A stretch of DNA of 64,000 nucleotides from Podarcis cretensis (Eukaryota), in contig OX638154.1 of the NCBI GenBank assembly GCA_951804945.1, positions 64,356,001 through 64,420,000 on the forward strand, read 5' to 3'. Positions 1 to 64,000 of the stretch are shown piece after piece. Position 1 is the stretch's first letter. Each line of letters opens with the position of its first letter. The position numbers and the translations under genes are program-made. The notes under the pieces were generated by a model, which saw only the letters and a program-made list of their open reading frames with translations, was not told the DNA's origin and ran no database searches.

Positions 1-1480
1 AGAGCCGAAATTGTCCGTGCTTCCTTTGGGGTGGGAGGTGGTAGAAATCCCTTTATTCCTTTGGTTGCTGCCTCCAGATATCCCCTCCCCCTTCCTACCA
101 ACACATCCTAGGCTTGGTAGTCGGGTTGTGGCTCCAAGGGTGAGGGTAGCGATCTGAGTTGGGTAGGTGTGTACCAGAATCTCTTGATGCTGATGGATGA
201 CGGGCAGAAGGAGGCTAGGTGCTCCACATGATCTACCATGGGGCACTGCTTTGACATCCCTGACCCACAGGGTATGTGGCTGCGTGTGGAACCCATCACA
301 GAACTCTTATCTTATAGAACTTTCTTGCATGGCCATAGCAAGCATGCATGCTTAATGGAGCAGCACCTTGGAGGATTGAGGTAGCAAAGAGAATACTTCC
401 TGCGGTCTATGGCACGGGGTGGAAGGGCAGGTCCCAGGGCCAGTCTTAGGACAAGAGGAAATAGGAGCTTCAGGGACCATTCTGGTTCCTCCTCTAGAAG
501 CTCTTCCAGAGCTCTTGTACTTCCCACAAGCGTGCAGCCCATGGGTTCCAAAGAGGCACCTCCTCTCTTTGGTGGGGGAGGGATGACAACCCCCAAAAGA
601 AGCAAGCCAACACATTCCCCTCATTGGCTATGATACTGCCACTGCACAAAGCTAAACCAGCATGTTCCCATTGACCCTGGGGTTCATTCCTAGCCAGGCC
701 ATGTAGCTATATGAGGCAGGGTCTGAATCCCCAAATACAGGAAGTGGCAGAGGGGGAAAGACTTCAGGAGTAAGACAGAAAGCAGCCTGCCCTGCTGTTT
801 CCTTTGGAGGTTTTCCTGGTGCTTTTGGTGAACGCTGCAGAAGCCACCCAGAAGGGAGCAAGAATCACCTTCCCACACGGTCCTCCCTGGGCGTAGCCAG
901 GGTTTATGTTAGCAGGGGCAGGCTTCATGCTGGGGGGGGGCAGAACCTCAGTTAAGTATTTTTATTGATTTACTTGATCTAGAGGGTCAGCTGCCCCCCT
1001 TAGCCACGCCCATGGGGTCCTCCTTAGGCATTGCACCTGCCTAAGGCTTTGAAGACAGAGTGGGTAAGCCCAACTAAGGGCTGGCTTAGGCTGGCAAACA
1101 AGCTGCATTTCCTCCCCAAAAAAGCAGTGGAGCTGTTGTATGTGCCTGTTCATTTATTATGTCAGCTCCTAAACTGGGGAACACCCTGACGAGGAGGCTT
1201 TTCTTATGTAACCTTTTCCCAGGTCAGGATGGTCCAGGTAAAGGAGGTTTTTGAGGAATATTTCTTTGTTTATTCAGCTCCCCAATCACTTCCAGTCTTG
1301 TTCTGGGGAGTATGGAAAAGCCATAATTTTGCTCTGTTTGCTGGCTGCAGGGGAGATGCCCCCTCCCAAATAACCTTCAGCATCCTCTGAGAACAGCAGC
1401 CCACAGTAAGAATTTGTTTTTTCACAACAAGAACCTGTCTTGTGAATCTTGCTTTATTCCATTCCTTAAGTAGATGGCAA
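1..1480 (-). mobile_element. Decayed DIRS/Ngaro-like (tyrosine-recombinase) retrotransposon fragment
   Basis: GC-rich block. Minus-strand remnants appear in the expected order: SYSYMAWL (gag-like), GMCW..GGC...CLF..H...CG (zinc-finger-like), TPTQLRSL...PDYQA (pol N-terminus-like), KHGQFRL (RT GxFRL motif). Heavily frameshifted; right boundary uncertain. Confidence 0.4.
886..1014. mobile_element. hAT-type MITE nested in the retrotransposon remnant
   Basis: TIRs CCTGGGCGTAGC / GCCACGCCCATG; 8-bp TSD cggtcctc (878-885) / gggtcctc (1015-1022). Confidence 0.65.
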
Positions 1481-2580
1481 ACAAATAATTTTTGATTGAA
1501 ACTGAGGCTTAGTGAGAGGTTTCTTCTGTAGCATTTGATGGAGGAACTACTCAGAGGCTTCTGTTGAGTTGTAATAGGTCTCTTATTGGATTACAAAAGG
1601 AAGCTCATTATTCTAAATGTATAACCCACAAGTTTTCTACTCATTTAAATAGGGTGGGGGTGATAGTACTAGCCTGCTTAGGCAGAAGAGAATGCATGTA
1701 TCTTCAGTTACTTAGTGGATTACATCTATCATCCCTATTTTCTGGAAATAGTTTATTTTATTATCCTTATTAGCTAAAGTAAATCTGATAATGGAAGCCA
1801 GGATAATGATTGGCATTTTCCTGACTCCTTCTGTTCTCAAGATAACTACCAGAATGATGTCTCAAATAACTGCCAGAAGAATGTAGCAGTATTTGGTTGT
1901 ATACAAAACACCTGTAACATCACCATCATAACAGTAATATAACATTGAAAGTTTGTTTTCAAGTCAAATAGCTTTTCACGAAAGTAAGAAGCCCAAATTG
2001 TTGCAAATGTCTGTTGTGGAGAGAATAAAAACAAGTCCACACTTTTTGAAAGGGTACAGCTTTTAAAGCCCATCAGGATACTCGGTTTACTGCCATATAC
2101 ATATGTTAATGGAAAATTGATTGTGGGGTTTGAAAATATAGTTTCTCTTTATTTGGTGTACCAGCAATGTGTAACTGGGCATTTACAATGTAAGACTGCA
2201 ATTGTATGCACTCTTATTTGGGGGGTAAATGTCATTTATCTCAGTGGAACATATTTCTGAGTGAGTATGCATAAGCTGGGATCAGACTGCACTTACATTA
2301 TTGGTTTACACTTCTATATGAGTATTTACTCTATTTTGTATATGATAACCTTTTAGGCATTTCAGAATTTGTTAGTTTGCTTGTAATGCAATCCTAAGCA
2401 TACTTTCCTATAAGTAAGTTTCATGGAAATAAATCCCATTTTACTACTGAGCAGACCTGCTTGGACAGGAGACTGGGATATGCTATTTCATGGAGAGTGA
2501 TATTCTATGCATAAATGCTTATGTTTTTAGAAAATGCTTATTCTCCCTCCCTTTTCTCCATTTGTTAATGCATTCTATAG

Positions 2581-2592
2581 AGGAAAAGTCCG
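2581..2592 (+). CDS. SGIP1: SGIP1 12-nt microexon RKSP
   Basis: ttctatag|AGGAAAAGTCCG|gtaaga; matches RKSP of human SGIP1. Confidence 0.9.
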
Positions 2593-5500
2593 GTAAGAAA
2601 TTATCTATCCCGTTTTCTTTCTTTGTATCTATCATTTTAATGGATTATTTGCATTAGAAAGTATTCACTTTATTTATCTTTTTTTAAAAAAACAGTCTAT
2701 AAAACCAAGAATATAAAATGCAAAATCTTATTATTTACAGGTACTGGTAATTTTCCATTTGGCTTTCTTTATGAGTGGTGGCTAATCCCATTCAATTCAT
2801 ATTGCACATAAATATATGTAATGGTATGAAGCTTTAAATCCTAACAATGCTGGAATAAATGGGGACATTGCAAATTTCCACAAGTAAAGTATGAACCTCT
2901 GTAACTCTACTTCTGGTTTCTTGACTGTTCATAAAATCATTCAGCCATAGTATTTTGTGGCCTATCATCATCATTATTATTATTTACTAAATTTGTATAC
3001 TACTCTTCAGCTGAAGATCCAGTGCTGGATTTTCTTTCATTTCACTGCATTAATTTCTCCAAGTTTTTTAGACAACATGAAGACTGCTGTACAGTCTGGT
3101 TCAACCAGACATCCAGGACTTTGCTATATTGATATGCTAATTTGACCCCTTTCCTAAATTATGGAGACATAAAAAGGGGGTTAGCACCTCCACCACTAAA
3201 TTCATGTATAAGCTTTTACATCCACAGTAATTTTTTTTTTCACTTCCATTGGGCTTATGACATCTGTACCCATCCTGCCACCCCACAAAATCCTCCCTTA
3301 CCTGGGTTGTGTGGCAGCACCTGAGAAGTAGTGGTGAGCTCTGGTAGGATCTTGCAAAGCACATGAGATCTAGCCAGAAACTGCCACTGCTGCTTCTCTG
3401 CTAGTGTGGGTGGGGTGCCCATGGGGGAGTCTCCTCATGGGTGGGCCAAGGAATACACGTTGCGTACTTATGAGAATTAGACCTATTTGGTTTACTCTGC
3501 TTTGTGGTGGAAGTTAGTGTAAAAGCACAATTGCAGCAACAACCTGCACTGGCGTGGAGAGGGGTGGGGTGAGAATAGCATGACAGGCACTTTCATCTTG
3601 TTATCTGTAGACTCATCATGATGAACTATTTCCTGCAATAACGTGCACACTTTCCACAGTTCAACTGGCTACTATATGCGTGTGTAAACAGGCTTCCACT
3701 CAGCTACCCCTTCCCGATACAACAGTTGCAGTTGAGGGCATGTAGCCCTCTAAACAAAGCTGAAATCTGCTGATGGGCTGTTTGGCAGTAAGAACAGAAT
3801 TCAGTCCCCTTGGACAGCAGCTGATCAGTGAATCTTAGCTTTGTTTAAAAGGTTATATGTGCATGGTCTCAGCTGCTTCATATGACGTTCTGTAGGATCG
3901 GATCAGGGCTGGCCCACCCATGAGGAGACTCCCCCATGAGGAAAATTGTGTCTGCTTGGTGGGCTGAGACCAAAACTAAAGGCTAAATTAGTGGCATACT
4001 AGATATTTGCAGATTCCTTTCCTCAGCCTTAAATGTCACAGATAAGTAGAAGTGGCAAGCAGTTGCTTACTGAAAAGAATGAAAGGAAAATATGTATTGA
4101 CAAATACTTGGCTAGTGTGTATTGGCATTGCTCCACTGAAGTAACTGAAACTGTGTGAGATCATGAGCACAGTAGTATCCAAGCTATAGCCAAAAATAGC
4201 CCAACTCTCTCCAGAGAGCACTGCTGCTTCAGTTATATTTATTTATTTTAGAGGTTTACATACCACCAGTAGACAAAAGTATCTAAGCGGTGAAGACAAC
4301 ACACTCATAAAAGAGCATAAATGGTATAAATTACTCGGCATTTCCTGGTTAGTTTGATTTGCATTGCAATATGATTCCAAACTGATCCTTGTGCATCTTC
4401 GGCTCTGTTGTTTTTATAATCTCATCTAAATCAATAGCCAAGAGCATTTTTGAACATTTATGCACTCATGTTCAACAAGTGTCTCACCTATATTCCTTTA
4501 TTTGGGCAGTCATAAATACATTATTACCCATTTTGGTATGGGGGAACTAAGAAGGATGGCTTGCCTAATCTCTGTTTGCATCTTGTATGCCACAGCATTT
4601 CCTGTATTTATAAGAATTAATGTGATCATTCTTCGGAAAACTCGTGACGTGTGTGCCTGTTTGTCTGTATTTCTCTACTAATTTCTTGCTGCAAATAAGC
4701 CAACACAGTAGAACTCTAATTTGCCAATTTAATTTTTAACAAGGATTTACTAGAGAGATATGAGAAGGGGAGCTTGAGGGCAGATTAAAATTTGCTAGGC
4801 TTCTTAACAATCAATGTCTCACCCTTCCATACCTATGGCATGTCTTCCTTTAGTTAGGTTTGTGGGGTATCAAGGTGTCAGACTACAAACGACAAGGTAG
4901 ATCTGTGATTGGATAATCTTTTTTGTTTTAAAAACTTAAGAGCAGTGACAAAGAGCCCCTCAGCAGCTCTGAGTTGAGGGAATATTTACCCTTTCCCCCT
5001 GGGTCAGTTTCAGAATTTGGAGTGCTATGTGCAGGCTGCCATTCTAGGCTCCATCCTACCAGAGTATCTAAGCTGAGCAGCCCCTTTGGTATTGCTGCAT
5101 AGGCCTCAAGGAGCCTCAAAGTTAACCATTTGTTTCCAAAATTTCTGCAGACATCTATATAGCTTACTCATTAAAAGGACATCAGATAGGTTCAGGATCT
5201 CCATGAGACGGGGAATCTGGGGAAATTGTTTACTTAATTTGTGAAGCTAGAGGAAGATCTCATCATCCAAAGTCCTTTTTTTATTATTGATCTGTCACTG
5301 ACTAGGTATCTTTCTCTCTTCCTTTTTGCTGATAACAGAGGCGCAGCCCGGTAAGACGTTGCATGACTTTTTGCGTTAAATCAGTAGCAGGAATGACTGG
5401 GAGTGCTTGTCATTTGGGTTTAATTTAAATTAGTTTTGTGAACTGCAAGTACAGCAAATTGATCTAACTTAAAAGTAATTGGGTGAAAATTACTGTTCTT

Positions 5501-8500
5501 TCAGGGGTGTGTGGCTATCTGTAGCAGCCTTGTTCTGTTATAGAAATACTGAATGGAACCATACTGGCACTGCTACAGATTCCACATAATACCTGTTCCA
5601 TATTTGTAAAAAAATCCATTGTTTTGTGTGGCAGCACCTCCTCTTTGGAACTCCCTGCCTATTGCAATCAAGCAGATGCCTTCACTGTACTCTTTTCAGT
5701 GCCTGCTAAAAACATTCCTGTTTAGACAAACCTCCCAGATGCTTAGAAAGCTGAGGTAATTTTAATCTGTTTTAGTATTTAAACTTGTGTGTGTTTTAAA
5801 GTAGGGTTGTGGATTTTCTTGTTTATCTTTTTGTAAACCACTTTGAGGTGCCTTTAAAAAAATAAAATCAAGCAATCTCTAAATTTTATTAAATAAATCA
5901 AATATTGCTTAGGAATTCTTTCATGTTTTATTTAAGTCTCAGTAGTGCCACTCTTGAAACTGCCCTACACAGAAACTGTCCTCCTTGGAGAAATTGATAA
6001 TTTTTGGGTTACTTCATTTTGAATAAAGCAGTCTGCCAACTCTCATGATTGTTCAGAAAATTTTCAAACCAATTTCTTCATAGAACAAGGAAGCAACCAT
6101 GCTAACTGAATTGAGCTATTGCCAAGATGAACTTCCCTGGTTGATTTTCTTTTTCTTTTGTTTTTGAGGTTCTGACCAAAATTTTTTCACACTTGCTATT
6201 CCAGAATAAGAATACATCCATATACTTCCTGCAATGTATTCCTTTGATGTGATAAGACGCCTATTTAACAAAACTGTGCAAAAAATAGCTTGGTCTTACA
6301 GCTTACTATTGGCTTCAAAAGAGAGAATTTGATGGAACATTATTTGTTTAATTGGCATGTGTTAACATCAGATATCTCATAGGCCGATAATATGCCTAGA
6401 ATATCCATTAGAATATGTTTCTGAGGATTGACTACAGAATGGAAATCTTGGCAAGAATCAGCTAGTGACGTGTTTGGCTAGGAACCAATTCTCTTTCACC
6501 AGACTTCTGCCTACAGTGCTAACAATAATTTTGTTGTCCTTAATAACTCCCTTCCTTGAACTTTGGTGTTACTGTCTCTTCCTGTAGCATAGAAGTATTC
6601 TTAGTGGAGATATTATTACAAAGCGTGATTTGAAAGGAGAAGTTTTTGCAAGAATTTGCCTAGAAAAACTGTTTTCTTTGACAATATATGCATTTTGCAG
6701 AAACATTGTGTGAGTGAAGGATGGATGGATGATGGTGGCAGAGATATGAGAATTAGTGACTGACAGTAAATTTGCCATATCTTCCCTGTTGCTATGGCAA
6801 ATACTGTTGACAGCTGTTCTGATACCTTTTGCACATTCAGACATTGTTTCCCACCTGCCTCCTACTTTTAGAAGTTTTATCTCCTTCCCCCTGTCCCCAC
6901 CAATTGTTTCTTTATATCTTCTGGAATATTAAAGCCTGCTTGGAAACAGGATTTCAGTCCAAAGGCGGTGATCAAGTGTGTGAGACTATGTATGAGTGCA
7001 TTCAGAAGTTCTAGAACAGTAAATAAATGACTTGTCAAGCTCTCTGGATTTGTTTGGCACATCGTTGCAATTCCAAAATGTATGATCACTTTTTGTTTGT
7101 TTGTCTTGATTCAAAAACCTGAAATTCTCAGGCAGTGCATTTGTAGCAGCTAATCAAATATTCTATTTGCCTATATCTGGTATATGTGTGTGAATGAATC
7201 TGCACTGGGGTACAAACCTCCAAAATGAAGAATGTGAATCCAAGTTAATGTATATTTTATTTTAGCAGTGTTAATGCCTAATTCTGTTTTCTTTCTTTTC
7301 AACAAAGGCAAGCTGCCATTTATTGTACATGTCTAAAAGTATAATCCTATAGTCCTAAACTGTAGTTTTTGCTTTTAATTGTAGGGTTCAATTAAAAGGA
7401 ATTTATCTAGTAAGTATATCTATTTACTGATTTTTTTCTGGAACACAATATATCTCAGGAAGTTGGATATATTTAGAATCATCAAGATTACATAATTTTA
7501 CATCTTAATTTTCAAACTCTAGAATCATCGGAACAACTAATTTTTAAGAGACTAAAGTCTATATATTGTTAATAGGATAGTCCTCAAAACGCTATGAGGA
7601 CATTATTCCATGCACTAGTATTAAATTATGCATGAATCCATAATGTAAAATTAACAGACTCTGACAGTCTCAAAATGAGATGACGCATTTTAAATGAAAA
7701 GGCATATGGAGTATTTGCAATTGGCTGAATGCACAAACCAGTTCAACAGGGCCTAAAATTACAAGATGTTCGTAAACTGGAACGATGAAGGGTATGGCTG
7801 AAATGGGATTTTCTAAAGCTTTTCCATAAAATTGGGCCACATGAAAATAGGTTAATGGCAAGTCGTGGAGTCAGTTTATTATCTCACAACAAATGCATTA
7901 TATGTTTTTAAGGTAGTAAATGAATAATATTTTTAGCAAGTTATATTCTGTTAAGAGACACCCATCATGAGTAATGTGAGGGGAGCAATTTGAAGCTGGA
8001 AGAGCATGCAGGGTCACGTTGACATGAATTATGAAAACTGGTTCAAATTATTCTGGAAAGGGACAACATAGTTAAGCTTGGACCTAGCACTATCTAAGCA
8101 CTAAAACTAGTAAGAAATGGACTTGCGGAAGGAACGCTGTGGTGGCGCTGACATTATCAAATAGTTATGTGAACAAGTTTTCTAGAAGACACTATGATAA
8201 AATTACCTTAAAATGGTGTCTTATGTGCTAGGTGAAGAGATAGCAAGGCCCAGGCGTTCAACACCTACTCCAGAGCTTCTAAGGTTAGTATAAATGTTAA
8301 ATTATATTTTTAAAAAACCTCATTCAAGTCATGGATGGTGTGGAATCCTTGTACCCAAAAGATGTACGTGCTCTTGTTCTGGCTTACCAAGTCCTATCTG
8401 TCAAGCCTGTGCACACCTCATTATAGGAAAAGGCAGACCCTTATCCTTCTGTATGGAATGTAGCCTACTGAAGAAAGATAAGTCACATAATTGCTCCACC

Positions 8501-11500
8501 CACTTTTTGCCTCTGGCCCTGCCCACCGCTGCAATGCAGCCCTCAATTGCTTTCCTTTGAGGAAACGCTGCCTTGAACTGAAAATGGTTCCCCACCCCTA
8601 CTGTAAAAAACAAAAAAAAATCAAAAACTCTGCCTGTCACCTCTGCTGAATAAAAGATCCTTGCGCGTAATTATCATTCAGCATCTGTGTTGTGCTGCAG
8701 CAAAAGAGCCCCGGAAGATCCTGCAGTACTAGCGCCATTATTTGGTCCACCTCTGGAGTCTGCATTTGAAGAAGAGAAGTTAGAAGGTAGGTGTTGCCAG
8801 TTAACTTTATCAATGTACCTTTCTATGTCTGACATGACGTTTTGTTTAATTTGTTTTACATCTTTATTTCATATGCCCGAGTTCTCTGAAGAGGTGTGGG
8901 CTACAAACTCAGTGAATCACATAAATATAAACTGTTTGTGAACGCAAATGAGTCTGTGAGTATGTATGTGTGCACTTGGTGAAATCTGCCACAAGTTAAA
9001 AAGGAGAAAGAAGTGTTTAGCAATTTCTAGGCAACCACATGATAGGGGCGCAGGTGGCGCTGTGGGTTAAAGCCTCAGCGCCTAGGACTTGCTGATCGAA
9101 AGGTCGGCGGTTCGAATCCCTGCGGCGGGGTGCGCTCCCGCTGCTCGGTCCCAGCGCCTGCCAACCTAGCAGTTCGAAAGCACCTCCGGGTGCAAGTAGA
9201 TAAATAGGGACCGCTTACCAGCGGGAAGGTAAACGGCGTTTCCGTGTGCGGCTCTGGCTCGCCAGATGCAGCTTTGTCACGCTGGCCACGTGACCCGGAA
9301 GTGTCTCCGGACAGCGCTGGCCCCTGGCCTCTTGAGTGAGATGGGCGCACAACCCCAGAGTCTGTCAAGACTGGCCCGTACGGGCAGGGGTACCTTTACC
9401 TTTACCTTTAGGCAACCACATGATGTTAATTCCCAGACAAGAAGCAACTAATATTTGTCCATTGTTTGCTTTTCTGCCCTGTGGGGTAGTTGGTGCTAAG
9501 GGTATCTTGTCCCAAGCCCAAGTGTAGGGTTCAGCTAACACCCCTTGCAATCCACTTTCCACCAGTGCTTCCTAGCCTTTCCCAATCCTGGCCTTAGTCA
9601 AGAGCAAGCTGGGTTGCTGATTCCTATTATATGTGACCCAGAAAAAACATGAGATCAAGCCACTGGACGCGGGTGGCGCTGTGGGTAAAAAAAATTAAAA
9701 TTGTATAAATCCTTATATTATCTATTTACTATGTTAACAATCAATAAATTTGTGTGTGTTTATTCAAAAAAAACAACAACAAAACCTCAGGGCCTAGGAC
9801 TTGCTGATCGTAAGGTCGGCGGTTCAAATCCCCGCGGCGGGGTGAGCTCCTGCCGTTCGGTCCCAGCTCCTGCCCACCTAGCAGTTCGAAAGTACCCCTA
9901 ACTAAGTGCAAGTAGATAAATAGGTACCGCTTTCTAGCGGGAAGGTAAACGGCGTTTCCGTGTGCAGCTCTGGTGCTGGCTCGCCAGAGCAGCTTCGTCA
10001 CGCTGGCCTCGTGACCCGGAAGTGTCTTTGGATGGCGCCGGCTCCCGGCCTCTTAAACGAGATGAGCACGCAACCCCAGAGTCGGACACGACTGGCCCGT
10101 ACGGGCAGGGGTACCTTTACTTTTACCTTTTACAAGCCATCCAAGGTGAGAATGTGGCTGAATACTTCCTTTCCTCACTCATTATTCTGAATGGACAGAC
10201 CTGCATGAAAATCTATGGTCATATTGATTCTAACTCAGCACTGAATTAGGGGAATGGTTGTGGTAATTTAGGTGTCACTGTAAAGCTTTTGTGTTTTGCA
10301 TATGACAGCTCCAACCATGTTACTTTTATTGGCAGAAATCTTGATACCAGAAAAGCAGTTAACTTCCTCATTGGCTAGAGGCACCAGGAGGCCATTGATC
10401 TGTGTATCAATCTGTGTGTGCGTGCGTGCGTGCGCATGCATGCGTGCACATCCGGGGCAGAAAGACACTCAGAATGGTATTCACGAATTTGGTGGTATAT
10501 GCATTTCCCAGCACTGAAATTCATTTGTGGGTTTTGAAAAATGGTTATTAACAATTTATTTCCAACAAAATTCATATTCTTGTTGTATTCCCTTCTCATT
10601 TTCCTCCTGCCATAATCTATCAGGTAGCTCCTACAGTTCAGTTTGGAATTAAGTTCTCACTTTACTTCTAGATTTGTATGCATCATGTTATATGTCTGTG
10701 ACTTCAGCTCCCATAGATCACTCTGAGGTCTGGGGTTCTGTGCAGCCAGCAAGTCCAAGTGTAGAATCACCGAATTCATCACGACCTTTTCCATCTGGAA
10801 GTAAGTTGAGGCATCTCCTATTTGAAAAATTGGTGGGGGGTTTTCATTTTGTTTTTCTCTACAAAACACTGAAACGTGAGATGGAAGTGGCAATGTTGAG
10901 GGTTATTGCTCATTATACTGTCATGGAAGCAAAGAGATATTAGTTGAATTATGCATTGGAAACGCAGCTTTCAGAAAAGGCAAAGAGACGATTCGGAGTC
11001 CCTGAGGAGAAAAGCCTCTGTGATCTCAATTTGCAAAGCTAAACTTGACTCCTTCCTATCCGAAAGACAAGTCACCTAGCAACCAGTGCAGCATGCCATA
11101 AATACACAAGCTCCTAATAAGAACCAAAAATTGGATTCGTGGATGTGGAAAAGCAGAATAAAACTTCACAACATTTATATTAAAACATATAGTTCACACT
11201 GGAGAATGGAAACAAAAAAGTTGTCATCTCATAAAATATCAACCACAACAAAAGGCAGGTGATTCTTGGTGCTTAGACTCTGCGGCATGTGCTGCCATAT
11301 CATAATGGTGATGGGGAGAGAAGAGGGATTTATTTTTTTTACCTATCTTCTTCTATGGGGATGAGAAACCCTTTTTGCTCTCAAGAGCCACCTGCAGCAA
11401 TAGGTAGAAGCTGGGGATGGGGAAGTACACAAGCACCTTTACACACAGTCGTGTGAAGTTTACTTGACTTTACCTCCCCAACACAGTTGTGCTTCCCAAC

Positions 11501-14500
11501 CCTGTGACTGTAGCAGATACAGAGAAACGCAAACAGAATTCCACTCACACAACACGTCTTTGTCCTTCCATTGCAGTCAGACCAGAGGGCTGCTTCTGAG
11601 GGTTCAGGGACCCTCCGGGACAGCATGGAATGAAATGTGGTGGCTGCAGCTAGAGGAGGGAATTGGCAAAAATTAGGGGACTTGCCCAAGCAGAAGTGGC
11701 TTCCACTTGCGGAACAGACTTCGGATCTCAGCCATCCTTTGGTTGAATCTCTAGATACGACTGTGAGTTTGTTTATTTATTTGACGAATGTTGTCCATTC
11801 TTAACTTAAAATTCTTCCATTTGGCTCACAGCACCTCCACCTCTTCCACCTAAGAATATTCCAGCTACACCTCCCCGCACTGGTTCTCCTTTAACAGTTG
11901 GAGTAGGTAAGTATGTTTAGCATAAATGACTTTTAGATGTGTAAGATCTCTGCTTTACTGCAAAGTAACTGTGTTTCTATTCAGTGCAAATTATAAATTG
12001 TAATGTGAACAGAATATGAAACCTTGTAATCATTTCCTAATAATAACCATCAAATTAGATGCATTTTATGCATATATGATATCCAGGCATTTAATATTTT
12101 CATCTGCCTTTAGATAGCATAGCAGATTTTCTTTATTCAGCAAAAAAAGAAGTACAAGCCTAAGTAGTGCATAATCTTTTTTTTCTAAACCCCTTGAGAT
12201 TTTAAAATGATTTCTGATGTCTGTATTGTATTCAGATATTGAACACGTTTCCCACTAAAGTATAGCTATGGTAGTAACATTTTGTATGAACAATTTGGCA
12301 ATAACTCTGTCAGCAAACTAATAATTTGTGTTATACCTGGTTTGGGTAAGAAGAAAAGTCGGAGGAACTTTAGTGAGCCTGTCATGAATCTTAGCACACT
12401 TAGGCCTAGATGTAATTCAGAATAATAAAGATTATATCTTGGCAGTATGGTCTTCATACAGAACCATGAGTTAATGTAGTTAAAATGATATAGGAATGTT
12501 CTTAAAGCCATGTTTCTTCATGACAGGTCCTAAGTTGTTTCTCTGTTTGTGCAAGGTGAGATAAATCCACTCCTACCTTTGCACAAACAGAGAAACAACT
12601 TAGGATCCAAGTCGTGCAAGGGCAGGAATGGTTTATCTCACCTCCCCCTCCGTCAGCAGCCCACGTGGTTCTCATACCTCCTCCATTCTCCAGGATTATA
12701 TTTTTGGGACACAGGGGACTGCAGAGGGAAGTGAGAGGTGGAAAACCCTGATCTCTGAATGTGAACTCTTGAAAGGATCCTCAGGATCCAAGTGATTGTG
12801 GTACTCAGAGACAAGAAATAAGGAGCTTACCATCATATAATTCATGTTGCAAGTGAACATCATTAGCTGTATGAACCGACTTGTAAATTTGAGCATGAAT
12901 TGCTTTGCTTAAATGAGAAAACACAAAGATGGCTTCTAAAAAGATTAGCATAGTATGCAACATAAATGTTACCTTGTACAACAATACTTGCAGACTTGAT
13001 GTTTTAAGGGTATTTCTCTTCAACTGTCTATAACTTTTGAATTACAAATTGTGTCCTCTGCAATTCCCAACTTCCAACCCTGTATCTATGCTGGGTGAAT
13101 ATGACGCAAATGAAATGCACATCCATGTGTGATCATTTATTCCCCAGATTAATTTACTGTGGATTTTATGTGAATCACGAACAGAGCCAAAAAGAAAATA
13201 GGATTTTTTTCCCTACCAGCAAACCTTACATTAATTGGTAAAATAGTTTTCTACATGACAATATGACATGAAATGTAATTTTCCCATACTCCTTTTACAT
13301 TGAATTTACAGATAAAGGTTCAACATACAGTTTTGCAGAATCAAAGCATCATGCAGCATTTGTGGACCAAAGAAATGACTGGAAAGTCATATGCATAGAC
13401 ATGACAACCTGCTCATTCAGTGGTTCTAGGACAATGGAAAGAATGGATACTGTATTCTAGATATTCTATGGGGAAAATGCATCTCTATGTTTACACAAGC
13501 ATTCTCATTATGTGTGCATAGTATGGGGTTAGAATGGCAAAACTGAAGAAAATCATTCTGAAATGCCTGCTGGCTTCAGTGGGCCTTTAGTTCAACTTTT
13601 TTTTAATAGGATCCAGTGAGCACCTAATCACAGGACAGAATGCGTACTTTAAGCATAGAAGAGAAGTGGAAGTTTCGAGATCATACCTAGTTCTTTTAGA
13701 ACAAGAGTGGTAATTTTCAGATGCTCCAAAATGCAACAGAGCTTATAATACACTCTTTATATATCCTTCATATAGCTTTTTTTATTATTATTATTATTTG
13801 GTCTACAAATTGCCTTCCAGCCATGGAGGAGAGGAAAAAATGCCAAATCGGTTTTCTTTCCATTAAGAAGGCGCTCCATTTGCCCAGAAATTACAGATAA
13901 TAATGATTGTTCAACTGAAGAATAGAGCCCTTTGATCATCTATATTCTCATTGGTCATGCTAAAATAATCCCACAGTGTATACTGCACAGCACAAATATA
14001 CTTATCTACATGCACGTCATCATGCTTGAATTTCAAATTATGTACTTTACCATTTTGTTACTAATAAAGGCACTCTGTTGGCTTTTCCCTAGCAAGCAGT
14101 TTTCCTAGATAGCAATAGCTCCATTTGGGTATATTGGTATGAACGAGATACGTAGTAGACAGCATATTTACATGCAGGTCAACATAGAACGCACTTGAAT
14201 ATTTGTGTGTGTGTGTTTGTGTATTTATATATCACACCTATTATGTAGATATTTGTGCACATGAATTATGTTCCTAGTAGCACCTTAAAATGCGTTATGA
14301 AAATGTCTGTGCTAGAATGTAGCTGATTTTAAAAGCCCCATACTTACGTAGAACATTAGTACAACTTAGCATCTGTACAAGTTGATGTTAAAGTTTAAAA
14401 TCAACTACTTTGACCACAGGAAATGACCAGACAGCAACAGAGGTCAAAAGTGACAAACTACCATCAATCAATGACTTGGATACCATTTTTGGCCCAGTAT

Positions 14501-16988
14501 TATCCCCCAAGTCTGTTGCTGCTGACGCGGAGGATAAGTGGATCAGTTTTTCTGATCAGTCCCCGGAAAACGTAACTCCAGAGGTGACTTCACGGGAGAA
14601 GGTGGTGTCCCCACCTGTGGCATCAGAAACCCCAGATGAGCCTCCAGAGGCTGAAACCTCTCGCAGTGTTCCTTCTCCACTCAATTTAGAAGAGGTTCAG
14701 AAGAAAGTTTCTGAGCAGACCCACGTTAAAGATGATAACTTAGCACCAGCAGCATCTCCTAAAGATTTTGGGGTGGGACAGAGAGCAACGCCACCTCCCC
14801 CTCCACCGCCTACCTACAGAACAGTGGTGTCATCACCCGGACCCAGCTCTGGCGGTGGCACAGGAAGCACCAGTGGTATGTCTAAACAGCTTTGAGTGTG
14901 CTTCAATGTGGCCATGAATGCTGCCGTGTGAACACAAAACCTTTTTAGCTACTCTTAGTTGGTTGGCTTTTAAGCATCAGTCATTGTTTGATTGTACTGT
15001 GCCCCGTGGCTTCTTTATTTTCTTTTTATTCTGTGCTCTCGTGGTCCAATTTAACCTTGAACCCTTGATACTGTGTGTTCTTTCCCTGCCATTGCTGAAT
15101 GTCTGGTGTTTACAGGAGAGCGTTATGTCTTTAATACCAGACATAGTTGGAAAAGCTATTACCTTAAGAGTTTAAGGTGAATTTATAAAACTTCCTAAGC
15201 TACAAAGCAACTAGTTAAAACTCTTGTCTTCTCCCGTTGTACAACCATGCTTAGCTTCTGCCCCTCAAGGAATGGGCAGCTCCTTGTTTTTCTCCATAAG
15301 GAAGTGATGATCAAAGATACTCCTTTTGCTAAGGAACTTCAGAATCTTCTTGACCTTCCTCAGAAAACCAGTGAAGCTTTTAATAGGCTTTCTTCTTACC
15401 CTTCCAATTTAGAGCTGGGTACAATCTATGAACAATATGATGGAAATACTGTATCATAACTAGGAAGGATCTCTTGCTTGCCTAGCAAACATTTATTCTT
15501 CAAATTCATGGAGCTATCTACAGCTACTGGCCATGATATCTATATTCGGCCTCCACTGTTGGAGGCAGGATGCATCTGAAAACTAGTTGTTTAGGAACAC
15601 AAATCAGAAGAGTGCTGATGCGCTCAGGTCCTGGGTTTAGGATTGGACTAGATGGGCCTTAGGCCTGATCCACCAGGCTCTTCTCCTGTTCTTCACTACA
15701 GATTAAAAACCATAAAGTTAATCTGCAATTTTCCATCAATGTTTTGTAAAGGTCGTACCCACACAGTACAATTAATGCAGATTCAAGGCACATGGATTCC
15801 TCCAAAGAATCCTGGGAACTATAGTTTGTTATGGGTGTTATGTCTTCCCCCATTGCAGGTAGGAAAAAAGATTTCATAGTGACAGGAAGAAGTAGAGGTT
15901 AAGGGTTCTATTTTTCCCCTTCCTACCACAAAAGTGTAGAGGATATGACATCATGGAATCCCCTGTCTGTGACTATCTAGCAAACATGCTGCACATCCTC
16001 CCACACACCTTAGGGCTGCAGTCCTATACAAACTTACCTGAAAGTAAATGCCATTGTACTTGAGATGATTTACTTCTGGGGAGATATGAATAGACTTGCA
16101 TAATAAGTAACTCAGCTTTAAATGTGAGTGTGGGTGATGAATTAGCAGAAAAAGCAACAGTAATTGTTTCATGACAACCTTGGGTTCCTACACAAGATAT
16201 GCAAGTGTGAAAGAGAGTCTTTGCATTGTCTATTGTGCATGCAGCTCTCTGAGAGCTACTGGGGGCAAGAGAGGTCATTTGGTAGCCCTTAGGCAGAGAA
16301 CTTTTTCATAAATCCACTTAAGGAGAAAAGGATACCTAGAATGATCTAGGCATGCTTGCATACATGCACCATTTCTTTCCCAGGGCTCAATCCCTACCTA
16401 ACTTCAAAACCTACATGATGTAGTTCTGGTTTGGAGGAGTTTCAGTTGGTGCATGCTTCTTAAGATAGGTACTCAAACAAGTTGCTGAAAGTGGGAGAGC
16501 TTTCTCTGTGTGCGCTCTCACTAGAGCTGGTCTGTATATGGAAGATTATTTCCAAGTGTGGACAGCTGTCTTTAATATTCTGCATATTTTAGGCAGATGC
16601 AAGGCCTGCTAAGAATAATGAGTCCCCATACTGGGCAAGTATGAAGATTTATGCAACTTGTTTTCTCAACTCTTTAGCAGAGCTTCAACAGGAAGCTGAT
16701 CAGATTCGCTTAATAACTTATAAGAAAGGTTTTAATTATCACCAAAACTACAACTTGATTGGACTTTAGTTTCAAAACAGAGTCTTTTCCATGGCTAACA
16801 GATTCAAGATTAGCAAACTAAATGAATTTTAATTGAATTTATTCTTGCTATGAAATGCCATGGATGTAGAAAACATTGAAACCTACCTAGGTCTGATGCT
16901 GAAATGGAAGAAGATTACTTTTAGCGTAGCTGCAATTGCAGCAATATAATGAAACCATATTTGTTTTAACTATAGTGATTTCTATCTG

Positions 16989-17060
<72 letters not shown>

Positions 17061-20000
17061 CTGCTGATTTTGTTACAAGGTGTTGTAAAGGTTTCATTTT
17101 TTAACATCTAGATGTAAAACTCTAATGTTGTTCCTGTAGTAAGAGGTCCTCTTTTAGTTGATCACCGAGGTGACAGATGGGTTCTTACAAAACTTCCATC
17201 TGTTTCACTGAAGTTTCATAGGACACAAATCTGGTAGCTCTATGACACTGGATCACACATGCTGCCATAATTTGTTTTTCAGTAATCTGGGATTAATATT
17301 TGTGTAGTGCATGTTTAGCATAATTGGGGTTTTATGTTGTTTTAATGAGGAGGGGAAATAGTGGTTTGAGTGCACAGAACTTGGTACTTGGCACTGGAGT
17401 TTTACATGCACCAGTAAATACAAAATATTTTAAATCGCCAAGGCTTTTCCAAGAATTTCCCTTAAGCAAGGAAGCGTTTAGGGCATGCTTAGCAAATGCA
17501 GCATCATTACATAATCATCTAGCCTTATATTTTTAAAGCTCCATCAATCATCTTCTGATAGCTGTGTGTTTTGTGTGCGTCTTCCATTGACTGCATGAAG
17601 CATGTAATGCAGTCAGTGCTTACGATCAACACTGTAATGCTGATATGATAAAACCAACCCATACACAACTTGGATGTTAAATATCTTGTTTCACTTTTAA
17701 AGGACTGACTGACTTAGGAATTGGTAGGTCTGTTGAATGTGGAATATATTCCCCTTCCTTTTTCTATTTGGAATATGGCTTTGCCTTTTACAGTTCACAA
17801 ATACCTGCCATTTTAACCTTGTACAAAATGTCACACACCAGAATGGCCCAATAAAGAAGGGGTGTTAATGGGGAGGGGGTTTGCTACCTTTAGCAGCATG
17901 AGAGCCACTGCAGCATAGCTCCTTCCTGTGTCACTCAGTAACATCTGTCATATGTGCACAGTATGTACAAGGAGCCCGTGCTGTGAGTCCTTCCCATGCT
18001 ACTATTATTCCAACTTCCAGGAAGAATAATGCTAGAATGGGAAGAAGACACAGCAGGAATTCCTCCTGTGACAGCAGACTTTTGATGTTTCCAAGCAGGT
18101 GCAAAGGAGCAGCGCTGTTGTAGCTTAGATGCCACTGAAGGTAACCTGGGCTCTTATTCAGTCGTTTTCTATTGTTATCTCCTACTCTTAAGTTTAGAAA
18201 ACATTTATCCTATTTTGGCATAGTAAATTATATAAGTTGCTATGGAATTGCTGAACTGTGTTTTGATACGTATCAATAACTATTAAACTGCCATTTAAAT
18301 AACCTTCCCTTTTGTAGTTTAACCTCCTTTTTTGTTCAGTAGTCATCAATGATGATATGAAAAAACCATTATACACTTTGGAAGAGAGATTATTTTTCAA
18401 TTTCTTAAATATCTGCATTTTATTCCAAGTCGTCGTAACATCAGTCTTTTTACTATTCTAGTGTTCTTAGCTATTCTTTTATTTGCTAGCATCTTACAGT
18501 TACAATCACATGAAAATAATTGTGCAAGGCTTGTCTCTTTGTACACCATTGTTCCCTAAGAATAAATGGGTATTCCATTGTTACATCATTGCGTTCTGTT
18601 GCAGCACCACTTACGTTTGCATAACAAGAACACATTATGCTTTTATTGCAAGAGCATAATAAGGAATGGGTAAGTTTCAGGAATACCCCAAAAAAACTTC
18701 AATCTTTTGGTATTTTAGACATCACTTTTTCATCTAAAGTGGGTTCACTTCACCAAGTGCTGCTTCCTCATGTAAGTTAAAGAAGTTTATGTAGGAGCAG
18801 TGTGTTAACTGTAGTCACAATATCGTCATTGCCAAGAGCATGTGAAACTTCCATTGGCATAATAGCAGGAAAATAAGCTTTTCTGTTTTATTGTGACTTC
18901 ACAACTTTCTGATCTTATCCAATTCCCATCTACACATATGAATTGTCTTGTTATGCAACAGCTGCCAGCCTAAGTCAAAAGCTGTTTGGGCAACTGTTTG
19001 CTTGATGGTCTGCTATGTGTTGGGTTTTTTGATAAAGGTGGGTAAGAACTGCAGTAAGGACAGCTCAACACCATATTTATAGTGTGTGTTTATTTTAGGT
19101 TCATCATCTCCTGCTCGACCTGCAACCCCGTTGGCATCCTGCAGCAGCCCTACTCCCCCGCCTCCTCCACCTAGACCCCCATCTCGTCCAAAATTGCCTC
19201 CAGGGAAGCCTGGAGTTGATGTGGTAGGTTTAGCTTCTTCAAAATTACTAATTAAATTGAGACCACATAACTTCAGCTCACCGTGGTACAGACAAATAGA
19301 GATGAACAAAAAATTCTTAATAAACAAATGACTTCTGCCATGTCCCTAACTAGTGTCTGATTTCCTCCATTATTTGAAACCAAGAGAATGGAATAATCTC
19401 TGTTGATGACGGTAAATAGGCAGATTATTATGGAAAGTCCACATTTGAAATTGCAGGCTAGTTCTGTTGGTTTTGTTGGTCATGCCACAAACAAGTCAGA
19501 ATTATTACACCTGTGTAGGAATATGCATTTGCTTTAGCAAGAACATCTCTAAAATGTCAAGAAAGGTCAAGAAAGCTGCCATGCCCCAGTTAAATTGAAA
19601 TTGTCTGACACTAGTGATGACATGTATCTTTTCACATTTTCTGAAACACTTGGACCTGTACATACATAAGCACACCAAAGGGATGCTTCAATTTTTACTA
19701 TTCTGACATGAAAAGCACTTCTTTGTCAGAAAAAGTGTACATATTTGTTCCTGTCATGTGACAGATGTGCATATACTTTCCACTATGTATAAACACAATC
19801 TTGGGAAGTCACAGCCAACTATGAATTCCAAGTACACATTCACAAAGTGAAAGAAACTCATTTACCATTACCATCCATGACCATCCACAGGCTCTTTTCA
19901 TATCTGTTCCTATGTAGCCATCCTTGCTATATAAGAAAGAGTGTAGTGTTTGGAACAACTCTGTATGAATAATCCATCATTGTGGATTCCATTAGTGAAA

Positions 20001-23000
20001 CAACCCAGTGATTTTATTGTGGACCATTGTTTAATTTTGCACCTGTGAACTGTTTCTTGTGCACCATAGTTTTTGCAGTTTCAGATGCATTCCCCAAACG
20101 TTACATTCTGAAGCATGTTTCTCATCTGCACTACAAATATAGATCATGTGCATTAGAGAACTCAGTAAAACTTTTGGCTACACAATTCGGCTAGTAAAAA
20201 ATAAATAGCAGCTGAGAAATCAATGGATCTGTAAATCCACTCAGTGTGAATGGATTAATTCTGGGTGTTCCAGGGGCCTTAGAAGATAGCAGTTGTGCAG
20301 TTGTGAGTATTCTTGCTTGAGTTCATGTTCAGAAATGCACTGTGTGTATCTTTAATCTTGTTTGTGTTTGTCTACAGTCCAGACCTTTTAGCCCTCCGGT
20401 TCACTCTTCCAGCCCTCCTCCGATAGCACCTTTAGCACGTGCTGAAAGCACCTCTTCCATATCGTCCACCAATTCCTTGAGTGCAGCTACTACTCCAACA
20501 ATTGGTAACGAAAAGCTTTTCTTTGTTTGAAGAATAGTTTCCATGAGTGGAATGGCTTGAATATTTTAATTTCTGAAACCCTTTATTTGGTTTATATTTT
20601 CCTTTGTTTTCGTTGTCATGGTCATGTTATGTTAAAGCACTTTTTAATGTAAATGAGAATTGCACTCTTGATTAACTGTAGACTGCTGCAACTGCAATGT
20701 ATATTTGTGTATAAAATAGCAGGGACCTGAAGGGATGCATAGGCTCCCTTTATTCCCTAAACTGTGCCTTCCCCCAATAATTTCCTAAATTCCGCTAAGA
20801 TCACGAAGCAGTTTTCATTGGGTATAGGAGACTTTCCAAGGGGAGATCAGGAAAGTGGAAAGAATAGAGCTCATCTGCTGGCAGGTTTTCTATGCTGAAA
20901 AGTTATTCTGCCTACAAACCAAACTGCTTTTTGAATTGGAGGAGGGAAACTCTAAACAGTAGTTTAGGATTCAATGCAGCATTTCCTGGAAGTCTCTTAG
21001 AAGCCAGTGGAGATGTGGAACAGTCATGTTTCCCTTTGAATTCTGACCACTATAGATACAAAATGTTTTACAGTACTGTCTCGCAATTTGGCAATAATAT
21101 AAATCATTGTTAGATTAGTTAGCTGTAGCAAAACTAGATAAATGCAATAAAAATGAATAAAGTTTAACACAAAGTTTATCTTAGTAAGGAGAAATAGGAA
21201 AGGATAGCAGGAGCAGAAAGTATACTCTAGAACCAGATATTATTAAAAAGTAATGTTACAAACCAATTGTATTTGCTTCTTGGATTGCAGAAACGGTACA
21301 CATGAAAAATTTCAAAAAGTTCTAAACTTTTTCAAATCCAGTTTCATAGAAATTTGAAAATATGGAAAGTTGTACTGAAAACATGTTTTTTTCTTCTTAA
21401 GCTGAGGTTAGATTACACTTGTCAAAAGTGATAAATGTTCTGTGGCTGGCAATGCCTGGATGGTGATGCTTTTCATTTTTTGCTTCATTCTCTGGTCTTC
21501 CTTTCTGCTCCCTGCTCCACTTCCTTCTCAGACAAACATATATTTGAATTCTCTTTGTCATTCTTTATTTCATTTACAATACTCTTCATCTTCTTTACAC
21601 CTTAAAACCACCTTCTTCTCTCTGCTATAGTTCTTTTGTGCTGCAGACTCCTGGTTTTCCTTTCTGACCTGCGTCTCTTTTCATCAACGCTTCTGCTCTT
21701 CTACAGACCATCTCTGTCACCTTCAGTTCTCATTGTATGCCAGGTTGTTTTCTTTTATTGGTTTTCCCTTCTTTTACATCCCTTTGGACCCGTTCTGCTA
21801 TTAGTCTAAACTTTCTTTCTGTAGTGTTCCTGCTGTGTGCCTCTTAACCTCAATTTTTTTATCAAGCATTTTCTAATCTGTGTAGACGAGAACGGGCACT
21901 TGAGCTGCTGTTCAAATTGTCTTTCTGACTATTCTGAATGAACTCAGAATGGCAACAAATTGGATATTCCAAGAAAGGGGAAAAAATCAAAAATCTGAAT
22001 GAGCTGAAATGGATATGTTTTGTCTTCATTTGAGTAATAGCATACTACTGACTTCCCATACTAGTGGTGTTTAGTCTTCACTCAGTCATAGTAATTCATA
22101 GATACTTGTTTTGCTTATTAGAAAATGAAGATGCTGTCAACTGGGGCATATATTCAAGCCTCCAGTGATAATTTGTTAAATGCTGAACCTGGTTTGAAGT
22201 GCTTTCAGCTTTAGTTTGTCTTTTTGAAAAACCGTTCACTCTTGTTTTCTTTCTGCCTATTGTGTGTGAAATGGAAGTGTGTGGGGGAGAGTGCTTAATG
22301 CAATTTTCAGACTTCATGTTTCCCTTTTCGTACCTACTGGTATGTCCTTTGTTTCTGCTTGCTGTTGGTCAGTGCAATGACCAGGGTGATATAAATGCAC
22401 ATCAGTCAAAGTATTGAATAGCATTTCAAATACCTAACTAACAATATCGTATTATCAACTAAGAGGCTGTGTCATCAGTGGCTCAACTCCTTGTATGTGA
22501 TGTATTATGTTCCATGGGCTGGTGTAAATTGTCTGAAACTGATGTCGATCAGTAGTTTTTATGACACACTGTTGTGTGTTCTTATCAGTAACTGTGTTTC
22601 AGAACATAAGGTTCCAATGGAATCAAGCCCAACTGATTTGTGAAAAGGGCTACTTTTAAGTTGAAACGTTAGCCTAGGTTTTGTGCAGGTAAAACAGGTG
22701 ATGGGGAGGAAAACACAATTTTCTGTTGAAATAATAATTTCCCCCCTATATAAGCATGAACATGATGACTCTGTCACTATGGACATTTTCATTAATGAAA
22801 GTAAAGTTCCTCTAGATAAATTTTGTTGCTTTTAAAAGAAATAACCAATGATCCATAGAGACCATTGCTGGTTTCTGTTTGATTTTAGGATAACAATTGT
22901 GAAAGTCAAGGTGAATTAGAGTCAGGATTATTCTGTTGTTATTCAACATGATTCCACAAATCTAGATAGCCTTCAGATTGATATTCATAGATGTGGTAAC

Positions 23001-26000
23001 TACAAAAAATGTCAAAACATTTATTTATTTTAAAACATAATATTTATATTATGCCTATTGTAAAGTTACATGTCTTTTCTAAAGCTGCCAGTACATCCAA
23101 CTTGTAAATACAATATTGGAAAAATCTGATGACAGTTCAAATATAAACAACCATTAAAATAGCCATCAAATCAGTATCAAACAAGGGTTGCCTGAAAAGA
23201 AAGGCTTTATATAATCTTTCTAAAAGCCTGTGCTTATGAGCTCCAGCAGATATTCTTTAAGTTTTTTTTCAGTGGATGGAAGGAACCAGTTACTCAATAG
23301 CCAAGGACACTCTTTCAAACACAACTGTTTAAAAGTGCTATAGATTACCCCCAAAGCCTTATATTTAACCTAAACTTTAGAAGCAATGTGAATGTGCAGT
23401 TGTGATAGGGTAGTACATAGTCCGAGTTTTAGGTGGCAGCACACTTAAAACGTTACAAGCTTTGAAGGCCACATGCTTTTGACTAACCATTCAAGAACAC
23501 GAGTAGGCCTTTGATTCATAGTCTTGACATGAACATGATTCATTTGCCATATATGATTTTTAGAGAAATTGTTGTTACATTTAAGTTGATTGAGTAATCA
23601 GGCATTTTATTAAAATTATCTAAGTGGCCTTTTTTACAGATGGCCTTGGAGATTTCACCACCCTTGTTGGGGTGAAGAGAAGCTTTAATACAAAACGATT
23701 GAGAAAACAGCTGAAATTGCTAATAAGGAGTTCCTGGTTTGTATTGTACATCCCAGCTATTTTTAGTTCTTGTGTATTTGTTCATAGTGACTAGCCTGAG
23801 CATTCTTTATGCTGGCAATATGAAGGTCTTGACATGAGCACTATAGTTAGACTTCCCACTGACTGGCCTGATTTGCTTGCCACGCAAAGCTAAATCAAGG
23901 CTTAGTGTGAGTACATGGGTTCCCAGAGAGGAGCTTGCAGCTGCTTTGCTGTTCCTGAGTTCTTTTTGCTGCCACATAACCCTGATCTAAGCCAAAGCTT
24001 AGCACATTGTTCAAACCTGGGCATCATGGTTATGGTCCCTAGACTAACCACAACTAACCCTTGGTTACAGCTCATAGCTAGTCTGGAGACAGCCTGATCT
24101 TAAGTCCAGGCGCAGAAGACATGCTAAGCTTAAAGTTGGTTTAGCTCAGCGAGGCACATTAGCAAAAAAGACCAGGGAGCAGCAAAGCAGCTGCAAGCTC
24201 CTTTCTAGGAGCTCACACATTCATGCTAAGCCATTGTTTGGTTTAATGCTATGTGCAAGCCTGTTCACTTTCGCAGCTTATAAAAAGGGGCTGCTTGGCT
24301 CATGCATCCCTTTTTTTTAGAAATCTGAAATTAGGATTCGCTTCTAGAGATAGCCAAGAAAATAGTCACACTCTTAGACAAGACGAACTATTTCTGGAGT
24401 GTTTTCTTGAATGTGTTAAACACAGACACAATTTTACATTAATATTAGATCAACTTGTTTTGTCCTTTGATATTGTTGGGTGTCTGTGTCTCTGTGGGGA
24501 GAATTGTATTCACTGTAGTAAAATAAAAGGAAATCTTTGTTAAATGCTCAAATTCTGTGTTCTCCTCAATGCTCTCCCTGAGTAGGGACGGAGGGAAGGA
24601 CCGTATTCCCCACAGGTACCTTAATTTTAAAAATCTCCCTTTAGTTTTCCATATTGTGAGAATATATAGGTAGCTTCCAGAATTTATTGGCTTCTGGAAC
24701 AAAATAATGAGAATTTTTTCATCTACTCCTTGAAAATAGGAATTCATGTTTATTGGCAACAGAGAAAGCTCCACCTGTCCCAAATAGGCAATTGTCAGAT
24801 CATGTGTTGGATGAGACTGGATTGTGCCAATCTGCTCTTGTGGCCCATGACAAATAATGCAGTAAATTATGCTTAATATGCTGAATGGCCTGGCATGTAA
24901 AAAGCTTCCAGCTCAAGGCAAAAGCATGGCAGGCCTTTACGATGGAGAGGGAATAGCAATTCCTGTGGGGCACACAGAGCTCAAGTTCTTATGCAATTTC
25001 AGACCTATTGAGCCAGGGCTAGTTTGAGTCCCTTGGTTTGTATACTAAACCATGGGATTCAAAAAATTGTTCTAAAGATCTGGCCTTTGTATTTTTCCCT
25101 GTTTCAGAGAACAATGATTATGGGTTACAGTGATACTATTAGGCTTGAACAGGTTAGCAGAGTAAAACAAATATGGGAGGCCATTAGCAAGAAGCAATGG
25201 GTCCCAGTTATAGCAAACTCCGTTTGAGTTCAGCATTGGGAAATACCACTTGATTGTAGGAATGGTTGGATAGTGGAACACAATTGGTTTTTTTAGAGGA
25301 TTTTAGCAAGAGTAAATGACCCTTTGCCAGGTATGCTTTGAGTGTGGGGAACTTTTCCTTGTTGCAGTAGCCCCATTTAAATTCTGTGGATCTAAGACAA
25401 GAGTAGTCAACATGATGCCCTCCAGATGTTGCTGGCCTCCAGCTCCCATCAGCCCTAGCCAGCATGGTCAACAGTCAGAAATGGTGGAAGTTGTAGTCCA
25501 GCAACATCCAGAGAACACAGGTCCTCCATCCCTGGGCTACAGTCACTCTTCAGCAGTTAGAGTTTCTTCAGCACTCCTAAACTGACTACTCCTGATTTAA
25601 GACATGGAAGGGTTTGGACACTCATTATAAAATTCTACATGAAGAGTAAGGTACACAAGATACACATCTACTTAGAAGTAAGCCTTATTGAGTTCAATAT
25701 GACTTACTCCCAGTAAGTGTCCCTACGATTATGGCCTAAGTAGCTCGTAAGAAGCACAATTTCTCAGCCTTTGTGGCTTCCCTGTGTGTAGCTCTTCCAG
25801 TCTCTAAAGGTTATCCTATATATGGAGAGTTTGTCTGAGGAAATATGACACAAAATTATTTCATTTACTGTTTGTCTTTTTTTGTATTTGTTTTTGGGTT
25901 CTTGTGGTGGTTGTTGCATATGATTTTGATAATAAAAAGAGATGTGTCCACCATTTCTATGTCTATGATCTTTTTTTCATTGTAATGTTTGTGGTTTGGT

Positions 26001-29000
26001 TGATAAACAGCTACTTGATTTTCATTTGGAATTTGTGTTTTCATTGTTTTTCTTTTACATTTCTTTTGCTCATGGGTTTCAGAAGATGATGCTTATGTTG
26101 ACAAACTGCTCACGTTTGAAAGGCATTGTGAAACTCCTGCAGGTACTGTACTAGCAGAGTGGTTTCAAGAAATCTGGATTTAAAATCCTAGCCATTGTCA
26201 TCTGAATGCTTCCTTCACTGCCACCCTCACCACCATGAGTGTCAAGTGCATACAAATATATACTGTACTTATATGTAAAAGAGAGGAACTCATGCCAAAC
26301 TCAGAAATGCAGCATATAGCATGCCAGTTTCCCAATGGCAAGAGTTTTGGAGAGGTGATAGATTTTTGACTTGTGGTTCTTTTTTATGTAATGTATAATG
26401 CTACCACTCAAGAGCAGGTCTTTCCCATATGTATATTCTGTCAACCCAGCTCTTCCTTCATTTTACAAGGCCCGATGTGCTTAGCTTCAGCAGTAGTATT
26501 TCCTTAGGTATTTTTAGTTTGTTTTACATGTACCCTGGGCTCTTTAAAATATTGTGATTCAAAGTAACTGGTAATTTTTGACTAGGAGAGAGAGAAGGGT
26601 AGCTTTAAATGTTAATTTATTGGTTCAGTTTGGAATTTTATCATATAATACGGTTCAATAAAATCATGCACTTAACCAACATTCCAGAAATCCTGCCCAG
26701 TAGTTAGTTAATCCAAATTTAGCACCTTTAGGGGAAACTGTCAAACCAGAGATTAATGGTGCCTTTGGAAGCCCACCCATACTGAAGATCCATGCAACAT
26801 ACGTTCAGAATTATAATGCATGCTTATCTCAAGAGCATGTGAGTGCCAGAATCATTGCCATGTTTTCCCCTTACCAGCCTTTTTCTTCAAGACAGGTTCA
26901 TGTAATAAAGTTTAGTGCTACATTTTCAGATGTTGTTTTCATACCCAGAGGCATCTTCCAACATTACAGCAGCATCTTTAAAATGGAGACAAGGCCTTGT
27001 GTGACAAATTCCGCCCAAAGCTAGTACAGCAAAAAAACCCCAACATACTAATATTCTGTTGCAGCAACAGAACACTTCTCACACCCTCCATGCACAAACA
27101 CGTAGGCAGCAATCCAGTGGGCAAAAATTATCTCCATTTAGGATTCCATAGCTTGCCATTTTTTTACTTTTTTTTTTTGCTTTCTGTTTCCTAAAATAAA
27201 ACAAGAAAATTGTTTTAAACTCCCTTCTACTCCCCCTTGCACGTTAACAGCTCACAGCGCCTCTTCCTCCCCTGTAGTGAGATTAATAACCTGCTTCTGT
27301 GACTTACACTTATGTCCTTCTCTCTCCCNNNNNNNNNNNNNNNNNNNNNNNNNNNNNNNNNNNNNNNNNNNNNNNNNNNNNNNNNNNNNNNNNNNNNNNN
27401 NNNNNNNNNNNNNNNNNNNNNNNNNNNNNNNNNNNNNNNNNNNNNNNNNNNNNNNNNNNNGAACTTTAAGCCCCCACTTTGCTCTTATTATTTAATAGAA
27501 GCCCTTTGGTTTCCTACAAACAAACAAACCCATTCTACCTTTCTGTATGGTAATGCTATGGCTACTTAGATGACATGACGAGTTCAATCAGAATCATTTT
27601 AAAATTTGATTTGTACAACTGTCCCTTCAATTGTTATAATTTAAAGGGGGAATGGGGAATTAATTGTTGTTGATTTTTTTTAAAAAAAATCTTCTGGAGT
27701 TACTGATTATCAAAGAACTTGACTCTGTCAACCAGGGCTTCTTTGTATACACTTTGCAAGCAGTTTTTACACCTTATAGCAGTTACACATTATAAATATA
27801 GGTAGAATGTTCTATTATCCTGTTATCCATTTCTAGAGTTTTCCTTGCCATCATATTCTTAACCATGACAATCTCCCATTCCCCTAATAAATAGAGTATT
27901 TCAGAGAAATATGAAAAATACATTTGTATTTAGTGCTTGGATCATGTATCAAGACCGTTTGACGGGGGGGTGGATAAAAATAGTACAGTATTACAATCTG
28001 AATGTTGGTCAATTAATAAAAGTCCATTATCCCTTTGTTACTTCAGTGGTGTCATTTTAACATTTATGTAACCTTTTTCCAGCTTGGCTATACAGGAGAG
28101 TTAAAGCTTTCCTATATTAAATGTTTGATTTCATGAACCTGTTTTATTCTGTGGCAAATATCCCCTGGAGTAAAAATTGGTTGGCACAACTCAAGTTGTT
28201 TTTAGTACCCCAAAAAAGTGTTCCAGAGCATTGTTGAACCCCCTGAACCATGGGAAGGTACTGCAGAGAAGTGGCGCAGAATCAGCAAAATCACCTCCCT
28301 CTACCTTCCCCTTGCAGAAACTCTACACTACAGGTTACCAATCCCTTTCCTCACAGAAGGGGCTCTTCCCTGAATGGAAGGATAGCTTCTTAACCTTTTC
28401 TCTGGAATTCCTCCACATATCTTGTTACCTCTAATTCAACTCCAGGGATAAATTTATAAGAAAAAGAAAGTGTACTAGAATGACTGAGTTTCATGTGAGC
28501 ATGAAATGTTGTGATCTGAAATGGAATATGTAAGTCAGTTAGCCAACAAGGTGCCCTCCAGATGTTCTGGACTACAGCTCCCATTATCCTCAGTCATTGG
28601 CCATGCTGACTGGGGCCGATAAAGTTATAGTTCAAAATGTTTGAAGGGCACCTGATGAAGATTGAGAAAGCTAAGTTTGATGGCTCTGGAAATGTTTTTC
28701 TGTTATAAACTAGGCAAAGAGAATGCATCTTTCATTCCCGTTAAGTCAGCCTCTGCCTAATCTTAACCAGTTACTGATAGGTCTTTGTGATTTGCAAATA
28801 CTGATACGATCCTTTTAGTTTTCTAAGTTAAAGGAATACCCCCTAATGGTTTATGTACCTTAAATGTACTTCACAGAACTAACATCATAGTACAACTCTT
28901 CTGCTATATGTAAAAGTTGTTGCCCATCTGCAAACAGTTGTTTTTTTAATCAGTCTTGGGAAATTGTCCATATTTGGTGCCAGTAAACTTTAATTTTGTA

Positions 29001-32000
29001 GGAAAACAGCTATGGGGGGGGCAGCTTTAATTGACTGGATGTTTCTCTCAGCAGTTAATTGTTTGGGCCTATACTCAAGCTGGGCTTGAGAGTCCTGTCA
29101 AAAGTAGCACTGGAGCTCTAGAAGTTTTTGCACCTGGTTCCCTCCGTGCTTGTTTTTGGTGCCATGATGCCAAGCGGCGGACCCAGTCTTATTTTGTGGA
29201 CATTGTTTTTGACCTGTGCCTCTGCTAATTTAGTTTTGTGCGTTTTGTTACATTTTATTTTTTGTGAACCACCTCAAGTTCCTTCAGTAGACAGAACGGC
29301 AAGATAAAAATATTTTGAATAAATAAAACAGTATTGCTTAAACATGTGTAGAACCAACCCAGGGAATCCCTGTGGATTTGGCTCTGTGGATAAAGAACCT
29401 ATCAGCACATTGGGGAAAGGCAGCATTCACACATGCACACTACCAAGCAGACATTGATCCAGCACACTTTTAGTGCATTTGAATAGGGCTTTCATTTCTG
29501 CCATTCCAGCCTGCCTTTAAAAAGCAAATATGGACAGTGGTTTGACTTCTTGTATTCACAAAGCCTATGATTTCCTGCTAGTGATTTCATGATTTATACT
29601 TGCATTGTTAAGTAAACAATTTCTTTCTGTAGGTAAGAATTATCTACATTTTTTTGTTTAAATTTGATCAGTTTCCATATATTTTTAAATCTTGCATAAT
29701 CAGCTCATAAAAATACAGACAAATCTCTCAAAATAGGAAATGCCTTATACCTCAGGCTTGAGAATTTAAAAAATGGCCAAAATGCTAAGTCTTGTCACTA
29801 GGGCAAAATCAACCACAGGTTAGTCCTAACCCTTCTTACATTGACTCCCTTATGGTTGAATCTGAGAGCCCTAGACTATAAAATATAGTTTTTAAAAGGT
29901 CTTCATCAGGTGCCAAAGAGGCATTACATAAACAAACAAACAAAAACAATAACCACATGTCAATAAAGTCTGTTCAATAAAGCAATTTCAATAACCTGTA
30001 AACAAACCCAGTAGAAAAACAACAAAAACTTCAGCAGCAAGTACAATAAGAGCAGATGGTGCAAATTACCAAAAAGCTGGATTGATTTCTTAGTTTCTAA
30101 TTGGATTTCTTTGACAAAGACTCCATTCAGCATTGACAGAATAAGTTTATTCAAGGCAAGGGGAATAAGCCACAAAGTGTTGGGTATTTTCCTGCAATTG
30201 CCCGTTTGTGGGAGGAGGAGAGGAAGAAAGGGAGTGATGAGCAGTAGGTGGTAAAGAGGAAGCCTGAGGAACTAAGTGAGGAGGACAGGATCCTGCAGAT
30301 TCTGAAAAAGTTTACCCCAACCCTCCCCCCCCCAAAAAAAGATGGTGCTGAAATCCCATCCCAGCAACTGCATCTGCGTCACTATCAGAAGCTGCTGACT
30401 ATCTATGGCAAAGCAGGATATTTGTTTGGATTTCTGCAAAGCTCAAGTTTATAATACATTTGAAGCCAATTTGCATCCTAAATAGAAGTTGTTCTTAAGG
30501 TTGGAGCCTGGTAGTTGGTGCTGCTAGACTTTCTTGTAGGGTAGAGTCACCAGATGTTCCCGGGGACAGTCCCCGGATTCACCAATCTGTCCCCGGACAA
30601 AATCTGTCCCTGGAATGTCCTCGGGGACAGCAGAAAATTTTAAGTGTGGGAGAACATTGGGCAAAGGAAATCATTGTACTGGTGCCATGTGTCCCAGTGC
30701 ATGTGACCCATTGTCTAGGCCCAGCAAAGGGAGGAGTCAGCCTGCATTCACGTGGGATCTGCAAGATGGGATGGGATCCCCTTTTGTACTAACTCTGCAA
30801 TTGCTTATAAAGGCACAGTTGTTGCTCAGATGCCAAATGCAAACTGAGCATCATTGGGCAGCCTGCACTATGACCATAAGTTTGGTGCTACATGAAGCTC
30901 TCAAAACAGGAGCATAGGAAGCTGCTTTATACCACATTAGTTTGTTGGTCTATCTAGCTGTGATTTGGAATGGCTCTCCAGCGTATCAAACAGGGCCCTT
31001 CCTATTTGGTAATTATAGTTCATAGTGTTTAATGTTTACATTAAGTTTATTCAAGGCAAGGGGAATAAGCCACAAAGTGCTGTCTGTTGAAAACAAGGCA
31101 ATGTTGTGTGGTGGACCCTCTTGGTTGCAGTTTTAGAAACTTGACAGATTCACTCTGTTTGGATAAAGCAGTGTAATACAGAAAGTGAGGCAGGTGATGT
31201 TTAGTTCACAGAAAAAGAGAGTCCCAAGCAAGCGGCAGTAGAGTTTGATCTCCCATCCTCTTCTTTAAACTACTGCCTAAAAAAATCTGCTGCCTTTGCA
31301 AACCTGCATCCTAAGTAATTATCAATCTCCAACTTCATTGTACTGTAATGTAGTCCCTAGTCAAGCCTTAAATTGTAGTCCCTCTGCTGCTGAGTTTTGT
31401 ATAACACGTAACAAACTGATGCTTAATAAATACTAATACTTTTTACTCCAAGGAGCATATTTGACAGAAAAGTAATCTCTCATCTACAGATACATTTTGT
31501 GGTACTTTATTTTCCCAGCTTTTATGTCTCCACTACAGTAATCCATGCCTCTGAAGCGCTTTGGTTTGTCATGATTGTAAATCACACTACTTGCAAATAT
31601 CACATATGAAAGTTACATTAAAATTGCTGCTTCTGCAAATTTATCTCTTCACTTGTTGGGTAACATTTTAGAAAAGCTGTTTTCCATTTAGTGTGAATGT
31701 ATTTCATAATCTCCAATAGTAACAATAGTTGGGTTTTTGTTGGGTCTAAAATATTGGTTCCCTACTTTTTCTTTCTTCTGTGAACTTAATTTAATTTTGT
31801 CTGCTTAGAAGACATATTCTCAAATCAACTGCTTTGTGAATAAGAAGGCTGGAGTATCAGTTTATGCTTATTGGGTCTTCAAATCTTATTTAAAATGAAG
31901 AAGGGTGCTTAAGTCTATGGGACAGCAACTATATCCATCTGAAGTGTGCTGCCTAGCCTCTGCTTGACAATTTCAAAGCTAAAAGAGGTATGAGAAAACT

Positions 32001-35000
32001 GGCATCTATGGCAACTCATGGGGCTGGCAGGTCAACTGAGTAAGACCTCACTCATCCACAGTTTGATTTTGGATGAGGAGGTTGATCTGGTTTGTATCAC
32101 TGAGACTTGGGTGGATGAGCAGGTTGGAGTTGATCTCACCGAACTGTGCCCATCTGGGTACTCAGGTTAGCATCAGGGCTGACTTGAGGGGGGAGTAGGG
32201 GAAGTTGCTGTGTTCTACAGAAATTCTCTCCCTCTCCTTCTCCCTGCTATCTGTACAGTTGGGGGATCTAAAGTGTGTGTTCCTGGCATTGGGCAATCAG
32301 GACAGATTAGGGGTTCTGCTGTCTTGCTTCCCGCTCAGCTTTCTCCTTGCCTAAGCTTACAGAGCTGGGCTCAGAGGTGGTGTTGAGGACTCCCAGACTG
32401 CTGGTTTTGGGGGACTAACATCCATGCTGAAGCGAGTGGCTCTGGGGTGGCTCAGGACTTCATGGCTGCCATGACGACCATGGGGCTGTCTCAACATGCC
32501 ACCGGTCCAACACATGTGGCAAGCCACACTCTGGACCTTGTTTTCTCAACTGTGCAGGAAGAGGGTGATCTGAAAGTAGGGAGCATTGAAATCAGTCTCT
32601 GGTCATGGTCAGATCACTTCCTGTTGAGTTTTAGGCTTTCAGCATCTTTCCCCCTTTGCATGAGGATGGTTTGCCCTTGGAGGCTGATGGACCGAGTGGG
32701 CTTCCAGGCGGCTCTGGGGAATTTTCTGGCTAATATGACTTGTGCTCCTGTTGAAGTCCTGCCTGACCTCTGGAACATCTGAATGGCTCAAACCATTGAT
32801 GCAATTGCCCCTGAGCTGCTCCTCCTGCTTCATGGAGCCCATTGAGCTCCCTGGTATACTCCAGAGCTTAGGGCGAGGAAACAAGCTGGACGCAACTGCA
32901 AGTGGAGGAAAGATCTGGCTGAATCCAACCAAACAGTGGTGAGGGCTCATCATTGAGCCTACCTATTGGCAGTGAAGGCACAGGAATGAAGGCATCCTTT
33001 TTACCTCCATTGCATCCTCACTATGCCGCCTGGCATAGCTTTTCTGGGTAATACAGGCCTTTTAAAGTCTGGCCTTAGGCAGTTGACAGAATGACAGTAG
33101 CTTGCTGTGACTTGTTTGCAAAGCATTTTTAGGACAGCATGGCTTGCATCTGTTACAGCACATGAATCCTGAGTTGTGTCCAGAGCACTGTCTAGTCTTG
33201 TTATGTTGGATAAGTTTCAGTTAGCAAGGCTCAAGAATGTGGGAAAGGTGCTTGGATAAGGTTGCCATATTCCAAACAGTGAAAATCCAAACACCAAATT
33301 TGACACTGCCAACATGGATTTTATGCTGATGGATGCAATATTCCAGATATGCCCAGGAAATTCAACACATATGGCAGCCCAATGCTTGGATCAGTCAGGG
33401 CGACCACTTGCGCTCTCTACCCTTGCCCCTTTGGGTTGATAAAAACTAGCAGAGAGGGGACAGCTGTCTGTTTGATAAGCAATTGCAACATAGAGAAGAT
33501 AGGATTACCTGGTGGGCACTATAGCAGATCTCCACGGTGTGCCCATGGGCTTCAGACTTGAAGGAAAATTTCATCCTCTCTCTTTTTAACCTGCTCTGCA
33601 CATGTTGAAATAACCATTGTTTTTCCTGTACATAGCTCACGGTTCTGACCAAAAATGAAATTTCAGGTTTAAATTCCCTCTTCTTGTTTGTATATAAATA
33701 TCACAGCTTATACAATTCACAACACTGATATTAAATATAACACCATGTAACCACTCACATTCATTCAACAACTAAACAGGCAATTTTATGTTAATTGATA
33801 CTGTTATTTCCATGATGATTGCTTCATAATTGGTACACACTTGAACCAATTAATTTTACTTAGCCATGTAATTTTATCTTGACTATTTTGAATTGATTTA
33901 TTCACAGTGTACTCTGAAATTTTGCTGGTTCTATCTATCTCTATTTGTCCCTAAGCAATAAAAGCATAACAGTATAAAATAATAAAATTTCAAGGTTACA
34001 GAACCCCAGTGCCTTAACCGTACTTCTCATTTTAACAAACTTTGATGTGCTGAATGTTGTTGTGATAAATGAACCTGTCATATAAGCATCAAAATACATT
34101 TCAACGTCCGAGTTTATTTTCATATTTTGTGTAGTATTTTGAGTTGTATAATTGTGATATTAACAATGAGCTTTTCATTCTTAGCTCTTCTTTATTAATA
34201 CTCTTCATATTCACAGCACAATTTGTAGAAGGACATTTTGTACTATTAAAGCTATAATAGATGTACTTTGTACCTGTCTAAAAGGGATGGCATGAATAGG
34301 CTACAAGACAGAATTTACGCAAGAAGCTTTTATTACTTGCCTAAGGGCCAAACTACACATGATGGGCAATTCTCTAATTTTTCTTCCATGTTGAGCAGCT
34401 AGGAAGCCAAAGCTTTGAGCAGAGAACCAGAACAGGGAGGGGCTGAAGAATGATTTCCTTTTCTACTGCTTGTTTGCTCAGAATCTCCCCCTGGCAGGGA
34501 AAGCCCAGGTTAAAAGAGCAATTTTCAGCAAATGGCAAGAATGGTTAGGATTAAGCAGCCTCTCCTTTTCATTTTCCATTTCAGCTTCCCATGGCTGCTT
34601 CTTATTCAGGAAGAAGGTGGGAGGGAGAAGCATGGAACTTGCTATATATCCATAACAATGATTTGCTTACATACATGTTAGTTCTCCCTACATGAGAATT
34701 TACAGCCTTGTGGTTTTGATCCATTTGTTCATGCTACACACAGCAGTGGCAAAGGTTGCTTAAAAACACAAGGCGGACATGCCCCTGTGAATGATGTGAT
34801 CTGCTATGAACTGCAATTCTGTAATCCTTTTTGTTTGTTGCTGTGCTATGAAACTGGATGTGAAAGAGAGGGGAGGCATGAATGCCTATGGTCTGTTTAA
34901 GACCACTTGTGCATTAATTACCTAAGAGTGACTAAATATGACCTGACTTTAACTGTTCTTTAATTGTTCCTCCAAGTCAAGTGTCAATTCCAAGCCAGGA

Positions 35001-38000
35001 TGATAACCTGGATAAATATTGCTTTTGGGTGTTAAATTGCTCAGCAGTGAAAATGGTCCTGTAGTCTAGGTTTCAACTCTACATCTGTAAGATGTGAATC
35101 AGAGTTATCTCTCTTACTGAATAGCTGTGAGGGTGATTAAGGATTGCAAATCACTTTATGCAAGGAGAATATTCTGCATGATGACTAAAAAAGCAAATGC
35201 AGGCTACATAAACAGAAGCATAGCTTCCAGGTCACAAGAAGTAATAGTTCTACCCTATTTTTCTGCTGGTCAGCCAGCATTTGAATAACAGTCTTCAAAT
35301 ATCTTCAGGGCCCTCATGCAGAAGATGGGATGAACTTGTTCTCTTTTGTTCCAGAGAGTAGAACTAGAACAAAGGGGTGGAAATTGCAAGGGAGCAGATT
35401 TTGGCTAAACATTGGGAGAGGCCACCTAATGGCAAGAACTGTTCTAGACTGTTAGAACAGTAACGACTGGAACAAAGACTGCCTTGGGAGGATGTGGCTA
35501 TCCATTGGGGACACAATAAATGCTTCGTGCATTACGCAGCCTGCATTGTGTAGGGGGTTGGACTAGATAAACGCTGTGGTCCCTTACAACTCTGTAATTC
35601 TATAGTGTAAATAAAGCATAAAATGAAATTTTAGCAAAAAATTACACTTGCCTAAATCTATCAAGAAAAATAGCTATGGAGAAACAACTTCTATCCTTTA
35701 TAATTTCTTTGATAGATCTAAAACTACCTGGACAAATTGCATAGGAATGCACATTCAGAACCACATGGGCAGATTGCTGAGGGATTCATGTTCAAATATA
35801 CTTTAGCATTATACGTATGGATGTAAGGCAATGTACAGCAATGCAGGTGGGCAACTTCACTTTCCAAAGTATTTGTCTAATCCTATAGGAGTTTCTTGCA
35901 TGAGATTATAAATCGATCAGGGCCACTTGATTACTGTTCTGTACATCTACTGGATTTTAAATATGTACTATAAATAAGAATTTAGACCAAGATGTGGGTT
36001 AAACCACAGAGCCTAGGACTTGCCGATCAGAAGGTCGGCGGTTTGAATCCCCGCGATGGAGTGAGCTCCCATTGCTCGGTCCCTGCTCCTGCCAACCTAG
36101 CAGTTTGAAAGCACGTCAAAGTGCAAATAGATAAATAGGTGGGAAGGTAAACGGCGTTTCCGTGCGCTGCTCTGGCTCGCCAGAAGCGGCTTAGTCATGC
36201 TGGCCACATGACCCGGAAGCTGTACGCCGGTTCCCTCGGCCAATAAAGTGAGATGAGCGCCGCAACCCCAGAGTCGGTCACGACTGGACCTAATGGTCAG
36301 GGGTCCCTTTACCTTTATGGATTAAATATAAGGTTGGATAATTTGACACGTTGCTATCATAACTGGAAATGACCTATTTATTGAGGGCAGCTAGCTTAAT
36401 TTGATTTACAAAGGTCATGCCACATCTGTCCTGCTGAAACATTTACCTTTTGCACTTGGAGAAGTGACACTTAAAAATGTATTACAGTGGTAACAGCTGA
36501 ATTTATAACATGGGCAATAAGCAGTTACAACCCAAGCACCACTGAGATGATGAAACTAAATTACACCTTGATGGTTAATGTGACAAAATAAATTATTGGG
36601 ACGTTGGGATACAGAAAAAGAGACAGAACCAAATAGTTTTTAACAACTGCTTACCACACATCATACAATTAAAGTATGTGACTTACCCCAGTGAAACAAA
36701 AAGGGATTGGGAAGCGCTCCAAAACGATCTCTCCAATATGTACAAATGGGCAAAGGCAGTTCAATGGAAATAAGGATAAAGTGATGAACGTCAGGGCAAA
36801 AAAAATCTTAATTTCACATATATGCTCATGGTGTCAGTTTCTCACCAGAAACGAGACATTAGGGTTATCGTGCATAGTTGGATGAAGACATTGGGCCTAT
36901 GTATAGCAACTGTAAAGAAGGCAAATTCTATGCCAGGAAATAGGAATTTAATTGGAAAAAACCCTGAGAAGAAGCCTGGTATAATACAGGTAGCAGCTTA
37001 TAATAGAGAACAATTTAGTCTAAGGAAACTCCACAGAAGTACTGCAGCTATCAAAATTGGGTTATCCCATTAGCTTCTTTAAAGTGAATGGTTAGTCTTA
37101 ATTATAAAAATAATTCTTCCGTCCCACAACAATCCAGATTCTGGAGTTCATGAAAGATTTGTCACAAAACTTCATAAAATTCCTGACAATGCCTCATGTT
37201 GGTTCAGTTCAGACTGTGTGTGTACAACCATCACACATATGCAAAGGTATGCATAGTGCTAAATTTTGCTGTTATCGGGATGTAGATTTATATACCTATC
37301 CTGTGTTTTTTCCCATTTCATTTGCATCAATGGGCAAGGCCAAATGTGATGCTTCTATTCTTCTACACATCCATTCCATCTAGTGCATACCAGTTATCCT
37401 GTTCCTGTGTGGTTAAAGGTAAAGGTACCCCTGCCCGTACGGGCCAGTCATGTCCGACTCTAGGGTTGCGTGCTCATCTCGCTCAAGAGGCTGGGAGCCA
37501 GCACTGTCCGAAGACACTTCCAGGTCACGTGGCCAGCGTGACGAAGCTGCAGCTGGCAAGCCAGCACCAGCGCCACACACGGAAACACCGTTTACCTTCC
37601 CGCTATAAAGCGGTACCTATTTATCTACTTGCACTTAAGAGTGCTTTCGAACTGCTAGGTGGGCAGGAGCTGGGACCGAACGACGGGAGCTCACCCCGCC
37701 GCGGACCGCCAACCATACGATCGGCAAGTCCTAGGCACTGAGGTTTTACCCACAGCGCCACCCGCATCCCTTCCTGTGTGGTTACTTTTATTGAATTTTA
37801 CATTTCAAGGTGCAAGCACAAAATGGTTTCTAGTGAGTCTGCAGTGTTGCATAGTTGCAAAATACTTGTGGAAGCAGGTGCTGTGTCTCTTGAATACCAC
37901 TGCAAAACGTAAACTGTGGCACCCCTACCAAATGACTTGCCACAGCCAGTAAGTAGGAACCATCTCAAAATTGTAAATATGCTACCTAGAGTTCATCTAT

Positions 38001-41000
38001 ATTGCTTCTTCATAAGCATCTAAAAGTGTGCTGGTTACTGCATCTTTGAAAAGTAAGGGTCCATTCACACAACTGTACATCCAGCTAGGGATGTAGATCA
38101 AATGTTTCAGGACTGGCTGGGACTCATAGTGAAATTGCCATCTCATTGATTCAGTTTACATCCTGCACACACTTCATCTATATTTTCTGGGATGCTATCA
38201 ATTCACAATTGAAGGCCTAGGGACTGAAATATAAACGAAGTCCATAATTAAGCCAGCTGCTTCATCAGTTGTCCAGCTCAACCTATTCTGTCTACATTCC
38301 TAACAAACTAAAGGAGGAATGGAGGACCTGTGGCCCTCAGATCTTGCTGGACTAAAACTTTGATCATCCCTGACCTTTGGCCATGCTGGCTTATTAGAAG
38401 TGGAGTCCAGCAGTATCTGGAGTGCCATTGGTTCCCCGTGCCTGACTATATGAAATCACCCTTAGACTGCATGTGAAAGCTACATAGAATCATGCAGGAC
38501 ACTCTTCTGGGTACCATACCACTTCAGGGTGCTAGTGGAGAATCACATAATTGGATACTTCCCCACATTTATTTTTTTAAAACACAACTGATCACTGCAC
38601 ATGGAAATCTGTTATAGCAAGAAGGAAGCTAGGTTAGAACCATTTCCCCATTAGGCCTGCTTTCCACAGGCAAGGAGGTTTTGATCTGGGAGCAGACTCT
38701 GAATTGGTGCTGTTTAAGGATGATAGCTTAACTACTTGGAATTATATATCTATATCTATTTGAATCTATATATCTATATCCATCCGTCCATTATTACTTG
38801 CATTTTGAACCTTCATAGCGAGCTATTATCTGCTAGAGCACCTAAGAATTCATGAGGATATTGGTCCATGTCAGTAGTGTCATTAGGTACAGTATTGCAT
38901 AGATACATGTGGGACTATTATAACTGTAGACTCTATTGTTCAGCCTCATTTTGAGAGGCTGGGCTGAATTTCCAACAGACCCATCAAAATTTACCTCCTT
39001 GTGATGTATTCTTTTATCTTTTCCTCTTTGAAAACCAGGAAACTGTTCCCTTTGGACTTTGGGCATGAAAATAAATAGTTGCAAAACAATAGCTCCAAGC
39101 CTATATAACCCTCTTGGGACCAATATTCCCTAAAATTAAATCGTTCTTTGTTCTTTCACTGCTGAAAATATGAACCTTGTGACTCAGAGATTTCTCAGAG
39201 GATGAATGGAAGTGCAAGAAGGGTTGCAAGCAATCTAATAGTGCATAAAAATGTAATAATAAAATGAGGGAAAGTAATTAATAGAATTGGCTTTGTGGTG
39301 GGAATGAGCCAAAATATAGCGCTCTTTCCCCATGGAAAGCCTTCTCCTGCATCCATGTTGATGTTCTTTTAGGGAAACATGTCTCTCTCTGTGTGTACTT
39401 AACCTCAGTGGATTACAGTCTACTCTACCTCTTTCCAAGGCTGGGACAAGATTAAGATTCAGTTATGTTATGTTGTGGTTCAGGTCACTTTGTTAAAGTG
39501 ACAGTTGCAGCATCAGTTTAAGCAAAATGATCAGCAAAGATATGCACAGTTCAGCAAGATCCCTCCCTCCCTTTTGCAACTTCATTGACAGGAAGTTGAG
39601 GGATAGCAGCTTTCCAACAAAGGACCTGTTTTTTTCCCTAGAGGAGTGTCACTCTTTCAGAGTGAACGTCACACTCCCTGAAATTTCACCTTTTGCTGCA
39701 AAATACAAGCCCTTAGACCTTTTCAGCTTAAGCCTGCTGTGTGGATTTCCTTATTAAGGTGAAATGAGTCCTAAAGCTTTTTTCATAGCATTCAAAGCTG
39801 TGTGCAATGAGCGTATGAAGGGGAAGAGTGTCATGCCCACTGTCCTCCCTCTTGGCTTATGTGCATTCGTCATGTGTCTGTGCACACACAAGTCAGGACC
39901 CGTAAACAGTGGGCATGAGCCTTCCCATCCTTCTGCATGGCCATTGTACATGGTCTCCCCTCTGTGCTGTGCCTCTTTTCAAGTCCCCATTAATGTTACT
40001 GGAACTTCCAGGCACAGGCAGCAACCAATTTGTGTGGGGGGGGGGTTATGTTCTCGACCCCTGCGCAGGTTGGCAGAGCCCAAGCAAGCATGTCCTGCCC
40101 CACTCCTTTTTGTGTCATTTTTGGGTCCGTTCTGGGTTCAGCATGATGTCTGTGTGTGTGTGGTCATGCATGTATTGGATATACCTATAAAAGGATTGCT
40201 GCCAGTAAGTCAATCTAAGGCTTGCATTCTATTTGCCTATATGCCTGCTGCAGTATATAGCTGATATTACTGCTGTAGCCCCTCTCTAAAAATTTCCTTC
40301 CTTGATCAGCTATTTAAACAGCTGCAGTAGAAAGAAATGTGATACTGTGAAGTGTTCTCCATTAGCCTGGCTAGGACACATATGCATTTGGCTTCGCCCC
40401 TCCTTGTATTGCTTCCTGTAATGGTCCCTCCGCCTCATCATTATGTAACTTCATTATGTAATAATATGGAAGTCTGTAGCTGGATATGTTTAATTTCCTC
40501 TTCCCATTCCTTTCTATCCTCTCTCTTAGTTTGTAAGTCATTGTTATACCCTGTAAACCACCTTGAGTGCTTTGGCCAGAACAGTAGTAACTAGACATAA
40601 GCTAAATTGCAACCTCTTCCTTTGAAGACTACTCTAAACGGGTGTGTTTTAAATAGACTTTTATGGCGTGAAAGTGCCCTTAGGATGTTCTGCTGTTATA
40701 CATGGCCCTTTTATACACCATGGCAGGGGCAGTTTCTGCATATCACACAGTGCTGATGTTGGAGGTGGAATCACAAAGGCCAGTCATCATCTGTCCTCTA
40801 GCAGAAGAGTGCTAGAGAAGAGACCTGCAAGCCTCACACAGAAGCAACATTGGAGCCTTCCGTGTGAAGCGTAATATCTGCATGTTAAATTTCATGGTGG
40901 TTGAATCTTCATCGAACCAAGTTCTGTGTATCCGGGGGGGGGGGGGATATATTCCCCATATCTTGTCTTTGTTTCAAATCAGAAGCACTTTTGATAGTTT

Positions 41001-44000
41001 AAATATTTGACCAGAATAAGGACAATTTTCAACAATAATATGATAGAAAATATAATGTAAAACACACTAGAAAATGAACTTTCTTTTTGTAATTGTCATA
41101 TTTATCCCTAGTATATCATAAGGGTGTGTGGTTGAGAATGACTGAAGAGAACATGACTATGCAGAGGTGTTCATCTAAAGATGGATGTTCTTTTTCAAGC
41201 GTGTTGGGAAAACATTTTCCCAGGTTTTGTTAGCCACATTAAGAGATTTTAAGTTAAGCAGGCTCTCCTCAGACTAATATGCAATACTGATCATGACACC
41301 GTGTGAACTGCTGGGGGGGGGGGGAAAGGTGTCTGACTGCAACATCATGATGGTAATTGTTTTTCTTGCTGGCCTCCTAACTCCTGCCAGAGTTATTTTC
41401 CAGATATTTTGCATAAGTGGTAAACAGATAACCCACAACCTGCTGCATACTGAATTATTACAACAGTAGCACTGTATTGCAGGGTAAAAGAAAATAGTAA
41501 AGCTTGCGTATATATTACAAAGCATTTAGTGCTACTTTTTCTAGCTAAATAGACAACCAGAATTTTAAAAAATCTCTTTTGAAATGCACTCTGTATGGCA
41601 ATTCTATATGTATTCATATCCTCTGGAAAGCTAATCTTTTCCCCATGAGGTATGTTTCTGTGGGTTTTGGTGAGAAACGCAACAGAGACCAGGAAGTATA
41701 ATCTGATTTACATGGTAGATTTATTCATATTATAATTTCTACTCAGAAGGACCTTCAGGGGGTTCCCCCTCCTCATCTTTTGAAGAAGAAGGAGAAAAAA
41801 ATGTCCCGATCATTTATAGAAGTAGTTTATTTAGAAAGTTGTTTTGGTGCTACTGCAGACAAATGGGCTGAATGCCATTTTAAGCTCCTGGTTGTGAATT
41901 GGCATGATTTGTGGGAATTGGACTTGCAGGCCAAATTGGGACTTAATTTGGCGCACCAGCTAAAAGCCACTCGCCGCTGCCCTAGAAGGGGAAGCAGGGA
42001 GTTTCATTGTGATCTTTCCCCCTCAGACGATTCTTGTTATTATGTCCAGCTCAACAACAACGATATGTTACTTAAGTATTATTTCAGCATGTGGCATTGT
42101 ACTGGTTGTATGATTCACTTAAATTTACCACATTCTTTGGCACAATACATTTTACAATACTTTGAAACTTGTTGGTGTGGGGGAAACTTTTAAAAATAGT
42201 TTAATTTGCTGTTTGTTTAGACCCCGTAATCTGACATTTCTTTGGTCTTGATGGATGTCTTGAAGAAACCTCTCTCTCTTTTCATCATTAAGCTCCAGAA
42301 TAGACTTGGAACCTAGCCGGAATTAATAGACTGGTCTTTTCTTCCATATTTATATTGTCATGGTGGGAATAGATATGGAAAAAGGCGCTTCAGAGGAAGA
42401 AGCAGTGGAGGCATGTCCATTACATTGAATAGGGCACTGCCCCACGAACCTCAGCCAGCCCCTCTTACAGACTCTGTCATTGACTCCAACTCTACTTATT
42501 GTATGTCTGCCCTACCAGCCCTGAAGGGCAAAAGCCACCACCAGAGGGAAGTCTAAAATATGCTTCTTGGAGTTCATTTACTTGCTCCTCTTTATATTTC
42601 AACCTTTCCGTCTTAATGAGAGATAACTTAACCCTACCAGCCTATGTGGAGATTAGTTATGTTCCAGTGAGAAATGAAAACCGTATTTATAGGTTTTTGC
42701 ACAATTTTTCTATTCTTCATTCTGGAATACCTGTTGAAATAAAGGGAGAATTGCACTGGATTTTTACTTTCTTGAGCGACTAAATATATTGTTAATCCTC
42801 TGGAGACTTACTGTATTTTTCCATCTATAAGACACCCCCATATAGAAGATGCCCCTTATTTTTGGGGACTCAGATTTAAGAAAATGGGGGGAGATGGCCC
42901 ATGTATAAGATGCCCCCTCATTTTTGACATTATTTTTTAGGGGGGAAACCTAGCCTTGTACACAGAAAAATACAGTACTTACCAGAATGGCAAAACCATG
43001 GGGGTGTGATATCCGAAAACACATATCTACTCTGCACATGACTTAGTCAGATAACACCAATGGTATTGATCACGTCTGCTCACAGTGGGAGAATACATGC
43101 AATTATTTTTTGTTCTTTTGTCATTGCAATCGCTGTTTCTTTTGAGCCAGACCCAGATAAAGCATCACATCTTCAGCAGCTAGCTTTTGGTTTAGCATGA
43201 CTTTCTGTTGAGCATCTGCTGAGCATATTTCAGTGGAAATAGGGGTTCAATACACATAAATAAAAATAATTTTCCCTTTTGCCTAGGCTGCTGCTTTTTT
43301 CCTCTTACGTCAGTGTGAGATTTGAGAGTTAAAATGTGTGCAGGCTTCCAGAATGGCCACACTAATGCTTATTTTATCAAAATGTTTGGGATATTTTTGG
43401 AAGAGACTCTTAATTCATACAATTGTTCACTCTTATAATACCCGTTGAGCAACTTGCTATATCTTTGCCAAACATTAATTGAAGGCATAAGGCAATTGTT
43501 GCCAAATATGTTCCTCTGTGATTCCATTCTGAGTAAACAAGGCATTTCATCTACTCTTCAATTGAATACGTGAAATTCTTGGTTTTTCCCTGCAGTCATT
43601 TACTCCTCAAAAGGCCAAACTAGGTGTGATGAGGCTGCCATATGTATGTTATCCATATGTCTGCCCTGTTCACCTATAAATCATGGTTAGGAGACAATAT
43701 GTGAAAAGGAGTGCATGAGGGAGAAGAGCAAAAGTTGGCTCTCCTCCACTTTATATCTCTGTACTCCAGAGCTTTCATTTTCTTCCAGGTTGGCTTAGTT
43801 CCAGTAGTAGAACTAGACAGAGAAAACAACTTAAAGCAATGGAGTCCAGCAACATCAAGTGGAAGAGAATGTAGGTTTTCCTTTCCTTTCCTGTGTCCCT
43901 TTACTTCAGCACCCCCTTTGAGGGTTGCCATATGTCAGGAACCTCCCGAACATAACCGGAATACTGCAATCAGAAGCAGTGTCCAGGCAGAAATTGTTAA

Positions 44001-47000
44001 AATGTCCGGGAAAATCCGGACGCATGTTGATCCATGTCAGCAGTGTTGTTTTTGCCGATGTTCCTGAAAAATAACTCAAAAATGACATTTTTGTGGGGGA
44101 ATTTTGCCAAAGAAAGCTCACCAACTTTGATGTCTGGATTTTTACTTATTGAAATAGGGCAACCCAACCCCTGCCCCTCTTTATATGTGAATGGGACAGA
44201 CATTTGGGCAGCTTGCCCAACATACCTAGTTTGGCCTTACTGCTGAAAGAGCAGTTTTATACAGGGCCTCTTTGCGACTTAATGGGATTCTTACTTAACT
44301 GCCCAAAGAGGAATAGGTAAGTGAGACCCTGCATTCACCCACAACTGCCCCTGCTTTGTTGTTTTTCCCTTCCTTGAACCTCAGTAATTGTGTCCATGGG
44401 AAAGATCTATCTCTGGATAGGCAATTGAAATCAGATGGATGTCAGCTTTTGAAGAAAAGTCCAGGCACTGAAATATTGCAAGTCACCAAACCAAATGAAA
44501 TAATGAATTAGAAGGTTTCTAGTGCATTAAATAAACCCAGACAATTATCCACATTCTCAGGTAGCCATTTTAAGTGTTCGAGAAACAAGAACCAACCATG
44601 ACAATCACCAGGATAGATACTCCACCCAAATGGCTCCCCTTTTCAACAAACAAATAATTAACGTGCCTGATGAACTCTGCCTTTTCAGTGCAGGACTGTA
44701 AATATACCCTGTTTTAAATGAGGACGTGGTCTTCCTGCAAGTTAGCTATTACCCCATACAGTCAAAGGTACATCTTTTACCCCCTCCCATGGTGGGGGCG
44801 AAGTTAGTGTGAGACAATAGGCACCTCCAGACATCCTCTTTATTAAGCTCCCCCCCCCCTGGTTTTTGTGTGTAAACACCCACTGTTTATTGAACATTCA
44901 TCCTGATTTTTTGTGCAGTTTATACAACTTCCTGTCTATTATTATCATACACTTTCTAATGCATTTCCCCCTTTGCTTTTCTTACCCGAAAAGACTGCTT
45001 GTTGTTTTTATTTTTAAAAAGTGGGTTTGTTGCACAAGTGCGCTTTAATCCACCTGAATTGCACAAATCTCAATTGTAATTGAACCCCTCTGGCAAAATA
45101 GTGACAGTCTGGGAGAAAACTAACACTACACTAGCACCAGTGCTAAAAACATTTTTAAGCCGTCTTACTAACTGCACTGCATCGCCTGCGCTTCTTGTCT
45201 CTTGCATTCTGCCTTGATGGATTCACTGGTTTCAGCTGATTTTTCTTCCCAGGAGTTTCCTTTCAACAAAATTACATTGATTATTCTCTTATTCCCTGTG
45301 GGTGGATTGCTCTGGTGCTGAAGTTCGAAACTGTGCCTGGCTTGCATTAAACACACACACACATATACACACTGCTACTAACAGTGATTAAAAGCTTTGG
45401 TTTTGATTTTTGCTTAGAGAAAAACGTAAGTATTTTTTTAGACCAGAAACAAAGTTGACGTAACTTGCCAGTAGAGTGCTTGATTTATAAAATGACTGTT
45501 TTTTGCCTTCTCTTTGCATTTCTCTGCATTTCCCTTGATGGAGTTGACTAGATGCAATCGAAAAGGTTTCTGTGTGCATAAAAAGTGACTATTTTTCATT
45601 GGTTGCAGGCTCTTCTAGAGGACCCAGCCCCTTGACAATGGGTGCACAAGACACTCTGCCCGTAGCTGCAGCTTTCACTGAAACAGTTAATGCGTACTTC
45701 AAAGGAGCAGATCCTAACAAGTAGGTATCAAATTGTTTGCCCCCATCTCTTCCCCATACAATAATAGACAGTTCAGGGTTGGTCTTACACAGTTAGAGTA
45801 TGCTCACCTTTACTGCTTACTCTGCATCCTGTGTACTCCACTGCTAGTTTTTCCCCCCTGAACCCAAATTCAGAACCTGACCTTAGCCACAACCCATATT
45901 GATGCTGTAGCTTCTTGACAAATACTGTTGTTTGATGCATTTCCCGCTCTCAATTGAACTTCAGTCCAGCTGCATTCACTTAGTACTTTAAGAATGGTGT
46001 GTACGTTTGAGAAGGCAGGGAAACAAAAAAGGCTGCACTCCTTGGCTGAATCCCCCTCTCTGGTATGAACAGCACTGTGCAAATGTGGTTTCAAATGCAG
46101 CAGTGGGAAACAACCTCACTGAATTTTAAGCTGCTGGTGTGAACATCCCCTTATTTGCCTGTAGGTGGGCCGCACGTTAGGGACTGGTGATGTAAAACCA
46201 GCAACAAAGTTGGAGAAAATATTCTTTGGCAGCTGACAAATAATTCAGTAAATAAGTACAGTTGTACCTCGGGTTACATGCACTTCAGGTTACATACGCT
46301 TCAGGTTACAGACTCTGCTAACCCAGAAATAGTACCTCGGGTTAGGAACTTTGCTTCAGGATGAGAACAGAAATTGCGCGGTGGCAGCGCGGCGGCAGCA
46401 GGAGGCCCCATTAGCTAAAGTGGTGCTTCAGGTTAAGAACAGTTTCAGGTTAAGAACGGACCTCCGGAATGAATTAATTACGTAACCAGAGGTACCACTG
46501 TACTGAGTGGGGAGAGGACACAGGGATCAGTTATTTTGCCAAAAGGGGACCCTAGCATGATGCAATCAGAGTTCTGTTGAATGCTTTCATAAATTAGGGA
46601 ATGCTGATATTACTGTGTCAAGAGAAAAACCAGATGCTCCAGCTTCTCAATCTTCAGCGTGGTTGGGGTATTTAAATATCATCTGATCTTCAGTGAAGTA
46701 TGACTGTAATCTGGTATATTGGTTTGCTCTTTTTATTTCATTTCACAACTCTGTATTACTTTTCTTTTTCTCTGTTACCTGTTTTTTCGGTGCCTACACA
46801 TTTTTGTATGCAACAAAAAATCAAATAAAAAGTTTTCTTTCCTCCAAGTATAGGGAAATGTACCTGAATGAATTGTTCTCTTTCTCTTTCTGTACGTTTC
46901 TTTTGATATTAAAGATGCATAGTGAAGATTACTGGAGAGATGGTGCTGTCATTTCCTGCAGGAATTACTAGACATTTTGCCAATAATCCCGCCCCTGCTG

Positions 47001-49812
47001 TTCTAACATTCCGTGTAACAAATTACAACAGGTTAGAACACGTCTTGCCAAACCCCCAACTGCTTTGCTGGTAAATATCTTTCTATTTTAACTCTTATAG
47101 ATTTATAGGAGGAAGTTGCTTTTGTAACTTTCGCACAAGAAACTTTGCATAGATCATAAATGAGATCAATAGCATTCTTAATTTATAAATATCTAAAACC
47201 TTTCAGTATACTTTTGTATGTCAAAAACATACAAAAGTACCTGTGGAGTTTATACTCTGTTGTTGAAACGGCAACTCTCACAATGTTTTCTTTTATTGTT
47301 GTATAGTGATTTTACAGATGAGCAGCATGCTCATTTGTCAAGCTGTTGTCAGAAAGCAAACACAAAATGTTCATGTTGATCACCATCAGCTCGAGCATGG
47401 GTCATTCTGAAGCAGCTATAATAGATGACTATTTCGCGTTCCAGTTTTTGGCAATGCCAAATTCGGCACTCCTAGAAGAAAATGGGACTGTTAACAGTAT
47501 AGCTAGAAACCTGCTTGCCATTCTTCAGATTTTCACTGTGAATCATCTGATCATTCAGCTATGTTTGCTAGCAGCCAGTGCTGCTGAAGACTCTGAATCA
47601 GTCTCTGTCTCTCATTCATTGCACTCAAATTTTGCCCCAGTAAGACCATTACAATTTGACATCATTTCTTAACACAGTGAACATGCTACAAATATAACAC
47701 ACATCAGAAGGACGTGTGGTATTTCATCCCTGATCACTGGACATTACAGTTGGGTTGGGGCTTGGGAGTTGTAATCCAACACCTAGCTGAGCCACAGGTT
47801 CCCCAACCCTGCTCTTCGTGTTATTACTTGTTGACAAAAGTTTTCCATTTACAAAATTAACATTTTCTCTCTTTTTTCCCTAAATGGATGCAGTGACAGT
47901 ACACAAGCTGATGCCAACGCAAAGGAATTCTGGGTAAACATGCCAAATTTGATGACGCATTTAAAGAAAGTATCTGAACAGAAACCACAAGCAACGTATT
48001 ATAATGTGGATATGCTTAAATATCAGGTAATACCTTTTACAGCATAAAATCTGGTGAAATGTTCAATGTGCATAAGGGCTAGATAAATATAGTTCATTTT
48101 TGTTAGTCATTGCTGATTTCAGTATCCCCCCCCAAAAAAAAAACCTTTTTATGAATGGACATGCTGAATTGTGCTAAAGGAAAAGTAAAAACAATGCAAA
48201 GTATATTCTAGGCCAAAAAAATCCTTTTAATCTGAAAGTTTATTACTACACTTTGCCTATGAAATCTACCCTTTCTCTTTCTTATAAGGTATCAGCCCAG
48301 GGTATTCAGTCTACTCCATTGAACCTTGCAGTGAACTGGCGGTGTGAGCCTACAAGCACCGATCTACGCATTGACTACAAATATAATCTAGAGGCAATGA
48401 CTACACCAGTAGCTTTAAACAATGTGCAGTTCCTTGTTCCCATAGACGGAGGAGTGACAAAACTTCAAGCTGTACTTCCACCTGCTATTTGGTATGAACC
48501 TAAACTGGTCTTTGATCCTTCCCAGTGCTCACTCCAGAGATGCACTGTTCTTAATGGCTGGAAGTTGTTCCATTTGGACAACCTGAAACTGTTTTTGATC
48601 AGCCCTTGTCATTATGTGATTAAAACTTTTGCACAGTCCTGTCTGAATAACTCTGTAGCATTTAGAATATTTGTATGCAAATGAGAAAGAGAGAAACTTA
48701 ATGCGACAGCTTATCCACACTTACCTTTCCTCTGCTCTTTCCAGGCATGGTCTGAGATTTAAAGCTCTGTGTCCAAGCACCCCCCCCTTTTTTTTTTGTT
48801 CCAGAACTTTCCCTGAGAAAACCCGTTCTGTAAAGCTCAATTGGAGCAAACATCAATCTGCACAAAACCCGAACAGAAGTTTGCTCCGATTCAGCTTTAA
48901 AGAGCAAGTTTTCTCAGGGAAAGCTCTGGCCAAAAATCAAACAAACACGGGTGCCCTTCAGATGCTGTTGGACTGCATCATCCCTGAGCTTTGCTTGGCC
49001 ATGGTGGCTGGGGCTGATGGGAAACTGTAGTACAACAGTGTATAATGGGCACCAAGTTGGCTGCCCCGAGGTAGTGGGGTTGCTAGCTTTACACAAGGCA
49101 AATAGTTATGGGAACTTCCTGTTGGCTCCTTACCTCTCTCGCCCTTACCTAGCCACTGTGATCCACGCGACGGTCACCTCCAGACTGGATTATTGTAACT
49201 CGCTCTACGTGGGGCTGCCCTTGAGACTGACCCAGAAACTCCAGCGGGTGCAGAATGCCGCAGCGAGACTCCTTATGGGGTCTTCGCTGCGAGATCACAT
49301 TTATCCGGTGCTATACCAGCTGCACTGGCTCCCGGTGCAGTATAGGATCAGGTTTAAGGTGCTAGTTTTAACCTTCAAAGCCCTATACGGCCTAGGACCC
49401 TCGTACCTACGGGACCGCCTCTCCTGGTATGCCCCACAGAGGAACTTACGGTCTTCAAATAAAAACATCTTGAAGGTCCCAGGCCACAGAGAGGTTAGGC
49501 TGGCCTCAACTAGAGCCAGGGCTTTTTCAGCTGTGGCTCCAACCTGGTGGAACGCTCTGTCACAAGAGACAAGGGCCCTGCAGGACTTGACATCTTTCCG
49601 CAGGGCCTGCAAGACAGAGCTGTTCCACCAGGCCTTTGGTCAGGGCGCAGCCTGACCCCCTCCTTTGGCAATCTTTACAAAACTTTAGTTTATGGTTGCC
49701 ATCAATTTGGATTTTAATTAACTTTTATAATGCTTTTATAATGTTGCACTGTTTTGGTGTTGTTAGCCGCCCTGAGCCCGGCTTCGGCTGGGGAGGGCGG
49801 GATATAAATAAA

Positions 49813-49864
<52 letters not shown>

Positions 49865-52579
49865 CACTGTAACAATAAACTGGAATGGTTCCTGAACTAC
49901 ATTGTTCTGTACTGACGTTCTATGCTGGATGATGCTAATTTCAGATGATGCTAATTTTCAGCCTGCTTCCTGCAGTGCTTAATTTGCTTGCTATGTTTCC
50001 TGTCATTCCAAAACTCATATCAACAAGCTTTCTTGTTTTTAGGAATGCTGAACAGCAAAAGATATTGTGGAGGATTCCTGATATTTCACAAAAATCAGAG
50101 AATGGAGGTAATAAGGCAAGCTTACATGCTCTTCTGAAAAATCAGCCTCTTTGGCCTTACGTTTTCTCCCTCTACTCATACTAACATTTGCCCCACTTAT
50201 TGCGTCATCATGTATAGCTGTCTTCTCACTCCTCTCTCACTGTGTGGAGTGAGGAAACTCATTGAACAGTGCAGCCATGGATAGTTTTAACATGAAACTG
50301 AATACAATTCAATAAAGCCAGGAGTTCCTGGGCTGCGCACTTATTTTAACATGTTACTGGGGTGAGTTAATTACTGAAATGTCATTGCTATTTACGTATT
50401 ACGTTTATGAATTTATTTTGAATTTTTTTTTTATATGTACTGTTTCATTATAAGCATATGAATAAACTGGTGAGACTGGTATGTGCAGTGTGATTATCCA
50501 CCGGGGGAGCCAATTTGAATAAAATATGAGGTGGGCAGGTAAGCATAATCAGTCACAAGATGCTGTGCACACACAGTATTTGAATGCCAGTGTCCATCAA
50601 CTGGGGGGTGGGCAACCCCCTCAAATACTTTATTGGGGGGGTTAAAGGGACCTTGGCCCCTAGGAGTTGGCTCCTAGGAATCCCACTATGTTCAATGATG
50701 TTTACTTATTCCCAGGTAAGTGTGCATAGGATTGCTGTTTAAAAACACCAGTTGCTTAGGAGGAAGAAGGGGAAGTGGTGTGATCTGACTTTAACAATTA
50801 GCAAAATGAAAGCTTATCCCCCTGCCAGTGAGTCTCCTACATGTGCACAGGTTTTCTCACTATGTTACATTTTTGTAACATACTTGATGTATTTTCTACC
50901 TTAAAGGTGTGGGCTCTTTGCTGGCACGATTCCAGTTATCCGAGGGACCAAGCAAACCTTCCCCCCTGGTTGTGCAATTCACCAGCGAAGGGACCACTCT
51001 GTCCAGTTGCGATATTGAACTTGTTGGAGCCGGGTATCGTTTTTCACTTATTAAAAAGAGGTTTGCAGCAGGTAAATTTTTTGTTTGTTTGTTTCTATAG
51101 AGGCGCCTTAAATTTTATTCTTCTAAGTTGGGGGTAGGGGTGTATCAGCAAAATGAGGAGCTGGGTGGTTAGGTCTGGAAACGTCAGTGTCCAGGGTTAT
51201 TTAGTCTGGGTGCCTATATCCCATCATGCCATCTGTTAAAAGATGCATGCTTCCCATTGTAATTAAGGATTGGGGGATGGGATGCTGGTCGCATCTTTTC
51301 AGTTTCATCCTATAAAACCAAGCTGTTGCCTGATGTGTTGCTCAAACTCTATTGAGCTGTGAGCACACATGGGTGCATGCATACATATGGCACCACTTCT
51401 TCCTTTTTACCACCATGGAGAATTCCTTTGGGATCTCCTGCCTCAAGAGCCACAGGTCTTGATAAGAAGTTATGGCGCAAATGGTGTGATGGGGTGGAGT
51501 CATGAAGCTGCCCTCCCAACAGCAGCATCACTGCAGTTTACTTAGAGAGGGGTGGGGTGGGGCAGAGCAGAGCAGAGCAGTGGTGAGGTTGGGATGACAC
51601 AGATGCACTACTGTGGGTGCCGGATTGGCTTTGCCAGGGCATCTGTGTAGAGCTGCCCAGGTCAGCTGCAGTGACTCTGGTGTTGGGAGGGCAGCTCCTC
51701 CCCACCACCCTGGCCACTAGTGTCCTATGGGGATGCAACACGCATGTTTGGATTTCCTGTGCCTTGTCTAAGGAATAGCTCCAATATGAATAAGATATGA
51801 AAAGTTGTTTGATCTCTTCCCCTTCTTGTGCCCCACTGAGAGATCTCAACCAGTCTCAGGCACCTGGACCTAAAGAAGTACCGTAATTCACAAACTTTCT
51901 GAAAAGGAAAAGAACATGCAAGCTTGATTTAGCAATCATTCAGTATGTTTCTCAGGTTGTTATTAGAACAACCTTCCTGTAAACAGTAACTTGAAGACTA
52001 TTGCCAGGTGAAAGATTTGAACAATTTGTATTATTAGGCGAAGTCAAGAATGTAGATTTGTTTCAACTGCAGTAGAGGGACAGACTTGAAAGTCCACATT
52101 TCATGATAATGTCATCAACCACCTAGGCTGCACCTTCACTTAAGTAATTTAATTGATAGGCCAATTTGCATGTAACGACAAGCTATGGTTAATGGCTTAT
52201 TGGGACTGAACAGTAAGTGGTGAAGACTTGGCTTATCAATAGGTCTGAACTTGGGGTTATGGCTTGTTTTGCCCTAATAAATAATTATCAGCAAGTCATG
52301 CTTTCATTTGTTAGAGAGAAACAATCCACTGGGCTTGGCTGCAACAAGCCAAGTCTTCATGACTTGTTGGTCCCAGGCACTCCAGGGGAGAACCAAGGTG
52401 GGAGTGATTGGTTGGTGTGGAAAAGCATGCTGCTCAAACCTGGTAAGCCATGAACAGTGGCTTATTGTAAATTGCCATGTTTATAAAAATAAATACAAGC
52501 TTTATTAATGTTATGAAACTTTTATTTTAACATACCTTTTATCACTTTCCTTTCAGGAAAATACCTGGCAGATAACTAA
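2581..52579 (+). CDS. SGIP1: SGIP1 (SH3GL-interacting endocytic adaptor 1), 5'-partial multi-exon CDS: 17 core exons, 1920 nt including stop, plus an optional 60-nt cassette
   Basis: The spliced translation follows human SGIP1 as I recall it ([19 protein letters not shown]...[10 protein letters not shown]...[31 protein letters not shown]...[20 protein letters not shown]). All junctions are GT-AG and exon phases are consistent. Confidence 0.97.
5339..5350 (+). CDS. SGIP1: SGIP1 12-nt microexon RRSP
   Basis: gataacag|AGGCGCAGCCCG|gtaaga; matches RRSP. Confidence 0.9.
5625..5900 (+). mobile_element. Old L2-type LINE 3' fragment
   Basis: APPLWNSLP...LLKTFLFRQ remnant, then a tgtaaaccactttgag...aataaat tail. 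Confidence 0.6.
7385..7409 (+). CDS. SGIP1: SGIP1 25-nt exon GSIKRNLS(S)
   Basis: ttgtag|GGTTCAATTAAAAGGAATTTATCTA|gtaagt; human GAIKRNLSS. Confidence 0.92.
8232..8283 (+). CDS. SGIP1: SGIP1 exon (S)[16 protein letters not shown](S)
   Basis: gctag|GT...AG|gttagt, 52 nt, phase 1-2. Confidence 0.93.
8701..8786 (+). CDS. SGIP1: SGIP1 exon [28 protein letters not shown] (conserved LFGPPL motif shared with FCHO1/2)
   Basis: ctgcag|C...G|gtaggt, 86 nt, phase 2-1. Confidence 0.95.
9044..9408 (+). mobile_element. Sauria SINE, full length
   Basis: tRNA-like head (GGTGGCGCTGTGG; B box GGTTCGAATCC), (ACCTTT)n tail, 16-bp TSD TAGGCAACCACATGAT at 9028-9043 / 9409-9424. Confidence 0.93.
9664..10132 (+). 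mobile_element. Sauria SINE interrupted by a ~90-bp AT-rich insert
   Basis: Same subfamily as 9044-9408; TSD CAAGCCA at 9656-9662 / 10133-10139; insert at ~9691-9780. Confidence 0.9.
10708..10800 (+). CDS. SGIP1: SGIP1 exon (A)[30 protein letters not shown](T)
   Basis: ttcag|CT...GGAA|gtaagt, 93 nt, phase 1-1. Confidence 0.93.
11832..11906 (+). CDS. SGIP1: SGIP1 exon (T)[24 protein letters not shown](G)
   Basis: cacag|CA...G|gtaagt, 75 nt, phase 1-1. Confidence 0.95.
14420..14875 (+). CDS. SGIP1: SGIP1 large proline-rich exon NDQTATEVK...TGSTS
   Basis: cacag|GA...AGTG|gtatgt, 456 nt, phase 1-1; contains [18 protein letters not shown] and [20 protein letters not shown]. Confidence 0.96.
15480..15690 (+). 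mobile_element. CR1-like LINE 3' end fragment
   Basis: Typical squamate CR1 3' terminus (ggactagatgggcc...ctgatcca.caggctcttct). Confidence 0.55.
16992..17052. repeat. (TA)n microsatellite, ~30 units
   Basis: Direct observation. Confidence 0.98.
19099..19223 (+). CDS. SGIP1: SGIP1 exon (G)[10 protein letters not shown]...[12 protein letters not shown]
   Basis: tttag|GT...GTG|gtaggt, 125 nt, phase 1-0. Confidence 0.95.
20378..20504 (+). CDS. SGIP1: SGIP1 exon [42 protein letters not shown]
   Basis: tacag|TCC...ATTG|gtaacg, 127 nt, phase 0-1. Confidence 0.96.
23870..24262. mobile_element. Long-TIR MITE (non-autonomous DNA transposon)
   Basis: Inverted arms, e.g. ggagcttgcagctgctttgctg (~23930) vs cagcaaagcagctgcaagctcc (~24180); a similar-looking element lies at ~52160-52480. 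Confidence 0.6.
25415..25530. mobile_element. Short palindromic squamate MITE-like repeat; further copies at ~28545-28655, 38325-38440, 47740-47810 and 48946-49062
   Basis: ccctccagatgttg...ctcccatca / tggtggaagttgtagtccagcaacatc hairpin family repeated across the window. Confidence 0.65.
26083..26142 (+). CDS. SGIP1: SGIP1 alternative 60-nt cassette exon (E)[19 protein letters not shown]
   Basis: Long U-rich tract, tttcag|AA GAT...GCA G|gtactg, symmetric phase 1-1, open frame. It resembles an EDD..DKL..FER.CETPA insert that I recall from predicted mammalian isoforms (recollection, not searched). Confidence 0.75.
27329..27460. other. Assembly gap (132 N)
   Basis: Run of N. Confidence 1.
30541..30640 (+). 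mobile_element. hAT (Tip100-like) MITE end fragment
   Basis: TAGAGTCACCAGATG terminus followed by repeated gtccc(c)gg subterminal motifs. Confidence 0.45.
32030..33460 (+). mobile_element. Degenerate L2-clade LINE, endonuclease and linker region
   Basis: [35 protein letters not shown] (APE endonuclease motifs), later [17 protein letters not shown]; multiple frameshifts. Confidence 0.85.
33257..33382. mobile_element. hAT MITE inserted in the L2
   Basis: TIRs TAAGGTTGCCATAT / ATATGGCAGCCCAA; perfect 8-bp TSD TGCTTGGA at 33249-33256 / 33383-33390; the L2 frame resumes across it. Confidence 0.8.
35185..35605 (+). mobile_element. CR1 LINE 3' fragment with internal deletion
   Basis: [25 protein letters not shown] remnant and CR1 tail gttggactagat...ggtccctt.caactct...attctat. 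Confidence 0.75.
35993..36317 (+). mobile_element. Sauria SINE, second subfamily, 5'-truncated
   Basis: Core homologous to 9044-9408 but with 3' end ggacctaatggtcaggggtccctttaccttta. Confidence 0.9.
36700..36950 (+). mobile_element. CR1 LINE RT-region fragment
   Basis: [10 protein letters not shown]...N.NF.Y.LM...ERD.GV.V...KKANSM remnant. Confidence 0.6.
37416..37770 (-). mobile_element. Sauria SINE, antisense, B box deleted
   Basis: Reverse complement of the 9044 subfamily; 14-bp TSD TTCCTGTGTGGTTA at 37402-37415 / 37771-37784. Confidence 0.92.
42811..42975. mobile_element. Tc1/mariner-superfamily MITE
   Basis: TA|CTGTATTTTT...AAAAATACAG|TA terminal inverted repeats with TA TSD. Confidence 0.75.
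43920..44167. mobile_element. hAT MITE, same terminus family as 33257-33382
   Basis: AGGGTTGCCATAT...ATAGGGCAACCC termini; internal tccgg repeats. Confidence 0.7.
45609..45720 (+). CDS. SGIP1: SGIP1 exon, start of mu-homology domain ([37 protein letters not shown])
   Basis: tgcag|GC...AA|gtaggt, 112 nt. Confidence 0.97.
46259..46500. mobile_element. Tigger/pogo-like Tc1/mariner MITE
   Basis: TA|CAGTTGTACCTCGGGTTAC...GTAACCAGAGGTACCACTG|TA; internal ttcaggtta repeats. Confidence 0.85.
46915..47070 (+). CDS. SGIP1: SGIP1 mu-homology exon ([16 protein letters not shown]...LPNPQLLC)
   Basis: taaag|A...TG|gtaaat, 156 nt. Confidence 0.97.
47894..48026 (+). CDS. SGIP1: SGIP1 mu-homology exon ([19 protein letters not shown]...DMLKYQ)
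   Basis: tgcag|T...CAG|gtaata, 133 nt. Confidence 0.97.
48289..48491 (+). CDS. SGIP1: SGIP1 mu-homology exon ([21 protein letters not shown]...VLPPAI)
   Basis: ataag|GTA...TG|gtatga, 203 nt. Confidence 0.97.
49120..49861 (+). mobile_element. Young 5'-truncated L2-clade LINE (RT C-terminus, 3' UTR, (TAT)n tail)
   Basis: Uninterrupted [24 protein letters not shown]...[13 protein letters not shown]...[14 protein letters not shown]...KTELF frame to the stop at 49655; (TAT)~15 tail at 49816-49861. Confidence 0.92.
50043..50107 (+). CDS. SGIP1: SGIP1 mu-homology exon ([21 protein letters not shown])
   Basis: tttag|G...G|gtaata, 65 nt. Confidence 0.96.
50502..50678. mobile_element. hAT-like MITE
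   Basis: GGAGCCAA...TTGGCTCC inverted termini; degenerate flanking duplication. Confidence 0.5.
50907..51071 (+). CDS. SGIP1: SGIP1 mu-homology exon ([17 protein letters not shown]...IKKRFAA)
   Basis: taaag|GT...G|gtaaat, 165 nt. Confidence 0.97.
52557..52579 (+). CDS. SGIP1: SGIP1 last coding segment (G)KYLADN*
   Basis: tttcag|GA AAA TAC CTG GCA GAT AAC TAA. Confidence 0.96.
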
Positions 52580-55500
52580 CAGAAGTTTATGCAAGTATGT
52601 GGAAAATCCATATAGCTGAGGACTGCTGTGGGTGAACGGGTTTTATACACTGTTTGAGGAAAAACTAAATCCTGTACTTGGGACATTTCTGTTGGAAGTG
52701 TCAGCAACTTTCAACATTTTCCCTCAGAAAATGCCATGTTGACCAGTCCTACAGTATTTACTTCTAGATGTAATATTGTTAATGTTTTAAATTGTAATTA
52801 TTGTATTTGTAAATTGTACTCATTCCAGTAAGGCTGTATTTTGGCAGTTAGACACTTGAGTTTTAGCATTTTACCATTCATGAAATGGGTGTAATTTAAA
52901 CTGTGGTATATAAATTTAATAGTAGTACTGTTGAATGGCGCAATGCTTTCAGAGGTAGATAACATTTTGTCAATATATACAATCTGAATACCATGCTAAT
53001 TGCTGTGAGAAAGGGGGTGCCTCAAAAAAGAAAGTTTAACTAAAGACCTGCAAATTCACTCCATTTTTCCTTTAGCCCTTAGTATGTCATATAAATAGTT
53101 ATATGAATGAACAGGTCTATCTTCTAAGTATTTGATTGATTTAACTCCAGAACATTTTCAGTAAATGTGGTGGTGGTTATAGCATACTTCCCCCAATGAC
53201 AGAAATGTATCTCCCCCCACCCACCCACTTTTTCATTGTAAAAACAAGTTGATATTTTTTTACGGTCTGGATATAAGTTATTGGATACACTTCCATTGTG
53301 ATGAAGCATGTGTTGGAAAAGCTTTCAGTTCCTTCCCCTTTGTCTGACATGATCAGATGTGGCGGTAGGGGGCCGTCCACTAGAAACCTCCTCACTATGC
53401 AAGCCCTATTGAATTGAATGAAAGCACAGCCAGGCAGCGAAGCAGTTCCACTTATTTTCATCACTAAGTCTTGCACAGGAGAAGCTTCTGGTGGGTTGGG
53501 CTCAAATAAGCAGTTTAAAACACAAATGTGATAACTTTTGACAAATACATCTTTATGTGGGTATAAAAGAGACTGTGTTTTATTTCAGCAACAGTTTTTC
53601 TTCCAGTTTGGTAGGCATGCCTGTTTATTTTTACAATACCATATGCATGCAGATTCCTTGCTAAGAAAATTTACATTTCCTAGTCAGAGTCTAAGGTACA
53701 AGTGAAGGGAGAAAGAGCTCGAAAGTAATGTATTCATGTGTGTTTTAATCTGTAAAGGTTTGTGTTGTGGCTTCATAGTGAGAAACCGTAGCTGCACTAA
53801 GTTTGTGTGGCAGAATTGGTGGCACAATCATTAATCGTACTGGATTCTCAGTTGCCCTGCAGATATTTAACTGCCAGCATATTCTGCTTTCTTCAAACAG
53901 ACGTTTTGGGTTTTAAGCTTCTAATCAGTTTTGAGGTATTTCTTAACATCCATCGCAAAGGAGAGTGCAGCACTTTTTAAAGAACAAAACTGTCCAGTTC
54001 TCTTATGTTGCTGAAATGCTTGCTAGATATTTATAGTGTTTTAGTTCTGCTGCATTTGTTCATTTGGCAGCTAAGCTTGCAGCCTGTACAGCAGGAGCTA
54101 ATGAGAGGGCTCACTGGAGTTGTGCAGAGGGTCATGAGACTAGTGGATAGTATCCATGCTGCTTTTTTTGTACACACAACTAGTATTTTTTTACATTGAG
54201 GTCTAAGTAGGTTGGCATCCAACTGTCTCATTTGCATGCGAAAATGGCTGTGCTTGAGGAACAGCTGTGTCTGCATTAAAGCAAGCAAACAAAATCAGAG
54301 GCTGTCCTGGTAGGAAATCCGGTCATAAATTATATATCCCTTTGGAAGCAAGCATGGGAAATATATATCCTAAAGTGGTAGAAGCTGAAATTTCATATAT
54401 CATCAGAAGGGAGAAAATAACAGAGAATTTCTTTAAATATGAATCTTGGATGAGAAACCTGAGGAGCTAATTTTGAGGAAAATATGACACACAATATAAA
54501 AAATATAACTACTTTTCTTTGGCCCCACTGGTTTCTCTGTAGCACTGATGTTGATTTTGTGAATTGCTAGAACTCTGTGTGGCTTGAGGTGGAAAACAGT
54601 CTTATATTGTACTTTGTGTTCCTAAAAGTTGCCATGTTAGACATGTGTCTGATCTTTCTATGTGAAAGTAAATGTGGCCTTCTGGTGACATCTTCATGAT
54701 GCTTATTACAAAAGCTGGAGTGAGAGAAAGCAAGTTTTTGCCTTGCTCTAATGGATGGAGAACTTTGCTTACACTAATTTTATTTTTTTCCAACATGTAC
54801 AAGTTACCAGGCAGTCACATAATTGTGAGCTTAAAAAAAAACAACCTATAGCTAATGTCATTACTGTCCACAAAAAGTTCACAAATTCTGATTTGAATTA
54901 AAAAGGTTTTTTTCATGCAAATAGCACATGATGTGCATTTGAAAAATATTAGTGTGCAAATTCATTTTCAGTGCTGGAAAGAAATTCACCTTCAAAAAAA
55001 ATCTAAAAGCAAACTAGGGATTTTAAATCTCTGAGCAGACAGGTAAATGGAGAGAAATATGTTCAATACAATTGAATTTGATATGTATCCAGCATAAATA
55101 TAGCTTATCCCAATCTTAGAAAAAATTCTGCAAACGTTCAAAAACAAATAATTTATAAATAGAAGAAAATATATTTTTAAAAAAAGTTTCTCCATTTGCC
55201 TTACTGTTAATGTAGCAGTATTCACATCTTCCCGCAAAAAGGTCCAACTAATGGCCAACATGCCCTAGCTCTTAATACGGTTATTTTTTCCAGCACTTTC
55301 TGCCACAGGGTGTGCAATATCAACTGCTGGCAACCATGGAGTGCCATCCATATTTCTCCCTGTAACAACTCAAAAGTCCTGATCCACCAATGATATTGAA
55401 AAAGGGAATGAAAACATGTCCTGTCATTTAAAAAAAAAGTTATTCGCCAAGTTTTTGTCGTAAAAGAAGCTCTTGTGCAAGCTTTATTTGCATTTCTGTG

Positions 55501-57589
55501 CAGCACCCACAGGCTTTATCAAAAGCTTTTTACTGAATACTGATTCTAGAAGTACATTTTCAATTATTAAAAATGCAGCCTATGCATGACGGCTGTGTTG
55601 CACACATTGTTTGTCTTATCAGCCCCAAGCACACACTTGTGCAAAGAAAGTTCTAGTGTACCTCTGAAACAGCTTCACCTACAGGGTCATCTTCAAGTAG
55701 TAAGCATAGCTAAGATACACAAGGAATTGAGTGTCATTATGGAGGTTACCCAGTTCAGAAAAGAACTAAAATCTAACTCCTTCATCTTAGCTTTTCTTGG
55801 GTGAAGAAAGAATTGGGGACTATCTGAGCCAGTTGTGATAAGTACAAGTCATCAGCAGGGAGAGTGAAGAGGATTCATGTATCTGTAGTAACTGCTGATG
55901 GATTACACTTTCTCATGCAGGGCATATTCAGAAAGGCCTACTGTTTCATAAAATAAAACAAGCAGAATCAAAACACAGCATGCCTTCCAAGCAAGCTATT
56001 CAAATGGAAACAGCTTTCTATATTGCATGCAAAATTTGGAAGGGAAACGATAGGTTTTAAAGGTATAAGTAGGGCTGAACTCTTATGCACACTTACTCAT
56101 GAGCAAGTCCCATTGAAATATGTGGAACTGACCTTGCTGTAAATATGCATAGGTTCAGGCTGTAGAGGTTTTCTAAAACTATATTAGAAAGTAAAGCATT
56201 ATTTCTATACAAAGTTGAGATTACATTTCTACCAAGTCCAAGTTTATAAAACATTAACCTAGTATCTAGTACTTCAACAGGATTAATGAAGCACATGAGG
56301 TGTGTGGTGGTTTTTGTTTTTGTTTTAATTTGATACAATATGCAATATTCAGTAAGCCAACTAAACTTCAATGGGCTACCTATTTCTAGATTTGTTTTGA
56401 ATCAATTTATTTGAATGTTTTTTTTAAAAAAAAATAATACAGAATTCAAACAAGGCTTTACTTTCATGGCCTAATGCATGAATAGGCACTCTTAACAGTG
56501 CAATCCAATACACATCTACTTAGGCCCTTGGTGAGGCTTACTTGCAGGTAGGGGAGTATAAAATTACAGCCTAATTCATTCTTCTTCGTGGCTTCCATAC
56601 TATATTTGAAAATGTCCCTTTCTTTTTAAGCAAAGTGGAAAACATTCCTGTTAATTTATATATGCCACACAGTTAACACCTATAGTTAACTCATAGTTTA
56701 TGCTATTACCAAATTGCAGAGCATTCTTGCCATTCCACATTTCGGTTGTTTAGGATGATCTTAGTGGCTGTAAACTTTCTCCAGTGCTCATACTATGTAT
56801 TAAAGCATGTGTCACACCTTTTAAAAATTGTTCCTTGACCCCCAGTTTGCCTTTGGCATGAAAACATCTGATGGAAAGGGATGTGTGTTTTAAGTTTCTG
56901 CAGTCTAGGTTTAAAGAAAAAGTCAGTGCTGTTTTTTACTTAGTTACTTGATCCTGATTGACATGAAGACTTGAGAGTGAGGATTGATCCTATCTATGCT
57001 TCCCGCCCCCATACGTAAAATACTACATGCTGCATGGAGTGTACATTTGTAGAGCCATACATATGTATGACATACCAGTAGTATGGGGCACATGTGACCC
57101 TGAACCTTGCACTTGTCAGGGACTTAAGTGAACTGGTTTTTAGAATTGTACTTGAGACAATCATAATATTTTAGGTGTGTTTTTAAGACCCTAGGCGCAG
57201 CAGATCTGTTGTTTGGTTCTGAATTATTTAACTGAGCTGAATACTGTTTTACAGGTAAGCCAAATCAAGCATCATTAGTTAAGGTATACACATTTTAAAG
57301 GCGAATGATGCTACCAAGTGCTTGGAAGTTGAAATCTTACCTGCTCAGATATTTATTTATTCATATCATTCATAAGCCACTTTCCCAATAATTGGTCCAA
57401 AGTTGCATACATAGTTAAAACTATGTAACAGGCAAAGTTCTAATTGACTTCATTGGCAGAATACACTTAGTTCCATCGAAGTGGTCAGCTACTAGTTATA
57501 GAAATGATATCTCAGAAGAAATATATAAAATCGTAACAAAAATACAACCTAGTTGTCTTTTCTCTCTTTTTATACTTAAAATTACCATC

Positions 57590-57683
57590 CTTAGAATGCA
57601 GTACTGGACATGTCTGCTCAGAAGTAAGTCATATTACGTTCAGTGCGGCATGCTGCTAGGTAAGTAGGCATCGGATTGCAGCC
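57590..57683. mobile_element. Short palindromic squamate repeat (gctgcaatcc...gagtaagt...ggattgcagc family); copies also near 2195, 2390, 16015, 25660, 50690, 56075, 56495 and 61770
   Basis: Recurring ~90-bp imperfect hairpin. Confidence 0.55.
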
Positions 57684-57783
57684 TAAAAAAATATTTAGCA
57701 GGCCACTGTAGAATAAACATTTTGAGTAACACTCAGGTGCACCAACATATCCAACAGTTGGGCAGCCAAGTTGCATCTCTGAT

Positions 57784-59180
57784 TGTTGTTGTTTAGTCGT
57801 GTCCGACTCTTCGTGACCCCATGGACCAGAGCACGCCAGGCACTCCTGTCTTCCACTGCCTCCCGCAGTTTGGTCAGACTCATGCTGCTAGCTTCGAGAA
57901 CACTGTCCAACCATCTTGTCCTCTGTCGTCCCCTTCTCCTTGTGCCCTCCATCATTCCCAACATCAGGGTCTTCTCCAGGGAGTCTTCTCTTCTCATGAG
58001 GTGGCCAAAGTACTGGAGCCTCAGCTTCACGATCTGTCCTTCCAGTGAGCACTCAGGGCTGATTTCCTTAAGAATGGAGAGGTTTGATCTTCTTGCAGTC
58101 CATGGGACTCTCAAGAGTCTCCTCCAGCACCATAATTCAAAAGCATCAATTCTTCGGCGATCAGCCTTCTTTATGGTCCAGCTCTCACTTCCATACATCA
58201 CTACTGGGAAAACCATAGCTTTAACTAAACGGACCTTTGTTGGCAAGGTGATGTCTCTGCTTTTTAGGATGCTGTCTAGGTTTGTCATTGCTTTTCTCCC
58301 AAGAAGCAGGCGTCTTTTAATTTCATGACTGCTGTCATCATCTGCAGTGATCATGGAGCCCAAGAAAGTAAAATCTCTCACTGCCTCCATTTCTTCCCCT
58401 TCTATTTGCCAGGAGGTGATGGGCCCAATGGCCATGATCAGCTTGAATATCATCACTTCCACTGGCCTTGTTATTAGCAGTGCTTTCTAAGGCCCATTTG
58501 ACTTCACTCTCCAGGATGTCTGGCTCAAGGTCAGCAACCACACTACCTGGGGTGTACGAGACATCCATATCTTTCTGGTATAATTCCTCTGTGTATTCTT
58601 GCCACCTCTTCTTGATGTCTTCTGCTTCTGTTAGGTCCTTACTACTTTTGTCCTTTATTATGGTAATATTTGTACGAAATGTTCCTTTCATGTCTCCAAT
58701 TTTCTTGAACAGATCTCTGGTTCTTCCCATTGTATTGTTTTCCTCTATTTCTTTGCATTGCTCGTTTAAGAAGGCCTTCTTGTCTCTCCTTGCTATTTTT
58801 TTGGAAATCTGCATTCCATTTCCTGTATCTTTCACTATTTTCCTCGCATTTTGCTTAGCCTTTCCCCCCGCTATTTGTAAGGCCTCGTTGGACAGCCACT
58901 TTGCTTTCTTGCATTTCCTTTTCATTGGGATGGTTTTCGTTGCTGCCTCCTGTATAATGTTACGAGCCTCCATCCATAGTTCTTCAGGCACTCTGTCCAC
59001 CAAATCTAAATCCTTAAACCTCACTTCCACTGTGTATTCATAAGGGATTTGATTTAGATTGTATCTTACCAGCCCAGTGGTTTTTCCTACTTTCTTCAGT
59101 TTAAGCTTGAATTTTGCTATAAGAAACTGATGATCTGAGCCACAGTCAGCTCCAGGTCTTGTTTTTGCTGACTGTATAGA
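57784..59180 (-). mobile_element. Bov-B (RTE clade) LINE, 5'-truncated and internally deleted
   Basis: Minus-strand ORFs with EIKRRLLLGRKAMTNLDSILKSRDITLPTKV...WRALVHGVTKSRTRL and DLDLVDRVPEELW...LEPDILESEVKWAL; (CAA)n tail; 11-bp TSD GCATCTCTGAT at 57773-57783 / 59181-59191. Confidence 0.95.
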
Positions 59181-61691
59181 GCATCTCTGATACTCATCCT
59201 CTATTTACCTTCTACTGTATGTGATAAAGAAAAATCAGACCTGAAACTGTTAAAATGGGAAAGAACCATTGTGCTTAGATGTTTGTTTGAACATATGAAA
59301 GCCACTGCAACAATGGGTTGTATTCAGTGCTGCCATTCCACGTGTGTAAGACTTCTACTTGCACAACAGAACTTCCCACCACCACAGTCCCCCCACCACC
59401 ACCACCCAGCTGCCTCTACGCCCTCAAAATCTGCTCGAGTGTTGGGGACTCCAAAGCAGATTTGGGAGGCATGCAGGGAGAGAAGAGGGAAGTCCTGTTG
59501 TGTGAGCAGAATTCCATTCACACAATGACCGCAGTCTAAATCATGACATGGACTTCTAAACTTACCTTTGGGAAGCTGCTCTTACGTGGCCCTAAGTAAG
59601 CTACTCTTGAAGCCTAGGAAGACCCTTCCTAAGTGGGACTCCCAAGCATTCTGCTGGTAACAGCAAAAATCCTAAAGAAAAGCTGATATAAACACACTGA
59701 CTCTTGCATGTACCTAACAGGGTTCTTTTGCTATGGATCAATCAGCCCTATTGTTAATCGTCAACAAGCTGCAAACAAAGAGAGCCACTCTTGACTGACC
59801 CTAGTGCAAGTATACTGATGGTGCTTTCTGAACTTCTTCTGGTTGCAAGAGTTAACATGAACAATCACTACTTTATCTTTTATAGGAGTAATTTTGAAAT
59901 GGCTGAATCATGTTGAAAGGGATCAATATTTTTAAAGAGCCTGACAAGAAAATTGAAATAATTCTTTTACTTAAAGATTTAGAGTAATTGTAGTGACAGC
60001 TCCTCTGTCCTCTAATTCTTGTTCTTCAATTTTTTACCTTTACCATAGCTAAATAGGAAAGACTCCTCTCTGTGTACAACTTTATTAGAAGTTACAGGAT
60101 ACCTCTGCATATATAGAGCACTCTGGAAAAAGTTGTACATTGTTTTTTAACTAAACAAGTAATGTTATCTCATTCATGTTTGACATCTACTTAGGTGCCG
60201 AGTCAGTTCAGTATCACTGCAGTGTAGATGTATTTGGTTTTGTTTTTTTTAAAAAAAGGCATTTTTAACAAGCTTTTCTTGTTAAATTTTTAATTTGGAA
60301 GCTTACCATGATAACCAAATCACTTCAAATGCAATATGATAATGAATACTTTTTCCCATGGGAAAATCCCAATTTTGGGTCTACACCAGAGCTGGAATTT
60401 CTTTCTTGAAAGTTTATATAAGAGGCGTTTCTAGTGATAATGGACATCTTATGCTCTTCAACGTTTTGCTCCATTAGACGTGGTTAGAAATTTACAACAT
60501 CACAAAGCAATTGACCTCTTTTGACCTTTAAGAAAGGATTACTGTTGCTGCTACTGAACTCTTTACTTTTGATTTCAAGGATTAGTGTGATGATGATGTT
60601 CAAAGGGGTTTACCCATGAGCAGGAATTTCACTATAGGCCAAGCAGTACGTGAAAGTCTAGAATCTGTCTTTTAGTGACCTTAACAATGTTTAACATTAA
60701 TAAATTGTATTTCAAATTAGTATGAATATGAAATACAGCTGTTTTAGCTGTTACCTCCGGTAAATTGGGATTATAAAACTACCACATCATTTCTCAACTA
60801 GACACTTAAGAATACCACTTATGCTAGTGTCTTAGAAGGGGAGATGGATTTTCAAAATGAAGGAATTGTAGGCACACACTTTTTTCTTCTTCATTTAACT
60901 GGCTCAATCAAACTCAAATGCTAAACTCCAATCCTGCCAAACTGTTGTACACATGTTTTCAAAGGCACTATTGACTTGCATGCAATTAAGCATGTGTATA
61001 AGCATTTGCAGGCCTTGGGTCTTAATTCTTAGCTGTGATTTCAACCCTAAAGGAATTTTGAAACCTGAATTAGATTCCCTGGTGTTTTATCAGATATCAA
61101 ACTATATCATTTTATAATAAAAAAACCTTGTGTATAAACTGTTTATAGATATTTGTGGACTTAAAATACACATGTATATTTTTAAACATTTTTGTTTAAA
61201 AGTCTGGACTTCTCAGCCTACGTGTGCAATGAAATATACTATCCTTTTAGTCTAGTTGGCCCTGTTTACTGCTTAGTCTGTTATGAAAGCTTTGCTGCTA
61301 ACCTGATGGTCTCAGAGAAAAATTGTAAACTATATAGGTTTGTTGCATCAGAAACACTGCAGCAAAGCTTTATATCTGACCACTGGTAATATGAATGTGT
61401 CGTATTGACTTGTTGAAGATAATCATAAAACCACATATTTTCAGTGTTTCTTTCCTTATAGATTAGAATACAAATGTCTATTTTTTTTGTAAATAATGAT
61501 TTTTATAAATGTCTTTCCATCATGATTTCCCCCTAATCATCCATTTCACAAAATCCTGAATATGCAATTATTTATCATACATGATATTATACAAGAAATA
61601 GGGTCCCCGTTTCAGAACAAAGTTTATTAAATTCTATACATAAGAACAAATTTAAATAAGTTGTACTTGAAATGTGATTTTCCCCCTTGAA

Positions 61692-61730
61692 AATAAATGA
61701 CAAATCTAAAAATGTTTTATGTTTGTGCTG
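61692..61730 (+). terminator. Candidate distal polyadenylation site
   Basis: AATAAA at 61692-61697, then a GU/U-rich element (tgttttatgtttgtg) ~16-30 nt downstream, at the end of an AU-rich block. Confidence 0.55.
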
Positions 61731-62796
61731 AATTATTTTCTCCTAGAAGTCATTTACAATATTTACAGTGCCATTCTATACATGTCTACTAAGAAACAAT
61801 TACTGTATTCCATGGAAATTACTCCTAAGTATGAGTGTATAGGATTTGGTTGCTGTACATTGAACAACTAACTACCCAGACTCTCTTCCCACAGTCTGTT
61901 ATTTAAAGCAGATCTGAAATGAGGAGATGGATATTGGAGGAAACTGAAAAACGGGAATTTAGGGTTACAGTATTATAGCCCGGAAGTCTGCACCAGCCTT
62001 TCCCAACCTTGTGCTCTCCATATTTTGGGGAGAGTACCATTCACTCTCATAATCTGGAGGTCCACAGGTTTGCACTAGATTATTCTTTTGTTAGCTCATC
62101 ATTTTATACACAAGAACACTTGGGAGAGCATTTTTATTGCGTAGAAAATCTGGCATATTCATCATCGGCTTTCTACACCTTACACTGTACAGGGGCTGCC
62201 ACGTGGCACAAGCGCTTATACTGTAAAACTAATACGAGGCTACGACTTTTAATTTGGGCGCTCTATTCCTGCACCAAAGTGGATAATCGGGACTTGGCCT
62301 GAAAGGGACCGGCCAGTAGTAGCATGTAAAAGCAGAAAGGCAGGGAATTTGCTAAATCTCCGGGCTACCAAGATGCACAGACAGCAGCTCCTGGCGACCA
62401 TAGCGCTTTCCCCACACGGTTCCTTTGGCGAGGTGACTTTCCAATGCTCCTTTTTAATGACGAGGGCAGCTGCCGACGTTGCTACCCGTGTCAGGACGTG
62501 CCTCACAAGACCCCCGAGCCCAGCGACTGACCGGAGCTGCTCCGCTGGCGCGCAGTTAAAAAGCAAGGCTCCGGGGGGAAACGGAGAAACAGGCAAGGAA
62601 AGGAGGGGAGTGCCCTGCAGCTGCTGCAAGAGCTGCGCTCCCAGCGCCTCTTCTCGCCCGGCAAAGCCACCTTGGGACGCGCGCGCAAGGCGAGAAGCAG
62701 AGAGCGGCTCTCCTCCGCCTCTTCCCGCCCATGAGGGCGGAGGCAGCAGCGCCGTGACCGCCTTCCGCGGCTGCAAGAGCCTCCGCGGGGTGATTG

Positions 62797-62810
62797 GTCA
62801 CCCTGGAAAC
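62797..62810. promoter_or_regulatory. RFX X-box (ciliary-gene type)
   Basis: GTCACCCTGGAAAC fits GTYNCY-NT-RGNAAC; additional half-site AGCAAC at 62812-62817. Confidence 0.6.
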
Positions 62811-62861
62811 CAGCAACAGCTGCGGCTCCGTCCTGCAGCAGCAAAAGAAGGAAGAGGAAAG
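62810..62861 (+). other. Putative non-coding first exon of the downstream gene (start approximate)
   Basis: Strong donor AAG|GTAAGA at 62861/62862 inside the CpG island, just downstream of the promoter motifs. Confidence 0.55.
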
Positions 62862-64000
62862 GTAAGAAGGCGCCGGCGGGAGGCTTGTTGGGACACCCGA
62901 AAACGGGGGTGTAGCCTGGGGCAGCAGAAAGGCGGGAAACGGAGTGGCCTCCCACCAGCGCGCGCCCCCATTCCGACGGGGCTCTTGCGCCTCTTGCAGC
63001 TGCGTCATATTGCGCGGTTGCATTCAGAGTTGGCCCACTTAAATTAATGGATGTGACAAACTTAAGTCCATCGGTGCACGTACTCCGAGGAGAACTTGGG
63101 CGGCTACAATCCAAAAATTAGACTTGAAACTTCCCACCACCACAGGGATTTTGCAGCAGTGGGGGAAATCCTCATGTATTGGCTTTCTGCCTGTCCTACA
63201 GGGTCCCTTAGCTCTGGTATTTAAAAAAAAAGAGAGATGTTAATCTTCATGCTGTAGCTGTGTACAGACGAAGGCTAATTTTATTCTGGAGCCTCCCCGT
63301 TCTAATCATTTGCATTTGAATACATCTCCCGCCTTTTCTCATTGCCCCACAAGAAGTCATTTCTTGGAAGTCTGAGGAACAATACTGAAGAGATACTGCG
63401 TCTTCCTCAGGAGAGACTAAATGTGCAGGTGGAAGGAAGTTTGTGGACTTGTAATAAATACACACAAAGTGTGCCCCAGAGGTGGCTCCTGAGTTGCACA
63501 AGAGCAGCTGAGGTGGCTGCACTTCTTTCTCCTCTGCCCACCCCGTTGCAAAGCGGGATGGGCAATTTGTAATGGTTATTTGTTGTTCAAGGTGCCAGTC
63601 CGCTTCAGGAGGCCTCAGGCAATCCTTAGCTTACAACAGCAGTAAGGAAAGGACTTGTATTGTTTCCTATGTGTGTGCATGCATAATGCCTATTTATGAG
63701 AAGAATTGGAGGAGGAGGAGGCGGCAAGCCAAATGAATGGTCCAGTTCTTCCAAGTGGCATGCCACTATTCATGAGTAAACTTTGTTCTTCTTTCAGAAG
63801 GGTGTATACATTAGTCTGATACAGCAAAAGCAGCAAAAATTATGGCATTACTTACCATTTTTATAGTATATGGTTGTGAGAGTAGAGTGCATGCATCTTC
63901 GGAGGTGGAGTCTAGTTTATGAATAATGCCATAATAATTTTGTTGAGACTTTTGGTTGCTTTTTATTTCTGAGTAAGGCTTTGCCTTGTCACATTTTTTT

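Follow-up and report, generated by a model that had tools for sequence, protein, structure and literature searches.

Related splicing systems and the SGIP1 locus

The closest described systems are of different kinds. hnRNP L represses cryptic exons, unannotated exon-sized units with good splice sites that carry a CA repeat within the exon near the 5' splice site, are not conserved and are de-repressed upon loss of hnRNP L (PMC5959245). Neural microexons dependent on SRRM3/4 are 3-27 nt long, usually keep the reading frame, are conserved across vertebrates and have UGC beside the acceptor as well as an extended, accessible region between branch point and acceptor; the 12- and 25-nt exons of the neural endocytic gene SGIP1 belong themselves among those compared here (PMC7821500, PMC12871342). 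Inclusion of the PTBP1-controlled neural poison microexon of Bak1 has been demonstrated to trigger nonsense-mediated decay (NMD) and to lower the amount of protein (PMC13542418). Finally, tandem acceptors of the NAGNAG type, with two AGs within six bases, show a wobble that is mostly stochastic and does not represent a regulated switch (PMC2875228).

The locus described here precedes the first mu-homology exon of SGIP1 in the wall lizard and shares elements with all of these systems. Based on its sequence layout, it may be likened to the exons repressed by hnRNP L, from which it differs by a second branch point and acceptor inside the exon and by an 8-nt short form. It has the size, the UGC and the kind of host gene of an SRRM3/4 microexon, but its favoured form breaks the reading frame, no orthologue is listed, the distance to the branch point does not seem extended and inclusion was not seen in the RNA contigs examined. 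As with Bak1, splicing such a tiny exon into the message would cause NMD and reduce the protein; the Bak1 exon, however, is a demonstrated one and the lizard candidate a predicted one. In comparison with NAGNAG sites, the two AGs of the lizard acceptor are 2 nt apart and the distal one is preceded by a G (GAG). Each reading of the locus considered below, except for a regulated toggle between these two AGs, belongs to an already known kind of system.

The plus strand of the window, i.e. the whole stretch of 64,000 nucleotides of Podarcis cretensis DNA that was analysed, holds most of SGIP1. Exons were placed by mapping public isoforms. A large exon is 100% identical to Podarcis proteins, and the first mu-homology exon (112 nt, 45609..45720), which is also present in a spliced contig (X6), matches the start of the mu-homology construct PDB 5AWR (E 6e-14), which bears out the gene assignment and the exon anatomy given by an earlier sequence-only reading of this DNA. 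Real SGIP1 microexons in the window lie at 2581-2592, 5339-5350 and 7385-7409; the two 12-nt exons are identical to rows of a mouse table (PMC7821500), and skipping of the 25-nt exon is flagged as NMD-triggering in mouse and human (PMC13078869).

A 20-residue exon, SGIP1-alpha (described in PMC8740024), is the immediate upstream neighbour of the mu-homology exon in 156 of 328 listed isoforms and had been overlooked by the sequence-only reading. Among the legible letters of the window it was not found; judging from the protein, it should have the same phase, which would leave the candidate frames unchanged. Small lineage-specific exons do arise in this region, as the snake isoforms P0036-P0038, P0040, P0044, P0045, P0122 and P0135 have an extra 10-residue cassette in the same part of the gene. 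Mammalian SGIP1 forms without the mu-homology domain are also found (P0224, P0229 and P0337-P0344; P0231, P0232 and P0351); some of them, including human isoform 17, are read-through forms after the exon matching 20378-20504, and rat forms of this set end after the first mu-homology exon. Long open frames at 48834-49655 (plus strand) and 57695-59204 (minus strand) presumably are fragments resembling retrotransposon reverse transcriptases.

Splice signals and their rarity

On re-reading of the sequence, all motif letters and coordinates of the candidate microexon given previously proved exact. On the plus strand, a perfect branch-point motif TACTAAC (45376..45382), whose branch A is 35 nt from the acceptor, is followed by a U-rich tract (45383..45417) that includes an ATTAAA at 45387, TGC at 45411-45413 and the first acceptor TAG. 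The two acceptor AGs occupy 45416-45417 and 45418-45419, and the consensus donor GTAAGT (45426..45431), common to all candidate forms, starts an intron of 183 nt that ends at the exon at 45609. The first AG defines a candidate exon of 8 nt (45418..45425) and the second one of 6 nt (45420-45425), which requires a GAG acceptor; with their AG and GT ends, both lengths are inside the 3-27 nt range of microexons. The translations claimed for the two forms hold: the 8-nt exon would shift the frame to a TGA at 45633-45635 and the 6-nt exon would replace G by EKR. Hence, the frame is kept only by the GAG form and is broken by the YAG form. The UGC near the 3' splice site, which had been taken as a signature of neural microexons, is present as stated, but is a weak marker, as several antisense decoys have it too. 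The mean unpaired probability of the region from branch point to acceptor is 0.45, compared to 0.24-0.60 for the real microexons of SGIP1. Two other assignments of these signals were rejected: action of the branch point at a distance on the exon at 45609, since several AGs lie in between, and use of an AAG at 45392-45394 as acceptor, which scores 0.7 and is 13 nt from the branch A.

A second perfect TACTAAC, overlooked by the sequence-only reading, lies upstream on the same strand (45166..45172) and is the only one of nine sense TACTAAC motifs in 144 kb with at least 55 AG-free bases after it. It is followed by an AG-free tract rich in pyrimidines and TGC (45173..45252), with five TGC and a TGC density in the top 1% of 70-nt windows in the intron. 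Candidate acceptors end at 45235 and 45252 and score 4.5-4.7 and 8.5-8.7, respectively, compared to 6.6-6.7 for the microexon acceptor. Together with the GTAAGT donor, they predict long exon forms of 190 nt (from 45236) and 173 nt (45253..45425), both with an internal stop, that of the 173-nt form being at 45348. The frame of the 173-nt form comprises 36 residues and that of the 190-nt form 49 residues, the latter without a database match. The stop codon of the 173-nt form overlaps an ATTAAA, which is followed by a CA repeat (together 45346..45372); the repeat itself (45351-45372) is located inside the long form, 54-75 nt before the donor. Three ACTAAC motifs occur within 260 nt (P about 0.025).

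The rarity of the microexon signals depends on how the pattern is defined. In 60 dinucleotide-shuffled versions of 144 kb, a strict pattern including TGC never arose, and the antisense strand lacks it as well; when TGC is not required, the pattern occurs in 5% of the shuffles. A loose pattern yielded five sense sites, two of which are known microexons, none on the antisense strand and 5.5 per shuffle. The bare triad of branch point, YAG, short gap and GTAAGT shows no enrichment in the 1.5-Gb genome, with 76 matches compared to 256 for a reversed control whose word frequencies differ as well, and most of the genomic matches have no pyrimidine tract. Of 30 matches examined out of the 76, three show both a clean tract and an exon no longer than 15 nt; TGC is present in one of these three. 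The closest genome-wide twin among the 30 is L025 (G000:C2:48706263-48706311, minus strand), with a perfect branch point, a clean tract with TGC, an 8-nt exon and GTAAGT; L028 and L030 resemble it, but are without TGC. Six look-alike exon motifs from this search were not in the mouse microexon table, as far as available (PMC7821500). A genome search with 45150-45610 matched its own locus only, and an Rfam search of 43500-46200 gave no match.

A splice matrix derived from SGIP1 itself (18 acceptors, 18 donors) gave combined scores of 13.6 for the 8-nt and 14.0 for the 6-nt form, compared to 14.2-18.0 for the four real microexons of SGIP1, and ranked the two forms 28 and 19, respectively, among 648 sense candidates. 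Equally high scores were obtained for 14 of 614 antisense decoys, none of which has TGC and a near-perfect branch point in addition. By splice-site score alone the candidate is thus unremarkable, and it is mainly the branch point that makes the site unusual. The full combination is rare, yet the pattern was chosen post hoc and may have originated by chance.

Other short-exon candidates were noted along the gene. The intron that holds the candidate contains another 8/6-nt look-alike (44309-44316), which has a perfect donor, a weak AAG acceptor (2.3) and a poor branch point. A 3-nt in-frame candidate with a GTAAGT donor follows a long AG-free pyrimidine tract (40530-40532) and corresponds to no insertion among 328 listed isoforms. 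The top-scoring unannotated in-frame short exons by the SGIP1-trained matrix are at 1223-1237 (15 nt), not found in the 30 commonest isoform variants, and at 17703-17723 (21 nt), found in none of the variants.

Evidence on exon use

The proteins compared were 353 in number, collected as the best 120 of 849 and the best 120 of 1078 matches plus up to 15 members per cluster. None of the 328 listed vertebrate isoforms with the mu-homology exon contains the in-frame EKR insertion. The same annotation set captured the 12-nt microexons of SGIP1 in 142 of 327 listed isoforms; NMD forms, however, are left out of protein annotation, and exons of 6-8 nt may escape it. A junction variant of P0120 was considered as a candidate exon and rejected, as it reads like an artefact of the gene model.

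The exon had been put forward as one not known from mammalian SGIP1, which agrees with the mouse and human tables in the parts available. The MicroExonator mouse table (PMC7821500, file 2, 2,988 rows) lists Sgip1 in four rows, each for an exon upstream of the candidate's intron, and has no row in the intron preceding the mu-homology exon. Among the mouse and human SGIP1 rows listed from PMC13078869, there is no NMD-on-inclusion event in the candidate's interval, for which only cassettes of 60 and 66 nt are given; the listed rows from human induced neurons, whether treated with cycloheximide or not, contain no SGIP1 NMD-on-inclusion event either. Such mammalian tables are unable to show a squamate-specific exon. 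SGIP1 was absent from 12 of 13 supplementary files of PMC11188260, and the candidate exon was not found in the literature on SGIP1 microexons, splice variants and alternative splicing. In FCHO2- and FCHO1-like paralogues, the 1.5 kb upstream of the corresponding exon contain no such motif.

The RNA sources listed were 14 putative-RNA contig sets, six unclassified sets and four raw RNA runs. In contig X6 (depth 3.5, from an unspecified tissue), the exon at 20378-20504 is joined directly to 45609 and from there to 46915, so that the candidate is skipped. A second putative-RNA contig runs unspliced through 45001-45345. Three of the four contig sets examined of the 14 had no piece on the mu-homology exon. 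Contig assembly drops rare variants, and all of the comparisons in this section are insensitive to a rare 8-nt exon. The raw reads (6-12% of each of the four runs) covered the mu-homology exon at a depth of 0-0.18 and were uninformative, most of the output stemming from a short repeat at about 46220-46520. In all four runs, this repeat, which is probably a SINE, drew thousands of diverged RNA reads. When metagenomes were scanned for host DNA containing the exon, 599 pattern matches were obtained, none of which was confirmed. Use of the candidate exon in any form is therefore unsupported, given its absence from the 328 listed isoforms and its skipping in the spliced contig. As evidence these negatives are weak, since a squamate-specific or NMD-hidden exon would escape all of them.

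Readings of the locus and their significance

We regard the locus as a normally skipped, unproductive cryptic exon unit of the poison type before the mu-homology exon of SGIP1, with a probability of about one half (0.52). The single consensus donor would be served by two sets of branch point and acceptor and give rise to an exon of 173 or 190 nt or to the microexon of 8 nt. All forms whose acceptor has a pyrimidine at -3 would then end in a premature stop with six exons still downstream. Stops located more than 50-55 nt ahead of a later exon junction elicit NMD. The TGA at 45633 is 85 nt before the end of its own exon and six exons follow; given this position, any of the premature-stop forms is a likely NMD target, and the mRNA would probably be removed by decay. 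Skipping, in turn, is probably enforced by hnRNP L at the exonic CA repeat and by QKI, which competes with SF1 at ACUAAC branch sites and represses inclusion (PMC13004596), at the branch points of the unit. That the unit is mostly silent is suggested by the 328 listed isoforms, the mammalian tables, the paralogues and the skipping contig. The upstream acceptor, which outscores that of the microexon, the lack of a database match for the frame of the 190-nt form, the CA repeat inside the long form and the clustered ACTAAC motifs also speak for this reading. One putative-RNA contig crosses the long-form acceptors unspliced, however, so that the long form is as unsupported as the short one. Against a silent unit as a whole counts that the full motif is rare by chance and that its host is a neural gene known to have four real microexons.

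The next most probable reading is a neuron-regulated 8-nt poison microexon, the inclusion of which would be promoted by SRRM3/4 via UGC and the decay of which would tune the dose of SGIP1. We consider this possible, if rather doubtful. The combination of perfect branch point, UGC, YAG and consensus donor is rare by chance, the splice score of 13.6 is only slightly below that of the real microexons, the 25-nt exon of SGIP1 is already flagged for NMD upon skipping in mouse and human (PMC13078869), and an NMD form would be missing from protein databases. On the other hand, the exon is not in the available mouse or human brain tables, one spliced contig skips it, and 0.74 of neuronal and muscular microexons keep the frame (PMC7821500). 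In addition, the 35 nt between branch point and AG are near the median of 34 nt for ordinary exons, compared to 45-47 nt for neural microexons, values which were obtained by another method (PMC12871342).

The same sequence may also be read as an alternative last exon, in which splicing to 45253 would lead to the stop at 45348 and to cleavage after one of the ATTAAA motifs (45346/45387), resulting in an SGIP1 that lacks the mu-homology domain; in that case, the U/G-rich tract would act as downstream poly(A) element and GTAAGT would be incidental. The strong acceptor, the two ATTAAA, the U/G-rich tract at a fitting distance and the mammalian forms ending ahead of the mu-homology domain or shortly after its start (P0224, P0337, P0231) are consistent with it. 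However, those mammalian forms terminate elsewhere, no collected isoform ends within the candidate stretch, and ATTAAA is frequent in AT-rich introns, so we consider this reading unlikely.

Use of the distal AG, either by regulated AG choice or as a 6-nt microexon on its own, would place EKR before the mu-homology domain and appears improbable to us. Both AGs exist with the frames as claimed, AGs less than six bases apart can compete (PMC2875228), and the small SGIP1-trained matrix is compatible with the second AG: it fails to separate the two (6.2 vs 6.6; upon rescoring, depending on the pseudocount, 6.6 vs 7.5 or 6.7 vs 5.8), whereas it did separate the AGs of the control microexons. Yet the second AG has a G at -3, which is the case for none of 22 SGIP1 acceptors (13 C, 6 T, 3 A). 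The known SGIP1 microexons starting with AG|AG, three in number, all take the first AG, being listed in the available tables only at the corresponding lengths of 25, 12 and 12 nt, which also fit the proteins. The EKR insertion occurs in none of the 328 listed isoforms, and neither tandem-acceptor form is found in the lizard contigs. Moreover, short-range wobble is mostly stochastic and a longer branch-point distance favours the proximal AG (PMC2875228). The ON/OFF toggle by a 2-nt acceptor shift, as proposed by the sequence-only reading, is not supported, and a regulated choice between the two AGs is very improbable; a microexon actually used here would most likely be the unproductive one of 8 nt. 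A three-way, frame-encoded dose switch, in which EKR insertion or a poison transcript would be nested in a CA-repressed longer poison exon, is likewise very improbable.

A silent unit would be just another cryptic exon of little importance. For splicing specialists, regulated toggling between acceptors 2 nt apart would come as a surprise, but the evidence speaks against it. Should the 8-nt form prove to be a neural poison microexon under regulation, it would be a second microexon-NMD control on SGIP1, an endocytic adaptor of which the splice forms differ in activity (PMC8740024), and would mean that reptile poison microexons exist beyond the mammal-based catalogues.
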